Positions 1-64,000 of a stretch of DNA of 64,000 bases are shown here, in pieces (the first letter of the stretch is position 1; each line of letters opens with the position of its first letter). Made by a program: the position numbers and the translations under genes. The DNA is from an uncultured Planctomycetaceae bacterium (lineage in GTDB: Bacteria; Planctomycetota; Planctomycetia; Pirellulales; PALSA-1355), in NCBI GenBank assembly GCA_964598535.1, contig CAZRCI010000028.1, forward strand, positions 1,489 through 65,488. Direction: 5' to 3'. The notes beneath the pieces were generated by a model. It was not told the DNA's origin. It worked only from the letters and a program-made list of their open reading frames with translations, and did no database searches.

Positions 1-560
1 TTATTTGACATCGGTGCCGCGGCGCTGAGCAAGTTGGCCGTGCTTTGAATGATCTCGTCGGTCTGCTGATCGGTCTTCATGCCCACGGTCGTCAAGTTCC
101 AACCGTCTTTGAGCTCAAGTTGCAACTCGCCGATCCCCAGGCCCGGCATCAGGCGAATCGAATATTCCTCGGCGAAGTCCGGCATGTAGACGAGTGAGAT
201 CGAAATCTTCTCGCCCGGTTCGGTCTTCGAGTCGTCGAGCGAGCCGGTTTTGACCTCGGCCCCCGGCGTTGCGATCAATTCCGTGTCCGACACGCTGTAT
301 TGGGCCTGCTGCGCTCGGTCGCGTACCACGCCGTTCGCGGCGGCGGCCTTCAGCGTGGCTTCGACGGCCTTCTTTTGATAGGTCGCAAATGTCGGCCCCG
401 ATTCTTTGCCCCCGACTTCGCCCGGCGTGATGAACAGATACGGCTTGGGGCGGTAGTAACGTATGCCGCGATCTCGTTGGCCGGGATTCTTATTGACGAC
501 GACGCGCGTGCATCCGGCCGCGGTTGCTACACACAGGATCAGAACTGCTAGCACGCGCAT
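1..560 (-). CDS. putative lipoprotein; its C-terminal end lies outside the window
   Basis: ATG (rc) at 558-560. The N-terminus MRVLAVLILCVATAAGC is a signal peptide plus lipobox Cys. I checked the frame by hand and it stays open to the window edge, so it is absent from the ORF track. Confidence 0.55.
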   Translation of the reverse strand, partial: MRVLAVLILCVATAAGCTRVVVNKNPGQRDRGIRYYRPKPYLFITPGEVGGKESGPTFATYQKKAVEATLKAAAANGVVRDRAQQAQYSVSDTELIATPGAEVKTGSLDDSKTEPGEKISISLVYMPDFAEEYSIRLMPGLGIGELQLELKDGWNLTTVGMKTDQQTDEIIQSTANLLSAAAPMSN

Positions 561-784
561 GACTCAGGCTCCAGCCTACATGTGGTTGGCACCCCATTTA
601 AGAACACCGCGGCTCTTCTTCAGAGGGGGGGCACCATAAGTATCGAGCGTCTCCCCCCCTAACTTGAGTACAACCAGCACCAGTTTCGCAGGAGGAAAAT
701 CTTGCGCGGCCCTAAAACCTTGCCGCGACGGCGATAGCACGCGAAGTTCGGCGGCCTGCTGCCGGTGGCTAGCACACGCTCACA

Positions 785-1072
785 TCAGCAGAGCAGCATG
801 GCGACGAAGCGTAACCCAACGACAAGCCGCTCTTCGCTCGCGGCGCGATCGGCCAGCCAACGGTGGAGCAATACGCGGTGCCGCTCGCGCAGCGTGTTCG
901 CATCCTGGGGAGATAGTCCGCGAGTTTGGTCGCGGATCGCGCGTTCGAGAACGCCGAAATCGACCTGGCCGCAGCCCACGATCTGCCGCTCGTTATCGAC
1001 CAGCGCCAGCGCTGGTTCACGCAGATATTCGAGCTCGGGGGGCAATGGGACGCTCGCGGTATTTCGAGTCAT
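785..1072 (-). CDS. hypothetical protein (95 aa), no family recognised
   Basis: ATG start, strongly G/C-ending codons in this frame, balanced composition (MTRNTASVPLPPELEYLREPALALVDNERQIVGCGQ...). Confidence 0.5.
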   Translation of the reverse strand: MTRNTASVPLPPELEYLREPALALVDNERQIVGCGQVDFGVLERAIRDQTRGLSPQDANTLRERHRVLLHRWLADRAASEERLVVGLRFVAMLLC

Positions 1073-1276
1073 ACTTGGCCGTGTCCTCGGCTGAAGCTAA
1101 GCGTTCGTCGACGGCCACACCAGTTCCGTCTCCCAATCGGCCGGGATCGGGGCTCGTTTCCGGCCCCCCCGGGCATAGAACTCCCACGGGTTCTCGGCCG
1201 ATGTCTGGCTGTTGGCTCGCAACACCCGCGCTCGAACTCATCCCAGGCCGCGCTAAGCCCCTCGCCAATCCACAAA

Positions 1277-1312
1277 ATATTGTATCCGTACTTGATATTG
1301 TATCCGTACTTG
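1277..1312. repeat. perfect tandem direct repeat, 2 x 18 bp (ATATTGTATCCGTACTTG)
   Basis: Read directly. AT-rich island between divergent genes 785-1072(-) and 1402-2154(+). Confidence 0.9.
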
Positions 1313-1401
1313 CGAACCTGCGTAACGTGTGCCGTGTCCGCGGTAGGAAGCGGTCCGAAGCCTGGGCCTCGCCGGGTCTCAATCTCTCAGGAAATAAGCG
1401 T

Positions 1402-2154
1402 ATGGAGTCCAGCGACGCGGAATTGGCGGCTCGGATCGAACTACACGCCAGCCTCGAGCGGCAAGGTCCCGGCGACGAGTCCTTTACCAGGCGAATGCTC
1501 CAACGCTTGCCGCCGTTCCCCGTGCAGCCGCGAATGGCCGACTTGGGCTGTGGAACCGGCGCGGCCGCGTTGGTTTTGGCCGAGTGGTTTGGTGCTCCCG
1601 TCACCGCGGTGGATCTGCTATCGCGATTCCTCGACGAGCTCAACCGGCGGGCGCGCGAGATGGGACTTGCCCACCTGATCCACTCGGTCGAGGCCGACAT
1701 GGGAACCCTCGATTGGCCGGCCGAATCGCTCGACTTGCTCTGGTCCGAGGGAGCGGCTTACCACCTCACGCTTCACGGCGCGCTCGCGCGGTGGCGGCCG
1801 CTTCTGGCCACGGGAGGGCTGGCGGTCATCTCTGAATTTACCTGGTTCACCGACAATCGGCCCGAACCTGCCCGTGAATTCTGGCACGCCGCTTATCCCT
1901 CGGCCGGCGACGAAGCCGAAAACGCGGCCCGTGCCGAGGACGCCGGTTTCGAAGTTCTCGCAATCGAGCGGCTACCGCAATCGGCGTGGTGGGATCATTA
2001 CTACGATCCCTTGGAACGCCGCATGCTCGAGTTGCGGTCGAAGGCCAGCGCGGCCATGCGCCATGTCATCGCCGAAACCGAAGCCGAGATCGTGCTGTTC
2101 CGCCGCTATGGTCAGGCGTACGGCTATGCCTTCTACGTGCTTCGGGCGGTATGA
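1402..2154 (+). CDS. class I SAM-dependent methyltransferase
   Basis: Internal ATG of ORF 664-2154. Has the SAM motif DLGCGTGAAAL and the typical ~250 aa size. The 246 codons upstream in the ORF are Arg/Ser/Ala-rich junk. Confidence 0.8.
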   Translation: MESSDAELAARIELHASLERQGPGDESFTRRMLQRLPPFPVQPRMADLGCGTGAAALVLAEWFGAPVTAVDLLSRFLDELNRRAREMGLAHLIHSVEADMGTLDWPAESLDLLWSEGAAYHLTLHGALARWRPLLATGGLAVISEFTWFTDNRPEPAREFWHAAYPSAGDEAENAARAEDAGFEVLAIERLPQSAWWDHYYDPLERRMLELRSKASAAMRHVIAETEAEIVLFRRYGQAYGYAFYVLRAV

Positions 2155-2354
2155 CCGGCAATGAAGTTCGCGCCGCCGAGGCATGTGCCGAGCCAAAGCC
2201 TCCGCAGGGGATACTGGTTGAAAGAGGCCACGACGGTTAATTTCAACAGGTGGTTAGACGAGCAACGGGCTGAAACCGCGTCACGCTTCCCCCCCGTGCC
2301 GCTGGCCGAGCCGCGAGGATCCCTGAACGACCGGCATCATCGAGGAGTACCACC

Positions 2355-3314
2355 GTGATTAGTTTCTTACCTTGGCGGCGTTCTGTCGCCACGCTTTTGA
2401 CGTGCGGAACTTTTGCCACATCATTGCTGATAAACGTCGTCGCGGCTCAGCCGCCCGCGGCGCCGGCCGTCGCGGCTCCAGCGACCGCCGGACGCGTGAT
2501 CGTCGAGGAACGAGTCACCTACGGCAATGGCGACGGCCAGGAGCTCAAACTCGACATTGCGCGTCCCGACGGTACCGGCCCCTTTCCTGCGATCGTCTTC
2601 ATCCACGGCGGTGGATGGTATCTTGGCGACCGCGGCAACTATCGCGGGCTGATCGAAGAGGCCGCCGAGCGCGGCTACGTGGGGGCGACGATCAGCTATC
2701 GCCTCATGAAATTCGATGCCGAACAGAAGGACACGACAACCGCCGCCCCCCGATTCCCGGCGCAAGTCCACGACGTCAAAGCCGCCGTCCGCTGGTTGCG
2801 CGCAAACGCCAAAAAGTACCACCTCGACCCCAATCGCATTGGAGCTACGGGCCGGTCGGCCGGCGGGCACCTCTCCTTGATGCTCGGTCTCACCGACGAT
2901 CGGGCGAAGCTCGAAGGTGAAAGCGGCAATCCCGGCTACTCCAGCCGCGTGCAGGCCGTGGTCAACGTGTTTGGGCCCACGGAGATGATCTCTGCCCAAC
3001 GCGAAAGCACGCTGGCCTGGCTGTTTCGATTGTTCCTCGGTGGCATCCCCGAGGAAGCGGCAGAGACCTACAGCGCCGCGAGTCCCGTGACCTATGCCAC
3101 GAGTGATGACCCGCCGGTTCTAACCTTGCAAGGCGATTTGGATCCGATCGTCCCCGTGGGGCAGGCCCGCATTCTGGACCAGGCGTTGAAAGCCGCCGGC
3201 GCCAGGCACACGCTTACAATTTTCGAAGGCCAGCGGCACGGCTTCGGCGGCCAATATCGTCAGCGAGAGCTGGAGCTCATGTGGGCCTTCTTCGACGAAC
3301 ATCTGAAAGAATAG
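2355..3314 (+). CDS. secreted alpha/beta hydrolase (esterase/lipase-like)
   Basis: GTG start 7 nt after GAGGAG. N-terminal signal peptide, oxyanion motif HGGGW, nucleophile elbow GRSAGG (GxSxG), C-terminal His in GQRHGF. Confidence 0.85.
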   Translation: MISFLPWRRSVATLLTCGTFATSLLINVVAAQPPAAPAVAAPATAGRVIVEERVTYGNGDGQELKLDIARPDGTGPFPAIVFIHGGGWYLGDRGNYRGLIEEAAERGYVGATISYRLMKFDAEQKDTTTAAPRFPAQVHDVKAAVRWLRANAKKYHLDPNRIGATGRSAGGHLSLMLGLTDDRAKLEGESGNPGYSSRVQAVVNVFGPTEMISAQRESTLAWLFRLFLGGIPEEAAETYSAASPVTYATSDDPPVLTLQGDLDPIVPVGQARILDQALKAAGARHTLTIFEGQRHGFGGQYRQRELELMWAFFDEHLKE

Positions 3315-3325
3315 CTGACGCTCGT

Positions 3326-4771
3326 TCATTCGACGCGATGCACGGTCACCTGGTTGTGCGAGCCGGCATCCAGGCCGAGCCCCGCGATCAGCACCACATA
3401 GTCGCCGCTCGTCAGCGTGCCGTTCGCGCATCCCCACGCGGTCACCGCGTCGATCGTGGTGCCAGAATCGTCGACCGTCACGTCGCGGAGCGGAATCACT
3501 CCCCAGTACAGGCACATCTGCCGTAGCGTGCGCGGGCTATCGCTGATGCCCACCGTGTGAACGTAGGTTCGCTGCTTCGAGAGCGCGAGCGCCGTAGCGC
3601 CGGAATGGCTGACGACGGCCACGAGCTTGGCGTCGAGTTCCGCGGCCATGTGCCCTGCCCCGTACACGACCGCCGCCGTGATCGGGTGTAAGCCTTCCGC
3701 GCGAAACTCGCCCGTCGAACGCGGTTCGTTATCGCGAAATAATTCTTCCGTTGCCCGGGCGATGCGGTTCATCATTTCCACGGCTTGCCGCGGATACTTG
3801 CCGATCGCCGTCTCGCCGCTGAGCATGCAGGCGTCGCCGCCGTCGAGAATCGCGTTGGCCACGTCGGTCACTTCCGCCCGGGTTGGCCGCGGAGAGTGCT
3901 GCATGCTGTCCAGCATTTGCGTGGCGATGATCGAAGGCTTCTGATGCACGGTGCAGGCCGAGACGATGCGCTTTTGCACCAGGGGCATTTCCGCCACGTC
4001 GATCTCGACGCCCAGGTCTCCTCGGGCAACCATGATCGCATCCGCCACGGCGACGATGGCGTCGAGTTGCTCGAGCGCCTCGGGCTTTTCGATCTTGGCA
4101 ATCACCCGGGCGGTTGAGCCATGCTGCCGCAGCAATTCCTTCAAACCGAGCACGTCGCTCGGCTGGCGCACGAAGCTCAGGCCGACAAAGTCGATTTGAT
4201 TTTCAGCCGCCCAGATGGCGTTCTGGCGGTCCTCGTCGTTCATCGCCGGAGCGCTCAGCTTGACGCCCGGCAGGTTCAAGCCTTGCCGGCTGCGGATCTC
4301 GCCCGGTTGGGTGACCGTGCAGCGGGCAAAGTCGGGCCCCTTTTCGAGGACCTTCATTCCTACCGTGCCGTCGGCAAGCATCACGGTGTCGCCCACCGCC
4401 AGTTCGTCGATCAGCGGGGCATAGCTCGCCACCAAATCCGTTGCCACGCGCGACTGCTCACCGCGAACGAAGCGAAACTCAGAGCCGCTTTCGCATGCGA
4501 TCAATCCGCCAGGCAGTTCCCCCAGGCGAATCTTCGGACCGGCCAGATCGGCCAGCACCGCCAGCGGCAACTGCAAGTGGTCGCTCACCGCGCGGATCAT
4601 AGCCAGCGTTTCGGCATGTTCCGCGCGGCTGGCGTGCGCCATGTTCAAACGAAACACATCGACGCCGGCGAGCACGAGCTCGGCAAGCTTTTCCGGCGTG
4701 CGACAGGCGGGCCCCACCGTGGCCACGATTTTCGTGCGAGCGTGTTTCTTCAGGCGTGCGGCGTCGACCAT
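3326..4771 (-). CDS. pyk: pyruvate kinase
   Basis: KIVATVGPA, FRLNMAHA, GPKIRLG, MVARGDLGVEI motifs; 481 aa. Confidence 0.95.
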   Translation of the reverse strand: MVDAARLKKHARTKIVATVGPACRTPEKLAELVLAGVDVFRLNMAHASRAEHAETLAMIRAVSDHLQLPLAVLADLAGPKIRLGELPGGLIACESGSEFRFVRGEQSRVATDLVASYAPLIDELAVGDTVMLADGTVGMKVLEKGPDFARCTVTQPGEIRSRQGLNLPGVKLSAPAMNDEDRQNAIWAAENQIDFVGLSFVRQPSDVLGLKELLRQHGSTARVIAKIEKPEALEQLDAIVAVADAIMVARGDLGVEIDVAEMPLVQKRIVSACTVHQKPSIIATQMLDSMQHSPRPTRAEVTDVANAILDGGDACMLSGETAIGKYPRQAVEMMNRIARATEELFRDNEPRSTGEFRAEGLHPITAAVVYGAGHMAAELDAKLVAVVSHSGATALALSKQRTYVHTVGISDSPRTLRQMCLYWGVIPLRDVTVDDSGTTIDAVTAWGCANGTLTSGDYVVLIAGLGLDAGSHNQVTVHRVE

Positions 4772-4945
4772 GCGTGGGAAACCTTCCAGGGGTTAGGGCA
4801 TCTGACAATCAATCGCTCAATCCCGCCTGGAGCCACGCTTGGCCTCAGCCTACCGCGCGCGATAAGATTTGGCCAGCCGCCGTGGGGAATTCGGAGAGCT
4901 GTCCGGCGGTGTCTCTCGCGCCTCATTAGGAAGATACACCACCGC

Positions 4946-5527
4946 ATGGCAACGTCCGACATCAACAGCCAAAGCCAAGTGCCCGACGAGTCTGGCGACG
5001 GTGAGCCGTCGCGCGGCTTTCGTCCGGCGCGGTTACTCTTGGGCATGCTTCTAGGCGCGGCCGCGATTGGCGCCGGCGTGCTGACCTATGCCTTTCTCAA
5101 TCGCAACTCGACGCCGCTCGTCGATCGCGCCGCGTACGAGGCCGCCTCCCAACGCTGGGACGCCCACGGCCCGAAGGACTATAATCTCGACGTGGAACTG
5201 ACCGGCAACCGTCCCGGCCGCATTCACGTCGAGGTTCGCAACGGCGAGGCGACCAAGATGGAACGCGACGGGGTCGTTCCCCGTCAGGAGCGCACTTGGT
5301 ATTACTGGACCGTTCCCGGCATGATGGACACGATTGCCGAGGAACTCGAGATGGCCGAAACCCCCGCCGAGTCGTTCGGCGCGCCGGGTGCTTCGCAGGT
5401 CATCCAACGGGCCGAGTTTGACCCCCAATACGGTTTTCCTCGAAAATATGATCGGGTGGTTTTGGGGGCCGACTTCGAAATCCACTGGCAGGTTACGAAC
5501 TTCGAGCCGGTTTCCATGACAAAGTAG
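4946..5527 (+). CDS. hypothetical membrane-anchored protein
   Basis: Internal ATG of ORF 4121-5527. One TM helix (LLLGMLLGAAAIGAGVLTYAF) followed by a soluble domain. The upstream part of the ORF is antisense to pyk. Confidence 0.6.
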   Translation: MATSDINSQSQVPDESGDGEPSRGFRPARLLLGMLLGAAAIGAGVLTYAFLNRNSTPLVDRAAYEAASQRWDAHGPKDYNLDVELTGNRPGRIHVEVRNGEATKMERDGVVPRQERTWYYWTVPGMMDTIAEELEMAETPAESFGAPGASQVIQRAEFDPQYGFPRKYDRVVLGADFEIHWQVTNFEPVSMTK

Positions 5528-5652
5528 GCCCCGGTCCGCCGCAAGTGGCAGCCTGCTACGCTGGCGGTTAAACTTGCTCGCTAGCTGAAAGCCCGTTGAA
5601 GTATTCAGGCGGGCTGCACGATCTTTGAAAGGCCCCCGAGGGACGAACCGCG

Positions 5653-6966
5653 ATGAGTAAGCAGTGGACCCGGCGTGCATTCGTTCAAACATCCGCGGGC
5701 GCGGTAGCGCTGGCGGCCAACCCCTTCTGGAGCTCGCTTCGCGCTCGCGGGGATGAATCCAAGAACAATCGGCCCCTGGTCGGCGCCATTGGCATGGGCG
5801 GGCAAGGAACCGGGATCGCGCGACGCGCAAGCAACTATGGCGACGTCGTCGCCGTGTGCGACGTGCAACGCCAGCACGCCGAGCGTGCCAAGAACGAACA
5901 CTTCAACAGCGCCGAGATTTACGAAGACTACCGCAAGCTGCTCGATCGTAGCGATATCGAGGCAGTCACCATCGGCACGCCGGATCACTGGCACACCGCG
6001 ATCGCGCTGGCCGCTCTCGACGCTGGAAAACACGTCTATTGCGAGAAGCCGTTGACGCTCACCATCGACGAGGGGAAAAAGCTCGTCGCCGCCGTCAAGC
6101 GGACCGGAAAGGTCATGCAGGTCGGCACCCAGCAGCGCGGCGACCAATTCCAGCTCTTCGGGCGCGCGGTGGCCACGGCCCGCAGCGGCCGCTTGGGCAA
6201 GCTCCAGACGATCACGGTCAATCTGCCGCTCTCGACTGCCGAGGGCGGCCCGTTTATGTCGCAGCCGTTGCCCGACGGATTGAATTGGGATCTCTGGCTG
6301 GGGCAAGCTCCCAAGGTCGACTATAGCCCCGAACGCTGCCACTATACCTTCCGTTGGTGGTACGAATATTCCGGCGGTATCGCCACCGACTGGGGCGCGC
6401 ATCACATGGACATCGCCCACTGGGTCATGGATATCGAAAACTCGGGGCCCATCTCGATCGATGGCACGAAGACCGCGCTCCCCACCATTCCCGGCGGCTT
6501 CAATACCCCCAAGCTCGTCTCGGTCGACTACGAGTACCCGAGCGGTGTGAAGGTGTTGTTGCGGGCGCAACCGCCTGGAGACGAGGGGGTTCTCATCGAA
6601 GGCACGGAGGGCCGCATTTATGTCAATCGGGGGCGACTCACCGGCAAACCGATCGAAGAGCAGGATGCGGACCCCGCCCTCAAGGAAAAGGTCATGGCCC
6701 AGGTCGTCGAGCTGTACAAAGGCAACACGGCCAAGCTCGGCGATCATATGGGCAATTTCTTTGAAGCCTGGATGCACGGCAAGTGGCCGATTTCGGATGT
6801 CGTTAGCCAGCATCGCTCGGTCAGCGCTTGCCACCTCGGCAATATCTCGATTCGCCTCGGCCGTAAGCTCGCGTGGGATCCGGAAAAAGAAGATTTCGTC
6901 GGCGACAGCGAGGCCACCGGCATGCTCACCCGAGCCCAACGCGCGCCCTATACCGTCGGTTCGTGA
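5653..6966 (+). CDS. Gfo/Idh/MocA family oxidoreductase with Tat signal
   Basis: Twin-arginine leader MSKQWTRRAFVQTSAGAVALAA, Rossmann motif VGAIGMGGQG, EKPLTLT motif. Confidence 0.9.
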   Translation: MSKQWTRRAFVQTSAGAVALAANPFWSSLRARGDESKNNRPLVGAIGMGGQGTGIARRASNYGDVVAVCDVQRQHAERAKNEHFNSAEIYEDYRKLLDRSDIEAVTIGTPDHWHTAIALAALDAGKHVYCEKPLTLTIDEGKKLVAAVKRTGKVMQVGTQQRGDQFQLFGRAVATARSGRLGKLQTITVNLPLSTAEGGPFMSQPLPDGLNWDLWLGQAPKVDYSPERCHYTFRWWYEYSGGIATDWGAHHMDIAHWVMDIENSGPISIDGTKTALPTIPGGFNTPKLVSVDYEYPSGVKVLLRAQPPGDEGVLIEGTEGRIYVNRGRLTGKPIEEQDADPALKEKVMAQVVELYKGNTAKLGDHMGNFFEAWMHGKWPISDVVSQHRSVSACHLGNISIRLGRKLAWDPEKEDFVGDSEATGMLTRAQRAPYTVGS

Positions 6967-7008
6967 GCCCAGGGGAAATGAAATAGGGAAAAGCATTCCG
7001 GGCGCCGC

Positions 7009-7812
7009 ATGACTTCGTGGAAAAATAAATCCGTCCTCGTCACCGGCGGCTCGAGCGGACTCGGCCTCGCCATCGCGCGCGCGTTTTGCCGTGCAGGCGC
7101 TCGCGTGGCCATTGCTGCCCGTTCGCCCGACAAGCTCGATGCCGCGACCCGCGAACTTGCCGCGTTCGGGAGCGAGGTGCTCGCCGTTCCGACGGATATC
7201 CGTAAGCAAGCCGACGTCGACGCGATGATTCGCCGTGTTATCGAGGTGTTCGGCGGGCTCGACGTACTGGTCAATAACGCCGGCAGTTCGGCTCGCGGCG
7301 CGGCGATCGACACCACGCCCGAGGAGTTCGCCGAGCTCATGGATCTGAACCTGACGGCGCTCGTCCGTTGCACGCGCGCGGCGATGCCGCATCTGCTCCG
7401 GTCGCGCGGCTCGCTCATCAACATCGGTTCGCTCGCCGGCAAGACGGCCGCCCGCTATATGGGCGCGTACTCCGCCACGAAGTTCGCCGTCAGCGCGTAT
7501 TCGGCTCAACTGCGGTTGGAGCTCGGTTCCGAAGGACTGCACGTACTTTTAGTGTCGCCGGGTCCAATAAAGCGGCAGGAGACGCGAACGTATTCCGAAG
7601 AGAAGATCTCGGGCTTACCGGCCAGTGCTCGCAACCCCGGCGGCGGAGTCAAAGTCAAGCTGATCGACCCCGATTGGCTCGCCGAACGGATCCTGCGGGC
7701 GTGCGCGCGACGCGACGCGGAGCTGATCGTGCCGGGCAAGGCGCGGCTGATCTTCGCCATCTCGCAGCTTTCGGCCAGCCTGGGCGATTGGATCGTGCGA
7801 AAAATGAGTTGA
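7009..7812 (+). CDS. SDR family oxidoreductase
   Basis: VLVTGGSSGLGLAIA (TGxxxGxG), NNAG, YSATKFAV (YxxxK). Confidence 0.9.
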   Translation: MTSWKNKSVLVTGGSSGLGLAIARAFCRAGARVAIAARSPDKLDAATRELAAFGSEVLAVPTDIRKQADVDAMIRRVIEVFGGLDVLVNNAGSSARGAAIDTTPEEFAELMDLNLTALVRCTRAAMPHLLRSRGSLINIGSLAGKTAARYMGAYSATKFAVSAYSAQLRLELGSEGLHVLLVSPGPIKRQETRTYSEEKISGLPASARNPGGGVKVKLIDPDWLAERILRACARRDAELIVPGKARLIFAISQLSASLGDWIVRKMS

Positions 7813-7855
7813 CGCGATGTCCTAAGAGCAAACTTCCATGTGCGGAGATCCGGCG

Positions 7856-9301
7856 ATGAACACCTTGCGGAGAGTACGAGCTTGGTTGCCGCTGGCGCTC
7901 TTGCTGACGCTTGCGATTTCGGCCACCCGCGCCGAGGAGTTGATTGATCCGGCCAAGGTCGACCCGCTCGTCAAACCTCTGATCGAGGGCGGTTGGGTGA
8001 AAGGGTTGGCCCTCGGCTTCATCAACGAACGGGGAACCCAAACGCTCGAGTACGGCGTGGTTTCAGACGCGACCCCAGCGCCGCCTTCGCCCGAAACGTT
8101 GTTCGAGATCGGTTCGATCACCAAGACGTTCACCGGGATCATCCTGGCCCGTTTGGTCGAAGACGGCGACGTTCGGCTCGACGACCCGGCGCAAAAGCAC
8201 CTCGGCGAGACGATGTCCGTGCCCGGCCTTGGCGAACGCCCGATCACGCTTGTCGATCTGGCGACGCACAGCTCCGGCTTGCCGCGGCTCCCCTCGAATC
8301 TCGCGCCCGAGGATCCGGGAGATCCTTACGCGGACTACACGGTCGAGCAACTGAAGCAGTTTTTGGCGAAGCATGAGCTTCGCACCAAGCCCGGCGAGAA
8401 GTCGCAATACAGCAACCTGGGCATGGGGCTTCTAGGCCACGTCCTGCAACACAAACGCGGTGTGGACTACGAAACGCTGGTGAGGCAGGCGATCACCGGA
8501 CCGCTGGAAATGACGCACACGCGCATCACGCTCGACGATCAAGATCGCAAGCGGCTCGCTCAGGGACATGACGCCGATGGCCAGCCGGTCAAAAATTGGG
8601 ATATTCCCACGCTGGCTGGCGCCGGCGCATTGCGTTCCACCAGCGCCGATCTGCTCAAGTACCTGGCCGCCAATTTGGGGTTCACGCCGTCGAAGCTCGA
8701 TCGGGCAATCGCCCTTTCGCACCAAATGCACTTCCAGAACCCCGAGAACGCGGTTGGCGATGTGGGGCTGGGCTGGCAGTTGCAGCGTGCCGATAAGCTC
8801 GTCTGGCACAACGGCGGAACCGGCGGCTACAGCTCGTTCCTTGGCATGCAGCCCGAGAAGAAAATCGGCGTGGTCGTGCTGGGCAACACCTCGACCGATT
8901 ACGTCACACGGCTCGGTTTTCGCCTCCTCAAGCTCTTCGGCGGAGACGACGTAAAGCCGTTCACGTTTCCCGAAACGATCCAGCTCTCGGCCGAGAAGCT
9001 CGAACCACTGGTCGGAACCTACCGCATCACTCCGCTTGCCGTGGTCGAGATCACGCGTAGCGAGGACCGGCTCTACTTGCAGCTCACCGGCCAACCGCGG
9101 ATTGGCCTGTACCCTACGAGCGAGACGCACTTTTACTGCCGGCCGGTGGACGCCAAGCTCGACTTTGAAGCGGATGACGGCGGACGCTTCGTCAAGCTGA
9201 CCATTCATCAGAATGGGCTCGATGTTCCGGCCACGCGTATCGAGGAAGACGCCAAGCCCGTTGGCGAAAAGGCGGCCCCAGAAAAAACCCCGGCGGGTTG
9301 A
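7856..9301 (+). CDS. serine hydrolase, beta-lactamase/peptidase S12 family, secreted
   Basis: Signal peptide MNTLRRVRAWLPLALLLTLAISATRA, SxxK motif SITK, C-terminal extra beta-domain. Alternative start at 7838. Confidence 0.85.
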   Translation: MNTLRRVRAWLPLALLLTLAISATRAEELIDPAKVDPLVKPLIEGGWVKGLALGFINERGTQTLEYGVVSDATPAPPSPETLFEIGSITKTFTGIILARLVEDGDVRLDDPAQKHLGETMSVPGLGERPITLVDLATHSSGLPRLPSNLAPEDPGDPYADYTVEQLKQFLAKHELRTKPGEKSQYSNLGMGLLGHVLQHKRGVDYETLVRQAITGPLEMTHTRITLDDQDRKRLAQGHDADGQPVKNWDIPTLAGAGALRSTSADLLKYLAANLGFTPSKLDRAIALSHQMHFQNPENAVGDVGLGWQLQRADKLVWHNGGTGGYSSFLGMQPEKKIGVVVLGNTSTDYVTRLGFRLLKLFGGDDVKPFTFPETIQLSAEKLEPLVGTYRITPLAVVEITRSEDRLYLQLTGQPRIGLYPTSETHFYCRPVDAKLDFEADDGGRFVKLTIHQNGLDVPATRIEEDAKPVGEKAAPEKTPAG

Positions 9302-9315
9302 AGCACCCGCCGGGG
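9282..9315 (-). terminator. rho-independent terminator for the Cys-rich gene
   Basis: 11-bp GC stem CCCCGGCGGGT (9288-9298) / ACCCGCCGGGG (9305-9315). On the minus strand it is followed by TTTTTT (9282-9287). It overlaps the stop codon of the convergent + strand gene. Confidence 0.6.
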
Positions 9316-9352
9316 CTGATTCCTCGTCCGTCCATGCAGTTGCCGGGCTCGC

Positions 9353-9814
9353 TTAGCAGCAGCCGCAGCAAACCGGCGTGCCCTGGAACGACACGTAGCA
9401 GCAGCAACCCGAATCCAAGCACTTGGCCAGGCAGTCGCAGCAAGCTTGGATCATGTCGCAGCAGGCCTTATCGCCGCTCTTGCAGGTGATGCACACGCCG
9501 TCCTTGGTCGGCTCGCAGGTGCAAATCCCGCAGCATAGGTTGCACATGCACACGGTCATGCCGTTGAGCGTGCAGCAGCAACTGCACAGGCCGTCGCACA
9601 GCGCCTTGCACAGGTTCTGTAGCGTGAGGCACGAAACCTCGTCGTCGCACACGCAGTGGATTTTCATCCCGCCCGCGCACTTCTCGACCTTCATCGTGCA
9701 ACGGGGCACAACGCAGTAGTTGCCGGCCGTGGGGGCTGCGGTCGTGGGAGCGTGTCCCGCCGGCGAGTGCGAAGCAGCACCAAAGAATGTCCGTTCCAAA
9801 ATCGCAGTGCTCAT
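9353..9814 (-). CDS. extremely cysteine-rich protein (153 aa, ~33 Cys), possible metal-binding; family unknown
   Basis: ATG at 9814 with GAAAGGA 7 nt upstream. Almost all codons end in G/C and every Cys codon I read is TGC. Contains CC/CCC/CxC and C-x3-C-x3-C runs and ends in VCCGCC. Confidence 0.7.
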   Translation of the reverse strand: MSTAILERTFFGAASHSPAGHAPTTAAPTAGNYCVVPRCTMKVEKCAGGMKIHCVCDDEVSCLTLQNLCKALCDGLCSCCCTLNGMTVCMCNLCCGICTCEPTKDGVCITCKSGDKACCDMIQACCDCLAKCLDSGCCCYVSFQGTPVCCGCC

Positions 9815-10359
9815 AGCAAAAATCCTTTCGCTTGCCTGAGTACCTGTTGCCGTCCGGCGAAGGCTCACATGATGTGTGTCGTGAGCGGCGGAAACGTTCC
9901 GTCTAGAAGGCGACAACTTGTGCTCGGGGTGAATCCCGCGTCGCTCTGGTCATCCAGTCGCCGACGCATCAAAACATCGGAACCATCCACAGAGGTCTCC
10001 CGCGTGTCCGGGTCGACGCTATGCAAGCAGCGAATATAAGCCAGCGCGGCTAGCATAGGCAATGGCGGTTTACGCAGAATTTGCGGCAGCGGCGAACTTT
10101 GCGGGACTCTCGGAGGATGCGGACCTCCAATCTTGAAAACCGAGGCAATGTCATGCCTCTCGTTCGCCGCGCTAGCTATAGATAGTCGATAAACATGGTC
10201 GTGAAGGTGACCATCGAGCATGGCATGTGTGTGCTGACAGCAGCTTGTCACCTTGAACGCGAGTGCATCTTGGGCGGTGGGATTGGAACGAGCGGTCGCG
10301 AAAAAAATCACAGGTGCTAGCTGCTGTCGGCCGATAGATGGCGAAGGAGTCCCCCGGAA

Positions 10360-10605
10360 ATGTTTGCCAATCGTATCACCCGCTATTCGAATCGCATGGA
10401 CGCCTTCCTGCCACCTCCGCCGCCTTCTCAGCCGCAGGTCACGGCTCAAACGCCCGCGCCCCCGGCCGGCTTTGTTGTCTGCCCGCTTCACGTTGCCGTG
10501 GCCACGGCCTGGCAACAAGAAGTCTATCGCCGGGCATACGAAGATGCGGTTGCCCGCGCTCAGACGCCGCGCATCTTTCGGCGAATGTTCTCGAACTGGA
10601 ATTAG
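10360..10605 (+). CDS. hypothetical small protein (81 aa), Pro-rich centre
   Basis: ATG 10 nt after GAAGGAG. More natural composition than the overlapping frame 10338-10634. No family recognised. Confidence 0.35.
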   Translation: MFANRITRYSNRMDAFLPPPPPSQPQVTAQTPAPPAGFVVCPLHVAVATAWQQEVYRRAYEDAVARAQTPRIFRRMFSNWN

Positions 10606-10827
10606 CAGGGCTGCTGAAAAAGTCAGCCGCCTGACGAGAGCCTCTCCTCCCGTTCCGGTTCGCTCGAACGTCGGCTTTGTTGCGATCACCAATCCTCAGC
10701 AACTTGCGCCACGCCTCCTGTGCGCGAGGGGCGGCGGCCGGATCTTCCCCTAGCATGTCCGGGGCTGCTAGCCGATAATGGCCGCCTGCCATTTTGGTCC
10801 GCCGATATTCGAGGAGCGATTGCCGCT

Positions 10828-11931
10828 ATGAAAGGCCTTGCTGCCCTGCTGGTTGCCATTTTTCTGGCTATGTTCTGCTGGGGCGTCTATGGACCGGTGC
10901 TCGCCGTGGGGCGTGCGGGCATGGAAGGCAGCTCGCTGAAGCCGTTCATCTGTGTCGGCATTGCCTATTTTCTCATCGCGGTGCTTGCCCCGATCGTCAC
11001 CTTGCAACTCAAGGGCGAAACCGGCTATTGGAGCTCGACCGGTATTTTCTGGAGTCTGGCCGCTGGCGCTGCTGGCGCGTTGGGGGCCCTGGGAATCATC
11101 CTCGCGCTCGCCTTTCGTGGCAGCCCGATCTACGTCATGCCGTTGGTGTTCGGCGGTGCTCCGGTCGTGAATACCTTTCTCACGATGTACTGGAGCCGCT
11201 CGTTCAAACAGATCAACCCCGTGTTCATCGCCGGGCTGATCCTGGTGATTGTCGGCGCGGTCACGGTGCTGATCTTCCGCCCGCAAGGCGGCCACGGCCC
11301 CGCGCCCGCTGCGCAGGCCAGTGACCACGCGACCCCCGCCGCGGCCGCCACGGAAACGCCCGCCGGCGAGGCGAATGCACAGCGCCGAGCGATTGGCGCC
11401 AATGAATCCCCCCTGCAACGCTGGGGGATGGTGACCATCTTCACCGCCCTGACCGCGCTCTCCTGGGGCGTCTATGGACCGACGCTGCATCGTGGGCAAA
11501 TGGCGATGGCCGGTAGCCGGCTGCGGCCCTTCATTTGCGTCGGCGTTTCGTACTTTCTCATGGCGGTGATCGTGCCGACCTTGATCTTGCTCCAGTGGGC
11601 AGAGCCCGGACGTTTCACCTTTACGGGAACCATCTGGAGCCTGGCCGGCGGAGCCGCGGGCGCCATCGGCGCGCTAGGCATCATCATGGCCTTCAACTTC
11701 GGCGGAAAGCCGATCTTCGTGATGCCGTTGGTATTCGGCGGGGCCCCGGTCGTGAACACCTTCGTGAGCGTGACCCAGGCCGGCCAGTGGGGAGACCTGC
11801 ACGCGATGTTCTTTGCCGGCTTGATTGTCGTTGTCGCCGGCGCGGTGACCGTGCTGGTGTTCGCGCCGAAGCCGGCTCCGCACCATCCGCCGGTCGAAGA
11901 CAAACCAGACCCCGGGGCGGCGCCCGCTTAG
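10828..11931 (+). CDS. integral membrane protein with internal 5+5 TM duplication (DMT/EamA-like permease topology)
   Basis: ATG 11 nt after GAGGAG. The two halves align: WGVYGP...PFICVG...PI(Y/F)VMPLVFGGAPVVNTF. Halves are joined by an Ala/Pro-rich linker. Confidence 0.75.
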   Translation: MKGLAALLVAIFLAMFCWGVYGPVLAVGRAGMEGSSLKPFICVGIAYFLIAVLAPIVTLQLKGETGYWSSTGIFWSLAAGAAGALGALGIILALAFRGSPIYVMPLVFGGAPVVNTFLTMYWSRSFKQINPVFIAGLILVIVGAVTVLIFRPQGGHGPAPAAQASDHATPAAAATETPAGEANAQRRAIGANESPLQRWGMVTIFTALTALSWGVYGPTLHRGQMAMAGSRLRPFICVGVSYFLMAVIVPTLILLQWAEPGRFTFTGTIWSLAGGAAGAIGALGIIMAFNFGGKPIFVMPLVFGGAPVVNTFVSVTQAGQWGDLHAMFFAGLIVVVAGAVTVLVFAPKPAPHHPPVEDKPDPGAAPA

Positions 11932-11983
11932 CCGATTGCCACGGCCCTGGGAAAAAAAGCCGAGTCGGAGGGGGGCGATCTCG

Positions 11984-13114
11984 CTATTTCTTCGGCAACA
12001 GCCGGTCTGCTTCGGCGGCCATCCCGAGCTTCACCGTGAGTCGTAGCGATTGGCCGTCGCGCAACACCGCGATCGCCACCTCGCGATTGGCTTCGGTCAT
12101 GCCGACCAGGTTCACCAGATGGTCGTCGTTGTCCACGGGAATTCCGGCAAACTCCAAGATCACGTCGCCCACCTGAAGCTTGGCGGCTTCGGCGGCCGAA
12201 CCGGGAAAGATCTTCGAGATCTTCGCGCCTTGCGAACGCTTTAATCCCACGCTGATCGCCACGCCCGGGTCGAACTTATGGTCGAGCTGCACACCGAGTT
12301 GAGCGCGCGCGACGCTGTTGTGCTCCACCAATTGCGTGGCCACGAACTTGACCATGTTCACGGGAATCGAAAAGCCGATCCCCTCGTTATGGCCCGAGCT
12401 CGAGGCGATCGCCGTATTCATGCCGATCACCTCGCCGCGCAGATTGATCAGCGGACCGCCGCTATTGCCCGGGTTGATGGCCGCGTCGGTCTGTAGGAAG
12501 TCTTGAAACTTCACGTCCTCGGAAAGAATCAGGTCTCGCCTGCCGGTGGCGCTGATGATGCCAAACGTAATCGAATGGCTCAGACCGAACGGGCTGCCGA
12601 CCGCCAAGACAAAGTCGCCAATCTCGATCCGATTACTATCGCCGAAGCGAACCGGCACGAGATTCTTGGCCTCGACTTCCATCACGGCGATGTCCGTCGC
12701 CGGGTCGCTCCAGACCCGCGTCGGATGCAAGACGCGGCCATCGGCCAGGCGAATATTGATCGCGTTGTTCGTCGCGTTCTTGATGACGTGGCGATTGGTG
12801 AGGATATAGGGTCGGCCGCTGATTTCGGCGATATAGCCGCTGCCGGCTTCCTCGACGTGATTATCCCGCACGAGCGCGCTGCCGCGCTCCACCTTGTCCG
12901 CCTCGATATGGACCACCGTGGGCCGAACCAGCCGGGCGACCGCCTTCAGCACGTTGCTCTGCTGGGCCATGGCCGTCGATTCGCGGCTCAACTCCTCGTA
13001 GAGCCGGGCCCGATCGGCGTTTTCAGGCCCTTGTGCCAACCCGATGCTCGCCGCGGGCAGCATGAGGGTTGCGGCCACGAGACTTCCCAACGCCGCTCGA
13101 ACCAGACGAAACAT
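11984..13114 (-). CDS. HtrA/DegP family serine protease with PDZ domain
   Basis: Signal peptide from internal ATG 13114 (MFRLVRAALGSLVAATLMLPAA). Catalytic triad contexts TNRHV, DIAVM, GNSGGPL. C-terminal PDZ. Confidence 0.9.
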   Translation of the reverse strand: MFRLVRAALGSLVAATLMLPAASIGLAQGPENADRARLYEELSRESTAMAQQSNVLKAVARLVRPTVVHIEADKVERGSALVRDNHVEEAGSGYIAEISGRPYILTNRHVIKNATNNAINIRLADGRVLHPTRVWSDPATDIAVMEVEAKNLVPVRFGDSNRIEIGDFVLAVGSPFGLSHSITFGIISATGRRDLILSEDVKFQDFLQTDAAINPGNSGGPLINLRGEVIGMNTAIASSSGHNEGIGFSIPVNMVKFVATQLVEHNSVARAQLGVQLDHKFDPGVAISVGLKRSQGAKISKIFPGSAAEAAKLQVGDVILEFAGIPVDNDDHLVNLVGMTEANREVAIAVLRDGQSLRLTVKLGMAAEADRLLPKK

Positions 13115-13518
13115 TGCGAAAACTCCACGAGGCCCGAATTGAAGTTTGAAGCCGTGAGGCACGGCTTCACGCCGCGTTGACACATTCTGCCAACGGTCGC
13201 CACACGAAAATTCTACCGTAAAAGCCGTTAGACGTTGCCTTCGGGGCGCATGCGATGTTGGAAAAACAACGTCAGACGAACGCGTAATCGCCTTTAACGA
13301 TAAGACGCGCCCCGCGGATTGGCAATTGCGCGGAACGCTCGCCGGCCGTTTGGCCGCGCGGACGATTCTCTGGCTGACCCAACGAAAATGCACTGGCGGC
13401 CGGCGGCGGCTTGCTCCAAACCCGCTCGAGGTTCAAAGACCGTTCGCCTTGCCTTACCAGTGCATTCCGCTGGTGCCTCGATATCTCCGCTCTGTTAGGG
13501 TCGCATGAGCGCGATCCC

Positions 13519-13542
13519 AAAATAACGACGTAAGTCGTTATT
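13519..13542 (-). terminator. putative terminator hairpin downstream of the dksA-like gene
   Basis: 9-bp stem AATAACGAC (13521-13529) / GTCGTTATT (13534-13542) with a 4-nt loop, running into a short T tract on the minus strand. The stem is AT-rich, so support is modest. Confidence 0.4.
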
Positions 13543-13588
13543 CTGCCGGCCGCTGCAACAAGTCCCGACAGACTTTTGCAGCCGCCCG

Positions 13589-14032
13589 CTAGACGTCGAT
13601 CTCGATATCGTTGATCGAAAGATCGCTGTCGCCCGAGTTGTCGAGCACGCGTCCCCAGTCGGCGTCGTGGCCGCCGGTGCTGCCGTAGCGTTCTTGTTCG
13701 CGTTGGCAGTTGATGCACAACGTGGCATACGGCAGGGCATTCAGCCGGGCCATCGGAATCGAGCATCCACAGCCTTCGCACACGCCGTACTTGCCCTCGC
13801 GCATTCGTTCCAAGGCGTTTTCGATGGAAGCCAATTCGCGGCTTTCCACCTCGGCCAATTGCGAGCTGATTTCGTCCTGCGCCGAATCCAGCGCGGCGTC
13901 GACCATGTCGCCGGCGGTTTGGGCCCGAAGTTCTTTGAGCAGGCTCAAGTCGCCGGCCAGTGCCGTGCGAAGCGCGTCGCGGCGCATGATTAAAATTTGG
14001 CGCATGCTCAGGATTGCGTCTTTGCGTGCCAT
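13589..14032 (-). CDS. DksA/TraR family C4-type zinc-finger protein
   Basis: ATG 14032 after GGTGAAGGA. Coiled-coil region followed by CEGCGCSIPMARLNALPYATLCINC (4-Cys finger). Confidence 0.85.
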   Translation of the reverse strand: MARKDAILSMRQILIMRRDALRTALAGDLSLLKELRAQTAGDMVDAALDSAQDEISSQLAEVESRELASIENALERMREGKYGVCEGCGCSIPMARLNALPYATLCINCQREQERYGSTGGHDADWGRVLDNSGDSDLSINDIEIDV

Positions 14033-14692
14033 AGGTCCTTCACCTCTATATCCGGTTGTCTTCGTGCGGCCGAAGGATTTGAGGCCCCAGCAAGCCGCTG
14101 CCAAAACTTCCCTGAAAAAGTTCCTGGTAATGTCGTTTGAAAACGACGCCTCTGGTTGCCGCCATTTTTACCGCAACCAGAATATAGTACGCATCAAGTT
14201 TCACGCGGGTCACAAAAATCCAAGCGGATTTTTCCGACGCCGCGCCGGCGCGGAGTGTTCCCCGCGTATGTGCTTTTTTTCACAGTCTTCCAAACGTCCG
14301 ACGACCCTCTCGCCCGCTCGGCTTGAAACCTACCGCCCGGTCGGTGTAAACCGCCTTCTTCCTGGCGAGACGTTTCTCGCCCTCAATTGCCTAGGGCGGC
14401 ACGCATGACGTTTGGCACGCCTTGCCGGCCCTCGGCCACTCGCGGGTGACTTTCGCCCTCCGGATAATCGGCAGAATCCACGTAGATATACAGCCGTTCT
14501 TCCTAAATCGGCCTGCGAACACCCTGCTGGCAGCTTGGCGTCCAGCGGGTTTTTCCCGCAATTCCGCCGGGCGACCTAAGGTACAGATGGCAGGGCGCCA
14601 TACTGCTCGCCCGGCCCCAACGGTTGAAGAACGCCACGAATGGTCTTCTTCGACGATGCCCCCTAAACGTCGACGGCTTTGGAACTTGAAGC

Positions 14693-17464
14693 ATGGCAAT
14701 TCTCGCTAGCACGCAACCTCCCCTGTCGTTGCTCGGCACGCCCGTGGCCGATTTGCTGCTTAAAATCATTGGTACCGCTCGCGATGGGCAAGTGGTTCGC
14801 CTTACGGCCGCCAAATGCACGATCGGCTCCGCCGCCCACTGCACGTTGCGTTTGCGGGCTCGCGGAGTGCGCGCGGTTCACGCCTTGATTCTGCGAGGCC
14901 CGGGCGGAGTTGTCTTCCGGGCCTGGGCGCCGAACAGCCGGGTCAACGGCGAACCGGTTGCCGACGCGGTGCTCGAAGCCGGAGACCGTATTACGATTGG
15001 CCCCATCGAACTCGAAGTCCTGGCCGCGGAGGGCCCCCCGGCGGACCCTTTCGACGCCGGTCGCACGGTCGTTCTTGACCGCCGGCCGGCCAGCCGTCCG
15101 AACCTGTTGGAGTCTGCCGCCGCGCGCGTTGCCTCGCGGCCAGCGCCGTCGGAAAGCCGGCAGGTCACGTCGAGCGTCCCGCGTCCGAAGCGGTGGCGAC
15201 CGCGGATACGCAAGCTCGTGGAGGAAGTCCGCAAACTGCGCGAAGAAATCGATCGTTTCGAACAGGCCGCCCCGCTCGTAAACCAATACGCGCTCGAAGC
15301 CGCTCAACTTCGCGCACGGTTGGAATCGATCGAGCCGCAACATGCCGAGTGGCAGTCGGAGCTCGAACGACTTCGGGCAGAGCTCGACCAGCGTCAAGAC
15401 CAGCTCAGCGAAGAGCTGGCAACGCTCGACCGCGGACGAGCTGAGATCGAAGCCGAACGTAGAGCCTGGCAAGCCGAACGCGAAACGGCTCGCCGAGACG
15501 CCGAACTTGCGCAACAACAGGCTCAAGCGGCATGGACGCATCACGTGGCTCAGCGCGAAGCCGAACTCGACGCCGCGGCCCAGGAACTCGAACGCAAGCG
15601 TGGCGAGCTGAGCGAGCTGGCCCAGGGCCGCCAGGATCTCGATAGCCGGCAGGCCGCGCTCGCCGAGCACGAGGCCGCCGTCGCGGCTCGCCAGGCCGAC
15701 CTCGAGCGGCAAGCCGTTGAGCTCGAGGAACGTAGCGCCGAGCTCGTGCGCCGCGAAGCGGAGCTGGCCGAGGCGCAGGCCTCGCTTCAGAGAGCCCAGG
15801 AGGAACTGGCCGCTTGCCGCAGCGCGTTCGAATCGCAGCAAATGAGCGCCCGCGAGGAACTGGCCGCGGCCCGCGAAGCGTTGGCCGCCGCGGAGTCCGA
15901 ATGCGCCCGCGCCCGCGAGCAGCTCCATGCAGAGTTCCAGCTTTTGGCCAGCAGCCGCGAGGAGATCGAATCGCAGGGTTCTCGGCTCGCGGATTTCGAG
16001 GCCGAACTAGTCGCCGCCCGCCAGGCGATCGCGGCACTGCACGAATCCGAGCAAGAGCGTCTGGGCGAGAGATCCGCGGAGCTGGAACGCCTGGCCGCTG
16101 AGCTTTCGGTTCGCGAATTGGAACTTGCCGAGCGGTTGCAGGCGGCCACCAAAGGGAACACCGAAGCGGGCACCGACACCGTCGTGGCCGACGATACCAC
16201 CGCCCAAGCGTCCGAACTGCAACAGCTTCGCCAGCAACTCGAAGGCCGTGAATCGGAACTGGCGCATCGCGAACATTTGCTCGCCGCTCGCGTTGGCGAA
16301 CACCAGCAGCAGTTGGAACAAGTGGAAGCGGCTCGGCGCGAACTCATAGCTCGTGCCGAGGAACTCGACCTCCGCGAGGCGGAATTGGCCGCACGGCCTG
16401 CGGCGGACTTGACGGTCGAGGTTGCCGAACAGAACCTGCAACCAGACGCGGCTTTGGCGGCCGAGGCCGAGCTTCAGCGGCAGCGCGAAGAGCTGGAAGC
16501 CTCGCTCGAAACGCTCAGGCAGGAGCGCGAGTCATTCGCGCAAGAACGCTCGCGAGCTTCCGACCGACTCGATGCCGAAGCTCGTGAACTGGCCGAAGCC
16601 CGCGAGCAGCTCGATGCAGAGCGTGAGCAACTGACCGTGGAGCGTGAGGCATGGGAGTCGCACATATCCCGCTCCGCCATGCGTTCCCCGGCTCCGGTGG
16701 ATGACGAGCTAGAAGAAGACGCCGTAGCCTATAGTGAGTTTTCGCCCGCTCGCCAAGCCTATCGTCCCATGTCCCCCAGCGATGCCGAAACGGAACACAT
16801 GCCGCTGAACGAGACACTCTGCCGTCTCACGCACGCGGACGATGAGGACTCTATCGAATCGCACATCGCGGCGTTCATGACCCGCTTGCGCAACGGGCAG
16901 CCTGCCCCGCCGCCGGTTGTCGAACGAACCCTGCCCAAGCGTCGGAAGAGTGACGAGCCGCCGCCGGCCCCTCTCGATGCCGAGCCGGCGGACAGACGCG
17001 AACCCGCCTCTCTGGTGCTTGATGTCGCCACCGCCCCGCTGGAGACGGCGCGCCGCAAAGCGCCTGAAGAAAAGTCGAGCATGAACGTGCTCCGCGAGAT
17101 TGGGCTCAGCCATGCGCGGAGCGCGATCGACACGCACGGCCAGCGGCGTTCCTTGCAGCAGGCTTATGTGACCTTGGCGATCAGCGCCGCGTGCCTCGCG
17201 GCCGCGTTCTTCGTGTTGTACATGTCGGGCAATGCGGCGATGCAATCCGTGGGCATCGTGATCCTGGTGGTTGGCATCTACTGGATGGCTTCGAGTATTT
17301 GGGCCGCCAACAAGGTGGTGGCGACGATTCGCCGGCGCCGGCGGGGGGGCCTACGGGCGATGCTCGAAGAAGTCGACGCCGAGATCGCGGCCATTCAACG
17401 GGAGGCCGAAGCCGAGCTTGCCGCCGCCGAACAGTGCGAAAACGAGTCCCCAGCGACCGAATAA
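14693..17464 (+). CDS. FHA-domain protein with very long coiled coil and two C-terminal TM helices
   Basis: N-terminal FHA signature (CTIGSAAHCTLRL...ILRGPGG...VNGEPV...GDRITIGPIELEV). About 500 aa of E/A/R/L/Q heptad-like sequence. C-terminal TMs are LAISAACLAAAFFVLYM and VGIVILVVGIYWMASSIW. Confidence 0.85.
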   Translation: MAILASTQPPLSLLGTPVADLLLKIIGTARDGQVVRLTAAKCTIGSAAHCTLRLRARGVRAVHALILRGPGGVVFRAWAPNSRVNGEPVADAVLEAGDRITIGPIELEVLAAEGPPADPFDAGRTVVLDRRPASRPNLLESAAARVASRPAPSESRQVTSSVPRPKRWRPRIRKLVEEVRKLREEIDRFEQAAPLVNQYALEAAQLRARLESIEPQHAEWQSELERLRAELDQRQDQLSEELATLDRGRAEIEAERRAWQAERETARRDAELAQQQAQAAWTHHVAQREAELDAAAQELERKRGELSELAQGRQDLDSRQAALAEHEAAVAARQADLERQAVELEERSAELVRREAELAEAQASLQRAQEELAACRSAFESQQMSAREELAAAREALAAAESECARAREQLHAEFQLLASSREEIESQGSRLADFEAELVAARQAIAALHESEQERLGERSAELERLAAELSVRELELAERLQAATKGNTEAGTDTVVADDTTAQASELQQLRQQLEGRESELAHREHLLAARVGEHQQQLEQVEAARRELIARAEELDLREAELAARPAADLTVEVAEQNLQPDAALAAEAELQRQREELEASLETLRQERESFAQERSRASDRLDAEARELAEAREQLDAEREQLTVEREAWESHISRSAMRSPAPVDDELEEDAVAYSEFSPARQAYRPMSPSDAETEHMPLNETLCRLTHADDEDSIESHIAAFMTRLRNGQPAPPPVVERTLPKRRKSDEPPPAPLDAEPADRREPASLVLDVATAPLETARRKAPEEKSSMNVLREIGLSHARSAIDTHGQRRSLQQAYVTLAISAACLAAAFFVLYMSGNAAMQSVGIVILVVGIYWMASSIWAANKVVATIRRRRRGGLRAMLEEVDAEIAAIQREAEAELAAAEQCENESPATE

Positions 17465-17496
17465 CGAAACGCTTTGGCCGCGCGCCGCGATGGCAA

Positions 17497-18510
17497 TTAA
17501 AAACCGCGGGCCGCGACGATGTCCTCGAAGTCGCGCAGGTGGTAGTCGATCTTCGAGAAATCGAGCACTCGGCACAGCGACCGCAGGGCGACGCCCATGC
17601 CGTCCGGTCCGCTGAACCCGCCATATTGGCCGCCGGCCTTCACGTGCGGTTCAAGATCGAGGATGAACCCCGGGATTCCACGCCGCCGCAACTTGGCGTC
17701 GAGCTTCGGGAGCATTTCTCGCAATTCCTTGAAGATCATCTCGTGGCCGCTATCGCCCAGGTCGGCCGGCACGAAGTGCTTCAGGGTTTCTTCGTCGATG
17801 TGCGTTTGGCGTTTGCTTGGTTCAGGATGGCGGTAGTCCTTGATGTGCATCCATCCGAGTCCCGGCTTCATGAAGCGGAACTGTTCGAGCACCTCGGCCG
17901 CGGAATAACCTTGGCAGGTGAGGTTGCCAGCGTCGAAGATCAACACCAGCGCCGAGTTCTTTACCTGGCGGTGGATCTCGGCCAGGATCTCGCCATTTTG
18001 CCCGACGAGATTCGCTTCCAGCTCGACGCCATAGGTCAGGTCGCTGCGGAGACAAGCCTCGGCGATCTGGCCGAGCTGATCGACCACTTGTGGCACGTGC
18101 TCCCAGGGATCGGTTCCCTTGGGATGATAGAACGAAAAGCCCCGGATCAGCTTCGTCTCAAAGGCATGGGCGATATCGCAGGCCTTCTTGACTTCTTTTT
18201 CGAGATATTTCTTAAACGGCACGTAAGCATTCTGGGTGCCATCTTCGACGTTGAGCAGCTTAACCTTGCCTAGCGGCGAACCGATCGACGCCACGTTCAA
18301 GCCGTATTCGTCTTCCAGGTGGCGAATCGTTTGGATCTCGCCCTTGCCGAGCTTCATTACGTTCTTGATGCCGTCGCCGGCGTCGATGAACCGCAGGCTG
18401 TAATACTGCAAGCCCATCGCGGCGAACGCGGCAAACTGCTGGACGGCCGTTTTTTGGTTGGCCGCTTCGTCACCGAAGCCGCTGAGCGTGACTTGAGCGT
18501 TTTGAGACAT
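17497..18510 (-). CDS. sugar phosphate isomerase/epimerase (xylose-isomerase-like TIM barrel) family protein
   Basis: 337-aa ORF with good codon bias. Family call rests on overall resemblance only, with no sharp motif. Confidence 0.55.
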   Translation of the reverse strand: MSQNAQVTLSGFGDEAANQKTAVQQFAAFAAMGLQYYSLRFIDAGDGIKNVMKLGKGEIQTIRHLEDEYGLNVASIGSPLGKVKLLNVEDGTQNAYVPFKKYLEKEVKKACDIAHAFETKLIRGFSFYHPKGTDPWEHVPQVVDQLGQIAEACLRSDLTYGVELEANLVGQNGEILAEIHRQVKNSALVLIFDAGNLTCQGYSAAEVLEQFRFMKPGLGWMHIKDYRHPEPSKRQTHIDEETLKHFVPADLGDSGHEMIFKELREMLPKLDAKLRRRGIPGFILDLEPHVKAGGQYGGFSGPDGMGVALRSLCRVLDFSKIDYHLRDFEDIVAARGF

Positions 18511-18787
18511 GGCACCTTCGGGGGCTGGAGATCTCGAACGGGGAGGCGAGCGAGGCCAGCCAAAAACGGGCCGCTCAACAAATCAGGTAAGAGGCACATT
18601 GTGCCCCTAGGGCGCGGCCCGTGACAAGAGGTCGTCTCGGGCTTTTTCGATCCGCTTCGCGCCATGCCGTGTTGTGGGGACGGAAAAAGTATCGCCCCCC
18701 GCGCTGCCCGCCGGCCGCTCTCGAATTATTTCTCCCGCGGCAGCAGGTGCGCATCGAGCATCCCCCGATCAGAGCCCATAAGCGCGC

Positions 18788-18825
18788 AAAAAAACAGCTC
18801 GTCGAACGGATTCGACGAGCTGTTT
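18788..18825 (-). terminator. rho-independent terminator of the PEP-CTERM gene
   Basis: Perfect 15-bp stem AAACAGCTCGTCGAA / TTCGACGAGCTGTTT with a 4-nt loop. Followed by a T7 run on the minus strand (A-run 18788-18794). Confidence 0.8.
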
Positions 18826-18889
18826 GCTTGTGGCACGCTCACGGACGTTAGCTTCCGTGTTTCAACGGAATGGTCCGCGGCTGCTTTTT

Positions 18890-19759
18890 CTAGGTGCGGC
18901 GCCGTCGGCGGACGACCACCACGGCAGCCATCGCCAAGCCGGCCAAGACGAAGCTCGACGGTTCCGGGACTTCAACCAGATAACCCAGCGCTTGCCATTC
19001 ATCGCTCAGCAGCATCTGGTACTCATACTGCCCGGTGACCGACCAACTGTCCGCATTCAATGCAGCGATCCAGCTATTGGCCAGATCCCGCATGTCAGCC
19101 ACCCAAGGATCGTCCGGGTTGGGGCCGCTAGTAGTAAAATCGACGCGCGTCAGCCCGTTGGTCAGGCTCAGCGGGTTCGCTCCGGCGTCATTCAGAATTT
19201 CCCAAAGCACGACCTGATAGGCCGTGGCCTTGATGGCGAAATCGTCTGGAGTGTTGTCATCCAGCAGCACCGGATATGCGTTGTCCGCGAGTTTCAGCAG
19301 CAGATCTTTTTGCTGGTTCGTCAGCGGCGCCGCGGGGGGATTTCCCGGGCGAAGATATTCAAATTCGTCCAGCGTGCCGAGCGTGTATTCGTGAACATCA
19401 TTCGGGTTTTTGAACAGATCGGCATAAGGCTCGAAGCAGAACACCCCGATCTCTTCATAGCTATTGAAAGTCGGCGAGTCCGACATATTCACCAGCCGCT
19501 GGCCACCCCACCAGAACGCACGGCTACCGCCATTGTTGGTGCCGTGATAGGTGATGCCCCGGCCGTTGTCATTCGGCGTGGCGCGCTCGACGTAGACGGT
19601 CGCGGCCGAGACGCTCGAAACCGCTACCAACCAGGCGATGGCGGTGCAAAGTGCCAATCGCGGAGCTTGCCGAACTACGATATCCCCCCAAAGTGCTCGA
19701 CGACCATGTATTGGTGGGGTGTGACGCGCGGTGAAATTGGCAAGCTCGATCATTAGCAA
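18890..19759 (-). CDS. PEP-CTERM sorting-domain secreted protein
   Basis: N-terminal signal peptide. The C-terminus VPEPSSFVLAGLAMAAVVVVRRRRRT is the PEP motif plus TM plus Arg cluster. Confidence 0.8.
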   Translation of the reverse strand: MLMIELANFTARHTPPIHGRRALWGDIVVRQAPRLALCTAIAWLVAVSSVSAATVYVERATPNDNGRGITYHGTNNGGSRAFWWGGQRLVNMSDSPTFNSYEEIGVFCFEPYADLFKNPNDVHEYTLGTLDEFEYLRPGNPPAAPLTNQQKDLLLKLADNAYPVLLDDNTPDDFAIKATAYQVVLWEILNDAGANPLSLTNGLTRVDFTTSGPNPDDPWVADMRDLANSWIAALNADSWSVTGQYEYQMLLSDEWQALGYLVEVPEPSSFVLAGLAMAAVVVVRRRRRT

Positions 19760-20031
19760 TATACCTCAAATCTGGGGGGCAATAATTCTAGGAGCTGCCA
19801 ATCATCCTAACTAACTCCGCTATTGGATCAACTCAAAAGCTGCGCAAAGTAATAAAAGCTCTACGAGAACCCCCTCTGTGTGGTGGGGTTTGCCTCGCCG
19901 TGCATTCATCCATATGGGGGCCTCACAAGCGGAACGGGGGTGAGGTGAGGTAAGGAGCGGGGCCGCGGGAGGGAAGAACGCCCTCGGCTGCCAATCCCGC
20001 TTACGGTTCCAGGCCACACGCCAAGCGGCTT

Positions 20032-20952
20032 TCAGGAACCAAACGCGGTGGCCGACTTGACCATGTTCTTCAGCGTCGGGAGGGTCGAGAACTTGAAGAA
20101 CGCGTGCTCCGAGTAGAGCCCATCGATTTGCTCCGGCGGAACGTCCGGTGACCGGTAGATCTTGGGGAGCGCCTGCACCTGCAAGCTTCGGGGGACCCGC
20201 ACGCCCGACAGCAACCGCGAATCGACCACCACGCAGCAGCTTTTGCCGTGCCGCAGCAAATGTGCCCGAATGGCCGCATGGTGTCGAGCAAACAGCCGCC
20301 GGTCGCTGACGTAATGGACGAGGCAGCTCGCAAACAGCCGTGGTATCCGGCCGTGCGTGATCCGCGAATACACGATGAAGCAGTAGCCCGCATCCTCCTG
20401 AACCAGTAAGTGTCCGCAATTCAGCTTACTGTGATCGCGCTGGATTACCTGCTCCATCGGGCTCAAGACGCCATAGCCCTGGCTTTCAGGGCTCGTGATT
20501 TCAGTCAGCTTGGCGGCCGCTGGCCACAGACGCGGCAGCGGAGGCAGCACGACCGATGTGCTGTCGAGGTTCTGAAACCCCAGGCGTTCGGAAATGGCAC
20601 GCACCGCTGGGGTGGCGGTAAAGTCCGTAATCGTGACATCTCGCAGATCGGCGAGCGGCTTGAGCAAGCTCAAGCTACGCATCCGATGTTCGGGCTGCAC
20701 ATACCAGCTATGCAAGTTGCAGAACCGCCGCTCTTGCCCGGCGATATGCCGGCGGCTGAAGATCATGCCCAGCACGCCGACGTACGTGCCCTGGTTGCGG
20801 AGCGCGTAGCCGAGCGGTTCGCTTTCCGATTCAACCGGTCGGACAAACACGCGTTCCCACACCGTCGCGGGAACCTGTGGACTAAACTCGCGCAGAATGC
20901 CGTCGCGCAGTTCGGGAAACATCTCGGGGCGGATGGCGGTGAGTTCAATCAT
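20032..20952 (-). CDS. hypothetical protein, possibly GNAT-fold acyltransferase
   Basis: Internal ATG 20952 (MIELTAIRPEMF...). Good codon bias. The GNAT-like resemblance is weak, so the function is uncertain. Confidence 0.45.
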   Translation of the reverse strand: MIELTAIRPEMFPELRDGILREFSPQVPATVWERVFVRPVESESEPLGYALRNQGTYVGVLGMIFSRRHIAGQERRFCNLHSWYVQPEHRMRSLSLLKPLADLRDVTITDFTATPAVRAISERLGFQNLDSTSVVLPPLPRLWPAAAKLTEITSPESQGYGVLSPMEQVIQRDHSKLNCGHLLVQEDAGYCFIVYSRITHGRIPRLFASCLVHYVSDRRLFARHHAAIRAHLLRHGKSCCVVVDSRLLSGVRVPRSLQVQALPKIYRSPDVPPEQIDGLYSEHAFFKFSTLPTLKNMVKSATAFGS

Positions 20953-21223
20953 GCGCAGCGTTTTCAAACGTATTGAGCAACGTATCGTACGCGACCACCC
21001 ACACGGGAAATTTCGTCTGGCAGCATTCACCAGATCGCGCGATCGCACGGCGGCTGAAATAGACCACGATCGCCGTTGGCAGCGGCCGCTCGTGCCTTCT
21101 GCCAGACTCACAATCCTAGGTTATCGAGGTCGATCGTTTGCCTCGACTGCGCGGGGAGCTTGGGCTCTCGCTGGCGATCGCAGAGTGTCGGCCGGTTGAT
21201 ATCGCGGCCCTTGCGCACGATGC

Positions 21224-21505
21224 TTGGCGTTTCTGGGGGAGATTCCTCGACTAAAACCACGAATTGCCGGAGGATTCAGCCGGTTGCCCTCGATCTGCCA
21301 GGGGCTGTGTGCCCCCTGGGTGTTTGTCGCGATTTTGACACTTGCGCCGTGTACGACGCAGGCGCTGAGCCCGGGTATGATCTCGTCGTTTTATGGCGGT
21401 ACTTCGGCCGGAGTGGTTGCCGCGGCGCAGGCCGCGCGGCTGAACAAAACCGTGGTGCTGGCCGCCCCCGATACACGCCTCGGCGGTCTCGCGAGCGAGT
21501 TCTAG
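21224..21505 (+). pseudogene. N-terminal fragment of an FAD-dependent oxidoreductase
   Basis: A signal-like N-terminus is followed by a dinucleotide-binding motif (YGGTSAGVVAAAQAARLNKTVVLAAPDTRLGGL). The frame stops after 93 aa with no continuation in any frame that I could see. Confidence 0.4.
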
Positions 21506-21709
21506 CACACTCCGTGACGCCCGAGGGCCACGTGCAGAACGAAGGCGACATCGGCGTCAGCACCCGCGGCAAACGGTTCAAGATTTCATGCCAGTCGCTC
21601 ACGCCGCGGCGCTCGCGCTCGATGAGGGCCTTCGCCGTGCAAGAGAAGTAGCCGCCCACCAGATCGCGCTCCTGGAACCCATGTCCTTCACGCGGTATCT
21701 TGGGGGCCT

Positions 21710-23005
21710 ATGAATGCGACCAGCCCCCCTGCTCTTGTTCCGCTTCACACGCTCCGTGCCGGCATGGTCGGCATGGGCATGATCTTCGACGAAACCTACC
21801 GGCCATTCTTCGAGACGGTTCACCGCCAGCCGCTATTTGAGCCGGGCGTTGGCGTCTGCCGGGTCGAGCTGGCCGCCGTCGCCAGCCGTACGGGCCGTCG
21901 GGCCGACACTTATCGTCAAAGCGCCGCCGACCGAATCGCTCCGTTTCAGAGTTTCGCCGAACCGAACAGCATCGGACAGTTGCTCGGGGCGAATGTCGAT
22001 TTCGTTTGCGTGGCCACGCCCGACGATCGGCACTTTTCGGCCGCGGCCGCCGCGATTCGGGCCGGCAAGCATGTGCTCATCGAAAAGCCCTCGGTGCTTT
22101 CGCTTCGCGAGCTCGACGAGCTGGCCGCTTTGGCAAAACAACACGATGTGCTGGCCAAGGTCGTCTATCACAAGTTGCTCGACCCCGACCACAAAAAGCT
22201 CCGCACGCTCGTCCAGGACGACGTGCTGCGGCACGTCAACAACGGCTACTGCACGTTGCTCGAGCCCAAGAGCATCTCGGGCAGCCAGTTTGCCGAGTGG
22301 ATCACGGGCCGCAATCCCGGCACGTACGTGGCCGTGCATTACATCAAGCTGATCGACTTCACGTTCGGCGGTCGCTTGCAGAGCGTGCAATGTACCGGCC
22401 AGCGGGGACTCGTCGGGCCCGTCGACGGACCGACTTGGGACTCCACCCAACTGCGGATGATCTACCAGTACGACGACGGTCGTCAGGCCGCCTTCGACAT
22501 CCACACCTCCTGGGTCACTCCGGACAACTTTCCCGGTTACGTCGAGCAAGAAGTGCAGTTTCGCTTCGACAATGGCGTCTGGAACGCTCACAGTCGCAAA
22601 CGCGGCGTGGAGCTTACCGTCGAAGGCCGCACGCCCACCGAGCTTAAAACGACGATCAACACCCACTACAACGGCACGTTTCTCGAGCCGTGGGGCGCGC
22701 GTGCGCAGCGTGGCTACGGCCTCGAAGTGCTCGAACGCTTCGTGCGCGAAGTGGCCCAGGTCGAATTCGGCGGACCGCCAAGCGAACGCGCGCAGCGCTT
22801 ATCCGCGGCGCGAACCCTGGGATACAACGACGTGTCAGCCGACCGTCAAACCGTGGCCGCGGTCGAGGCGATGGAAGCGATCCTGGCCCGCCACGCCGCC
22901 GGCACGCCAAATTGCCTCGTCAACGTGAACGAACCACGCGGCGGGCTCGTGCTCTACAAGCCCGGCTCGGCCGAGCCCGAGGTTCTCTACGAACCCGAGG
23001 TTTGA
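21710..23005 (+). CDS. Gfo/Idh/MocA family oxidoreductase
   Basis: Rossmann start LRAGMVGMGMIF, ATPDDRHF, KHVLIEKP. Confidence 0.85.
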   Translation: MNATSPPALVPLHTLRAGMVGMGMIFDETYRPFFETVHRQPLFEPGVGVCRVELAAVASRTGRRADTYRQSAADRIAPFQSFAEPNSIGQLLGANVDFVCVATPDDRHFSAAAAAIRAGKHVLIEKPSVLSLRELDELAALAKQHDVLAKVVYHKLLDPDHKKLRTLVQDDVLRHVNNGYCTLLEPKSISGSQFAEWITGRNPGTYVAVHYIKLIDFTFGGRLQSVQCTGQRGLVGPVDGPTWDSTQLRMIYQYDDGRQAAFDIHTSWVTPDNFPGYVEQEVQFRFDNGVWNAHSRKRGVELTVEGRTPTELKTTINTHYNGTFLEPWGARAQRGYGLEVLERFVREVAQVEFGGPPSERAQRLSAARTLGYNDVSADRQTVAAVEAMEAILARHAAGTPNCLVNVNEPRGGLVLYKPGSAEPEVLYEPEV

Positions 23006-23029
23006 CAATCCAATGCCATCGAGTACCTC

Positions 23030-24421
23030 ATGAAACAAGCCAGCGACCAACCTGCGGCGATCCAACATCCGGGCGAAGACGCCTCGAACGAGCTGCGCCG
23101 CCGGCTGCACGAGGTCGAGCCCCTCAGCCAGCGCACCTACACGCCCAGCCTGGCCGTGCTCGCCCGTAGCGAGGGTTCCTATCACTACACGTCCGAGGGA
23201 CGCAAGCTCGCCGATTTCACCTCGGGCGTACTCGTGGCTAACCTGGGGCACAATCCAACCCGCTGGTGGCGGCGCGTGCTGGAGTACATGGGCCTCGCGC
23301 AGATTCCCGCCGGCGTTGACTTTTTCCCCGCCGTCACGCTCACGTCGTACAACGCCGCCGTGCCGCTCGAAGTCCAGGCCGCCGAACGCCTGCTCCGTAG
23401 CTTGCAGAGCCAGCCCGGCGGCGCTCGCATGCAACAAGTGCTTTGGTCGGCGACCGGCAGCGAAGCCGTCCAGAAAGCCATCTGGGCCGCGCTCGATTTT
23501 CGCACTGGCGCGAACGTTATTCTGGCCACGCGTTTTGGTTTCCACGGCAAGAAGGGCCTGGCCGGGGCCGTCACCGGCAGCGAACGCGATCCGGAACGCG
23601 ACCCCCGCGTCCGCTTTCTCAGCTTTCCGACCGCCGAGTGCGAAAACCTGGCCAAGCGCCGCGAGAAGCTCGACCTCGCACCGTATGAAAAAGAGCTCAA
23701 AACGCTCGCCGCCGAGCACCCCGGCAAGATCGCCTGCCTGATTACCGAGCCGTATCTCGGCGGCGGCGGATCGTATCACCCGCAGCCTGAGTATTTGCAA
23801 TTGCTCGAGCGCTTCTGCCGCGAGCACGGCATCGTGTTCATCCTCGATGAAGTGCAGGCGAATTTCGGACGCACGGGCCAGATGTACGCCTTTACGCACT
23901 ACGGCGTCGAGCCGGACATCGTCGTGCTGGGCAAGGGACTCGGCAATGGCATTCCGGTCGATGCCGCCGTCGGTCGGGCAGATGTCTTTGCCGCCATGCA
24001 CTACGGCGAGGGGTCTGACACCTGGAGCGCCTCGCCATTGGGGTGCGCCGCCGTGCTCGCCACGCTCGACGAGTTCGAGACCGCCGATGTGCTGCCCCAC
24101 GCCCGCAAGCTGGCCGGCGTCCTCGAGCACGGGCTCCAGCGGCTGGGCGAGCTGCCCTGCGTGGCCAACATTCGTGGCGAAGGGCTCGTTTGGGGTATCG
24201 AGCTGGCGCCGGTCGACGGCCATTCGGCGGACCGCGTGGCCGCGGCCTGCGTCGAGGCCTGCTACCGGGGCGATGCCCAGGGGCGGGCGATCCACCTGCT
24301 GGGGCCCTTGGCCGGCAAGGTGCTGCGCGTCAGCCCGCCGCTGGTTATGCCGCTCGAAGAAGCGCAGCTCTATCTCGACGTGATGCACGGCATCTTTAGC
24401 CGAATCTCAGACAGCCTCTAG
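23030..24421 (+). CDS. class III (omega-type) PLP aminotransferase
   Basis: DEVQANFGRTGQMYAF and LGKGLGNG (PLP Lys context); 463 aa. Confidence 0.85.
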   Translation: MKQASDQPAAIQHPGEDASNELRRRLHEVEPLSQRTYTPSLAVLARSEGSYHYTSEGRKLADFTSGVLVANLGHNPTRWWRRVLEYMGLAQIPAGVDFFPAVTLTSYNAAVPLEVQAAERLLRSLQSQPGGARMQQVLWSATGSEAVQKAIWAALDFRTGANVILATRFGFHGKKGLAGAVTGSERDPERDPRVRFLSFPTAECENLAKRREKLDLAPYEKELKTLAAEHPGKIACLITEPYLGGGGSYHPQPEYLQLLERFCREHGIVFILDEVQANFGRTGQMYAFTHYGVEPDIVVLGKGLGNGIPVDAAVGRADVFAAMHYGEGSDTWSASPLGCAAVLATLDEFETADVLPHARKLAGVLEHGLQRLGELPCVANIRGEGLVWGIELAPVDGHSADRVAAACVEACYRGDAQGRAIHLLGPLAGKVLRVSPPLVMPLEEAQLYLDVMHGIFSRISDSL

Positions 24422-24436
24422 CAAGAGCTTCTTCGC

Positions 24437-24907
24437 ATGGATGTCGACGAACTGATGCGGCTGGCGATCGACAAGGTGCGCGAAGGGTTCGCGGTCGGCC
24501 AATCGCCGTTCGGTTGTGCCATCGCGATCGGCGATCGCGTGTTGGCCGTCGAGCACAATCTCGTCCGCTTGACCACCGACGTCACGGCCCATGCCGAAGT
24601 GAACGCGCTGCGCACCGCGTGCCGCGAGTCGGGCGGCATTCATCTCGACGGCGCGGTCGTGGCCACCACCTGCGAGCCCTGCCCGATGTGCATGTCGGCC
24701 CTGCATTGGGCCCGCGTTGAAACGGTCTACTTCGGAGCTTCGATCGCCGATGCCACGCTCGCAGGCTTCAACGAACTGGCCATTCCTGCAAGTGAGATCG
24801 TCCGTCTCGGCGGCAGCCGCGTGAAGGTGCAAGGCGGCGTACTCCAAGACGAGTGTGCCGCGCTGTTTGAAGAGTGGCTTGCCAGTGGCAAAGCTCGACC
24901 CTACTAA
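24437..24907 (+). CDS. CDA-fold nucleoside/guanine deaminase
   Basis: Zinc motifs HAEVNAL and CEPCPMCMSAL. The 156-aa length and layout resemble B. subtilis-type guanine deaminase. Confidence 0.8.
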   Translation: MDVDELMRLAIDKVREGFAVGQSPFGCAIAIGDRVLAVEHNLVRLTTDVTAHAEVNALRTACRESGGIHLDGAVVATTCEPCPMCMSALHWARVETVYFGASIADATLAGFNELAIPASEIVRLGGSRVKVQGGVLQDECAALFEEWLASGKARPY

Positions 24908-24912
24908 ACGGC

Positions 24913-25272
24913 CTAGGCGCCTTTCTCGTGCGTCACGGTCACGTTCGTCGAGATTCCGCCGCGCGGCGTAAAGGCCGCCACCAGGGTCATCCGCCGCGGA
25001 TCGAGCACCGCCACCAGGTCGTCCAAGATGCGGTTGGTGATGTTCTCGTAGAAGATTCCCTCGTTACGGAACCGCTGGAGGTACAGCTTCAGGCTCTTGA
25101 GCTCGACGCACCGCGCGTCCGGCGTATAAGTGAACGTCAGCACGCCAAAGTCGGGCTGTCCCGTCTTGGGGCACACGCTGGTAAACTCCGGGCAGCGGAT
25201 TTCGATCGTGTAGTCCCGCTGCGGGAACTGATTGGGAAATGTCTCGAGGATTTGCCGGAAATCGTCGGCCAT
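24913..25272 (-). CDS. queF: NADPH-dependent 7-cyano-7-deazaguanine reductase
   Basis: Internal ATG 25272. Has the catalytic Cys context [13 protein letters not shown] and the QueF motif ELKSLKLYL. Confidence 0.9.
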
Positions 25273-25514
25273 GTGCGGTCCTTTCGTGGAATAATCATTT
25301 CCGCCATCATAGCAGCCCGTTGAAAAACTCAACGGGCTGTTACATCGTAAGGATGCGATGACAAAATGGGGCGACGCGGAGTCGTTATTTTGCGAGCCGT
25401 GCGGAGCTTGGCTCCGCACTTGGCGAGGTTGAAAAAAGCCACGACGGCATTTTTCAACAGGTTGATAGAATGATACGCTTCGTTTGGGCAGGGCTTCTTC
25501 ACGGTGTGCGTGGT

Positions 25515-26204
25515 ATGGCAGTTCCCGCGGTTTTATTGCTCTCTGGCGGCCTCGATTCGGCGACCTGCGGCGCCATTGCCCGTCGCGATGGGCACGACCT
25601 CTATGCGCTGTCGTTCGACTATGGCCAGCGTCATCGGGCCGAGCTGGACGCCGCCGCACGCGTGGCCGCGCATCTGGGCGTTTGCCGGCACACGATCGTT
25701 CCGATCGACCTTCGCGCCTTCGGCGGCAGTGCGCTGACCGCGGACATCGCCGTGCCCAAGGATCGCCCGGCGAGCGCGCTGGCCGAGGGCATTCCGATTA
25801 CCTACGTCCCGGCCCGCAATACGGTGTTCTTGTCGTTGGCCTTGGCTTATGCCGAGGTCGTGCGCGCGGCCGACATCTACATCGGCGTCAACGCGGTCGA
25901 CTATAGCGGCTATCCCGACTGTCGGCCCGAGTTCATCGCGGCCTTCGAGCGGCTCGCCAACCTGGCCACGAAGGCTTCCGTCGAGGGGCAACTCAAGTTC
26001 AAGATTCACACGCCGCTGGTGAATCTCTCCAAGGCCGACATCGTTCGCGCGGGTACGGCGCTCGGTCTCGACTACGGGCTCACGCGAAGCTGTTACGATC
26101 TCGACGCCGCGGGCAACTCCTGCGGGCACTGCGATTCGTGCCAGTTGCGGCTCAAGGGCTTTGCCGAGGCGGGGTTGCCGGATCCAACGCCGTACCGCCC
26201 ATGA
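25515..26204 (+). CDS. queC: 7-cyano-7-deazaguanine synthase
   Basis: PP-loop LLLSGGLDS and C-terminal zinc cysteines [10 protein letters not shown]. The start is taken at ATG 25515. Confidence 0.9.
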
Positions 26205-26887
26205 GAATCGCCGAGATCTACCGTAGCCGGCAGGGCGAAGGTTTTCTGACCGGCGCGGACAGCGTGTTCGTCCGCACCAGCGGTTGCAATCTCCGCTGTT
26301 GGTACTGCGATACGCCCTACGCTTCGTGGCAGCCCGAGGGCGAAGACCTGGCCGTGCATGAGATTTTGGCCCGGGTCGAGACGCTCGAAGCTCGGCACGT
26401 CGTGCTTACCGGGGGCGAGCCGATGCTGTTCGCCGAAATGCTGCCGCTTGCCGAGGAGCTGCGCCGTCGCGGGCTGCACATCACGATCGAAACGGCCGGC
26501 ACGCTGTATCTGCCGGTTGCGTGCGACCTGATGTCGATCAGCCCCAAGCTGGCTGGCTCTGCGCCGGACGCGGGGCTTGCCTCTCGTTGGCGCGAGCGGC
26601 ACGAACGTGCCCGGCACGCGCCCGAGGTCGTCCGCCGCCTGGTGGCTGAGTACGAATACCAGTTCAAGTTCGTGGTCGATACTCGGGACGAGTGTCTCGA
26701 TGTCGAGGCCTACCTGCGCGCGTTTCCAGAGATTGCCCGCGATCGCGTCATGCTCATGCCGCAAGGCACCGAGGCCGAAGCGCTCGAGCGACAGGGCGCG
26801 TGGCTGGAACCCTACTGCCGCGAGCACGCGCTGCGTTACTGTCCGCGCAAGCACATTGAATGGTATGGCCTGATGCGCGGCACCTGA
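26201..26887 (+). CDS. queE: 7-carboxy-7-deazaguanine synthase (radical SAM)
   Basis: [14 protein letters not shown]..., cluster motif [10 protein letters not shown]. The ATGA overlap with the queC stop suggests translational coupling. Confidence 0.9.
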
Positions 26888-26895
26888 CGCGGCCG

Positions 26896-27849
26896 CTATC
26901 CGCGCGACGCCGCGCCCGCGGCCGAGAAGGCACGCAGGATACAATCTTGCACCGCGGCGACGTCGACCTTCGTGGCCACGGAGATATTCGTTCGCCACTC
27001 GCGGTTTCGGCGGCGATCGAACACCGTTGCCCCGCGCGTGAGCTCCCCGGCCAATTCCACGTCGACTGCGGTCAGTTCGATCTCGAACAACTCGGGATGC
27101 AACGCCGCGACGAGGGCCACCGCATCGTTCAGGCAAATGCTCTCGTAGCCCAGTTCTTGCCGGTACGAACGAAACAGGTGCGGCAGGACTTTGCCCAGGA
27201 CCCGGCCCACGCGGCTCGTGTTCGGCGGCAAACGATCGAGCAGGTCGAACCCGAAGGTTACCTGCCGCGTGATGTCGATCGGAATTAAGGTTTTCGTCGC
27301 TGCCGCCGAGCGAAACACGGTTCGAGCGGCTTCCGGGTCGCAGTAGATATTGAAGTCGGCCGCCGGCGTGATGTTGCCCACGCCGGCCAGGGTCCCCCCC
27401 ATGATCACGATCTCGCGCACTTGCTCCGCCAGCGACGGATCGCGAGCGAAGGCCCGGGCCACGTTCGTGAGCGGTCCTAGCGCCACGATCGTCAGCTCGC
27501 CGGGCGCCGCGCGCACTTCGTCGTAGATCAGCTTGTCGGCGGCGTGCCGGTGTTGGAGTTCGGAGACTTGGAAGTTTGCGTTGCCCAGGCCGTCCGAGCC
27601 GTGCAGGACGACGTTTCGCGATGGCAACCCCAGGTCGGGCGAGGAGGCCACACCGATCCGCGGCCAGCGTGGCGGATCGAGTTGCTCGACCAGGGACTGC
27701 ACGTTTCGCGTGGCTTGGTCCGGCTGGACGTTTCCGCCCACGGCGGTAATGGCCACAACCTCAAGCTGTGGATCGAACAGCGCCATGCACAGGGCCACGG
27801 CATCGTCGATGCCCGGGTCCACGTCCAATAGAATCTTTCTTGTCAGCAT
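26896..27849 (-). CDS. nucleoside hydrolase (IU-NH family)
   Basis: N-terminal DVDPGIDDAVAL (DxDxxxDD) fingerprint. Alternative start at 27873. Confidence 0.85.
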   Translation of the reverse strand: MLTRKILLDVDPGIDDAVALCMALFDPQLEVVAITAVGGNVQPDQATRNVQSLVEQLDPPRWPRIGVASSPDLGLPSRNVVLHGSDGLGNANFQVSELQHRHAADKLIYDEVRAAPGELTIVALGPLTNVARAFARDPSLAEQVREIVIMGGTLAGVGNITPAADFNIYCDPEAARTVFRSAAATKTLIPIDITRQVTFGFDLLDRLPPNTSRVGRVLGKVLPHLFRSYRQELGYESICLNDAVALVAALHPELFEIELTAVDVELAGELTRGATVFDRRRNREWRTNISVATKVDVAAVQDCILRAFSAAGAASRG

Positions 27850-28079
27850 GACGTTCTCGAATCTGTCGCGCATGAAAACCGAACTTCAGCCTGCCGGCCC
27901 TGCAAAGAGGCGCGGGGATTGTAGAGCCGAGAGCCCCTTCTAACAAGACTATACCATGTGCTAACGTCGGGCCGCGCCGGGGCTTGCCTCCGGTGTCCTT
28001 ACCCGGCGTTCGACGCTAGAATCAGGCGGCGTCGCCCGATTGCGAGCGGGTTCGCCAGCGAGCAAACCAACGAGGAAGC

Positions 28080-29111
28080 ATGATCGTGATCGAAGTAATC
28101 TTAGGACGGCTAGCCGGCGGCGAAGATCTCTCGATGGACGAAATGTCCGCCGCGATCGACGCCGTGGTCGAAGGCCGTTGCACGCCCGGCCAGATTGGCA
28201 TCCTGCTCACGGCCTTGCGGGCCAAGGGAGAAACGGCCCCAGAGGTCGCCGGAGCGGCCCGGGCTTTGCGGCGGCGGATGACGCCCATTCGCACGACGCG
28301 CGACGACGTGCTCGATACCTGTGGTACTGGTGGGGATGGCTCTGGAACATTCAATATCAGCACTGCGGCGGCCATCGTCGTGGCCGCTGCCGGGGTGCCC
28401 GTGGCCAAGCATGGCAATCGAGCCATTACGAGCCGCACCGGCTCGGCCGACGTGCTCACGGCGCTGGGCGTCAATGTCGCGGCCGCCGTTCCCCAGGTCG
28501 AACGCTGTCTCGAAGAGCTCGGCATTTGCTTTTGCTTCGCGCCGCTGATGCATCCGTCGATGAAGCAAGTGGCCGAAGTCCGCCAGCAACTCGGCTTTCC
28601 TACGATCTTCAACCTGCTGGGCCCGCTGGCGAATCCGGCCCGTGCTCCCTATCAGGTCGTGGGCGTGGGCCGCGGCGAGTTGCGCCCGCTCGTGGCCGAG
28701 GCGCTGCACTTGCTCGGCGCGCGCCGGGCAATTGTCGTGCACGGCGAAGATGGCCTCGACGAGGTCACGTTGGCCGGCCCCACGCGCGTCACCGAGGTCA
28801 CGTCCGAGGGACTGCGCAGCTTCAGTTGGACGCCGAGCGATTTCGGCCTTCAGCCCAGGACCCTCGAATCGTTGCAAGTCACCGGCCCCGAGGATAGCGC
28901 TCGCGTGATTCGCGGCGTCTTGGCGGCCAAATCGGGCGCCTCGCGAGAGATTGTCGTCATGAACGCCGCCGCTGCGCTGTGGCTGGCCGGTAAGGCCGAA
29001 ACGCCGCTGGCCGCCGCCGAGCTGGCCGCCGAGGCCATCGAGTCGGGAGCGGCGCTCGCGCTGCTCGAACGGTTGGCCGTCTTGAGCCATGAGCGTACTG
29101 ACGATGCCTGA
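28080..29111 (+). CDS. trpD: anthranilate phosphoribosyltransferase
   Basis: CGTGGDGSGTFNISTAAA, KHGNRAITSRTGSADVL. Confidence 0.92.
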   Translation: MIVIEVILGRLAGGEDLSMDEMSAAIDAVVEGRCTPGQIGILLTALRAKGETAPEVAGAARALRRRMTPIRTTRDDVLDTCGTGGDGSGTFNISTAAAIVVAAAGVPVAKHGNRAITSRTGSADVLTALGVNVAAAVPQVERCLEELGICFCFAPLMHPSMKQVAEVRQQLGFPTIFNLLGPLANPARAPYQVVGVGRGELRPLVAEALHLLGARRAIVVHGEDGLDEVTLAGPTRVTEVTSEGLRSFSWTPSDFGLQPRTLESLQVTGPEDSARVIRGVLAAKSGASREIVVMNAAAALWLAGKAETPLAAAELAAEAIESGAALALLERLAVLSHERTDDA

Positions 29112-29853
29112 AATCACCTGTCGCTGGATGCTCGAAGGATCGGCCGGCGGCGCCTGGCAAATGGCCGTTGACGAGGTGCTGCTCGAAAGCGCCGCCGAGC
29201 AAGATCAAGCTACGCTACGATTTTATCAGTGGAGCGAGCCCACGCTGTCGCTGGGCTACTTTCAGTCCTATCGCGAGCGGCGACAGCACGTTCCCAGTCG
29301 CGATTGCGACCTCGTTCGTCGGCAGACCGGCGGCGGCGCGATCATGCACGATCGCGAGTGGACCTATAGCTTGGCGCTGCCCATCGCTCATCCGCTGGCT
29401 GCCAACGCGACCTTTCTCTACCACGCCGTGCACGAGGCCCTGTGCGAAACCCTCATCGAATGGGGGGTGTCGCTCGCGGTGCGCGGGAAGTCGCCCTCGG
29501 TTGCCGCTCCTCAGCAGCCATTCTTGTGCTTTCTCCGCCAGACCGAAGGCGATGTCTTGTGCGACGGCATCAAAGTGTGCGGCAGCGCGCAGCGCCGTCG
29601 TCGCGGCGCCATTCTTCAGCACGGTTCGCTCATCCTGGCACGCAGCCCGCACGCTCCCGAAGTGGCGGGCATCTGGGAAATTGCCGGAAAAAAGCTGTTT
29701 CATGAGCCGATTCCCGAACGCTGGTCGCGGGCGATTGCCGATCGCCTGGGACTGCGCCTCGTGGGCAGCGGCCTCGGCGAGTTGGAGTTGGATCAGACCC
29801 GCACGCTAGCGCTGGAAAAATACACGGCCGGCGCGTGGACGGAAAAACGCTAG
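29104..29853 (+). CDS. lipoate-protein ligase / octanoyltransferase family (BPL/LPL catalytic domain) protein
   Basis: LRFYQWSEPTLSLGYFQ, RRQTGGGAIMHD, and the lysine context KVCGSAQRR. Overlaps the trpD stop by 8 nt. Confidence 0.75.
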   Translation: MPEITCRWMLEGSAGGAWQMAVDEVLLESAAEQDQATLRFYQWSEPTLSLGYFQSYRERRQHVPSRDCDLVRRQTGGGAIMHDREWTYSLALPIAHPLAANATFLYHAVHEALCETLIEWGVSLAVRGKSPSVAAPQQPFLCFLRQTEGDVLCDGIKVCGSAQRRRRGAILQHGSLILARSPHAPEVAGIWEIAGKKLFHEPIPERWSRAIADRLGLRLVGSGLGELELDQTRTLALEKYTAGAWTEKR

Positions 29854-30128
29854 CAAGTTTGCGGATTCATTCGGGAACGCGCAACGCCGCCGAGCTCGTT
29901 AGCGCGGTGATGTCGCGCTTCGCCGGGGCGGAGTCTTTCCCGACGAGACGCTTGTTTCTCGAAGAGTTTTCTCCGAGGGAATTCTCGCAAACCATGAATC
30001 CTTTTCATGCTTCCGGGCGCAAACTACGGATTCGGCAGATTTGCTGGAATCAGATTGCTCTGTGTCCGATGAGTTGACATAATGCATGGTATCAGGCGAA
30101 TTGCTGGTTGGCTCCGCTATTTATTCTT

Positions 30129-30162
30129 GCGGCACAAAGAAGCAAGCGGCACAGAGAAGCAA
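30129..30162. repeat. tandem 17-mer, 2 copies with 1 mismatch (GCGGCACAAAGAAGCAA / GCGGCACAGAGAAGCAA)
   Basis: Read directly. About 130 nt upstream of the FHA gene, in a less GC-rich spacer. Confidence 0.8.
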
Positions 30163-30292
30163 CCGGCGCATTGATCCATTCTTCATCCACAATCCCTGCT
30201 GGCGCAGTCTGATAGCGTGGGCCATCGTGGTCTACAAGGCACGCTTGCATCCCTAGTTGTGATTGTCGTCGCCTAGGCGATCGGGTCGGACA

Positions 30293-30904
30293 ATGGACTT
30301 AAAACTTAAGGTGCTCGAGGGAAAACACGCCGGTCAGAAGGTCGCGGTGAAAGCGTCCAAATTCTTGATCGGCCGGGCCGAAGATTGCCATCTACGGCCG
30401 GGCAGCGAGTTGATCAGTCGTCATCACTGCGCCCTGTTGGTCGAGGATGGTTATATCGCGGTTCGCGACTTCGGCAGCAAAAACGGCACGTATGTCAACG
30501 ACGAGCGTGTGGCCGGCGAACGTGAGCTCAAGAACGGCGACCTGCTGACCGTGGGAGCCTTGCGATTCGAAGTCGTCGTGGCCCACAACATCGGCGCTCC
30601 CAAGCGGCCTCCCGTGGTCGACGTCAAGCAGGCCGTCGAGCGAACCGCGTCCGACGCGGCCAAGGATCCGTTCGATGTCACGGGCTGGCTCGAAGGCGAG
30701 GCCAGCGACGAGACCGTCCAGCGAGAGGGGCGCGAAGCCGGATTCATGGATACCGATTCCATCAATCTCGCCAATACGCAGACGATTGACGGACAGGATC
30801 TGGAAGATAAGAAATCCAAGCCGAGTCCCTTTGCCAAGCCGGCCACCAAGGACAGCAAAGACGCCGCGGCTTCGATCCTCAGCCAGATGCGAAAACGCCG
30901 TTAA
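30293..30904 (+). CDS. FHA-domain protein
   Basis: ATG 30293. FHA signature FLIGRAEDCHLRP...SRHHCALL...DFGSKNGTYVNDERV...GDLLTVGALRFEV. Confidence 0.8.
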   Translation: MDLKLKVLEGKHAGQKVAVKASKFLIGRAEDCHLRPGSELISRHHCALLVEDGYIAVRDFGSKNGTYVNDERVAGERELKNGDLLTVGALRFEVVVAHNIGAPKRPPVVDVKQAVERTASDAAKDPFDVTGWLEGEASDETVQREGREAGFMDTDSINLANTQTIDGQDLEDKKSKPSPFAKPATKDSKDAAASILSQMRKRR

Positions 30905-31066
30905 CGGCCCGTTGAAATATCGTCGATGGCGTTGGGCCTCGGATTCGTGCCCGCCGGCTTGCTGCGCGTGGCTCTGGCGGGTATCTGTGGAGCTTGTGAC
31001 GTGGCCGGTTCTTATCCGCCACGACCGGTTCCGATCCCTCGCTGCTGCTCTGGAGAGATGTCAAAC

Positions 31067-31270
31067 ATGGCTGCCGATGAAGACGCCCTGCGCCGTCGCT
31101 ACAAAGAGTTTCTCGACCTGCTGCCTTTGACGGTCGCCATTGCCGGTTTACCTGTCAGCACGGCGCCCATCAATTTCTCCAACGATCAGATGGAGGTTCG
31201 GGCCAACACGCTGCTCGCGGCTTTCAAGATTGCCAGGCAGCTCACGCGCGACGCGGTCACCGGCGGCTGA
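31067..31270 (+). CDS. hypothetical small protein (67 aa)
   Basis: ATG 9 nt after GGAGAG. The upstream part of ORF 30926-31270 looks non-coding. No family recognised. Confidence 0.4.
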   Translation: MAADEDALRRRYKEFLDLLPLTVAIAGLPVSTAPINFSNDQMEVRANTLLAAFKIARQLTRDAVTGG

Positions 31271-31566
31271 TCGCCGGATCAATTGGAATCCGGAGGTTCC
31301 GGTTTGCAAAGCAACACGGTCCGGGGACGAATTTCCAGCCGATCGACGGTCGCCTTGTAAGGGGCTCTCTTGGTTCCGCATCACCCGCTGTCAAAATGGT
31401 TATAGCCCGCGCCAACGATCGTATTTTGAGCGGCCATGAACTACCGGCCGGGAGTTTCCACGGCCCCAACTTGACCCTGAATTTGGCGTCTTTCTATACT
31501 TTGAACGGCTTCCAGCGGTTGGCTGAACAACCGGCTTTTCTTCCGAGAACGCGAGAGGCTTTTCTG

Positions 31567-31809
31567 ATGCGTGCCGCGAAACCCAAGACGAAGCGTGCCC
31601 TGCTAGGCCTGGGCCTCGATGCCGAAGACGGTCAAACGCGAATTACGCGCGGGAAAAATTTCCTGCTCTGCGGCGGTTCGGCGGAAACGCACGAGGTCAT
31701 GCAAGAGACGGCGATCAAGATCAACGAGCATCTCGATCGCCGCGGGCAGCGGCTCGAGGATGTTTCCGTTCGCGAGCTGCGCGACATCTGCGAAGACATC
31801 CGGCGGTAG
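31567..31809 (+). CDS. hypothetical small protein (80 aa)
   Basis: ATG 8 nt after GAGAGG. Sequence MRAAKPKTKRALLGLGLDAEDGQTRITRGKNFLLCGG...; good codon bias. Confidence 0.5.
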   Translation: MRAAKPKTKRALLGLGLDAEDGQTRITRGKNFLLCGGSAETHEVMQETAIKINEHLDRRGQRLEDVSVRELRDICEDIRR

Positions 31810-31992
31810 TCCGCCGTCTTTCCGGCACAGGCAGCGGTTTCGTGTTCCCGGGGGGGCGGTAGCGACCGCTTGGTTGCGCGTCTGCGCCACGCTCGGATTC
31901 TGGTAATGCCGGGTTTTTCCGCCTAGAATGGCCTCGGCGGACGTGCTTGATCCGCCCTGCTCCGGTCTCGGTGAAACCCGGGGCTTTCATCC

Positions 31993-32607
31993 GTGGTATT
32001 CCTCTCTGTAGCCGGCTTGCAAGCCAGAGGAAACGGTTTGTCCGACGATGTGCGTGAGTTGGTAGACCGGTGCCTGCGCGGCGACCAGGCAGCAATGCTG
32101 CAACTGGTTGACACCTTCCGCGGTCAGGTGTTTGGCCTTTGCTACCGTATGTTGCGGCATCGTCAAGACGCCGAGGACGTTACGCAAGAGAGTTTCGTGC
32201 GGGCGTTGCGGAGTTTGCATCGCTGGGACAGCACGCGGGAGTTTCTGCCCTGGCTTCTAGCCATTGCCGGAAATCGTTGCCGCACGCTGTTGGCTTCGCG
32301 GAAGCGGCAGCCCAGGGCGACTTCGCTCGTCGAGCAGATCAGCGACAACGCGCTCCAGCACGCCGCGGCCAAAAACCTGGCCGAAGAGGTCGAGTTGGCG
32401 CTCGAGACATTACGAGATGAATACCGGCAAGCGTTCTTGCTGTTTCATCAACACGAAATGAGTTATCAGGAAATCAGCGAGGCTTTGGATTGTCCGCTGG
32501 GCACCGTGAAAACCTGGGTCCATCGTGCCCGCCGCGAATTGATCGCGCGGTTGGCGCAACGTGGGGTCGTGCAGGAGCTGAAGAATAATGAAGTGCGGCG
32601 AGTTTGA
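31993..32607 (+). CDS. ECF (group IV) RNA polymerase sigma-70 factor
   Basis: Region 2 DAEDVTQESFVRAL...WLLAIAGNRC; region 4 YQEISEALDCPLGTVKTWVHRARREL. Confidence 0.9.
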   Translation: MVFLSVAGLQARGNGLSDDVRELVDRCLRGDQAAMLQLVDTFRGQVFGLCYRMLRHRQDAEDVTQESFVRALRSLHRWDSTREFLPWLLAIAGNRCRTLLASRKRQPRATSLVEQISDNALQHAAAKNLAEEVELALETLRDEYRQAFLLFHQHEMSYQEISEALDCPLGTVKTWVHRARRELIARLAQRGVVQELKNNEVRRV

Positions 32608-33307
32608 AGTACGCTTGGACGAAATCCTCGACGAGCGCCGACGCCCGGAGTGGGATTCCCGGCTTCACGAGCATTGCGACAGTTGCCAGCGCTGCCGTGA
32701 TCTGGCCGCGGCCTATGGCGTGTTGCTCGAGGGGGTCTCCACGCTCGATATGCCCGAAGCGCCCGGAGATCTGGCCGTCCGCGTGCTCGATGCTTACCAA
32801 GTGCGGCCTCGCTCGGACGCGATCGCGGCGTGGGCTGCCGCCGTCTTCAGTTCGGCCGCGGCGGTTCTCGTGGCGTTCTTCCTCACTCGGGATGCCAATC
32901 GCGAGCTGGTGGCCGTGGCTCCTTCGCCGGCGCCGGCCAGCGTTCAGCAAGTGGAGCGGGGCGAGCAGGTCAAATTCGATCCTGCCCGCTGGAAGAGCGT
33001 GCCGCTGCTGGGGGCCGTCTTTGCTTCGGCCACGGATAATGACGCTTCGACCGATCCCTATGCCGAGCTCGCCAAAGAAACCGGCCGCGGACTGGCCAAC
33101 GTGGTGCTCATGATGCCGGGAGTGGCCGGACCACGTGGCGTTCGTCCTCCCGAGCCGCCCTACGGGTCACAGGGGGCCAGCATCTGGCCTGCTCAGATGA
33201 GCGATGAATTGCGGCCCGTGACGGAATCGGTCAACGAGACGTTCAACCTGATTCTCGATTCTCTGCCCGTGACCTTCTGGTCGAAGAACCGCTTGCGCGA
33301 ATCGTAG
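32588..33307 (+). CDS. anti-sigma factor (zf-HC2 type), single TM
   Basis: Overlaps the sigma gene by 20 nt. N-terminal H-x3-C-x2-C ([10 protein letters not shown]). TM helix [20 protein letters not shown]. Confidence 0.75.
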
Positions 33308-33692
33308 CGGTGAGAAGTTTCGGGGCGTGATGGCCCGGCGGAGCCGCGCCCCTCCTTGTCGGCTCGCTCGCCGTCCTCGACAAAAAGGCGGCGTTGGCCT
33401 CATCAAGCGGCTCCCGCCAAGCGGCGCTATCAAACGGTGCCGTGGCTCGCGTTTCTTGCCGGGCCTGTGGGGCTCTCTCCCGGCTTCGGCGGTCTCCGCG
33501 TCTCATGCTACCGGAGGCGGCCCTTCCCTCTGTGGGCCATTGCCGGAGCTCCGGAACCCTTCTGTAACCGGCACGACCGATACCACCGGTCATTTTTCTG
33601 TAGCCGTAAATTCTTGGGTAGCTTCCAGTCGATTGCCTTTTTTAGCCATCCGGCAAAGATTCACCAGGCTACTTAATCAGGAGGGTTTAACC

Positions 33693-34064
33693 TTGGCGAA
33701 GACAACGACGAAGAGCAAGCGGAGCGCAAGTGCCGTGGCCACCATCGACAGTCGCAAGGGGCGCGACCGGCGCACCACCGAACGTCGCAAGGATGTCGTG
33801 GCCGTCGCGGCCGAGCGTCGTGGGGGTCAGCGCCGTGAAAAGGTGAATCGCCGCCGGCAAATCGATCCGACCACCTGCGAACGCGACTACACGGACGCTG
33901 AAATCGAGTTCATGCATGCCCTCGACCAATACAAGCGTTCGAGCGGCCGGATGTTTCCCACCTGCAGCGAAGTGCTCGAAGTGCTGCTCGCCCTGGGTTA
34001 CGAAAAGAAGCACGCCGACTATGGTGCTGCCGAATCCAGACAACTGTGCGCGGTCGAGTGCTAG
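33693..34064 (+). CDS. hypothetical basic protein (123 aa)
   Basis: TTG start 7 nt after a strong AGGAGGG. Lys/Arg-rich N-terminal half, then a compact C-terminal domain ([42 protein letters not shown]). Confidence 0.6.
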
Positions 34065-34377
34065 CAGCCTGCTGATTTTTTTTCAGCAGCGAGTGCCCCG
34101 TCAGGGGGCTCCAAGCCTAGCGTTTGGCGTTACGCGTCATCCCAACGAAACCGAACGGACACTCCACGAGCACGCGTTCCCCCCTCCCTGGGAGCGATCG
34201 GCGTTTTCCCGGCCGCACGTCGTTTTTGGAACGGCGTGCGGCCGCTGGCGTTTCGGGTCGCGGCAAAACTGCTCTTGCGGCCTGGCATCTTCAACGATAT
34301 TGTCCGCCGCGCAGCCGATTCTAGCGAACCTTTTCGTTCACCGAACCGTGTGTCCCGCGGGCTCCCTTTTATTAACC

Positions 34378-35121
34378 GTGAATGCCGCATCAAAACCGTC
34401 TGGCTCTCGCTTTGGCGCCGCGTGCCTCGTCGCGTTGGTTGTGGCCGCGTGCGGTTGTTCGTTGGCTGCGAACTCGCAAAATTCCGATGGCGTTCGGATG
34501 TTCGACCAGGCCTACTATCAGGGAGCGCAGCAAAAGTTTTTGCAAGCGATCCAATCGGACCCCAACAATCCGGACGGATATTACAACCTCGCCCGCACGT
34601 ATCATCAGCTTGGCAAGCTTCACAATCAGCCGGCCGATCTTGATCAGGCCGAGCGCTATTACAACCTCTGCCTGGATCGCGATCCGAATCGCACGGATTG
34701 CTACCGTGCGTTAGCCGTGCTGCTCACCGAGCGCGGTCGTGCGGCGGATTCCTACCGCCTGATGGAAGGCTGGGCGGCGCGAAATCCGCATCTCGCGGAG
34801 CCCAAGATCGAACTCGCGAGAATCTACGAGGAGTCCGGCAACAGGGACGCCGCGAAACATCAATTGATCGAAGCCGTGACGGTCGAACCGACCAACGCCC
34901 GCGCGCTCGCGGCGCTCGGCAAGCTGCGCGAGGACGCTGGTGAAACCCAGCAGGCGTTGGCGAACTACCAACGCTCGTTGCAACTCAATCCCAACCAACC
35001 GCAACTTGCCTCGCGGGTCGTGGCCCTCAGCATGCCGCAGTTTGCCGTCGGAGCCCCCGTGCAAACTCCACCGGATGGCACCCGCATCGTCACGACGCCG
35101 CAGCAGACGCCCGTCCGCTAA
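34378..35121 (+). CDS. TPR-repeat lipoprotein
   Basis: GTG start. Lipobox LVVAACGCS. TPR-like repeats (AQQKFLQAIQSDPNNPDGYYNLARTY..., ALANYQRSLQLNPNQP). Confidence 0.7.
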   Translation: MNAASKPSGSRFGAACLVALVVAACGCSLAANSQNSDGVRMFDQAYYQGAQQKFLQAIQSDPNNPDGYYNLARTYHQLGKLHNQPADLDQAERYYNLCLDRDPNRTDCYRALAVLLTERGRAADSYRLMEGWAARNPHLAEPKIELARIYEESGNRDAAKHQLIEAVTVEPTNARALAALGKLREDAGETQQALANYQRSLQLNPNQPQLASRVVALSMPQFAVGAPVQTPPDGTRIVTTPQQTPVR

Positions 35122-35142
35122 CAGGCCGTTCATCGTCTCTCG

Positions 35143-36144
35143 CTAGTGCCCGGCTTCCGTGCCCATCGCATAGCTCGAAATCGCCTTGGTATAGTTGGCC
35201 CGAGCGAACGCCGCCCGATCGGGGCAGCGCAGTTGGCTGCACATTCCCCGAATTTGGTCGACGGAGCGATATTCGTGCGCTTCGAGCCAGGTTTCGATAC
35301 CGCCAACGAGCGTCGTCAGAGAATTCACGCCGTGACGATAGAGCATCGACGCCACCATCACCACGTCGGCCCCGGCCATGAGCATGCGAATCGCGTCATC
35401 CGCGAAATGAATGCCGGTCGTTGCGGCCAACGATGTTTCGAGCCGGCCATGCAGCAGCCCGATCCAACGCAGCGCCAAACGCATGTCGTCCGGGTTGCTG
35501 AGCGACAATCGAGGCACGACACGCATCGAATCCAGATCGATCTCCGGTTGCAGAAACCGGTTGAACAGCACCAGCCCGTCGGCGCCGACTTCCACCAATC
35601 GTCGCGCCATGTTTGGCAGCGCGGTAAAATAGGGGCCAATCTTCACGGACAGTGGAATCGTGACCTGGTCGCGCACCGCGGAGACTAGCTCGGTGTACCG
35701 GTTTTCCACGTCGCGGCTCGTCGTGCCAAGATCGGTTACCAGCAGATAGGCGTTCAACTCCAGCGCATCGGCGCCGGCGTCTTGGAGCCGTTGGGCAAAC
35801 TTGAGCCAGTCGCCCCCTTGCTGCACGTTCATGCTGCCGATCAGCGGAATCGAGACCGCGTTCTTTGCGCTCTCGAGGTATTTGAGATACGCCTCGGGGC
35901 CTCGATTGTAGGCCTTCAGCTCATTGAAGTACGCGGCCGCTTCCATTTCCGCGTAGCCCGCGTCCTCGGCGAGTTCGGGCGGTTCGAACTGCTCTTCGAA
36001 AATCGATGGCAGCACGGCGGCCGCGGCCCCATGATCGGCCAGCCGCTTCAACACGTCGAGTTCACCGACCAGCGGGCAGGCCGATACCACGACGGGATTT
36101 GTCAGCCGCAATCCCAGATAGTTTGTAGTCAAGTCGATCGTCAT
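35143..36144 (-). CDS. dihydroorotate dehydrogenase-like (class 1 DHOD/DPD-type TIM barrel) protein
   Basis: ATG 36144, 9 nt after GAGGAGG. Has NPVVVSACPL and LELNAY, and the size is typical of the family. The substrate is not inferable. Confidence 0.65.
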   Translation of the reverse strand: MTIDLTTNYLGLRLTNPVVVSACPLVGELDVLKRLADHGAAAAVLPSIFEEQFEPPELAEDAGYAEMEAAAYFNELKAYNRGPEAYLKYLESAKNAVSIPLIGSMNVQQGGDWLKFAQRLQDAGADALELNAYLLVTDLGTTSRDVENRYTELVSAVRDQVTIPLSVKIGPYFTALPNMARRLVEVGADGLVLFNRFLQPEIDLDSMRVVPRLSLSNPDDMRLALRWIGLLHGRLETSLAATTGIHFADDAIRMLMAGADVVMVASMLYRHGVNSLTTLVGGIETWLEAHEYRSVDQIRGMCSQLRCPDRAAFARANYTKAISSYAMGTEAGH

Positions 36145-36476
36145 GGTTACTGCCCTCCTCGCCTCTCGCTGCCGTGTAGTGACTTGGGTGAGAAATCGTT
36201 CCTTCTCTCCATGGCCGCCGCCCGCAGCCGGTTCCATTTCCTATACGTAGAGGGGGCATTTACCGTGCCGGAGCCGGAGAGAGTCGCTCCGCCACGCAGC
36301 TATGGCGGTTTTCCGCAGTCGGATGCTCGAGGGTTAGCTGTGCGAAATCGGTCATGCTGTGACAAAATGGCACGCCTTGCGCGTCCTGCCCGATGAAATG
36401 GCCGAATGGCTGGCCAGTGGTCAAACGCACTCGAACCCCTTACAATGACTCGTTTTCCAATGTGCTGTTACCGGCC

Positions 36477-37637
36477 ATGCCTCGTAAACGCCTGATGACG
36501 CCCGGACCGACCGAGGTCCCAGAAGCCGCGCTCCAGGCGATGGGCCGCCAGGTGACGCACCACCGGACACCCCAGTTTCGAGCCCTGTTGGCCGAAGTCC
36601 TGGAGGGGCTCCAGGACGTCTTCCAGACGCAAAATGACGTCGTCCTGCTCGCCTCGTCCGGTACCGGGGGCATGGAAGCGGCCGTCGCGAATCTGGTTCC
36701 CCGCGGGGGCAAGGCCATTGTTCTCGAGTCGGGCGTTTTTTCACAGCGCTGGGCCGAGATCTGCGGCCGCTACGGCATCCTGGTTCATCGCGTGGCCGTG
36801 CCCTGGGGGCAAGCCGTCTCCGCCGAATCGGTTGCCCTGGCGTTACGCGAACATCCCGACGCCGTGGCCGTGTTCGGCACGCTCATGGAAAGCAGCACCG
36901 GCACGGGGCACGATGTCGAAGCCATCGGCCAGGTCGTTGCCGATAGCCAGGCCTTGTTCATCGTAGACGGTATCAGCGGCGCGGGCGCCATGCGATGCCT
37001 TACCGACGCGTGGCATATTGACGTGCTGGTCGTTGGCTCGCAAAAGGCCTTAATGGTTCCTCCTGGATTGGCCGCGCTCAGCGTGAGCGACGCGGCTTGG
37101 CGGCAAATGGACCGCATCCAGCCCCAGGCGTTCTACTTCGACCTCAAGCTGCACCGCGCGAAGCTCCAAGGCCCCGACACTCCCTGGACGCCCGCCCATA
37201 CGCTCGTGGCGGGCCTTGCCGAGTCCTTGCGACTGATTCGGGCCGAGGGCATCGAAAACATTTGGGCACGCTGCCACCGCCTGGCTGAGATGACCCGAGC
37301 TGGGATCCTGACCCTGGGGCTGGAGGTTTTTTCCGACCGCCCGGCCGCGGGCATGACCGCCGTGCGCGTTCCCGCGGATCTGGACGCCGGCCAGCTACTC
37401 AGACTGCTCGAACAGCGGTATGGTGTCAAATTGGCCAGCGGGCAACTGAAGCTCAAAGGCAAGATCTTCCGAATCGCCCACTTTGGTCTGCTCGATGAAT
37501 TGGATATCATCGCCACCTTGGCCGCAATCGAGCTCGCGCTCGATGAATTAGGCCAGCCGGTCCGTTTGGGAGAAGCTGCCGCCGCGGCCAGCCGTGCGTT
37601 GCGTGCCGCCCAGCAGGCACAAGAAATACCTTCGTAG
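36477..37637 (+). CDS. class V aminotransferase (AGXT / serine-pyruvate / phosphoserine aminotransferase type)
   Basis: MPRKRLMTPGPTEVP N-terminus and the PLP lysine context VGSQKALMVPPGL. Confidence 0.85.
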   Translation: MPRKRLMTPGPTEVPEAALQAMGRQVTHHRTPQFRALLAEVLEGLQDVFQTQNDVVLLASSGTGGMEAAVANLVPRGGKAIVLESGVFSQRWAEICGRYGILVHRVAVPWGQAVSAESVALALREHPDAVAVFGTLMESSTGTGHDVEAIGQVVADSQALFIVDGISGAGAMRCLTDAWHIDVLVVGSQKALMVPPGLAALSVSDAAWRQMDRIQPQAFYFDLKLHRAKLQGPDTPWTPAHTLVAGLAESLRLIRAEGIENIWARCHRLAEMTRAGILTLGLEVFSDRPAAGMTAVRVPADLDAGQLLRLLEQRYGVKLASGQLKLKGKIFRIAHFGLLDELDIIATLAAIELALDELGQPVRLGEAAAAASRALRAAQQAQEIPS

Positions 37638-37677
37638 TTGCTGAAATTTACGTTGTCGATTGTTGTTGAGAGTGACC

Positions 37678-39297
37678 ATGCCCAAAGTGATCGTGCTCGA
37701 TAAGTTGGCGCAAGAGGGGCTCGACCTGCTCGCCGCCGCCCCGAACATCGAAGTCGAAGTTCGCACCGGACTCAAAGGCCCAGAACTTCGCCAGGCGCTG
37801 GCCGAAGCCGACGGCGCAATCTGCCGAAGCGGCGTCAAGATCACCGCCGATGCGCTCGATGGCAACCATCGCTTGCGGGCGATCGTTCGCGCCGGCGTCG
37901 GCACCGACAACATCGACTCGAAGGCCGCCACGCGGCTGGGGATCGTCGTCATGAACACGCCGGCCGGAAACACGCTGAGCACGGCCGAGCACACCCTGGC
38001 CATGATGCTGGCCCTGTCGCGGAACATCGCGCCCGCGTATCAAAGCCTCTGCGAGCACAAGTGGGACCGCAACAAATACATGGGCACGCAACTCGCCGAA
38101 AAAACGCTGGGGATCGTCGGCTTGGGACGTATCGGCCAGGCCGTGGGCACGCGCGCCAAGGCCATGCAGATGCGCGTGCTGGGCTTCGATCCGTTCCTCT
38201 CCAGCGAGCGCATCGCCGAGCTTGGTTTCGAGCCCGCCAGCGTCGCCGACATGCTCCCGCAGGTCGACTACCTCACGGTTCATACCCCGCTCACCGACGA
38301 GACTCGCAACATGATCGACCTGCCGCAGCTCGAAAAGTTGAAGCCGGGCGTGCGGCTCGTCAATTGTGCCCGGGGCGGCATCTACAACGAAGCGGCGCTG
38401 GCCGAGGGGCTCAAGAGCGGCCGAATCGCCGGCGTGGCCCTCGACGTGTTCGAAGCCGAGCCTTGCACGGATAGCCCCTTGTTCGGAATGCCGGGCGTGC
38501 TCGCCACGCCACATCTTGGCGCCAGCACCGAAGAGGCCCAAGCGCAGGTCGCCGTCGAAGGCGTGGGGCTGCTGGTCGACTATCTCACCACCGGCGCAAT
38601 TCGCCACGCGGTGAACATGACCCCACTCGACGCCAAAACGCTCGCGGAAATGCGCGGTTATCTGGACGTCGCCTACCGGCTCGGGTTGCTCCTGGCACAG
38701 TGCGAGGCCGCTCCGATCAAACGCTGCACGCTCGAGTTTCGCGGCGACGTGGCCGGCAAGAACACCAAGCTGATCACCGCCAGCTTTGCCGCGGGCTTGC
38801 TCGAACACGCCCTCGAACAGGAGATCAATATCGTCAACGCCGAAGTGCTGTTGCGCGAGCGCGGAATCGAACTCGTCGAGCAGCGCAAGTCCGAAACCGG
38901 CGCGTTCACGTCCGTCGTCCTGGCCGAGGTCGAAACCGAACTCCGCAAGCACAAGGCCGCGGGTACCGTCTTTGGCACCGAGATGCTTCGCCTCGTGCAG
39001 TTTGACGACTTCCGGCTCGACGCCTACCTCGACGGTGTCTTGATGGTCTTCAGCCACAAGGACGTGCCCGGCATCATCGGTGCCGTCGGCACGATCTTCG
39101 GCAAGCATAAGATCAACATCGCCCAGATGGCCGTGGGACGTGAAACCAAAGGCGGCGAAGCGCTGGGCGTGCTCAACCTCGATCAACCGCCCACCGCGGC
39201 CGCGCTCGACGAAGTTCGCGCGCATCCCGCGATCAACAACGCCATCGTGATCAAGCTGCCCGCCGCGGGCGAACGGCCTGCCTGGTTAACGGGCTAA
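37678..39297 (+). CDS. serA: D-3-phosphoglycerate dehydrogenase (long form with ASB and ACT domains)
   Basis: GIVGLGRIGQAVG NAD motif, catalytic region NCARGG...HLGAST, C-terminal ACT (MVFSHKDVPGIIGAVG). Confidence 0.92.
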   Translation: MPKVIVLDKLAQEGLDLLAAAPNIEVEVRTGLKGPELRQALAEADGAICRSGVKITADALDGNHRLRAIVRAGVGTDNIDSKAATRLGIVVMNTPAGNTLSTAEHTLAMMLALSRNIAPAYQSLCEHKWDRNKYMGTQLAEKTLGIVGLGRIGQAVGTRAKAMQMRVLGFDPFLSSERIAELGFEPASVADMLPQVDYLTVHTPLTDETRNMIDLPQLEKLKPGVRLVNCARGGIYNEAALAEGLKSGRIAGVALDVFEAEPCTDSPLFGMPGVLATPHLGASTEEAQAQVAVEGVGLLVDYLTTGAIRHAVNMTPLDAKTLAEMRGYLDVAYRLGLLLAQCEAAPIKRCTLEFRGDVAGKNTKLITASFAAGLLEHALEQEINIVNAEVLLRERGIELVEQRKSETGAFTSVVLAEVETELRKHKAAGTVFGTEMLRLVQFDDFRLDAYLDGVLMVFSHKDVPGIIGAVGTIFGKHKINIAQMAVGRETKGGEALGVLNLDQPPTAAALDEVRAHPAINNAIVIKLPAAGERPAWLTG

Positions 39298-39329
39298 TCG
39301 ATGACGGGATAACCCGTAGTGCAACCGGG

Positions 39330-40517
39330 CTAACCGCACGGCGAATGCCTCGGCTTGCTCCACAGAGCCACGAGCCCGTCGGCTACTGCGGCGGCCAGTC
39401 CTGCGATACCTAGCGGATAGACTCGCAAGCGGACGCAGGGGCGTTGTGCGTAGGGCCATCCGCGCAGCCACTCGCGTTGGCTTTCCCAAACGATGCACTG
39501 CCGCACGCCGGCTTCCGCCGCATAGTGCAGCATCTCGCGCGCCAGGAGCTTTCCCGCCGAACAGTAGTCAAAGCGTGGAGCGCAAACGTTCCGCAGCAGC
39601 CATAGGGTATCCTCGCGTTCCACGGCCAGCGCGGCGGCCGCGATTCGATCGCCGATGCGTAACAGCCCGATACGGAGGCAGCCGCTCATACTCGCGGCTT
39701 CGCCGAAGTGTCGGAAGAAGACCGCTTCACCCAGATGCCGCGCGAGCGTAGCCGTGGCCGCGCCGCTTGCCGGACCGGCGCTCTCGAAGACCCCGGCGCA
39801 CTCGAAAACCCTGTCCAGCAGCCGAGGTAGCTCGGACAGGTCCGGCGCATGGATTTCGGTCGAGACGCTTCCATGACGTTCGGCCTCACGTAGGGCTCGT
39901 TCATACTGGCGGCGCTCGGCATGCGCCAGACGCCTTTCGGGCCGCGGCCAGCTTTCGTCGAGTTCGAGGTAATACTCTGGTTCCGCGGACGCAGCCACAA
40001 CCAGGGCCCGGCCGCGGGCCGCCTGACGAATGGCAGGGATCGCTGGCGAGTCGGCTACCATCCGGGAGAATTCGACAGGATGGCCCAGCCGAACCAGCTC
40101 GCGCGCCACAAGACGCATGGCGCTCGGGTCGCGGCCAGCCAGGTCGGCCGGCATGTTTAACTCGCTGCCCAGCGGCTGCCATTGCCAGCTTGCGCCGCGA
40201 CGCACCGCCGCGAGCGCAATCGCGGCCAGCGAATCTTCATCGCGTTGCGCCGCTAGCACGCGCAGCTCGGCCGTTTCTGAAAATGCCATGCGCGCGGCCG
40301 CCAGCCAGGCAAAGCTGGTTGCTGGAGAGGTTCCGACCGCGTGTCCCGCGGGCCAATGCCACTCGAAGGGCGCGAGCGCATCGGTGGTAATCGCGCGCAG
40401 CGGCCCCGCTGCCTTGCGGCGCGGAATCGTCCGGGGCGAATTGCGGTCGGCGGTCAGCATATTCCAAGCGTAGGCCGTATAAGCTTTGACCTCGTACACA
40501 TTTGGAATGGCCGCCAA
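39330..40517 (-). CDS. GNAT-fold acetyltransferase, CelD/BioF2-like family (uncertain)
   Basis: 395-aa ORF with coding bias. The C-terminal segment LLRIGDRIAAAALAVEREDTLWLLRNVCAPRFDYCSAGKLL resembles that family. Confidence 0.5.
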   Translation of the reverse strand: MAAIPNVYEVKAYTAYAWNMLTADRNSPRTIPRRKAAGPLRAITTDALAPFEWHWPAGHAVGTSPATSFAWLAAARMAFSETAELRVLAAQRDEDSLAAIALAAVRRGASWQWQPLGSELNMPADLAGRDPSAMRLVARELVRLGHPVEFSRMVADSPAIPAIRQAARGRALVVAASAEPEYYLELDESWPRPERRLAHAERRQYERALREAERHGSVSTEIHAPDLSELPRLLDRVFECAGVFESAGPASGAATATLARHLGEAVFFRHFGEAASMSGCLRIGLLRIGDRIAAAALAVEREDTLWLLRNVCAPRFDYCSAGKLLAREMLHYAAEAGVRQCIVWESQREWLRGWPYAQRPCVRLRVYPLGIAGLAAAVADGLVALWSKPRHSPCG

Positions 40518-40747
40518 GTTCGTCGTTGCGCTTTCCGCGCGCCGCTTCGGGCCCTGCTAGCTGCTATCGGCACAATCGTTACAAGCGAAACACTTTTGCC
40601 GAAAAACCCAGGTTATGGATCTAAATACGTTCCCGTACCTCGCCTAGGCTCTCCGATGAATTGGATATCGGGCGCGGCGGTACCGCGCCAGCGGTGTGCC
40701 GGTTGAATTCCGCCGCCGCACGGTTGACTCTCAAGCTCGGGAACTTC

Positions 40748-40978
40748 ATGCCTATGACCACCGTGGCCGAATGCCCGCTCTCAAAACGCATCTCATCCGC
40801 AATCGAGAAGCATCCGCACCTGACCCGGCGCAAGCTGCACTTCGAAGCCCGCGAGGGCCGAGTGACGTTGCGCGGAACGGTGAGCTCGTACTACCAGAAG
40901 CAGTTGGCGCAAGAAGCCCTGCGACGTGTGGATGGCGTCCACGAGATCGAGAATCAACTCGAGGTCACGTGGATCTAG
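40748..40978 (+). CDS. BON-domain protein (76 aa)
   Basis: RVTLRGTVSSYYQKQLAQEALRRVDGVHEIENQLEV is a typical BON pattern. Uses the internal ATG 40748. Confidence 0.7.
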   Translation: MPMTTVAECPLSKRISSAIEKHPHLTRRKLHFEAREGRVTLRGTVSSYYQKQLAQEALRRVDGVHEIENQLEVTWI

Positions 40979-41259
40979 CAGGCCGCTGGCTTGTTCAGAC
41001 GACGGATAGGGCTCGTTGAGGTCTTCGACGGGCCGCGTCATTCGCCGGGAGTTACGACTCCAGAATGACAACGTCAGGTCATTAATTTTGCTTTGCGGGC
41101 CGCGCGGAGTTGCTTGCTTCCGTGCCTGGCCCGGTCGTTCCGTGACCGCGAGCCTGCCTCGACGAGACGCAACGTGTCAATTCGCCAAAGTGGGTTTAAC
41201 CGACCCGCGAATGCCGTTGTCGTGGCCAGAAACTAAGCGGAATCCCCACGCGGCGAAAG

Positions 41260-41649
41260 CTACCGCGGCCAGGCATGTCCCATGACGGCGTCCTCGCGAT
41301 TGCGATAGCGAGGAAAATAGCCGCCCAACCGGCTGACGCGCAGCACTTCGTGTTGCATGTCGGTCAATTCGCAGATCCGCAGGATTCCGTCGTGCGTGTG
41401 AATCCGCTTGTAGAGCCAGACGAGCTGGCCCACCAGGGCGCTGTTGAGAAAGTCGATTTCGCCGAACTCCAGCACCAAGCGATGGGTGAAGTGTTGCTCG
41501 AGCAAGCTCCAGACTTGATCGGCAAAGATTTCCGCGCCGAGTTCGCCCGACATTCGTCGAGGGCGGACAAACAGCCAATCCGGACCGCGTTCTACTTCGA
41601 ATTCCCAATCGCTACGGACAAGGCTTGCCTGGGCCATGAGTCGCTCCAT
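41260..41649 (-). CDS. STAS-domain protein (anti-sigma-factor antagonist-like)
   Basis: 129 aa. Core LVLEFGEIDFLNSALVGQLVWL...ILRICEL...VLRVSRL matches the STAS layout. Confidence 0.65.
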   Translation of the reverse strand: MERLMAQASLVRSDWEFEVERGPDWLFVRPRRMSGELGAEIFADQVWSLLEQHFTHRLVLEFGEIDFLNSALVGQLVWLYKRIHTHDGILRICELTDMQHEVLRVSRLGGYFPRYRNREDAVMGHAWPR

Positions 41650-41943
41650 CCATCAGGCGGTTAAGGAGGGGCTTCGCCGGCCTTGATTACACGCGGCCAA
41701 CAAAGCAAACAGAAGTCTGTTCGAAGCGCGGCAAAGTGAAGAGACCGCCTATTTGGTCCGCCATTGGCCGCACGGAAGCCATCTTACCCCGATTTGTACT
41801 TCTGGCAACGACAGGGCGCAGTTTTCACACGCGCGCCACCGCCCTCGAGATCGCCGCCCCTTGAAGCACTGCCCGATTCGCGCGATACTACCGCCCTGTA
41901 GACCACCTGACTGCTATCACTTCATGGAAAGGATCGCGAACTC

Positions 41944-42462
41944 ATGGCTCGACCCGGTGCTATCACCTTCAAAGGCAATCCCATGACCCTTGTCGGCGAG
42001 GAGGTCGCGGTGGGACAGGCGGCTCCGGCCTGCACGCTGCACGCTTTCGAGGGCGGCATGAAAGCCGTCACTCCGGCCGACTGGAAGGGCAAGCCGACGT
42101 TCATCAGCGTGGTCCCCTCGCTGGATACTCCGGTCTGCCAGGTTCAAACCAAGAAATTCAATCAGGAACTCTCATCGCTGGGCGACAAAATTAATGCCGT
42201 GACGGTCAGCCTCGACTTGCCGTTCGCCATGAACCGCTTCTGCGGCGCCGAAGACATCAAGAACATGCGTTCGTTAAGCGATTATCAGGATCGCAGCTTT
42301 GGCACCAACTGGGGAATGCTCATCGACGAGCTCAAGATCCTGGCCCGCGGCGTGTTTGTGCTCGATAAGGATGGCAAGGTCGTCTACGCCGAGACGGTGC
42401 AGGAAGTCGCCCAAGAGCCCGACTATCCGGCCGCCCTCACGGCGCTCAAGGCCGCCCTCTAA
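41944..42462 (+). CDS. tpx: thiol peroxidase
   Basis: GGAAAGGA upstream of the start. Peroxidatic Cys context SVVPSLDTPVC and resolving Cys in RFCGAE. Confidence 0.92.
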   Translation: MARPGAITFKGNPMTLVGEEVAVGQAAPACTLHAFEGGMKAVTPADWKGKPTFISVVPSLDTPVCQVQTKKFNQELSSLGDKINAVTVSLDLPFAMNRFCGAEDIKNMRSLSDYQDRSFGTNWGMLIDELKILARGVFVLDKDGKVVYAETVQEVAQEPDYPAALTALKAAL

Positions 42463-42492
42463 GATTATTGACGCAACTCCGTCCATGAATTC

Positions 42493-42536
42493 AACAAGGG
42501 TCGAATGCCCAGTTTCGTTGGCATTCGACCCTTGTT
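42493..42536. terminator. perfect 17-bp hairpin between convergent tpx and alaS (putative bidirectional terminator)
   Basis: AACAAGGGTCGAATGCC (42493-42509) / GGCATTCGACCCTTGTT (42520-42536) with a 10-nt loop. There is no strong U tract on either side. Confidence 0.6.
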
Positions 42537-42592
42537 CTATTCGGCGCTTGTTCCCCGTGTTGCGGTTCCCTGTTGCGGTACGTGGCCGCCGG

Positions 42593-45208
42593 CTATTTTC
42601 CCAGCAGTTTGAGCGCCTCGGCCTTGGCCGTGGCCAACGCTTCGCCAAGTTTGGCAACATCTTTACCGCCGGCTTGTGCCATATCGGGCTTGCCGCCACC
42701 TCGCCCGCCCACGAGCTCGGCCGCGGCTTTGATCCAGTTGCCCGCGTGGAGTCCGCGCGCTTCCAGGTCGCGGCTGATGCCCGCCACGAGGGTGACCTTG
42801 CCGTCGCCGGCCGAACCCAGCAGCACGGCCACCGGGCTCGCGGTCTTGCGAAGCTGATCGATGAGCTGGCGCATTTGGTTGGCGTCCGCCTGGGGCGCTT
42901 CGGCGACGACGACGCGCACGCCCCCCTGCTCCACCGCTTCGCCAAGCAATTTTTCGGCCGTGACGCCGCCGGCTTTGGGAGCCGAGGAAAGCTGCTTTTT
43001 CAGCTCGCGCACTTCCTTGGCCAACGCAGCCACGCGATGAGGAATCTCGCTCGCAGGCACCTTGAGCAGTGCGGCGGTTTCGTGGAGCACCGCTTCCTGC
43101 TTGCGAACGTGTTCGAGCGCAGCCTCGCCCGTTAGCGCCGTGATGCGCCGCGTGCCGGCCGAAACGCTTTCTTCGCCCACGATCTTGAACAGTCCCACCT
43201 GCCCGCTATTGTCGAGGTGCGTCCCGCCGCAAAGCTCCTTGCTGAAATCGCCGATCGACACGACGCGTACCACGTCCGGGTATTTCTCGCCGAAGAGCAT
43301 CATGGCGCCCGTCTCGCGGGCCTTGGCGATGGGCATCGTGCGCCATTGGATCTTGGCCGCCGACGCGGCGAGTTGATTTACTTCCGCTTCGATCGTCGCG
43401 AGCGCTTCCGGCGCGATTGCCGAGGGGTTCGTGAAGTCGAACCGCAACCAGTCGCGATCCACCTTCGAGCCCTGCTGCTGCGCGTGCTTGCCCAAGTGCT
43501 TTTGCAGGGCGTAGTGCAGCAAGTGCGTCGCCGAATGGGCTCGGCGAATGCCCAGCCGTCGCGGCGTCTCGACCGTCGCGGCGACCTGGTCGCCCTGGGT
43601 GAGCTTGCCGCTTCGCAAGTGGCCCACGTGCAGCGTGAAGGCGCCTTCTTTTTGCGTGTCGGTCACCTCGAACTTGAATCCGGGGCCGCTGATCTCGCCG
43701 GTGTCGCCCACCTGGCCGCCCGACTCGCCATAGAACGGCGTGCGGTCGAGCACCAGCACGATCGGCTTCTCGTGCCCCACTTCCGCGAGCTGTTCGACCA
43801 GTTCATCCTGGGCGATGATGCCCACGATTTGCCCGTCCGCCGAGGTCGCTTCATAGCCGAGGAACTCGGTGCCCGGCAGCGTCTTTTTCAAGGCGTCGAT
43901 CGGGCTCGACTTGAACAGCTCCACGCGGTTGCCGGCGCCCGACTCGATGCCGTGCTGCTCCATTTCCTTCTTGAAGCCGGCCCAGTCGAAGCCCAAATTG
44001 TGTTCCGCGGCCAGCGTCTCGAACAGCTCGGGCGGAAACCCGTGCGTGGTGTACATCTCGGCCGCTTCGGCGCCGGTCACCATCTCGCGGCTATCGGCCT
44101 TCATCTGCGTGAACAGCCGCTCGATCCGGTCCAGCCCCGTGTCGATCGTGCCGAAGAAATTACTCTCTTCCTGCTCGATGACTTGCGAGACGCGCGTAAC
44201 CGTCTCGGCCAGTTCGGGATACGGATTGCGCATCACCTCGGCCACCTTGGCGACCAGCTTGTGCAAGAAAGGCTCAGAGACGCCCAACTGCCGGCCGTCG
44301 AGCACCGCGCGGCGCAACAGGCGCTTGACGACGTATTTTTCTTTGTTCGGGCCGGGATACACGTTCTCGTGTACGGCGAACGTGCACGCGCGAATATGAT
44401 CGGCGATGCGCCGCAGCCGACGGCCGTTTTCCGAGGCAAGCTCATAGTGCGTGCGACACACCTCGGCCGCGGCGTCCACGAGCGGTTTCAGAATATCGAT
44501 ATGAAAATTGGTGGGCACCCCTTGGAGCACCGCCGCCGTCCGTTCAAGACCCATGCCCGTGTCGATATTCTTGCTCGGCAGCGGCCGCAGATTGTCGGGC
44601 GGATTCCCCACCCGGTTGAACTGCGTAAATACGAGGTTCCAGATCTCCACCTCGCTCTGGGGGTCGGGCATATAAAAGATTTCGCTGCACGGTCCGCAGA
44701 CGCCGTCGGGCCCTTGGCTCGGCGCGCCGGCCGGCCAAAAGTTGTCGTCCTCGCCCATCCGCTTGATCCGGTCGGGCGTCAGCTTGATGTCTTTGGCCCA
44801 GATTTCGGCCGCCTCGTCATCGTCGAGATACACCGAGACGAACAGCCGGTCGGCGTCCAGCCCCAGCCATTGTTTGCTGGTCAAAAATTCCCAGGCCCAG
44901 TTGATCGCTTCGCGCTTGAAGTAATCGCCAAAGCTGAAATTGCCCAGCATCTCGAAGAACGTGTGATGGTAGGCCGTCCGCCCCACGTTCTCGATGTCGC
45001 CAGTCCGCAAACACTTCTGGCAAGTCGTGGCCCGGGTGAAGTCGAGCTTCACCTTTCCCAGAAAGTGATCCTTGAACTGATTCATGCCTGCCGGCGTGAA
45101 CAGCACCGAAGGATCCCAACGCGGCACGAGCACGTCGCTCGGGCGGCGGACACAACCCTTGGACTCGAAGAAGTCGAGATACTTTTCGCGAAGTTCGTCG
45201 GTTTTCAT
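42593..45208 (-). CDS. alaS: alanine--tRNA ligase
   Basis: 871 aa. FTPAGMNQFKD, editing-domain HSATHLLH, C-terminal GGGKPDMAQAGG. Confidence 0.97.
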   Translation of the reverse strand: MKTDELREKYLDFFESKGCVRRPSDVLVPRWDPSVLFTPAGMNQFKDHFLGKVKLDFTRATTCQKCLRTGDIENVGRTAYHHTFFEMLGNFSFGDYFKREAINWAWEFLTSKQWLGLDADRLFVSVYLDDDEAAEIWAKDIKLTPDRIKRMGEDDNFWPAGAPSQGPDGVCGPCSEIFYMPDPQSEVEIWNLVFTQFNRVGNPPDNLRPLPSKNIDTGMGLERTAAVLQGVPTNFHIDILKPLVDAAAEVCRTHYELASENGRRLRRIADHIRACTFAVHENVYPGPNKEKYVVKRLLRRAVLDGRQLGVSEPFLHKLVAKVAEVMRNPYPELAETVTRVSQVIEQEESNFFGTIDTGLDRIERLFTQMKADSREMVTGAEAAEMYTTHGFPPELFETLAAEHNLGFDWAGFKKEMEQHGIESGAGNRVELFKSSPIDALKKTLPGTEFLGYEATSADGQIVGIIAQDELVEQLAEVGHEKPIVLVLDRTPFYGESGGQVGDTGEISGPGFKFEVTDTQKEGAFTLHVGHLRSGKLTQGDQVAATVETPRRLGIRRAHSATHLLHYALQKHLGKHAQQQGSKVDRDWLRFDFTNPSAIAPEALATIEAEVNQLAASAAKIQWRTMPIAKARETGAMMLFGEKYPDVVRVVSIGDFSKELCGGTHLDNSGQVGLFKIVGEESVSAGTRRITALTGEAALEHVRKQEAVLHETAALLKVPASEIPHRVAALAKEVRELKKQLSSAPKAGGVTAEKLLGEAVEQGGVRVVVAEAPQADANQMRQLIDQLRKTASPVAVLLGSAGDGKVTLVAGISRDLEARGLHAGNWIKAAAELVGGRGGGKPDMAQAGGKDVAKLGEALATAKAEALKLLGK

Positions 45209-45527
45209 AGACTCGGTATTTTACGAGGGGGGAGCGACCCAACCAGCGGACGATCGAGACGCGCGGGATGGCCTCGGACGCTACCCGAGGGATTTCGAGC
45301 CTCATCGCCGCGGCGGTCCAAAGCGCACGGCGCAAGGCTCAGGAAAGCGTCTAATGATAGCCGTATTCCGGGTTTACGGCCAGGGAGGGTGCGCACCGCT
45401 CATGGACCATGTCCCCGGTCCGCTCACAGGCCGTAGAAGTATGCGACGGACCGCATGATCGCATAAGAATGCGATCTCAAGATGACGCGGCCTAAAGCCC
45501 TTGGGCCGCGACCGGGGGGGCGCCAAG

Positions 45528-45557
45528 GGCAGATCGAATATAGGCAGATCGAATATA
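45528..45557. repeat. perfect tandem repeat, 2 x 15 bp (GGCAGATCGAATATA)
   Basis: Read directly. Lies in the recA-alaS spacer. Confidence 0.9.
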
Positions 45558-45660
45558 GATAAAAGGTTAGACCGTGGATTACTGGCAGGTGCGGCGGGCC
45601 GACTCGAGAGTACGACCACCTTGCCCTGCTCCGCTCTCCGCCAGTATGAGGCAACTCGGC

Positions 45661-45720
45661 CTACGCATCAGCATCACTGCGTGACTACGCATCAGCATCA
45701 CTGCGTGACTACGCATCAGC
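45661..45720. repeat. 24-bp tandem repeat, 2 full copies plus a 12-nt partial that is the 3' end of recA
   Basis: CTACGCATCAGCATCACTGCGTGA occurs twice (45661-45708). Then CTACGCATCAGC (45709-45720) is the recA stop plus its last three codons. Confidence 0.9.
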
Positions 45721-46812
45721 GTCGTTATCGGGACTCTCGCCCTTGCCGCCGACCACTTCGCCTCCCGCCATGATTTTCGACTTCAGCTCCTCGACCAGCG
45801 CTGGGTTTTCCAGCAGATAGGCCCGGGTCTTTTCACGGCCTTGTCCCAATTGCACATCGCCATAGCGGAACCAGGCGCCGGAGCGGACGACCAGCTTCTG
45901 CACGATCGCCAGATCCAGAACGTCGGCCTCGTAGCTGATGCCGTTGGTGTGCATCATGTCGAACTCGGCCAGCCGGAACGGCGGGGCCACCTTGTTCTTC
46001 ACGACCTTCGCACGGACCCGCTGGCCGACGACCTCTTCTCCCTCTTTCAGTTGACCGATGCGGCGGACATCAATGCGGCAGGAACTGTAGAACTTGAGGG
46101 CCCGTCCGCCGGGAGTGGTTTCGGGACTCCCGAACATCACGCCGATCTTTTCGCGGATCTGGTTGATAAAGATCACGCAGGTCTTGCTCCGGTTGATCGT
46201 GCCGGTCAGTTTCCGCAACGACTGGCTCATCAGCCGAGCTTGCAGGCCGACGTGCGAGTCGCCAATTTCACCCTCGAGCTCTTTCCTCGGAACCAGGGCC
46301 GCGACCGAGTCGACCACGATCACGTCGACCGCGTTCGACTTGATCAGCATTTCGGTAATGTGCATCGCCTCTTCGCCGCTGCCCGGCTGGCTTACCAACA
46401 GCGTCTCGAGGTCGACGCCCAGTTTCTTGGCCCAGCTAGGGTCCAGGGCGTGTTCGGCGTCGATAAACGCCGCAATACCACCGCCCTTTTGGGCTTGGGC
46501 CACGACATGCAGGGCCAGCGTCGTCTTGCCGCTCGATTCCGGGCCAAACACCTCGATAATGCGGCCTTTGGGGATTCCTTGACCGCCCAACGCCAGGTCC
46601 AGCGACAGGCTGCCCGTGGGAATGCCTTCGATTTGGGTCGCCTTGGCGGAACCCAAAGGCATGATTGCCCCTTCGCCAAACTGCTTTTCGATCTGCGCAA
46701 CGGTATTGCGCAGGTCGGCGTTGCCGTCCAGGACGCTGGCGGGCTCTTTCGTCTTCTTGGTCGATTTCGATTCTTTGGCCATACGATGGTTCGATTTGGT
46801 GGCGGTGACCAT
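45709..46812 (-). CDS. recA: recombinase RecA
   Basis: Walker [47 protein letters not shown]. The start is ambiguous (46812 or 46782). Confidence 0.95.
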
Positions 46813-47134
46813 GGGAATAGGGATTCCTTGTACTTGAAGACTTTGGCCAGCGAATGCGACGGACACGGCGGCCAAGGCGAGGGGGGCTTCAATGAGCGTT
46901 CCCTCATGGCGGCAGTGAACGTCTGTACATACTATCGGCGTTTGGCCGGATCTTCAAGAGCTGCGTGGCGAGAATTTTTTCCGCGTGCCGAGACCAGACG
47001 TCCCCGCGCGGAATGCTAGCGTCCCGCAGCCGCTTAGCATCTTAGCAAAGGGGCTGGCGCGCGCGTACAGCGGCTGCCGGGGAGCGTCTTGGCGGAATCG
47101 TTAGCGGCTGGAGAAACTTTGAGGCCCCGCGCGG

Positions 47135-47917
47135 CTAAAACCGCATGGCCGTAAAGCCGCCATCGACGTAATACGCCGCGCCGGTAATATAGCTGCCAGC
47201 CCGTTGCGAGAGCAGCAAGAGCGCCGCGCCGACCAGCTCCTCCGGCTCGCCAAACCGTGCCATCGGCGTCTGGGTCATGATGTTCGCCGTGCGGTCGGCA
47301 TCCAGAATCGCCCGGTTCTGTTCCGCCGGAAAGAAGCCCGGGCACAGGGCGTTTACGCGAACTCCTTGCGGCGCGAGCTCCCGGGCCACATTCTGCGTGA
47401 GATTGATCACCGCGGCTTTCGAGGCGCTATACGCGAACACGCGCGACAGCGGCTTGTCGCTCGTCACGCTGCCGATGTTCAAAATCGAGCCGCCGCCATT
47501 GGCCGCCATGTGGGCCCCGAAGATTTGGCAACCCCAGTGGGTTCCGCGCAGATTGACGTCGATCACCCGTTGCCAGTCGTCGTCGCCGACTTCCAGATAC
47601 GCGCTCGCCGCGTTGACGCCCGCGCAGTTCACGAGGATGTCGACCCGCTGAAGCTTGCCGAGCGTCTGTGCCAGCAGGGCTTCGATCGAGCCTCGCTCGC
47701 GGACGTTCACCGGCAGGTAGATCGCTTTGCCGCCGCCGGCTTCGATCGCTCGGACTCGCTCAGCCCCGCGCTCGGCGCTGCTGCCCGCCACGACGACCGT
47801 GGCTCCGGCCTGAGCGATTCCCTCGGCCAATGCCCCGCCCAGCACGCCTGTGCCGCCCACGACCACGGCGACCTGGCCATCGAGCCCGAACAGTTCGTCA
47901 AGAAAGGATCTGGCCAT
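47135..47917 (-). CDS. SDR family oxidoreductase
   Basis: Internal ATG 47917. VVVGGTGVLGGALA and YSASKAAV. Confidence 0.85.
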   Translation of the reverse strand: MARSFLDELFGLDGQVAVVVGGTGVLGGALAEGIAQAGATVVVAGSSAERGAERVRAIEAGGGKAIYLPVNVRERGSIEALLAQTLGKLQRVDILVNCAGVNAASAYLEVGDDDWQRVIDVNLRGTHWGCQIFGAHMAANGGGSILNIGSVTSDKPLSRVFAYSASKAAVINLTQNVARELAPQGVRVNALCPGFFPAEQNRAILDADRTANIMTQTPMARFGEPEELVGAALLLLSQRAGSYITGAAYYVDGGFTAMRF

Positions 47918-48023
47918 GATGGGTTCTCTTGCGCGATCGAAGTCGAACGGTTGAAAAGGCGGGAGGACGAACCGCGGCGGACGTTCGGTGGTTGGGCTTC
48001 TTCGTTTTCCTTCGTCGGATCTA

Positions 48024-49466
48024 TTACTTCTTGGGTTCGCGCCGCAACCGCAGCCAGTCGCTATGAAACGAGCCCGGCTTGTCGGTCCGCTCGTAGGTGT
48101 GAGCGCCGAAATAATCACGCTGCGCTTGCAGCAGGTTCGCCGGCAAACGTTCCTGCCGATAGCCGTCGAAATAGGCCAAGGCCGCCGAGAACGCGGGCGT
48201 CGGCACGCCCAACTTGATCGCCGTGCAAACCACGTGGCGCCACGCCGGTTGGGCCTTTTCGACCGCTTCGGTGAAGTAGGGCGCCAACAGCAGGTTCTCG
48301 AGCCGCGGATCGGCGTCGAACGCCTCCTTGATGCGGTCCAGGAACCGTGCGCGAATGATGCACCCGCCCCGCCACAAGAGCGCGATATCGCCGAAGTTCA
48401 ACGGCCAGTCGTGTTCTTTCGCCGCCGCCGCCATTTGCACGAAGCCCTGGGCATAGCTACAGATCTTCGAGGCGTATAGCGCGTGTCGGGTTTCTTCTAT
48501 AAACTGTTTTTTGTCGTCCTCGAACTTCGCCGCCGGGCCCTTGAGCACTTTGCTCGCTCGCGTGCGCGCGTCTTTCATGGCCGACAGGCAGCGGGCGTAC
48601 ACGGCCTCGGTCACCAGCGTGCTGGGCACTCCCAAGTCGAGCGCCAACTGGCTCATCCACTTGCCGGTTCCCTTGGCGCCGGCCTTGTCCAGCACGTAGT
48701 CGACCAGGTAGTTGTCCGTATCCGGATCGCGCACGCTGAAGATGTCGCGCGTGATTTCGATCAGATAGCTGTCCAGCTCGCCGCGGTTCCATTCGTCGAA
48801 CACGTTGTACAGCTCTTCGTTCGACAGCCGCAGGGCGTGCTTGAGCACGAAGTAGGCCTCGCAGATAAGCTGCATGTCGCCGTACTCGATGCCGTTATGC
48901 ACCATCTTCACATAATGTCCCGCGCCGCGCGGCCCCACCCATTCGGCGCAGGGAATGTCGCCGTTCGGGCCCACTTTGGCGGCGATCGCCTGGAAGATCG
49001 GCTTCACCAGCGGCCACGCGGCGGGCGAACCGCCGGGCATCATGCTGGGGCCCTTGAGCGCGCCCTCTTCGCCGCCCGAGACGCCCGTGCCCACGTACAG
49101 CAGGCCCTTCGCTTCGACCTCGGTCGTGCGGCGCTCGGTATCGACATAGTAGCTGTTGCCGCCGTCGATGATCACGTCGCCCTTGTCCAGCAGCGGCAAG
49201 AGCTGTTCGATCACGGCGTCGACCGGCGGACCGGCCTTGACCATCAGCATCACCTTGCGCGGTGCTTTCAGGCTGGCCACCAGCTCCTCGACCGTGTGGC
49301 AGCCGACGAAGTTCTTGCCCTTTGCCCGGCCGCCGATGAAGTCGTCCACGACCTTCGTCGTGCGATTGAAAACGGCGACGTGATAGCCGCGGCTCTCCAT
49401 GTTCAGAGCCAGGTTCTCGCCCATCACCGCCAGGCCGATCAGTCCGATGTCGCAATTCGCAGCCAT
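48024..49466 (-). CDS. gnd: 6-phosphogluconate dehydrogenase (decarboxylating)
   Basis: IGLIGLAVMGENLALN, GGNSYY, and the conserved C-terminal tail RDYFGAHTYER. Confidence 0.95.
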   Translation of the reverse strand: MAANCDIGLIGLAVMGENLALNMESRGYHVAVFNRTTKVVDDFIGGRAKGKNFVGCHTVEELVASLKAPRKVMLMVKAGPPVDAVIEQLLPLLDKGDVIIDGGNSYYVDTERRTTEVEAKGLLYVGTGVSGGEEGALKGPSMMPGGSPAAWPLVKPIFQAIAAKVGPNGDIPCAEWVGPRGAGHYVKMVHNGIEYGDMQLICEAYFVLKHALRLSNEELYNVFDEWNRGELDSYLIEITRDIFSVRDPDTDNYLVDYVLDKAGAKGTGKWMSQLALDLGVPSTLVTEAVYARCLSAMKDARTRASKVLKGPAAKFEDDKKQFIEETRHALYASKICSYAQGFVQMAAAAKEHDWPLNFGDIALLWRGGCIIRARFLDRIKEAFDADPRLENLLLAPYFTEAVEKAQPAWRHVVCTAIKLGVPTPAFSAALAYFDGYRQERLPANLLQAQRDYFGAHTYERTDKPGSFHSDWLRLRREPKK

Positions 49467-49551
49467 GATTTAATTGATTTACTGTTGCTTAGGTTGGTTC
49501 TTGGAGGGGGGCGCTTTCGGCCCAATGCAGTCGCGACCCGATTCAGGCGTT

Positions 49552-50412
49552 CTATCGCTTCCACGGAGGCAACTCGGGCAGGTAGCCTTCGAACTCGGCC
49601 AGCAGCTTCTGTTGGTATTCGCCGGCGAACGTGCCGTTCAAAAATCGGTCGATGCCTTCCTCGTGCAGCCGTTTCCAGCTTGCTTCCTCGTGTCCGGGGT
49701 TGATCGGATAGAACAACGCGTCGTTGGCCACCGCCGCCTTGTGGTCGCCCGGGGCGTCGCCAATCATGAGCGTGTGGTTCGGTTTGTACTTCTTGGCGTT
49801 GGCCAAGGTTTCTTTCTTCGAGCCGATTTCCTGCCCGCAGATCGCCCGCACGTACCTGGCCAGGTCGTGTTCTTCCCACTCGCGCTCGAGGGCCTCGTTC
49901 GGCGTGGCCGAGACCACCAGCAGGTCGGCCTTCGCCTGGAGCTTTTCCAGGCATTCGCGCACAAACGGAAACGGCGGCACGTTGCTCACCACCTCGGTCA
50001 CCGTGGCGTTCACCGCCTGCGACCAGGCCAGCGCTCGCGTCAGGTCCGCGTCGCCCGTCTTCCGTACCTCGGCCTCGAGCGCCGGGTTGCCGAGCTTCGT
50101 CTCCCGCTTCATCCACTCGACGATCCCCGCGGGAATGCGAATCTCGACATTGCGGGCGATCACCTCGGGCCGCTGCTTGAGCCACTCGAGCGCCTCGATC
50201 AACGCCGGAAAGCGGTTGATTCCCCGGCTTTTCGAGTACAGGTTCACGAATTCGGCCGCCTCGCGGGCGTACTTGCTCACGCCGGCCAGGCCATAGTGCT
50301 TGATGATGTTCGGAATGAAGCACTCTTTGTGCTTCACTTCCATCGTGTCGAACGCGCAGCCGTCGGAATCGATGCCGACTAGGAACTCATGCTGGGGAGT
50401 AATTTCGTACAT
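49552..50412 (-). CDS. HAD-superfamily hydrolase
   Basis: Motif I GIDSDGCAFD and motif IV-like LMIGDAPGD. Confidence 0.7.
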   Translation of the reverse strand: MYEITPQHEFLVGIDSDGCAFDTMEVKHKECFIPNIIKHYGLAGVSKYAREAAEFVNLYSKSRGINRFPALIEALEWLKQRPEVIARNVEIRIPAGIVEWMKRETKLGNPALEAEVRKTGDADLTRALAWSQAVNATVTEVVSNVPPFPFVRECLEKLQAKADLLVVSATPNEALEREWEEHDLARYVRAICGQEIGSKKETLANAKKYKPNHTLMIGDAPGDHKAAVANDALFYPINPGHEEASWKRLHEEGIDRFLNGTFAGEYQQKLLAEFEGYLPELPPWKR

Positions 50413-50451
50413 AAACTTGTGGATGTTATCGCGATTGCTTGAAAGGTCTTT

Positions 50452-51741
50452 TTATTTACGGTCGGCCTGGGGGACATACTTGCCCAGCTTTTGCGTGGCA
50501 TGAATCGGCTGAAACCGCGTCATCCGGAAGCGGCCGTCCACGAGCGGCATCGTGAGCATGTCTTCGCCCACCAGCGGCTTGGCGTAACGCACGAAGTCGT
50601 CCGTCACGTCGTTTCCTTCGGCGGTGATCCACTGCTGGGGGAACGTCCGCTCGCTGTTGGCCACCTCGGCCAGCGGCACCTTATCGTACCGCACGCTGTA
50701 GATCGGCGGCTCGTTCCGCAGAATCGTCGACATGTAGCCGTTCTCGCCCCGCGCGGCGAGCAGCGCCGCGAGCTGGCCGCTACGATAGGCTTCTTCCAGG
50801 TCCACGGTCGAAGCCAGCGCGATCGCGTGCCGCTGGTCGGTGCCCGGCACGTTGCCGCGGGCCGCGCCCTTGGCCGCCAGGCCCACTTTGTTCAAGTGGT
50901 TTACCACGGCCTGGGCCACGGTCATCTGGCTGCTGCTGAACATCACGTGGCCGAACGAGTCGCGCACCTCGCCCAGTGAGCCGACGTCGAACCCTTCGCT
51001 CACCACGACCACGCAGCGCCCGCGCTTGCGAAGCTGGTCGTTCACCTGGTCGGCCAACTGCTCCAAGGAACAGGGGCTCTCGGCCAGGTAGATTTGCAGC
51101 GGCATCTCGCGCGCCGGATCGGCCAGCCGCGCCGCGGCCGGAATGTAACCGATCTTGCGCCCCATCGCCTGCATCACCAGCACGGGGTCGGCTGGCGAGG
51201 AGCCTTCGTTCTCTTCGTTCGCGGCCTGCACCATGTGCATCCAATACTTGGCCACCGAGCCGTACCCCGGCGTGTGGTCGATCAGCTTGAACGCGCTGTC
51301 GCCGACGTCGTTGTCGATCGTCTTCGGCACGCCCACGCCCGTCAGGTCCAGCCCACGCTCGCGGGCCAGCGCGGCCACCTTGTTGGCCGTGTCCATCGAG
51401 TCGTTGCCGCCGATGTACAGAAAGTACCCCACGTCGTGAGCCTTGAAGACTTCGATCACCCGGTCGAAATCTTCGGTCTGATTCGGCTTGAGCTTGTAGC
51501 GGCACGTGCCGATCGAACCGGCCGCCGGCGTATACCGCAGCAGCGAAACTTCCTCGGCCGGTTGGGCCGAGAGGTCGAGCAGTGCTTCCTTCAGCACCCC
51601 TTCGATGCCGTGTACGGCGCCATAGACCGTGCCGATCTCGGCCAGCTCGCGGGCGGTTTCAATAATCCCCCGCAAGCTGTTATTGATGACGGGGCTCGGG
51701 CCGCCGCTCTGGGCGACAACCATGTTTCGGGGCTTGGACAT
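50452..51741 (-). CDS. 6-phosphofructokinase family, probably PPi-dependent
   Basis: Internal ATG 51741. SGGPSPVINN and PKTIDND. GGNDS has Asp at the position that is Gly in ATP-dependent PFKs. Confidence 0.85.
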   Translation of the reverse strand: MSKPRNMVVAQSGGPSPVINNSLRGIIETARELAEIGTVYGAVHGIEGVLKEALLDLSAQPAEEVSLLRYTPAAGSIGTCRYKLKPNQTEDFDRVIEVFKAHDVGYFLYIGGNDSMDTANKVAALARERGLDLTGVGVPKTIDNDVGDSAFKLIDHTPGYGSVAKYWMHMVQAANEENEGSSPADPVLVMQAMGRKIGYIPAAARLADPAREMPLQIYLAESPCSLEQLADQVNDQLRKRGRCVVVVSEGFDVGSLGEVRDSFGHVMFSSSQMTVAQAVVNHLNKVGLAAKGAARGNVPGTDQRHAIALASTVDLEEAYRSGQLAALLAARGENGYMSTILRNEPPIYSVRYDKVPLAEVANSERTFPQQWITAEGNDVTDDFVRYAKPLVGEDMLTMPLVDGRFRMTRFQPIHATQKLGKYVPQADRK

Positions 51742-51871
51742 ACGGCAACACCAGGGGGCGCATTCGGGCCGGCAAGAAACCCAAATGGTAACAGCCGCTC
51801 GGCAAGCGCGAAAGCCCCTGAATCGGCGGCGGAAAAGCCCGCGGAGAACGCCTCGCTTTCGAGAAATTGCG

Positions 51872-53194
51872 CTACGTATACCGCACGCCACGATGCTCCG
51901 GCTCGAAGAACGCCGGCAACATCCCATCCACGCGCAGCAGCCCCTTGCGAGTGAGCGTCACCTGCTGGTCATCGAACGTGAGCAACGCATCGTCCGCGTG
52001 TCGCTGGAACTCGCCGCGCCAGTGGTCGAGGATGTCGACCCCGAACTTACGGCGGAAATAATCCACGTCGAGCTGTCCCGTCTTGAGCTGCAAGATCATC
52101 TCGCGGACCAGCCGTTGATGCGGCGTCGGTCTTAGCCCGCGATACAGCGGCAACTCTCCCTGTTCCAAGCGGCCGACGTATCCGGCCCAGTCGGGCTCGT
52201 TCTGATAGTGGACGCCCGAGGCGTGCCCGAAGCTGGCGACCCCGGTCGCCAGCAGGTCGCTGCCGTGCCACAGGTTGTCGCGGTAGCTGAAGTTCACCTT
52301 GCGCTTGTCTTTGACCATCGTGTAGGCGCTCGACGCGCTGTAGCCGCCCGCGGCCAGCTCGTCGAACGCGTAGCTCACCCAGTCGCGTTTCAGTGGCCAG
52401 TCGGCCACGGGCGTTTCGATCTGGTTGCCCAGAATGTCCTTGGAATAGACCGTGTTGAACGGCAATTCCATCTGGTAGATCGTGACGCTGTCCGGAGCGA
52501 GCGCGATCGTCTTCGCAATGCACTCGCGCCAATTCTCCCACGTCTCGCCGACCATGCCCGCGATCAGGTCGATGTTCACGTTCGGAAAGCCGGCCGCGCG
52601 AATCCAGTCCCAGGCCTTGTAGACTTCGCCCGAGAGGTGCGCCCGGCCGTTCTCTTCGAGCACGGCGTCACTGAAGTTCTCCACGCCCAGGCTCAAGCGC
52701 GTGACGCCCAGCTCGCGGAGCGTGGCCACCTTGGGTTCCGAGAGCGTGCCCGGCTCGCACTCGAAGGTGACTTCCTCGGCATGGTCCCAGTTGATGTTCG
52801 CCCGCAGCCGATCCACCAGCCGCGTGAGCTGCTTGCCGCTCAGAAACGAGGGCGTCCCGCCGCCAAAGTACACGAAGCGAAACGGCCGGCCGCCCATCAC
52901 TTCGAGTTTGCTGACCAGCTCGATTTCGTGCGCCAGCGCCGAGACATACGTTTCCACGTCGTCCGCGCGCTTGTCCGTATACACGCGAAAGTAGCAGAAC
53001 TTGCACCGCTTGCGGCAGAACGGAATATGCAGGTAAAGCCCCAGCGGCGCCGGCTCCGAGCCGCCCGGCGGCACAAGTGGCGGCGCGTGCAGCGCGGCGC
53101 GCACGTCGGCGAGCGACTCGGCCGACCATTGCGAGAACGGCGGATAGTTCGAGATGAAGTAACTGCCAACCTCGGTTTTCGATTCCGTTGCCAT
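51872..53194 (-). CDS. HemN-family radical SAM protein (coproporphyrinogen III oxidase-like)
   Basis: LYLHIPFCRKRCKFCYF (CxxxCxxC), GGGTPS, HemN C-terminal domain. Confidence 0.85.
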   Translation of the reverse strand: MATESKTEVGSYFISNYPPFSQWSAESLADVRAALHAPPLVPPGGSEPAPLGLYLHIPFCRKRCKFCYFRVYTDKRADDVETYVSALAHEIELVSKLEVMGGRPFRFVYFGGGTPSFLSGKQLTRLVDRLRANINWDHAEEVTFECEPGTLSEPKVATLRELGVTRLSLGVENFSDAVLEENGRAHLSGEVYKAWDWIRAAGFPNVNIDLIAGMVGETWENWRECIAKTIALAPDSVTIYQMELPFNTVYSKDILGNQIETPVADWPLKRDWVSYAFDELAAGGYSASSAYTMVKDKRKVNFSYRDNLWHGSDLLATGVASFGHASGVHYQNEPDWAGYVGRLEQGELPLYRGLRPTPHQRLVREMILQLKTGQLDVDYFRRKFGVDILDHWRGEFQRHADDALLTFDDQQVTLTRKGLLRVDGMLPAFFEPEHRGVRYT

Positions 53195-53297
53195 TGCTCA
53201 ACCTCGCTCTCGCGGCACGCGCCGCTTTTTCCGAATCGATTTCCGCAAGTCTCGACGGCGAAGCCCCGCCCCAGGGTAACTCAAAAGTTCAAGCTGG

Positions 53298-53328
53298 GTG
53301 CCACTGCTGGCTTATCCAGCAGTGGCAC
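53298..53328 (-). terminator. 13-bp perfect hairpin downstream of the PQQ-propeller gene; its left arm recurs at the window end
   Basis: GTGCCACTGCTGG (53298-53310), loop CTTAT, CCAGCAGTGGCAC (53316-53328). Confidence 0.6.
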
Positions 53329-53376
53329 ACGGAACAGTCCAAGATGAAACTCTGAGTAGCCCTGAACCTCGCCCCA

Positions 53377-54543
53377 TTACTTCTTCGCCCCGAAACAGTA
53401 CAACGTGCCGTCCATGTTGCCGATCACCAGCCGGCCGCCGGCGACCGCGGGTGAGGCGACAAAGTCACCGCCGGCCTCATATTCCCAAACCTTCTTCCCA
53501 GTTTTTCGATCGAGCTCGTACAGCCGTCCGTCCGAAGCGCCGACGAACGCGCGATTGCCCACGACGACCGGCGACGAATCGACCCGCGCTCGCGTGCGAA
53601 ACTTCCACAGCTCTTTGCCCGTCGCCGGTTCGAGGGCGTACACCGTTTTATCGCGCCCGCCAAAGATCACCGCGGCCGCGTCGAGCGCCCCGCTCGAACG
53701 CAGCGGCATGTTCTTGCCCGTGTTCATCGTCCAGCGCACTTTGCCCTCGCGCCAATCGATGCAAAAAAACGTCGAGCCTTCGGTGCCAAAGTACACGCAG
53801 CGTTCGTCCGCGGCCGGCGTCGAGCCGGTGGGGCCGTCGATTTCGACGGTCGTGATCGCTTCGCCTTTATCCAGGTCGACGATGTGCAGCTTGGCGTCGC
53901 AGCCGGCCAGAAACGCCCGGCCTTCGACCACGGTCGGCTGGCAGCGAATCTGATCGCCGATCGTATAGGTCCACACCTCCTCGCCCGTCGCGGCCTTCAG
54001 GCAATAGAGCGTGGAGTCCTGCGATCCGAACAGCACGGTGTCTTTGTAGAAGTTCGCTCCGGAGTTGATCTCCGCGCCGGCTTCGAAGCCCCACAGCGGC
54101 TTGCCCGTGGCCGCTTCGAAGCAGTAAAACCGCCCGTCGCTGTCGCCGGCGAACACCCGCCCTTCACGCACGGCGGCCGGCGCCGTAAAGCCCAGATCCG
54201 TGTGATAACGCCACTTTTCCTTCCCATCGGCCAACGAAAGCACGTACAATTCGCCATCCAAACTGCCGGCGTACACCAGGCCGTCGGCGATCGCCACCGT
54301 AGCTTCGAAGCCGTGGTCCTGGCTGTTGAACTTCCACAGCACTTCGAGCTTTTCCGGCAATTCGCCGCTGGCGATGCCCGTGGCCATCGGATCGCCGCGG
54401 AACACCGGCCAGGCGTTCGCGGGCGAGGTGTTGCTCGGAGTGGCGGCGTTGGCGAAAGCGGATGCCGCGAGAATAGCGCACACCAGTGGCGCAAACGCAG
54501 CCATGCGCCGGATCGCGTTTCGTGGCCAGATATTGAACGCCAT
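53377..54543 (-). CDS. secreted PQQ-like beta-propeller repeat protein
   Basis: ATG 54543, 9 nt after GAGAGGGG. Signal peptide MAFNIWPRNAIRRMAAFAPLVCAILAASAFANA. Repeated G-x-LY-x-L-D-x-x-TGK-x-W blades. Confidence 0.8.
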   Translation of the reverse strand: MAFNIWPRNAIRRMAAFAPLVCAILAASAFANAATPSNTSPANAWPVFRGDPMATGIASGELPEKLEVLWKFNSQDHGFEATVAIADGLVYAGSLDGELYVLSLADGKEKWRYHTDLGFTAPAAVREGRVFAGDSDGRFYCFEAATGKPLWGFEAGAEINSGANFYKDTVLFGSQDSTLYCLKAATGEEVWTYTIGDQIRCQPTVVEGRAFLAGCDAKLHIVDLDKGEAITTVEIDGPTGSTPAADERCVYFGTEGSTFFCIDWREGKVRWTMNTGKNMPLRSSGALDAAAVIFGGRDKTVYALEPATGKELWKFRTRARVDSSPVVVGNRAFVGASDGRLYELDRKTGKKVWEYEAGGDFVASPAVAGGRLVIGNMDGTLYCFGAKK

Positions 54544-54575
54544 TGCGAAAAGCCCCTCTCGCGCCTTTACCGCAA

Positions 54576-55727
54576 TCAAAACGCCGCTTCGTACAGGGCG
54601 AGCAGTTCCGCCTCCCCTACCCTACGCGGATTGAACGTGCCGGTCCACTGTTTGGCCGCTTCGGCCGCCATTTCAGCGAGTTTCTCCCGTTCGACACCGC
54701 ACGCGCCGAGTCGAGTGGGCAGGCCCGCCTTCGCGACCAGCTCGGCAACGAACTCCGCGAGCCCCGCAAAGCCGCTCTCCGGGCGAGGAAAGCCATTCGC
54801 GCCGCCCGTGCCTTCGAGCAGGTCTTGATACCAAGGGCCAAACTCCGCGCCGTTGAAGCGAATCACGTGCGGCAGCATCAGGCCGATCGCCCGGCCATGC
54901 ACGATGCCATACCGGGCCGTCAGCGGATTGGCCAGCGCGTGGGCCGCCCCCAGCATCGAGTTTTCGATCGCCAGCCCCGCGAAGCACGCTCCCAGTTGCA
55001 TCGCGCCGCGCGCGTCCAGGTTTTCCGGCTCATCGAGCACGCGTGGGAAGTTCTCGGCCAGCAGCAGCCACGCTTCGCGGCTGAAAGCCAGAGAGACCGG
55101 GTTGCGCACCTTCGTTACATAGGTCTCGAGCGCATGGGCGATCGCGTCGATGCCGGTCAGCGCGGTGACCACGGGCGGTTGCGAGACCGTCAGCGTAGGG
55201 TCGAGAACCGCTACCCGGAACGAGGCTTTCTTATCGCCGCAGGCCATCTTGGCGTGCGTCTTGGCGTCGGAGATCAGGGCGAACGACTGCGTTTCGCTGC
55301 CCGTGCCGGCCGTCGTGGGGACCGCGATCATCGGTAGCATCGGCCGCGTGGCCTTGCCCACGCCCCAGTAGTCCTGCATCCGGCCGCCGCCCGAGTAGAG
55401 GAAGTTGATGCCCTTCGCGCAGTCCATCGAGCTGCCGCCGCCCAGGCCCACGATCAGCTCGGGTTGATACCGCTTGGCAATCGCCACCCCGGCGTCGACG
55501 TTGTCCGTCGTGGGGTTTTCTTCCACGCCGTCGAAGAGTTGGACCTCGATGCCGGCCTTGGCCAGCGATTCCAGCCCGCGTGCCGCGTGGCCCGCCTGCA
55601 CGATCCCCGGATCGCTGACGACCAGCGCCCGCCGGGCGCCAAGCTCGCCGGCCAAAGCCCCCAGCAGGTCGATCTTGTCGGGCCCAAACACGATTCGCGT
55701 GCGCGGCTGGAAGTCGAAAGGAATCAT
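54576..55727 (-). CDS. iron-containing (group III) alcohol dehydrogenase
   Basis: GLGGGSSMDCAKG and metal-binding His motifs (IDAIAHALE, GAAHALANP). Confidence 0.9.
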   Translation of the reverse strand: MIPFDFQPRTRIVFGPDKIDLLGALAGELGARRALVVSDPGIVQAGHAARGLESLAKAGIEVQLFDGVEENPTTDNVDAGVAIAKRYQPELIVGLGGGSSMDCAKGINFLYSGGGRMQDYWGVGKATRPMLPMIAVPTTAGTGSETQSFALISDAKTHAKMACGDKKASFRVAVLDPTLTVSQPPVVTALTGIDAIAHALETYVTKVRNPVSLAFSREAWLLLAENFPRVLDEPENLDARGAMQLGACFAGLAIENSMLGAAHALANPLTARYGIVHGRAIGLMLPHVIRFNGAEFGPWYQDLLEGTGGANGFPRPESGFAGLAEFVAELVAKAGLPTRLGACGVEREKLAEMAAEAAKQWTGTFNPRRVGEAELLALYEAAF

Positions 55728-55813
55728 GCACGCATCGCGGTGGGGTGAATTCGGGCAGGCAGTATGACATCCGGAACGCCGCCGGGGGCTTGTCCCCCGG
55801 GAGGCGACCGTTT

Positions 55814-57253
55814 CTACCGCATCGCGGCCAGACGTTCTTCAGGCACCTGGTACGCTCGGGCGCGGAACAAGAATTCCACGATGTTGCCTTCGTGGGGTTG
55901 CAGCCAGTCGAGCTTGATCGTCGGGATCGGCCCGATGTTCAAACGGTCGATGTGTGTGGCGTCGGTCAATTGCTGTTGAAGCTTCGCGTCGTTCGTCAGC
56001 GCCGTGCAGACCAGCGTCGGACCGATCGATTCGAGCATCTTGTCCTGCGGGCATTCCACGACGCTCGCGAACGGATACATATACTCGGCCTTGGCCAACG
56101 TGTTGCCAGGGCTCTGGCAGTGAACGATCGTCGGCCGCAGGTACGCGCAGCGCTCCTTCTCTTCCAGACGCGGACCATATTCGCTGGTCATGTCCGTGAC
56201 GCCGTCTTCCCGCAAGCCGGCGGAAATCTGGTTCCAGATCGCCGCCGCGGCGCCCGGAATCGTGAACGCCGCCAAGGCCGCCTTGGGATCCTCGGGCGGC
56301 AGCACCGGCACGGGGCCGAGCTTTTTCGCCAATGCCGCGGCGATTTCTTTTGTGTGCCGCGAGGCCCAAATGCCCGAGCAGTTGATGCAGCCGCGGCCGC
56401 TGTTGAGATAAATGCTGTCGGCCATCAGGTCGATGTACTTTTCCCAATCGTCGACCACGTCGTCGCCCAACAGGATCTTGCTGAACCCGGGACCGTGCGC
56501 CTGCACCTTGGGGTTGCCCTTGTAGCGTTCGACCGTCGGCGTGCCGCCAAAGATCATGCTCCGGTCGCAACTCGCGAGCACCGCCGCGCCGACGTCCGGC
56601 CCGCCGGGATAGATCGAGATCGCCTCGGCCGGAATGCCCGCCTGCGTAAACGCGGCCGTCATCCGGTACGGCGTCCACGGCTCTTGCGGGCCGGGTTTCA
56701 ACACCAGGCCGATCTGCATCGGGATCACCGGCAGCCACAGCGTATGTACGCCGGGCGAGTTCGACGGCAACACCAGCCCCACGGCCGGCGATTGCGCCTG
56801 GTAGCTCACCACCACGCCCCGGCTTTCCACGCCGAACCCGTTGCTCAGAATGTTCAGGTCCAGCCCCCGCGTCAGCGCGTCGAGCATCTGGTCCATGTGC
56901 GACAGCACGAAGAAGTTCTTCTGCATGTTCGCCTTGCACATATGCTCGGGCAGCCCGGTCGAGGCCGATTGCATGTGCGCGAACTCGTCGGGCGACTGTG
57001 TGCCGTCGCCCAGCGGCAAGGTCGCGTTCAGGTACAGCTCGCCCGCTTTCTTGACGCGTTCGATCAGATCGGCAATCGGAATGTCGCGCAGTACCTGGCG
57101 GGCAGTGGCCGCCTTGCGCATGTCGCGTTGCAGCAGGCCGCCATTGGCCTGGCTCACCTTGGCGATCGGTTCACCCGTGATGAAGTGCTTGACCTCGTCG
57201 GCTTCGAGCGACTCGTAGGGTTTGCCCCAGCGAAGAATTGGAATATTCAGCAC
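55814..57253 (-). CDS. aldehyde dehydrogenase superfamily protein (possibly acyl-CoA/acyl-protein reductase, LuxC-like)
   Basis: GTG start after GAGGA; 479 aa. Candidate catalytic Cys in NSGRGCINCSG. Atypical N-terminus MLNIPILRWGKPY. Confidence 0.7.
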   Translation of the reverse strand: MLNIPILRWGKPYESLEADEVKHFITGEPIAKVSQANGGLLQRDMRKAATARQVLRDIPIADLIERVKKAGELYLNATLPLGDGTQSPDEFAHMQSASTGLPEHMCKANMQKNFFVLSHMDQMLDALTRGLDLNILSNGFGVESRGVVVSYQAQSPAVGLVLPSNSPGVHTLWLPVIPMQIGLVLKPGPQEPWTPYRMTAAFTQAGIPAEAISIYPGGPDVGAAVLASCDRSMIFGGTPTVERYKGNPKVQAHGPGFSKILLGDDVVDDWEKYIDLMADSIYLNSGRGCINCSGIWASRHTKEIAAALAKKLGPVPVLPPEDPKAALAAFTIPGAAAAIWNQISAGLREDGVTDMTSEYGPRLEEKERCAYLRPTIVHCQSPGNTLAKAEYMYPFASVVECPQDKMLESIGPTLVCTALTNDAKLQQQLTDATHIDRLNIGPIPTIKLDWLQPHEGNIVEFLFRARAYQVPEERLAAMR

Positions 57254-57437
57254 GTGTGGTCCTCAGTGTGTTAACCCAGGGCCGCGACGCGGTCGCGGAA
57301 TATCGGTACGGATACCGCGCTGCCGCCCCGGTCCAGCCGGGCTCTTAAACGGGTTTCAGTTTGCGGCGGAGACTTTCGTGAGTCCTTGGATCTCCAGGTA
57401 CTCTCAGGCGTCGCCAACAAGGGCTCTCCGGCTGCGA

Positions 57438-58556
57438 TCAATACACGCCGACGGTCGTCGCTTCGGCCAACTCGTGGAACGGGCGCACGCCGCTCACTCC
57501 GTCCCAGGGATACTTGATGTAGGGCGTCTCGCGTTCGCCTTCGTCCCGTTCCAGAAAGCCCGGCACGAAGAATTCCTTGGTCAGCGTCGTCAGCTTCACG
57601 CGGCCCGTCTCGCCGTAGCCCACGATCTTGTGCGGATCGTTGAAGTCGACGATCTCCAGCACGGCCCGCGGTTGCGGCGCATAGTACGAAATCTTGTAAC
57701 CATCGTCCGGGGTCACCGGCTTGCTGCATGCCAGGCCCATCAGCGTATTGCCATACGTGGGCGTCATGTACACGCCTTCCAGGTACTCTTCCATCGCGAA
57801 CCGGGTCCACTGGGGCGTAAACTCGGTGCCGCCGGAGAAAATGCCGGTGATGCCCATCTCGTGAATCGTCTTGCCCCGCTTTTCCAGTTCGAGCGCCAGC
57901 GCTTCGAGCAGCTTGGGCGTGGTGAACATGCAGCGGATGTCGTGTCCCGCGCCGAGAATCGTGATCGCCTGGTCGATGCAGTGCTTCTTGTACTCTTCCA
58001 GATGTTCCATCCAGCCCTTTTTGATGAGCTTGATGACCCACCGCGGGTCGAGGTCGATGCAGAAGCAAACGCCGCCGCGATGTTGGCACAGGTGCTCGAC
58101 GGCCAGTCGCAGCCGCCGCGGGCCCGAGGGGCCCAGCATCAGCCAGTTCGCCCCGTGTGGAAAGTATTCGTCCGGCAGCGTGTTGCTGAACAGCGAGTAG
58201 TCGATCCGAAAGTCCTCGATGGCGATGCGGCTTTTGGGAACGCCCGTCGTGCCGCCCGTTTCGAACACGTAGATCGGCTTGTTGGCGTACGCCTGGGGAA
58301 CCCAGCGGCGCACCGGGCCGCCGCGCAGCCACTCGTCTTCGAACGGGTCGAACTTCTTCAGATCGTCAAACGTGTTGACCTCTTTCAGCGGATCGAACTT
58401 CAGGGATTGGGCTTTCTCCAGCCAGAACGGGCAGCCCGTCGACGGATGGAAATGCCACTGCACGGTTTCATACGTCTGGGCATCCAGTTGGTCGCGAGCC
58501 CGTTTGACCGCCGACGTAAGTTCTTCCTGGTTCGACTGCTGGAGTGTGCTCATCAA
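57438..58556 (-). CDS. adenylate-forming enzyme, PaaK / F390-synthetase / LuxE-like
   Basis: 372 aa. P-loop-like FETGGTTGVPKS and later IFSGGTEF. Smaller than canonical acyl-CoA synthetases. Confidence 0.7.
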   Translation of the reverse strand: MMSTLQQSNQEELTSAVKRARDQLDAQTYETVQWHFHPSTGCPFWLEKAQSLKFDPLKEVNTFDDLKKFDPFEDEWLRGGPVRRWVPQAYANKPIYVFETGGTTGVPKSRIAIEDFRIDYSLFSNTLPDEYFPHGANWLMLGPSGPRRLRLAVEHLCQHRGGVCFCIDLDPRWVIKLIKKGWMEHLEEYKKHCIDQAITILGAGHDIRCMFTTPKLLEALALELEKRGKTIHEMGITGIFSGGTEFTPQWTRFAMEEYLEGVYMTPTYGNTLMGLACSKPVTPDDGYKISYYAPQPRAVLEIVDFNDPHKIVGYGETGRVKLTTLTKEFFVPGFLERDEGERETPYIKYPWDGVSGVRPFHELAEATTVGVY

Positions 58557-58780
58557 ATCTCCTCGCTCGGTGGGAAGCGGTCCGCCGTTAACAATTCGAC
58601 GGTGGGCTCGCCGGTGTTATCGGGGTGGGAACTGTGGGGCGGCGGACCGAATACTATGAAAAATACCAGCCGCTGCGGGCAAACACAACCGCCGGACGCC
58701 TCCGCGCAACTGCCTCCGCGGAAACTACCTAAGGGCCCTAATCGTCAAGAAGTTCAACGCCACGCATGGCCAGATTTTTT

Positions 58781-58810
58781 TTGACACTCGCCCCCGCCCC
58801 GGGGTATGCT
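58781..58810 (+). promoter_or_regulatory. sigma-70-like promoter candidate for the CBS gene
   Basis: TTGACA (58781-58786), 18-nt spacer, TATGCT (58805-58810), preceded by a T8 run. About 86 nt upstream of ATG 58896. Confidence 0.35.
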
Positions 58811-58895
58811 TTTGGGTGCAGATCCGGCAGCGAAGAGTGCGCATCAGCTTTCACGTCCGCGCAAATCAAAACTCGTACCAGCGGGAGGCCGTTCC

Positions 58896-59336
58896 ATGTT
58901 CCTCCGTGAGATTCTGCAAACCAAGGGGACCCGCGTCCACACGATTGAGCGCGATGACTCGCTCCAAGAGGTTGTCGATCGCTTGGTCCGCCATAACTGT
59001 GGCTCGCTGGTGGTGGTTGATTCTCGCAACTCCGAAGCGTGCATGGTGGGGATCATCACCGAGCGCGACATTCTTCGCGCGTGCGCCAGTCACCGCTGTC
59101 CACTCAATGCCTTGAGCGTGGCCGACGTCATGACGCACGAGGTCGTGACCGGGACGCCCTGCGACTCGATTGAAGACGCAATGGGCCTGATGACCGTCCG
59201 GCGCATTCGACACTTGCCCGTGATTGACGACGGCACGCTGGTCGGCCTCGTTTCGATCGGCGACGTTGTCAAAACCCAGCACGACCGCCTGACGATGGAA
59301 AACCACTACCTCAAGAGCTATCTGCATTCCAGCTAA
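58896..59336 (+). CDS. CBS-domain pair protein
   Basis: ATG 7 nt after GGGAGG. Two CBS repeats (GSLVVVD...GIITERDILRA and HLPVIDDGTLVGLVSIGDVVK). Confidence 0.8.
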   Translation: MFLREILQTKGTRVHTIERDDSLQEVVDRLVRHNCGSLVVVDSRNSEACMVGIITERDILRACASHRCPLNALSVADVMTHEVVTGTPCDSIEDAMGLMTVRRIRHLPVIDDGTLVGLVSIGDVVKTQHDRLTMENHYLKSYLHSS

Positions 59337-59381
59337 GGGGCCGCCGCGCTGCCGGTCGAGGGCACGCGTCCAAGACAAGAC

Positions 59382-59421
59382 ACGTCCCGGGGGGGGGCTT
59401 TCCTCCGGGACGTAGTTTTTT
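59382..59421 (+). terminator. rho-independent terminator of the CBS gene
   Basis: Stem ACGTCCCGG (59382-59390) / CCGGGACGT (59405-59413), then AG plus T6. The 3' half GGGACGTAG plus T-run is duplicated at 59425-59440. Confidence 0.65.
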
Positions 59422-59458
59422 GGGGGGACGTAGTTTTTTTCCGGGCCTTAAGTTCGCC

Positions 59459-60400
59459 TTAATTCTTCGTCGCCGCTTGAAGCTGGCGCACGTCTTTCGG
59501 CAACGGAAAGTACACTTCCTCCTCGCGGATGGAACGTGACTCGACGCTCGCGCCAAACTTGTCCACCAGCAGATTGACGCATCGTTCGACGACCGTCTCG
59601 GGCGCGCTCGCCCCGGCCGTGACCAACACCGTGTCGTCCGCTTGGAACCAGCCCAGATCGATATCTTCGGGCCCGTCGATCAAATAGGTGCGCGGCGTCG
59701 ATTCGCTTGCCAATTCCGCCAGACGCTGGCTGTTCGAGCTGTTCTGGCTGCCGAGCACCAGCACGACGTTAGCCTCGCGAGCCAGAATCTTCACGGCCTC
59801 TTGCCGGTTCTGCGTCGCATAACAAATGTCTGCCTTCGGCGGACCGACAATTTGCGGGAAGCGTTCCTCGAGCCGGCGAATAATCCGGCTGGCGTCGTCG
59901 ACACTCAGCGTGGTCTGGGTGAGATAGGCGAGTTTCGGGGTCGTCAGTTCAAGCTGGTCCACATCCTCGGGCGATTCCACGAGCAGGATCGCTTCGGGCG
60001 CTTCTCCCATCGTGCCAATAACTTCGTCGTGCCCCTCGTGGCCAATCAGGACGATCGTGTACCCTTCCTTGGCGTAGCGAATCGCTTCCAGGTGAACCTT
60101 GATCACTAGCGGGCACGTGGCGTCGATCGTCCGCAGCCCGCGCTCGGCCGCGACCCTGCGAATTTCGGGCGAAACGCCGTGAGCGCTATAGAGCAACGTT
60201 TCGCCGGGCGGTACCTCGGCCAGATCCTCGACAAACACGGCCCCGCGCGTCCGAAATCGTTCCACGACATACTTATTATGGACGATTTCGTGATACACGT
60301 AGACCGGCGTTCCGACGATCTGGATCGCCAGTTCCAGCGTCTCGATGGCCATGTTGACGCCGGCGCAAAAGCCGCGCGGGCTGGCGAGGAGGATTTTCAT
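59459..60400 (-). CDS. ispH: 4-hydroxy-3-methylbut-2-enyl diphosphate reductase
   Basis: Internal ATG 60400. MKILLASPRGFCAGV, with conserved Cys and His contexts (TCPLV, VIGHEGHDEV). Confidence 0.93.
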   Translation of the reverse strand: MKILLASPRGFCAGVNMAIETLELAIQIVGTPVYVYHEIVHNKYVVERFRTRGAVFVEDLAEVPPGETLLYSAHGVSPEIRRVAAERGLRTIDATCPLVIKVHLEAIRYAKEGYTIVLIGHEGHDEVIGTMGEAPEAILLVESPEDVDQLELTTPKLAYLTQTTLSVDDASRIIRRLEERFPQIVGPPKADICYATQNRQEAVKILAREANVVLVLGSQNSSNSQRLAELASESTPRTYLIDGPEDIDLGWFQADDTVLVTAGASAPETVVERCVNLLVDKFGASVESRSIREEEVYFPLPKDVRQLQAATKN

Positions 60401-60607
60401 GCGTAGGCCACTGCTCCTTGGCGCTCTCGGAGGCTTGCGGCAGTTCGCATCCGTGCTATCGCGAGCCGCGGTCCGCCTTTGCAAGGGGTAAGCAAATCAT
60501 CATAATGTGTACCGGCGAGATTGAGAATAGTCGCACGCACCTCCGCGGAGCCGCATCGTGCGAACCGCAATCCCACCCACGATATCACGGACGGGCGGAA
60601 GAAATAG

Positions 60608-61528
60608 ATGGGCGAGCTTTCGCTAGCCACCGAGCTGGGCCAATGGGGGCCGGCCCGGCGCACCGCGCGCCGCTGGACCCCCGCCGAGGCTGTTGCCTAT
60701 TGTCGCGATTTGGCCCGCCGGCATTATGAAAATTTCACCGTCGCCAGCCTGCTGCTGCCGCGCGACCTCGTTCCACACTTTCATGCCGTCTATGCCTATT
60801 GTCGCTGGGCGGATGATCTGGCAGACGAAACTGGCGACGCCGAGCGAAGCCTCGAACTGTTGAATTGGTGGGAGGCGGAACTCCACCGCTGCTATGCCGG
60901 CGAAGCCGAACATCCCGTGTTCATCGCGCTTCGCGAAACGATTCGTAAGTTCGAAATTCCCATCGAGCCCTTCCGAAACTTGCTGATCGCCTTTCGGCAG
61001 GACCAGCGGAAAGCCCGCTATGCCTCGCACGACGAGGTACTCGACTACTGCCGCAACTCGGCCAATCCCGTGGGGCGGTTGGTACTGTATCTTGGCCGTT
61101 GCCACGACGACGATCGCGGGCGGCTCGCCGACGACGTCTGCACGGGTCTGCAACTCATCAACTTCTGCCAGGACGTCAAACGCGACTGGCAGCAGGGACG
61201 CGTCTATCTCCCGGCCGACACGCTCGCGCGCCACGGCTGCGCGCTCACCATGCTCGACGAAGACGCCGCGACTTCCGAATTGCGGGCCGCGCTCGAAAAG
61301 GAAGTCGAACGCGCCGAGCAGTACCTCGCCAGCGGCGACCAACTCGTGCTGCGGATGCCGCGCGATCTGAGGCTGGACGTGGCGCTCTTCACCGCGGGGG
61401 GCCGAGCGATTGCCCGCGAGATTCGCCAGGCCCGGTTCGACGTCTTGCACGCTCGGCCGCGCGTCTCCAAACTGGCCCAAATCAAGTTGCTTGCCGCCTG
61501 CTGGTGGCGGACCCGTAGGATACCCTAA
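60608..61528 (+). CDS. hpnC: squalene synthase HpnC (squalene/phytoene synthase family)
   Basis: YENFTVASLLLP, the Asp-rich motif YCRWADDLADE, and its position before hpnD-hpnE. Confidence 0.8.
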   Translation: MGELSLATELGQWGPARRTARRWTPAEAVAYCRDLARRHYENFTVASLLLPRDLVPHFHAVYAYCRWADDLADETGDAERSLELLNWWEAELHRCYAGEAEHPVFIALRETIRKFEIPIEPFRNLLIAFRQDQRKARYASHDEVLDYCRNSANPVGRLVLYLGRCHDDDRGRLADDVCTGLQLINFCQDVKRDWQQGRVYLPADTLARHGCALTMLDEDAATSELRAALEKEVERAEQYLASGDQLVLRMPRDLRLDVALFTAGGRAIAREIRQARFDVLHARPRVSKLAQIKLLAACWWRTRRIP

Positions 61529-61554
61529 CCACGTTCGGCAAGGATTTGCCCCCG

Positions 61555-62472
61555 ATGATGACGAGTGGAGTGCTGGAACAAGCGATGCCCCCCGAGTTGC
61601 TCGAAGCCAGCTATGCGCATTGCCGGGAGATCGCGCGCCGCTCGGCGTCCAGCTTCTATTATTCCTTTCTGCTGCTGCCCGAGCGGCAGCGACGGGCGAT
61701 GTGCGCGCTGTATGCCTTTCTGCGCCGCACCGACGACCTGGGGGACAGCGATCTGCCCCTCGGCGAGCGCCGCGCCGCGCTTGCCGGTTGGCGGCAATCC
61801 TTCCGCAGGGCCATGACGGGCGAGCACGACGACCCGCTCTTGCCCGCCCTGGCCGACACCGTCAGCGGTTGTGGAATCGACCACGCCCATCTCGAAGCGG
61901 TCATTGATGGCGTGGAAATGGACCTCGAACCCACGGGCTACGAAACGTTTGCCCAGCTCGAAGTCTACTGCCATCGCGTGGCCTCCGCCGTCGGGCTCGC
62001 GTGTTTGCCCATTTGGGGCTGCACCAATCGCGAGGCCATCGACCCAGCCAGAAGTTGCGGGCTCGCGTTCCAGCTCACCAATATCCTCCGCGATCTGAAA
62101 GAAGACGCCGATCGCGACCGGGTCTATCTGCCGCGCGAGGACTTCGCGCATTTTGGTTACGCGCCCGAGCAATTGCGCTCCGGAGTGCGCGACGACCAGT
62201 TTCGGGAGCTGATGCGTTTCCAGGTGGCTCGCGCCGAGAGCTTGTACGAAGCCGGGAGCCGGCTCGTTACGCACCTCTCGGCCGATGGACGCCGCGTTTT
62301 CGGAAGCATGTTGGCCGTCTACCGCGCCCTGCTCGCCGAGATTAAACGCCGCGATGGCGATGTGCTGGATACACGCGTCCAGCTCAGCCGCTGGCAAAAA
62401 ATGCGGATCGCTTCCCAGTGGCTGGCCGGCGGACCCGCGATCGATGATCCGCTCGGCGCCGCTTCTTCATGA
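61555..62472 (+). CDS. hpnD: presqualene diphosphate synthase HpnD
   Basis: ATG 10 nt after AAGGA. SSFYYSFLLLP, YAFLRRTDDLGD, NILRDLKEDADRDRVYLP. Confidence 0.8.
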   Translation: MMTSGVLEQAMPPELLEASYAHCREIARRSASSFYYSFLLLPERQRRAMCALYAFLRRTDDLGDSDLPLGERRAALAGWRQSFRRAMTGEHDDPLLPALADTVSGCGIDHAHLEAVIDGVEMDLEPTGYETFAQLEVYCHRVASAVGLACLPIWGCTNREAIDPARSCGLAFQLTNILRDLKEDADRDRVYLPREDFAHFGYAPEQLRSGVRDDQFRELMRFQVARAESLYEAGSRLVTHLSADGRRVFGSMLAVYRALLAEIKRRDGDVLDTRVQLSRWQKMRIASQWLAGGPAIDDPLGAASS

Positions 62473-63950
62473 CCATGTCGGACGAGCGCCCGCATGTCGT
62501 GATCGTTGGCGGAGGGCTCGCCGGGCTGGCCGCCGCCGTTGCGCTCGCCGAAGATTGCCGCGTCGAACTCTTCGAAGCACGCCGCGCGCTCGGCGGCCGG
62601 GCCGGTTCGTTTTGCGATCCAACCACGGGCGAAACCCTCGATCACTGCCAGCACGTCAGCATGCGCTGCTGCACGAACCTCGCGGATTTCTCTCGCCGCG
62701 TCGGAATCGACCAACTCTTCCGCCGCGTAGATACGCTACGATTCATCGGTCTCGATGGCCAACCTAGCGACTTGTCGGCGGGCTGGCTGCCCGCTCCCGG
62801 ACATCTGGCCGGTTCCTTCTGCGGCCTCAAGTTCCTTTCGATCCGCGAGCGGCTCGCGGTTGCCCGCGCGATGTGGCGGCTCATGCGTTTGCCAGTGCGC
62901 GACGACGAACGCTCGCCCACGATCGGCGCATGGCTGCGCGCGGCGGGCCAATCCCCACGCGCCATCGATCTGTTTTGGAACGTCGTCCTCGTGAGCGCCC
63001 TGGCCGAGGAACTCGATCGAGCTTCTCTGGCGGCAGCGCGCAAGGTAATCGTCGATGGCTTTCTTACCAACCGCGAAGCCTACGTCGTCGAAGTTCCCCG
63101 GGCGCCGTTGAGCGAGCTCTATGGCGCTTCGCTGCTGCGTTGGTTGGCGGCGCGCGGCGTATCGGTCCATCTCGGCGCGGCCGCCAAACGCATTGCCCAC
63201 CAAAGCGGTCCACGGCTGGCGCTTGCCGATGGACGCGAGGTTCGGCCAGATCACTTGATCGTCGCCGTGCCTTGGCACAAGCTTCGCGACCTGGTTGATC
63301 GTGACCTGGCCGGTCGCTGGCCGTGGCTCGACGAAATCGATTCGGTGGCCGCCTCGCCCATCACGGGCGTGCATCTCTGGTTCGATCGCCCGATCATGCC
63401 CCACGATCATGCGGTGCTGGTGGGTCGGCTCAGCCAATGGGTGTTCCACCGCGCGCTTCACGCGCCAACGAATCCCGCGGACTCCCCGAGTGTTACGGTG
63501 GACCTGTCCAGCGACGCTCGCGATGTGAATGGCGGGCTCTCGGAAACTTCGGCGGCAAAGCACTACTATCAAGTCGTCATCAGCGCTTCGCGGAATCTTG
63601 CTGGCCGCAATCGCGACGAGGTGGTTTCCGAGGTGTGCCGCGAATTGGCCGCCATCTGGCCGCAGGCCGCCGATGCACGGCTTTTGCATGCGCGCATGGT
63701 CACGGAGCACGCGGCCGTATTCAGCACCCGCCCGGGCCTCGACCGCATTCGCCCGGCGCAACAGACGGTCGTGCATGGGATTCATATCGCCGGCGATTGG
63801 ACCCGTACTGATTGGCCCGCGACGATGGAAGGCGCGGTGCGCAGCGGTTACCTCGCGGCCGAAGGCGTGCTGCGCTGCTTGGGCCGACCGCGCCGCGTAT
63901 TGGCGGGGGATCTATCGCGTTCGTGGCTTGTGCGGCTCTTGGTTCGTTAG
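62469..63950 (+). CDS. hpnE: hydroxysqualene dehydroxylase HpnE (FAD amine-oxidase fold)
   Basis: ATGA overlap with the hpnD stop. Dinucleotide fold VVIVGGGLAGLAAAVALAE and C-terminal IAGDWTRTDWPATMEGAVRSG. Confidence 0.8.
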   Translation: MTMSDERPHVVIVGGGLAGLAAAVALAEDCRVELFEARRALGGRAGSFCDPTTGETLDHCQHVSMRCCTNLADFSRRVGIDQLFRRVDTLRFIGLDGQPSDLSAGWLPAPGHLAGSFCGLKFLSIRERLAVARAMWRLMRLPVRDDERSPTIGAWLRAAGQSPRAIDLFWNVVLVSALAEELDRASLAAARKVIVDGFLTNREAYVVEVPRAPLSELYGASLLRWLAARGVSVHLGAAAKRIAHQSGPRLALADGREVRPDHLIVAVPWHKLRDLVDRDLAGRWPWLDEIDSVAASPITGVHLWFDRPIMPHDHAVLVGRLSQWVFHRALHAPTNPADSPSVTVDLSSDARDVNGGLSETSAAKHYYQVVISASRNLAGRNRDEVVSEVCRELAAIWPQAADARLLHARMVTEHAAVFSTRPGLDRIRPAQQTVVHGIHIAGDWTRTDWPATMEGAVRSGYLAAEGVLRCLGRPRRVLAGDLSRSWLVRLLVR

Positions 63951-63986
63951 CGCACGCCTCGGCTTTGCCATTTGAAGGTCTTGTTT

Positions 63987-64000
63987 GGGTGCCACTGCTG
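63987..64000. repeat. second copy (truncated by the window end) of the GGGTGCCACTGCTG hairpin arm
   Basis: 14/14 identity with 53295-53310 context, 36 nt downstream of the hpnE stop. Confidence 0.5.

Follow-up and report, generated by a model that had tools for sequence, protein, structure and literature searches.

The window, by which we mean the whole 64-kb stretch of DNA analyzed here, encodes on its reverse strand a 153-aa protein in which Cys makes up 21.6% of the residues (Table 1). An earlier note, made from the sequence alone, had counted about 33 Cys by hand and had described almost all codons as ending in G or C, with TGC at every Cys codon read. The count is exactly 33, every one of them within residues 34-153 and encoded by TGC (33/33), and the GC3 of the ORF is 0.83 versus an overall GC of 0.62. 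Because ten neighboring genes average 0.99% Cys, the binomial probability of at least 33 Cys in 153 residues is ~7e-34. His is nearly absent from the Cys-rich domain, with three His in total, located at its edge or outside.

The gene comes with a promoter, ribosome-binding site, and terminator of its own. A GC-rich hairpin with a T6 tract, proposed earlier as the terminator, was located at 9317-9286 with a 13-bp stem, and the GAAAGGA reported upstream of ATG 9814 is present at 9829-9823, but at a spacing of 8 nt instead of 7. We assign ATG 9814 as the start because the ribosome-binding site and the N-terminal peptide, which reads MSSAxLLER across the family (36-sequence alignment), are both conserved. 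The same two features rule out a longer ORF from TTG 9916 that appears in a mechanical listing.

Table 1. Features of the Cys-rich gene locus, numbered by position in the window
Feature	Position	Strand	Detail or basis
Cys-rich CDS, stop included	9353..9814	-	153 aa, 33 Cys, 6 Met
Residues 1-34: conserved N-terminal peptide and variable Ala/Pro-rich linker, predicted disordered	9713..9814	-	alignment of 36; pLDDT <50
Repeat 1, residues 36-95, predicted hairpin-helix-hairpin	9530..9709	-	E38-46, E49-56, H59-72, E78-83, E86-92 (AlphaFold2)
Repeat 2, residues 96-153, predicted hairpin-helix-hairpin	9356..9529	-	E97-102, E106-112, H116-134, E138-143, E146-151 (AlphaFold2)
Shine-Dalgarno-like GAAAGGA	9823..9829	-	8 nt upstream of ATG; (G/A)AAAGGA kept in most homologous loci
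Sigma-70-like promoter, TTGCCT-18-TATATT	10033..10062	-	conserved in close relatives as AATTGC..N17-18..CTTATATT
5' UTR, ~210 nt, leader element and extra hairpins	9815..10025	-	extra hairpins only in close relatives, e.g. ACGGAACGUUUCCGC
Two-hairpin leader RNA element, 5' end of mRNA	9934..10030	-	covariance model R1, covariation
Intrinsic terminator, 13-bp GC-rich stem then T6	9280..9317	-	hairpin and T6
Partner gene, 81 aa, divergent	10360..10605	+	MxANRI..Pro-rich linker..WQQEVYRRAYEDAVA..RRMFSNWN; alignments, homologues

The divergent partner gene adjoins the Cys-rich gene in 61 of the 71 loci with sufficient upstream sequence, oriented divergently in 58 and lying immediately downstream on the same strand in 3. 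In the AlphaFold2 model of its product, a disordered linker joins a short N-terminal helix to a long one (residues 42-78); Pfam returned no match for this protein. C-terminal extensions of remote homologues of the Cys-rich protein were considered as a fused form of the partner, but the comparison revealed no resemblance.

The Cys-rich gene is real, strongly conserved, and transcribed, and a spurious ORF is rejected. The earlier note had judged the gene real and had proposed looking for transcripts and for Cys conservation in orthologues; both were found, the transcripts for homologues. Searches returned 687 homologues of ~155 aa, every one in Planctomycetota and every one unannotated, so far as sequence searches reach a family found only in this phylum. 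Metatranscriptome contigs span exactly the leader and CDS of a homologue 75% identical to the window protein, starting ~20 nt past the predicted transcription start, with coverage ending shortly after the stop codon. The gene is transcribed singly from its own promoter. Contigs of family members occur in 20 metatranscriptome runs (peat, soil, wetland, permafrost), at word depths of up to ~1000. Neither the window organism, which was seen only in metagenomic DNA runs, nor Anatilimnocola sp. NA78 (NZ_CP187419.1), a cultured bacterium with the gene, the partner, and the leader, yielded RNA-seq runs.

Composition, conservation, and predicted fold

AlphaFold2 models residues 35-150 with a pLDDT of ~90 as eight strands and only two helices, forming a duplicated beta-beta-alpha-beta-beta unit with the same topology in both repeats; residues 1-34 are disordered in the model. 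The internal duplication claimed earlier is borne out by this repeated predicted topology and by hhalign, which aligned residues 36-95 with 96-153 over 46 columns at 33% identity (P = 3.7e-4). The accompanying suggestion of a Csp-like bundle of Cys-lined helices conflicts with the model. Foldseek against the PDB gave a best E of 0.46 at a TM score of ~0.2, and against PDB and BFVD together nothing at E < 0.02 (TM ~0.2-0.3). Pfam-A and NCBIfam profiles gave no match to the window protein at E ≤ 10, sequence and profile searches of the PDB gave none, and metallothionein and DUF326 models matched 0 of 36 homologues (E ≤ 1), in keeping with the earlier failure to name a family. As modeled, the Cys-rich protein lies outside every known family or fold, and the predicted fold, a duplicated hairpin-helix-hairpin unit, is new. 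A literature search found nothing on the Cys-rich family, on a bacterial sulfur-storage protein, or on the two-hairpin RNA element. The N-terminus of the window protein carries no hydrophobic signal-like stretch, again as first read, and the protein is predicted to be cytoplasmic and compactly folded.

Mean column identity is 65% in the 36-sequence alignment, and Cys accounts for at least 75% of the residues in most Cys columns across 155 members. Many polar residues are invariant, including E44, K45, D58, Q66, N67, N84, E101, D115, and Q123. Of the 33 Cys positions, 29 are occupied in remote, low-Cys relatives by hydrophobic residues, Met, or small residues, and only C39, C139, and C149 (often C54 too) are kept. 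Since Cys positions are hydrophobic in relatives, the Cys residues of the window protein are probably core-facing. Across members, the median Cys+Met fraction of the domain is 0.29 and the maximum 0.47, and some members reach 39% Met, linker included; Cys and Met appear interchangeable within the domain. With Cys+Met at 25-47% of the domain in most members, sulfur richness is a trait of the family, and the alignments suggest that this composition has been selected.

Three groups of thiol-rich proteins invite comparison. Csp1 and Csp3 (DUF326) are likewise small proteins with many core-facing Cys, in which thiols replace the hydrophobic core, and a Csp holds roughly half of the 33 Cys found here. 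Csps are thiolate-lined four-helix bundles, whereas the Cys-rich protein is predicted to consist of two beta-hairpin, helix, beta-hairpin units; HMM similarity is absent, and its context is one of sulfur assimilation instead of copper. Csp3 resides in the cytosol and lacks a signal peptide, and the Cys residues of Csps face the core (PMC10155185). SmtA and BmtA (Metallothio_Pro) are also small, cytosolic, and Cys-rich, but the Cys-rich protein has 153 aa, a duplicated 120-aa domain, 33 Cys, and almost no His, and it gave no HMM match at E ≤ 10. SmtA, for comparison, is a single domain of ~55 aa, with 9 Cys and His ligands around one Zn4 cluster. Eukaryote-type metallothioneins, which have no regular secondary structure without metal, differ from the confident alpha/beta prediction and gave no Pfam match.

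A leader RNA and its genomic context

The 5' end of the mRNA carries a pair of almost identical hairpins, their internal loops of the GA/A type and their terminal loops variable: P1 (~9995-10017, GUC-GA-CCCG..CGGG-A-GAC) and P2 (~9938-9967, GCGUCG-GC-GA-CUGG..CCAG-A-GC-GACGC). Covariance model R1 matches the leader at 56.3 bits (E = 1.4e-8), its sole match within the window. Compensatory changes support 9 of the 17 base pairs in one alignment and 16 of 17 in another, in which 95.5% of cells are paired versus 35-55% in slid controls. The leader RNA structure is real. MFE folds of the leader disagree between lineages. Using cmscan with Rfam 15 at E ≤ 1, nothing was found on window positions 9815-10062 or on 10 other element-bearing loci, and the 5' UTR contains no intrinsic terminator.

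In 50 of 81 loci, R1 matches upstream of the Cys-rich gene at E ≤ 0.01. Elsewhere in the same genomes, and in others, the element precedes genes for outer-membrane anion porins, DUF1559/lipoprotein operons, a sulfatase operon, and an ACP-like gene. These other targets lie in or beside sbp-cysT-cysW-cysA-(oscA)-cysK-cysE clusters: second R1 sites sit between oscA and BON/DUF1559 genes, and metagenomic matches fall between cysA and Porin_O_P/Porin_5 genes, followed by cysK/cysE. The element also occurs in genomes that encode neither the Cys-rich protein nor its partner. Its position differs among targets, lying 65-130 nt before the start codon of the Cys-rich gene and abutting the start region in porin genes. 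There, the 3' tail of P2 is complementary to the start-codon region; in the Cys-rich gene, the tail has no complementarity to the ribosome-binding site or start. The 3' strand of P2 was also considered as the porin Shine-Dalgarno sequence and rejected, as a separate AGGAG lies nearer the ATG.

We regard the leader as a strong candidate for a new element that responds to sulfur, either a riboswitch or a protein-binding site, a protein effector being as possible as a small-molecule ligand. It shares with the SAM riboswitch classes and the sul1 motif a position upstream of sulfur-metabolism or sulfate-transport genes, but it has a two-hairpin architecture and matches no Rfam 15 family. The IRE of ferritin and transferrin receptor offers a regulatory analogy only, in that a single short hairpin whose internal loop is conserved takes different positions on uptake and putative-store mRNAs. 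There is no sequence relation between the two, and the complementarity of the porin element's tail to the start resembles a riboswitch platform rather than IRP blocking.

Of 81 loci, 17 (~21%) place a sulfate ABC transporter and/or its DUF2292/OscA-like gene no more than 10 kb from the Cys-rich gene, against a chance expectation of ~0.3% per locus, which is our own estimate for a ~7-Mb genome. The placement varies (downstream, upstream, or directly adjacent) among lineages whose Cys-rich proteins are 50-65% identical. The identity of the sulfate transporter was confirmed with NCBIfam; the OscA match scores 36 bits, below the NCBIfam cut-off of 85. In four loci, 90-630 nt separate the OscA/DUF2292 gene from the Cys-rich gene, and in others it ends cysPTWA. 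Through the leader RNA and the recurrent proximity of cysPTWA/oscA, gene context points to sulfur assimilation. Because the leader is common to sulfate-uptake genes, the Cys-rich protein looks like a part of the sulfur economy and not a copper store. The 64-kb window itself contains no sulfate transporter, and the locus of a Met-rich homologue, the one informative case among contigs bearing Met-rich and low-Cys homologues, retains the partner gene but has no R1 match; both observations count against the reservoir reading set out below. Encapsulin or microcompartment cargo was considered separately and rejected, as neighbors of that kind are absent.

Proposed role and alternatives

We tentatively favor a role for the Cys-rich protein as a sink or reservoir for cysteine/sulfur, linked to sulfate assimilation, a proposal drawn from composition and context to which we give slightly less than an even chance. 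The protein would belong to the sulfur-assimilation regulon. When sulfur is plentiful, cysteine would be deposited in a folded protein that is stable and non-toxic and has Cys, or in some lineages Met, at its core positions; in shortage, the protein would be degraded and its sulfur released. Candidate handles for such turnover are the small partner protein and the conserved N-terminal peptide, which a disordered linker follows. As a 33-Cys ORF can be translated only with plentiful Cys-tRNA, deposition would track supply even if the gene were co-expressed with uptake genes, and because the shared leader is placed differently on each, storage and uptake genes could differ in output. The thiol-lined core may also hold metal ions or sulfane sulfur. 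A fuller version, which we regard as unlikely when taken as a whole, is a "sulfur ferritin": a folded sulfur bank with a Cys/Met core, controlled reciprocally to sulfate uptake through one shared but differently placed RNA element, in soil and peat Planctomycetes living on scarce, pulsed sulfate. Plant 2S albumins, in which high Cys+Met has been selected and whose accumulation follows sulfur supply, are a functional analog only. Both are Cys+Met-rich, but sequence, fold, organism, and compartment are unrelated, and storage proteins are as a rule far less conserved in sequence than the Planctomycete family. Indeed, 65% mean column identity and invariant polar residues exceed the needs of pure storage, and conservation this strong points to an exact ligand, cluster, or partner interface. 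A sulfur-responsive leader could, moreover, merely shut off a costly Cys-rich protein in shortage, and control for the sake of sulfur economy would reveal nothing about the protein's role.

The main rival, which we consider somewhat improbable, is that the protein is a soft-metal thiolate store or buffer, metallothionein- or Csp-like, with a Cys/Met core binding Cu(I), Zn(II), or Cd(II), and that the leader only gates its costly synthesis. The 33 Cys in 120 residues, with CC, CCC, and CxC clusters, would suit such a store, as would the soft ligands kept in homologues where Met replaces Cys and the three or four Cys that are invariant across the superfamily. A defined cluster geometry would also fit the very high sequence conservation. 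His, often a co-ligand in bacterial metallothioneins, is nearly missing from the domain, however, and the predicted fold is alpha/beta rather than a helical bundle. Cys residues at positions that are hydrophobic in relatives probably face the core, as in Csps (PMC10155185), but the metallothionein and DUF326 models match none of the 36 members. No metal-homeostasis genes (copper, zinc, or cadmium efflux, chaperone, or sensor) occur among the recurrent neighbors of the 81 loci, and both the recurrent neighbors and the shared RNA element belong to sulfur assimilation.

The proximity to cysPTWA and oscA-like DUF2292 genes would also suit a sacrificial thiol buffer, made together with sulfate uptake against oxyanions entering through CysPTWA (chromate, selenite/selenate, tellurite) or against oxidative stress. 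OscA is tied to the sulfate transporter and the sulfur-starvation response, and in Pseudomonas corrugata, where oscA sits with a sulfate transporter, its loss causes Cr(VI) sensitivity (PMC2996968). OscA/DUF2292 is a separate protein, homologous to neither the Cys-rich protein nor its 80-aa partner, and its match is weak (36 bits versus the cut-off of 85). Cys and Met are both oxidizable and repairable, which fits the Cys-rich and Met-rich variants alike, but core-buried thiols would be poor scavengers, and thioredoxin, Msr, and chromate/selenite genes are not among the recurrent neighbors, leaving this reading distinctly unlikely. Less probable still is a cysteine-supply gauge, in which the ORF would be translated only with abundant Cys-tRNA and the product and its helical partner would feed back on sulfur-starvation genes. 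The tightly paired partner is small, helical, and non-globular and in most loci divergent, an arrangement typical of regulator-target pairs, and the highly conserved surface polar residues and the sulfur regulon membership implied by the shared leader would agree with it. A DNA- or RNA-binding domain is detectable in neither protein, the apparent transcript abundance is very high for a regulator, and the RNA element is at work in genomes without both proteins. We reject as highly improbable a secreted or modified peptide, whether an envelope protein rich in disulfides or the precursor of a RiPP that begins with a leader peptide. Planctomycete envelopes are cystine-rich, and the conserved N-terminal peptide and linker preceding a Cys-rich "core" recall a precursor, but that "core" is predicted as a confident globular fold. 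NCBIfam and Pfam precursor and YTV models (the latter included in Pfam-A) gave no match, those of SCIFF and NHLP/Nif11-type precursors included, and in the 81 loci no maturase/exporter cluster recurs: radical-SAM, cyclase, protease, and exporter genes are not regular neighbors of the gene. The signal peptide or hydrophobic N-terminal segment expected of a YTV-type envelope protein is missing as well.

If the Cys-rich protein is a sulfur reserve, it would be, as far as we know and by literature search, the first dedicated bacterial protein store for sulfur, a counterpart of cyanophycin for nitrogen, polyphosphate for phosphorus, and ferritin for iron; we know of no precedent in bacteria for a dedicated protein sulfur reserve. 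Such a store would explain how abundant soil and peat Planctomycetes survive sulfur scarcity. Should the protein prove to be a metal store, it would represent a third, structurally unrelated solution beside metallothioneins and Csps, carrying roughly double the thiols of a Csp. A fold tolerating a core of nearly all Cys or Met would be of interest for protein design and for metal and sulfane-sulfur chemistry. To our knowledge, no metabolite-sensing RNA for sulfate or cysteine status is known besides the SAM classes, and the leader therefore makes a long-open question directly testable. The two-hairpin element spans several bacterial lineages, where it lies between cysA and porin/cysK genes.

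The Cys-rich gene and its family

The Cys-rich gene is real and monocistronic. Its translation contains exactly 33 Cys, where the earlier note had counted about 33 by hand, all within residues 34–153 and all encoded by TGC, as had been read there. With a Cys average of 0.99% in ten neighbouring genes, 33 Cys among 153 residues has a binomial P of ~7e-34, and GC3 is 0.83 against an overall GC of 0.62. The ribosome-binding motif and the terminator-like hairpin described in the earlier note were both located, with the spacing to the ATG corrected from 7 to 8 nt. We rejected TTG 9916, where a mechanical call of the longest ORF begins, and place the gene start at ATG 9814 because the MSSAxLLER N-terminus and the ribosome-binding site are conserved there. 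The long ORFs that cross the leader and CDS in other frames or on the other strand, 9865–10692 (−, 275 aa) and 9423–9719 (+, 98 aa), are artefacts produced by the high GC content. ORFs overlapping the CDS in other frames group together between loci only through the conservation of the Cys-rich gene itself.

Features of the window and of related loci (L-numbers denote loci with the Cys-rich gene or the leader RNA element)
Feature	Position	Strand	Remarks
Cys-rich protein CDS	9353..9814	−	153 residues, MSTAILERTFFGAASHSPAGHAPTTAAPTAGNYCVVPRC...PVCCGCC
GAAAGGA (ribosome-binding site)	8 nt 5′ of ATG 9814	−	
Terminator-like hairpin	3′ of stop codon	−	13-bp GC-rich stem, T6 tail
Promoter TTGCCT-18-TATATT	10062-10033	−	
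Leader element	9934-10030	−	56 bits, E = 1.4e-8
Partner, 81-aa ORF	10360-10605	+	~550 nt upstream of Cys-rich gene, opposite strand
Membrane protein, 403 aa	10720-11931	+	multi-pass
Predicted elements, first half	E38-46, E49-56, H59-72, E78-83, E86-92		AlphaFold2
Predicted elements, second half	E97-102, E106-112, H116-134, E138-143, E146-151		AlphaFold2
Element instances	L013 12023-12104, L016 14571-14660, L020 14585-14672, L021 12783-12872, L022 4767-4853, L024 13085-13175, L040 964-1056, L059 4734-4819	−	
Element instances	L037 6610-6699, L074 11849-11937	+	
Element instances	L094, L103, L124, L125, L128, L129, L132, L157		
Tail/start complementarity	L125, L132, L129, L103, L128, L094		element to start codon
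DUF1559-lipoprotein operons	L074 11849-14987, L037 6610-8606	+	
DUF1559-lipoprotein operon	L022 3176-4853	−	
ACP-like protein with own element	L124 6119-6803, L157 ~10950-11498	−	PP-binding, ~150-190 aa
Met-type homologue	L085 1136-1654		
ECF-type sigma factor gene, sub-clade	L031, L035, L036, L042, L043, L044, L046, L047, L054, L058		partner's strand; e.g. L046 7814-8410 (−)

The family is new, narrowly distributed and highly conserved. A search of 5.8 billion proteins recovered 687 homologues, nearly all of 150–160 aa with full-length coverage, unnamed or called hypothetical, and the source names given are Planctomycetia, Pirellulales or Planctomycetota without exception. Because just 186 clusters were found among 1.84 billion cluster representatives in a profile search, we regard the family as narrow. 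Sampling a single genome for each of 185,579 species gave 207 loci that code for a relative. All 80 of those listed belong to Planctomycetota (Pirellulales, Gemmatales, Planctomycetaceae), nearly all in metagenome-assembled genomes named after soil, peat or groundwater, with one cultured strain (Anatilimnocola sp. NA78) and several genomes that hold two copies. Mean column identity is 65% in a 36-sequence alignment. Conservation of the Cys positions across orthologues, a check suggested in the earlier note, is high: in the 155 members whose domain is complete, Cys makes up 75% or more of most of the 33 Cys columns, and 90% or more of twelve.

No RNA runs exist for the window's own organism. 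In metatranscriptomes, k-mers of a 75%-identical homologue (L005) match 20 runs (peat, soil, wetland, permafrost and sediment), and the contigs on this locus span 9835–10462 only, which is the predicted leader plus CDS, with none mapping to the flanks on either side. Assembler word depth there reaches hundreds to ~1000 (one peat run), a value to which several related species contribute, pooled at 85% identity, and which demonstrates expression of the family, not of the exact gene.

A profile built from relatives of the 81-aa divergent gene, here called the partner, finds it beside the Cys-rich gene at 61 of the 71 loci with enough upstream sequence (58 divergent; 3 directly downstream on the same strand, including Anatilimnocola). 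It is retained at a Met-rich homologue locus, and where it is missing, the locus is mostly a second copy in a two-paralogue genome. The partner has no match in Pfam, its database relatives are all hypothetical, and it is predicted to begin with a short helix, followed by a disordered Pro-rich linker and a single long helix (residues 42–78). It could possibly serve as an adaptor, chaperone or regulator.

Predicted fold and sulfur content

The earlier note could name no family for the protein, and our searches agree: the window protein has no match in Pfam-A or NCBIfam up to E ≤ 10 or among PDB sequences by single-sequence and profile search, and the metallothionein and DUF326 models match 0 of 36 homologues. 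Membership tests placed it with neither Csp (DUF326), bacterial or eukaryotic metallothioneins, RiPP precursors nor YTV proteins, and it was not found in the sequence and profile libraries and literature covered. AlphaFold2, run on the 36-sequence alignment, predicted a hairpin-helix-hairpin unit, twice over, with pLDDT ~85–95 at residues 35–150 and <50 at residues 1–34. The internal duplication seen in the earlier note is borne out by hhalign, which aligns the two halves over 46 columns in the register of the predicted units (33% identity, P = 3.7e-4). The predicted fold is new; Foldseek returned no relative from the PDB (best E 0.46, TM ~0.2) and none from BFVD. This topology, with only two predicted helices and no Foldseek relative, leaves unsupported the Csp-like bundle with Cys on its helix faces that had been envisaged. 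An i/i+7 Cys pattern is present inside both helices.

Extreme sulfur content characterises the family: across the 155 members the domain Cys+Met fraction has a median of 0.29 and lies at 0.25–0.47 in >85%. When remote members from the profile search were aligned to the family model, low-Cys relatives kept only C39, C139 and C149 (often C54 too), the other 29 Cys positions being occupied by L, V, I, F, M, A, or small/polar residues. Elsewhere Met stands in for Cys and hydrophobic residues, reaching 44 of 114 domain residues in one homologue (P0184) and 55 of 169 aa in another (P0242), both of which have a Met-rich N-terminal linker too. Because the 29 positions are substitutable and the Cys+Met fraction is high throughout, the family trait is sulfur side chains at burial-tolerant positions, not a fixed ligand pattern. 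E44, K45, D58, Q66, N67, N84-G85, E101, D115 and Q123 are near-invariant polar residues, so that tight constraint acts on the fold or on an interface.

The Met-type homologues (P0184, P0242, P0183, P0145, P0146 and the one at L085) have domains of up to 39% Met and poly-Met/Gly N-terminal linkers. Transcripts of Met-type variants also occur in soil metatranscriptomes.

The leader RNA and its recurrence at sulfate-uptake and cysteine-synthesis clusters

When the sequences 5′ of the gene were aligned among close relatives, a conserved promoter and a ~210-nt leader emerged. The first 90 nt of the leader form two similar hairpins, P1 (GCC-GA-CCCG..CGGG-A-GGC) and P2 (GCGU..CU-GA-CUGG..CCAG-A-GG..ACGC). 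When 21 sequences were aligned and the alignment checked by hand, 94% of cells were paired (~40% in a slid-partner control), and 9 of the 17 base pairs had undergone compensatory changes. In an alignment of 67 instances to the covariance model of the element (R1), which is thereby biased towards the model, 95.5% of cells pair and 16 of the 17 pairs covary. The element has no match in Rfam 15 and was not found in the literature covered. R1 matches the 64-kb window once; of the 81 loci, 50 have a match 5′ of the Cys-rich gene (E ≤ 0.01).

The Cys-rich gene recurs near sulfate-uptake and cysteine-synthesis clusters, with which it has this covarying leader RNA in common. When all ORFs of the 81 loci were clustered, the recurrent neighbours besides the partner were the sulfate ABC transporter (Sbp, CysT, CysW, CysA), its DUF2292 gene and DUF1559 genes. 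In 13 loci, two or more components of the transporter lie within 10 kb; four more loci have DUF2292 alone, 90–630 nt away, giving 17 of 81 (21%). The arrangements vary (downstream convergent, upstream, or 145 nt off), and the Cys-rich proteins of transporter-linked lineages are just 50–65% identical to one another. NCBIfam models confirm the identity of the transporter components and of cysteine synthase, and relate DUF2292, below the threshold score, to the sulfur-starvation protein OscA, which has been linked to a sulfate transporter (PMC2996968). The window itself holds no sulfate transporter within its 64 kb; the neighbours of the Cys-rich gene there are unrelated (a beta-lactamase-family hydrolase, SDR, Gfo/Idh/MocA oxidoreductase, duplicated membrane protein, HtrA and DksA).

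Second R1 sites in the Cys-rich loci lie 3′ of the DUF2292 gene that closes the sulfate transporter operon and 5′ of BON, DUF1559 and lipoprotein genes, with DUF1559, lipoprotein and sulfatase genes downstream at one locus. A pattern scan of metagenome contigs, confirmed at E < 0.001, added 17 loci in which the element precedes Porin_O_P or Porin_5 anion porins, an ACP-like protein, DUF1559, a lipoprotein, a TonB-receptor-like protein and one Cys-rich family member. Gene orders include sbp-cysT-cysWA-[element]-porin-cysK-cysE, cysWA-[element]-porin...cysK, cysA-[element]-porin and sbp-cysT...[element]-ACP-[element]-porin. A weak match (28.6 bits) beside pstS/pstA may be unrelated.

In front of the porin genes, P2 has a 3′ tail (GGUACGCnAUG) with complementarity to the region around the start codon (CAUGCGUACC), from which N-termini beginning MRT... 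are translated. The duplexes range from −9 to −15.6 kcal/mol in energy, 6 of 10 falling within the lowest 5% of shuffled controls, and we infer that P2 folding would expose the start codon in these mRNAs. Because the Cys-rich leaders have no such complementarity (median shuffle rank 0.41), mostly place the element 65–130 nt from the ATG, and contain no intrinsic terminator between the two, the same putative sensor module would have a different output there. We regard the element as a candidate for a riboswitch that responds to sulfur or for a leader that binds protein: its two near-identical hairpins, variable in their terminal loops, could have either a metabolite or a protein as ligand.

Two kinds of gene behind the element deserve separate mention. 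DUF1559 proteins with an N-terminal methylation motif are encoded with a ~140-aa lipoprotein in three operons, one of which continues with a sulfatase, a hint that, among the great many DUF1559 proteins of Planctomycetes, some work in sulfur acquisition. The ACP-like gene stands directly 5′ of a second element and porin, near sbp/cysT.

Possible functions and minor features of the locus

We infer from the shared leader and neighbourhood that the Cys-rich protein is part of the sulfur economy, and tentatively read it as a cysteine/sulfur sink and reservoir. Such a protein would be filled while assimilated sulfur is available, with translation of its ORF gated by Cys supply, and its sulfur would be mobilised on shortage, possibly via the N-terminal peptide and the partner. 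Our main reservation is that the sulfur-responsive control may merely mirror the cost of producing so Cys-rich a protein. That reservation, together with the high sequence conservation, which fits a defined thiolate cluster, makes a soft-metal store the main rival, one that we consider rather doubtful; the recurrent neighbours of the 81 loci include no metal-homeostasis genes.

It seems improbable to us that the protein is a thiol buffer against oxyanions or oxidants taken up along with sulfate; a regulatory gauge is less probable again. A secreted or RiPP product, the protein having failed to group with RiPP precursors, is very improbable. The function is putative under every reading. The protein is of interest in its own right, as a kind outside the families tested, and the leader RNA offers a direct handle on sulfur-status sensing in bacteria outside the CysB paradigm.

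Beyond the partner, one sub-clade carries an ECF-type sigma factor gene 1.0–1.5 kb upstream, and the ~900 nt between the two hold no clear ORF. In the window, the 403-aa membrane protein has no match in Pfam; it is built of two clearly similar halves joined by an Ala/Pro-rich linker, each carrying GVYGP..L(K/R)PFICVG..FGGAPVVNTF.

Follow-up and report, generated by a model that had tools for sequence, protein, structure and literature searches.

A putative two-protein carboxylic acid reductase and an iron-dependent alcohol dehydrogenase in a co-inherited planctomycete gene module

The window analysed here, a stretch of 64,000 nucleotides from an uncultured Planctomycetaceae bacterium, carries on its minus strand the genes for an adenylating enzyme (the ligase), a protein of the aldehyde dehydrogenase (ALDH) fold (the reductase), an iron-dependent alcohol dehydrogenase (Fe-ADH), an exported beta-propeller and a radical SAM enzyme (Table 1). 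The first four had been described in an earlier, sequence-only reading, and their open reading frames lie where it had placed them: the inner two encode 479 and 383 aa, and the outer two, in their longest forms, run over 57438-58556 (372 aa) and 53377-54579 (400 aa). The longest ligase frame begins with TTG at 58556, and the probable start is the ATG at 58553, which gives a protein of 371 aa, the length also of its database homologues. The propeller probably starts at the ATG at 54543 (codon 13), from where the claimed signal peptide can be read by eye as a basic and then hydrophobic N-terminus ending in AFA. The overlap described between the Fe-ADH stop and the propeller frame amounts to 4 bases and exists only for the longest, TTG-initiated frame; it vanishes with the ATG start, which leaves a spacer of ~30 nt after Fe-ADH. 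The intergenic spacers in the unit measure 184, 86, ~30 and 182 nt, and the genes therefore do not form a tightly coupled operon.

Table 1. Features of the locus, with probable starts (positions counted in the window)
Feature	Position	Strand	Domains or basis
EhpF/GriC-like stand-alone adenylating enzyme	57438..58553	(-)	N-terminal domain of ANL superfamily only
EhpG/GriD-like ALDH-fold reductase, putative partner of the adenylating enzyme	55814..57253	(-)	
Group III iron-dependent alcohol dehydrogenase	54576..55727	(-)	Fe-ADH + ADH_Fe_C
Exported BamB/PQQ_2-type beta-propeller	53377..54543	(-)	PQQ_2, Beta-prop_ACSF4
Palindromic repeat element in spacer	53270..53366	(-)	Fold; genome-wide copies
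HemN-like radical SAM enzyme	51872..53194	(-)	Radical_SAM + HemN_C

The 182-nt spacer folds with an energy of -80.9 kcal/mol (z -3.57) and contains, at 53298-53328, a hairpin with a perfect 13-bp stem and a 5-nt loop. This hairpin had been thought to close the unit; it does exist, but the conserved gene order runs past it into the radical SAM gene. No U-tract follows directly after the stem, and a terminator scan gave no call for it. The 5.4-Mb genome contains 20 copies of the hairpin's 13-nt arm, and the longer palindrome is found again on two other contigs (C38 and C57). The hairpin belongs to a palindromic repeat with copies dispersed over the genome and is not a proven terminator.

The HemN-like radical SAM gene, omitted from the sequence-only reading, is part of the conserved unit. 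The ligase, the reductase, Fe-ADH and the radical SAM enzyme have orthologues in one and the same set of 41 of 201 Planctomycetota genomes, from 23 families, a sample in which related genomes are not independent and for which the E-value cut-offs (ligase < 1e-100, reductase <= 1e-40, Fe-ADH <= 1e-70, radical SAM < 1e-130) were set after viewing the gaps in the score lists. This shared distribution holds even where the genes are unlinked. Ligase and reductase genes lie at most 6 kb apart in 33 of the 41 genomes, reductase and ADH genes in 28, and ADH and radical SAM genes in 31. Moreover, the proposed conservation of the four-gene order is borne out with the radical SAM gene as a fifth member: 31 of the 43 Pirellulales loci with at least 6.5 kb of downstream sequence keep the window's order. 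The notion of a closed four-gene unit has to be given up, given the linkage and identical genome distribution of the radical SAM gene beyond the hairpin and two co-inherited genes on other contigs of this genome, outside the window, which encode a chorismate-lyase-fold protein (on C13) and a halogenase (on C18). The four genes form the core of a larger planctomycete module whose members are inherited together. Extended clusters in other planctomycete families carry a sodium:solute symporter gene (SSF, 130 bits) directly upstream of the ligase, as does a locus of the archaeon Halalkalicoccus; the window's genome has no orthologue of this symporter, which is therefore dispensable. In some families, genes for a GT4 glycosyltransferase and a 4HBT-family thioesterase go along with the extended cluster. 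The lineage also has squalene and hopanoid genes in the neighbourhood, with hpnCDE and ispH in the window and a squalene-hopene cyclase gene after the radical SAM gene in three loci (L063, L064 and L087).

The ligase carries the stretch ETGGTTGVPKS, which includes the GGTTGVPKS noticed earlier and fits TGGTTGxPK, presumably the phosphate-binding motif of the adenylating subunit. Its Pfam AMP-binding score (25.6 bits) falls under the cut-off of 29.9, and its only strong solved relative is EhpF (PDB 3hgu, E 5.1e-41, residues 29-360 on 28-356 of 369); it is 32% identical to Pantoea EhpF over 367 residues (E 1e-44). At ~370 aa it consists of the ANL N-terminal domain without the C-terminal subdomain and ends where EhpF ends. 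Some of its plasmid homologues, including those on Streptomyces plasmids, bear the RefSeq name 'arylcarboxylate reductase'. The pair had been likened to LuxE/LuxC and the ligase called PaaK-like, and neither family placement was borne out by the profile searches. Pfam at E <= 10 gives AMP-binding and Aldedh only, with no match to LuxE or LuxC, which we take to be PF04443 and PF05893. Likewise, NCBIfam at E <= 0.001 returns no PaaK model for the ligase, the sole match being the DVU_1553 family with 20.6 bits against a cut-off of 300.

The reductase matches Aldedh with 75.9 bits and Pantoea EhpG with 25% identity over 428 residues (E 3e-30); among solved ordinary ALDHs the closest gives no better than E 4e-15, limited to residues 175-401. 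In an alignment of 13 rows, made up of 11 EhpG-like sequences and two ordinary ALDHs of the same genome, Cys289 and Asn165 are invariant throughout and Glu390 is also invariant, whereas none of the 11 EhpG-like rows keeps the general-base Glu; at this site the reductase reads HGPGFSK and the two ordinary ALDHs ELGGKS. Following the ALDH literature, we take the three retained residues to be the catalytic nucleophile Cys, the oxyanion Asn and the nicotinamide-binding Glu, and the fourth to be the general base. Against every named ALDH model the reductase scores at most 31 bits (31.1 for the top equivalog, whose cut-off is 800), with cut-offs of at least 448 bits. An ordinary, aldehyde-oxidising NAD(P)-dependent ALDH, for which the sequence-only reading had left room, was rejected on these scores far under the equivalog cut-offs and on the absence of the general-base Glu. 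That a PaaK-type phenylacetate-CoA ligase and an ordinary aldehyde dehydrogenase should merely stand side by side, without a common pathway, is scarcely credible: JGI does label many homologues 'PaaK-like adenylate-forming protein', but the failure of PaaK models to match in NCBIfam at E <= 0.001, the absence of the C-terminal ANL domain with end-to-end alignment to the 369-aa EhpF, and the presence of both genes in the same 41 genomes, mostly linked, speak against it. The ligase and reductase genes are adjacent on one strand, and their products align nearly end to end with the adjacent EhpF and EhpG of Pantoea and also with an adjacent pair in Halalkalicoccus. On these alignments, the ligase and its ALDH-like partner very probably belong to the EhpF/EhpG (GriC/GriD) family of two-protein carboxylic acid reductases.

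The logic of adenylation followed by reduction to an aldehyde is shared with LuxE/LuxC and with the one-polypeptide enzymes CAR and Lys2. Unlike CAR and Lys2, the window's system has no carrier domain and no phosphopantetheine arm, and its reductase has the ALDH fold, whereas the CAR reductase has an SDR fold. EhpF and EhpG, from the D-alanylgriseoluteic acid (phenazine) cluster of Pantoea agglomerans (with 3HGU, 3HGV and 3L2K as EhpF structures), show the same layout as here, a ~370-aa stand-alone ANL N-domain enzyme followed directly by a ~475-aa ALDH-fold protein; EhpG and the window's reductase both keep the catalytic Cys and lack the hydrolytic Glu. However, phenazine genes are absent here, and the planctomycete pair keeps the company of Fe-ADH, the HemN-like radical SAM enzyme, the chorismate-lyase-fold protein and the halogenase. 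The planctomycete clade is also far more conserved (74-94% identity over the best 80 Pirellulales loci) than its likeness to EhpF/EhpG. Bera et al. in 2010 reportedly proposed, from structure and genetics, that EhpF/EhpG turn phenazine-1,6-dicarboxylate into the 6-formyl compound, a reaction said never to have been reconstituted. A second parallel is offered by GriC and GriD, the enzymes of grixazone biosynthesis in Streptomyces griseus studied by Suzuki, Ohnishi and Horinouchi in 2007. As summarised in PMC10179220 (citing Suzuki 2007), GriC converts 3-amino-4-hydroxybenzoate to its acyl-AMP, from which GriD forms the aldehyde by reduction, and by this description, rather than by alignment, the likeness lies in two proteins that use ATP and NAD(P)H to reduce an aromatic acid. 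Unlike the module, the grixazone pathway goes no further than the aldehyde and lacks both an Fe-ADH and a radical SAM partner. Judged by sequence, the planctomycete module most likely contains a rare type of two-protein enzyme that would convert an aromatic acid into its aldehyde, followed by conversion to the alcohol.

Stripped of its LuxE/LuxC label, the earlier route from carboxylate to aldehyde to alcohol is the best-supported reading of the chemistry. The 371-aa enzyme, an ANL N-terminal domain only, would use ATP to make an acyl-adenylate, and the ALDH-fold partner would load the acyl group on its conserved Cys and release the aldehyde with NAD(P)H. Ordinary ALDHs use a Glu to hydrolyse the thioester, and it is this Glu that the reductase partner lacks. 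It could also be imagined that the activated acid is passed on to an amine, to an alcohol or to the carrier Cys of the ALDH-like protein with no aldehyde set free, or that the latter protein oxidises an aldehyde made by Fe-ADH, given that the EhpF/EhpG reaction is itself said to be only a proposal and that some families have the glycosyltransferase and thioesterase as companions of the extended cluster. Such non-reductive functions appear quite improbable, since GriC/GriD, of the same architecture, are reported to yield an aldehyde (PMC10179220), the invariant Cys, Asn and nicotinamide-binding Glu are retained, and an ALDH that forms acids would not be expected to have lost the hydrolytic Glu.

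Both Pfam domains of the alcohol dehydrogenase are full length (Fe-ADH 168.8 bits, ADH_Fe_C 130.4 bits), and GLGGGSSMD, DAIAHALE and two later His are readable in its translation, in agreement with the group III assignment made before. These would supply the GGGS nucleotide motif and the Asp and His metal ligands of the group. Its score stays under the cut-off for all named NCBIfam equivalogs, with ErcA highest (292 against 550). In the reductive route, Fe-ADH would then most likely reduce the aldehyde to the alcohol, a step on which our confidence is evenly balanced.

The two partners encoded on other contigs bear on the substrate. The chorismate-lyase-fold protein (185 aa) occurs in 28 of the 201 genomes, all inside the 41, and a single-sequence query found no match in 13 of the 41; its gene lies at most 3 kb from the radical SAM gene in 20 of the 28. 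It has no Pfam match, even at E <= 10. The nearest folds to its structural model (pLDDT 90) are AF1396/DUF98 (E 7e-9) and then E. coli chorismate lyase, and hhalign to E. coli UbiC gives a probability of 75% (E 2.6e-5). Its family-invariant Arg78 and Glu176 align with an Arg and a Glu of UbiC, presumably its catalytic residues Arg76 and Glu155, of which the Arg binds the product. By modelled fold and this residue pair, the protein is a predicted chorismate pyruvate-lyase of the UbiC/DUF98 kind. The flavoprotein on the other contig, with matches at E <= 1e-87 in 40 of the 41 module genomes and nowhere else among the 201 sampled, has the motifs GxGxxG (GGGPAG at residue 13) and WxWxIP (WFWYIP at residue 219). 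Nine of its ten best PDB relatives are titled halogenase or alkylhalidase (best E 5e-59), and the tenth is a generic flavoprotein/dehydrogenase (3nix); motifs and closest relatives thus make it a predicted flavin-dependent halogenase. In Planctomycetales strain 10988, a planctomycete that makes 3,5-dibromo-p-anisic acid, the chorismate-lyase-like gene baaA adjoins the halogenase gene baaB on one strand, and the pair is proposed to make 3,5-dibromo-4-hydroxybenzoate (10.1101/723874). The module's own pair, whose genes are adjacent (<= 3 kb) in 17 of the 28 genomes, matches baaA/baaB by description, the preprint giving no accession. Its passages on baaA/baaB mention no reductase, Fe-ADH or radical SAM neighbour, and the compound retains its carboxylate, so that the reductase would not be required for it (10.1101/723874).

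Given the co-inherited chorismate-lyase-fold protein and halogenase, 4-hydroxybenzoate is the most likely substrate, and the co-inherited members point to a halogenated 4-hydroxybenzoic acid derivative. In this scheme, chorismate would give 4-hydroxybenzoate, which would be tailored, perhaps by halogenation and methylation, and then reduced to the aldehyde and the benzyl alcohol; the product would be a substituted 4-hydroxybenzaldehyde or 4-hydroxybenzyl alcohol. We consider an aromatic acid probable as the substrate and hold its derivation from 4-hydroxybenzoate with a little less than even confidence. The reading as a whole, a two-protein reductase with Fe-ADH in a co-inherited module whose substrate most likely derives from 4-hydroxybenzoate, is on balance the one we favour. 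We infer each catalytic step and their order, as well as what the radical SAM enzyme and the exported propeller do, from what was observed directly, namely homology, the catalytic-residue pattern, gene order and the identical distribution across genomes.

The symporter upstream of the ligase in other planctomycete families and in archaeal Halalkalicoccus is as compatible with import of the acid from the surroundings as with its synthesis by the cell. The reductase and Fe-ADH could accordingly serve salvage or detoxification, turning an imported aromatic or other small carboxylate into an alcohol while the chorismate-lyase-like and halogenase genes serve otherwise. We regard this as unlikely: both partners share the module's distribution and adjoin the radical SAM gene in most genomes, which would be hard to explain if they were unrelated, and spending ATP and two NAD(P)H on the reduction of an acid taken up would bring no obvious benefit. 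Far less probable still is a LuxE/LuxC-like fatty acid reductase making fatty aldehydes or alcohols for lipids or waxes. It would have the same general architecture (an enzyme that forms the adenylate, a reductase of the ALDH superfamily that lacks the hydrolytic Glu, and an alcohol dehydrogenase), and the squalene and hopanoid genes nearby in the lineage would suit it; yet the LuxE and LuxC families are unmatched in Pfam at E <= 10, the nearest characterised relatives act on aromatic acids, the co-inherited partners are aromatic-pathway enzymes, and of the 41 genomes with the module only 32 have squalene-hopene cyclase, which 21 genomes lacking the module have as well.

The propeller matches PQQ_2 (205.2 bits) and Beta-prop_ACSF4 (187.8 bits). 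Most of the 46 orthologues inspected have an exported-type N-terminus, as judged by eye, with a hydrophobic stretch after which there is often a Cys in lipobox-like surroundings. Its gene lies at most 6 kb from that of Fe-ADH in 25 of 37 genomes, and the family is not module-specific, 24 of the 61 genomes with a match falling outside the 41. The radical SAM protein (Radical_SAM 79.7 bits, HemN_C 27.2 bits) has CxxxCxxC at residues 60-67 and is about equally near to HemN (1olt, E 2e-33) and to the class C methyltransferase NocN (9p2u, E ~6e-29); the NocN match (E 5.5e-29) covers residues 25-254 only, and that to HemN is slightly better. It falls under the cut-offs of HutW, HemN, HemW and HemZ. 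HemN itself was rejected at 174.4 bits against a cut-off of 324.95 and on a distribution, the 41 of 201 module genomes, that is not that of a housekeeping gene. In the alignment to 1olt, FCYF stands opposite FCGC of HemN, and the Cys after the cluster motif is absent. As to the heme genes of this genome, HemF was not found in it, and a ChdC/HemQ-family gene is present.

Central to the interpretation of this locus is the joint inheritance of four of its genes. A single sample of 201 Planctomycetota genomes, the same one throughout, was searched with each protein. Orthologues of the ligase (the EhpF/GriC-like adenylating enzyme, gene 1; E < 1e-100), the reductase (its EhpG/GriD-like, ALDH-fold partner, gene 2; E <= 1e-40), the Fe-ADH (E <= 1e-70) and a HemN-like radical SAM enzyme (E < 1e-130) were each found in 41 of the 201, at cut-offs picked after inspecting gaps in the score lists and among related genomes that are non-independent samples. 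The four genome sets are identical and span 23 families. The identity also holds where the genes are scattered, as in several single-contig Pirellulaceae with the ligase, the reductase and an Fe-ADH-propeller-radical SAM block megabases apart. The reductase pair retains 52-94% identity across the 23 families, which suggests a strongly selected function. Beyond the 41 module genomes, 16 more carry only distant paralogues of the ligase.

The genes are also frequently close together, lying at most 6 kb apart in 33 of 41 genomes for ligase and reductase, 28 of 41 for reductase and Fe-ADH, 31 of 41 for Fe-ADH and radical SAM, and 25 of 37 for Fe-ADH and propeller. Names of the database matches place the organism in the Pirellulales. 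The five-gene order of the window recurs at 31 of 43 loci (those among the 80 closest Pirellulales loci whose sequence runs on for 6.5 kb or more past the ligase gene) and at 4 of 19 in a wider set of 20 loci. The cultured Bythopirellula polymerisocia Pla144 (L127) likewise has the five genes in this order. Beside these figures, the explanation that the ligase and the ALDH-like gene are simply unrelated neighbours is less likely. The propeller family extends beyond the module, with 24 of its 61 matching genomes (E <= 1e-45) outside the 41.

The sequence-only reading had described a four-gene minus-strand operon closed by a hairpin. The ORF listing confirms the four ORFs (table), but the unit is larger and takes in the radical SAM gene past the hairpin, with intergenic spacers of 184, 86, about 30 and 182 nt. 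The more likely start of gene 1 is an ATG just inside the longest ORF, since its homologues in the databases are 371 aa long. For the propeller, too, an internal ATG is the more likely start, judging from the translation, in which the N-terminus then resembles a signal peptide. The overlap once noted between the Fe-ADH stop and the propeller therefore holds for the longest ORF only and disappears with that start. Scans for sigma-70 promoters and terminators had no useful result for the minus strand, and an Rfam scan of 51500-59500 returned zero matches at E <= 0.1.

Features of the window around the reductase module (more likely starts are predicted from sequence)
Feature	Coordinates	Strand	More likely start	Remarks
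Gene 1, adenylating enzyme (ligase)	57438-58556	minus	ATG at 58553	AMP-binding 25.6 bits, below Pfam cut-off
Gene 2, ALDH-like (reductase)	55814-57253	minus		Pfam Aldedh 75.9 bits
Gene 3, Fe-ADH	54576-55727	minus		Pfam Fe-ADH 168.8 bits, ADH_Fe_C 130.4 bits
Gene 4, propeller	53377-54579	minus	ATG at 54543	PQQ_2 205.2 bits, Beta-prop_ACSF4 187.8 bits
Hairpin	53298-53328			Perfect 13-bp stem
Longer palindrome around hairpin	53270-53366			About 95 nt
HemN-like radical SAM gene	51872-53194			Downstream of hairpin
PPi-dependent phosphofructokinase, HAD hydrolase, 6-phosphogluconate dehydrogenase	48024-51927			Phosphofructokinase 372.6 bits, above cut-off
Sigma-70-like site	58781-58810
CBS-domain pair protein	58806-59336			Divergent from ligase gene
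ispH, then hpnC, hpnD, hpnE	59459-63950	minus (ispH)		hpnC, hpnD and hpnE above or near NCBIfam cut-offs
Further site of the hairpin's repeat family	about 63989			C28:65477

Folding bears out the hairpin itself, with its perfect stem. It has no adjacent U-tract, was not called in the terminator scan, and, at 13 bp, fell short of an inverted-repeat search with a minimum length of 14, which found nothing. Across the 5.4-Mb genome there are 20 occurrences of its 13-nt arm, mostly in similar short palindromes, and the copies are usually short hairpins with a conserved T-rich tail after them. Contigs C38 and C57 also carry the longer palindrome that surrounds it, and the repeat family has further sites near the end of the window and on contigs C18, C29, C37, C38, C43, C44 and C57. 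The hairpin belongs to a dispersed repeat that has inserted into the spacer and gives no evidence that the unit ends there.

As for the enzymes themselves, genes 1 and 2 had been likened to the LuxE/LuxC fatty-acid reductase pair. Neither family was matched at E <= 10, and fatty-acid reduction is among the less likely explanations. The ligase has no PaaK match in NCBIfam, and an ordinary ALDH is likewise a poor description of its partner, for which every ALDH equivalog scores at most 31 bits against NCBIfam cut-offs of at least 448 bits. Among solved structures the ligase has a single strong relative, EhpF (E 5.1e-41 over almost the full 369 aa; 32% identity, E 1e-44, in direct comparison). 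On a Pantoea agglomerans plasmid EhpF is directly followed by EhpG, an ALDH-family gene, and the reductase matches EhpG (25% identity over 428 residues, E 3e-30) much better than the best ordinary solved ALDH, which aligns over half the length at E 4e-15. Halalkalicoccus holds another such gene pair, and some Streptomyces homologues bear the RefSeq name 'arylcarboxylate reductase'. Two-protein carboxylic acid reductases are an already known type, to our knowledge from two antibiotic or pigment pathways only. For GriC/GriD, a published account describes an acyl-AMP that is made first and then reduced to the aldehyde (PMC10179220). Ligase and reductase are each single-copy in the window's genome. 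The family comprises 1,456 clusters (50% identity) at E <= 0.001 and 292 at E <= 1e-30. The distant paralogues in the 16 further genomes, for example at locus L056, form a group of 30-38% identity, and an EhpG-like orthologue (E <= 1e-40) is absent from all 16.

The catalytic residues of the reductase point in the same direction. In an alignment of nine planctomycete sequences, EhpG, an archaeal homologue and two ordinary ALDHs from the window's genome, the nucleophilic Cys289, Asn165 and the nicotinamide-site Glu390 are invariant, and the motif with the general-base Glu, ELGGKS in the ordinary ALDHs, reads HGPGFSK in the EhpG-like proteins. Because the general base is replaced, what is known of ALDHs would lead one to expect reduction of an acyl-enzyme rather than its hydrolysis. 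Non-reductive use of the adenylate is a further, less likely, alternative.

HemN and the class C methyltransferase NocN are about equally near relatives of the radical SAM enzyme, which falls under the cut-off of every named family in NCBIfam. A housekeeping HemN role is unlikely, given a score below the HemN cut-off and presence in 41 of 201 genomes. The window's genome has a ChdC-family gene and lacks HemF, so this gene need not be a coproporphyrinogen oxidase.

It is in other families that a fuller cluster becomes apparent (loci L049-L055). There, a pair of large PQQ-repeat propellers, of about 775 and 527 aa, and then a sodium:solute symporter lie upstream of the ligase; the core runs ligase, reductase, Fe-ADH, propeller, radical SAM; and after it come a protein of ~200 aa unmatched in Pfam, a flavoprotein, a GT4 glycosyltransferase and a 4HBT-family thioesterase. 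These extra genes are dispersed in the window's genome, where the two large propellers adjoin each other on contig C8.

Two of the additional proteins are of particular importance. The small one, of 185 aa and encoded on contig C13, occurs in 28 of 201 genomes, all inside the 41, and in 20 of the 28 its gene lies at most 3 kb from the radical SAM gene. Its model (pLDDT 90) has AF1396/DUF98 as the nearest fold and E. coli chorismate lyase as the second; the family profile matches 2nwi at E 2e-7, and hhalign against E. coli UbiC has a probability of 75%. In the hhalign alignment the family-invariant Arg78 and Glu176 are paired with two UbiC residues, an Arg and a Glu, that are taken to be key to UbiC. 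The second protein, the flavoprotein of contig C18, has matches at E <= 1e-87 in 40 module genomes out of 41 and nowhere else in the sample, the one module genome without it being 87% complete. It carries GxGxxG and WxWxIP motifs, and among solved structures it is closest to flavin-dependent halogenases (top E 5e-59).

In 17 of the 28 genomes the two genes lie side by side, and in this the module resembles baaA/baaB, an adjacent pair of the same type described from a planctomycete that produces 3,5-dibromo-p-anisic acid. The authors propose a route from chorismate through 4-hydroxybenzoate to the dibromo acid and were unable to place the methyltransferase (10.1101/723874). A chorismate-lyase-fold enzyme together with a halogenase gives the reductase module a concrete, testable substrate. 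The association would also join the sole biosynthesis so far proposed in print for a halogenated planctomycete metabolite to a much larger, widespread gene set. Small stand-alone aromatic acid reductases have, in addition, a practical interest for biocatalysis.

On this basis a pathway can be proposed, whose activities and order we infer. The UbiC-like protein would convert chorismate to 4-hydroxybenzoate, the flavoprotein would halogenate the ring, and the radical SAM enzyme would carry out a radical step, possibly a methylation. The ligase would then adenylate the acid and pass the acyl group to the Cys of its partner, from which NAD(P)H would free it as the aldehyde, and the Fe-ADH would take the aldehyde on to the benzyl alcohol. 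The strongest rival is that an acid from outside is taken up and then reduced, which ranks first because of the sodium:solute symporter in the extended clusters; the window's genome has no symporter orthologue.

The synthesis from chorismate invites a wider reading, which in its entirety we consider rather unlikely: the window would hold the core of an undescribed planctomycete pathway of at least seven genes, leading from chorismate to halogenated 4-hydroxybenzaldehydes or benzyl alcohols of the bromophenol type. On this view the published baaA/baaB would make up just one fragment of the pathway and 3,5-dibromo-p-anisic acid would be an intermediate or shunt product; the radical SAM enzyme would be the source of the preprint's unplaced methylation or of a ring C-methylation, with the exported PQQ-repeat propellers handling the product outside the cytoplasm. 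A literature search, with most subscription journals outside its coverage, turned up neither the conserved module nor its proposed substrate; titles and abstract openings on two-component carboxylic acid reductases included none on this clade, and no planctomycete cluster uniting HemN, alcohol dehydrogenase and AMP-binding genes was found.

Two other associations were considered. A link to methanopterin (H4MPT) was suggested by the cyclohydrolase PF02289, present in 14 of 201 genomes, all inside the 41, and was rejected because 27 module genomes lack it. A link to hopanoids, suggested by the hpnCDE and ispH genes upstream and by the placing of squalene-hopene cyclase genes (see below), is not supported as a requirement: the cyclase is enriched among module genomes, at 32 of 41, but nine of these lack it and 21 non-module genomes have it.

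Finally, just upstream of the cluster lie ispH and the squalene-synthesis genes hpnC, hpnD and hpnE, a neighbourhood common only to the window and its closest relative, L057. The CBS-domain pair protein, with its nearby sigma-70-like site, is conserved only in L057, as is the order of the three genes downstream of the radical SAM gene. Elsewhere in the window's genome a squalene-hopene cyclase gene (C13:97272-99949) stands directly upstream of the chorismate-lyase-like gene, and in the close relatives L063, L064 and L087 the cyclase gene has the radical SAM gene on one side and the chorismate-lyase-like gene on the other.
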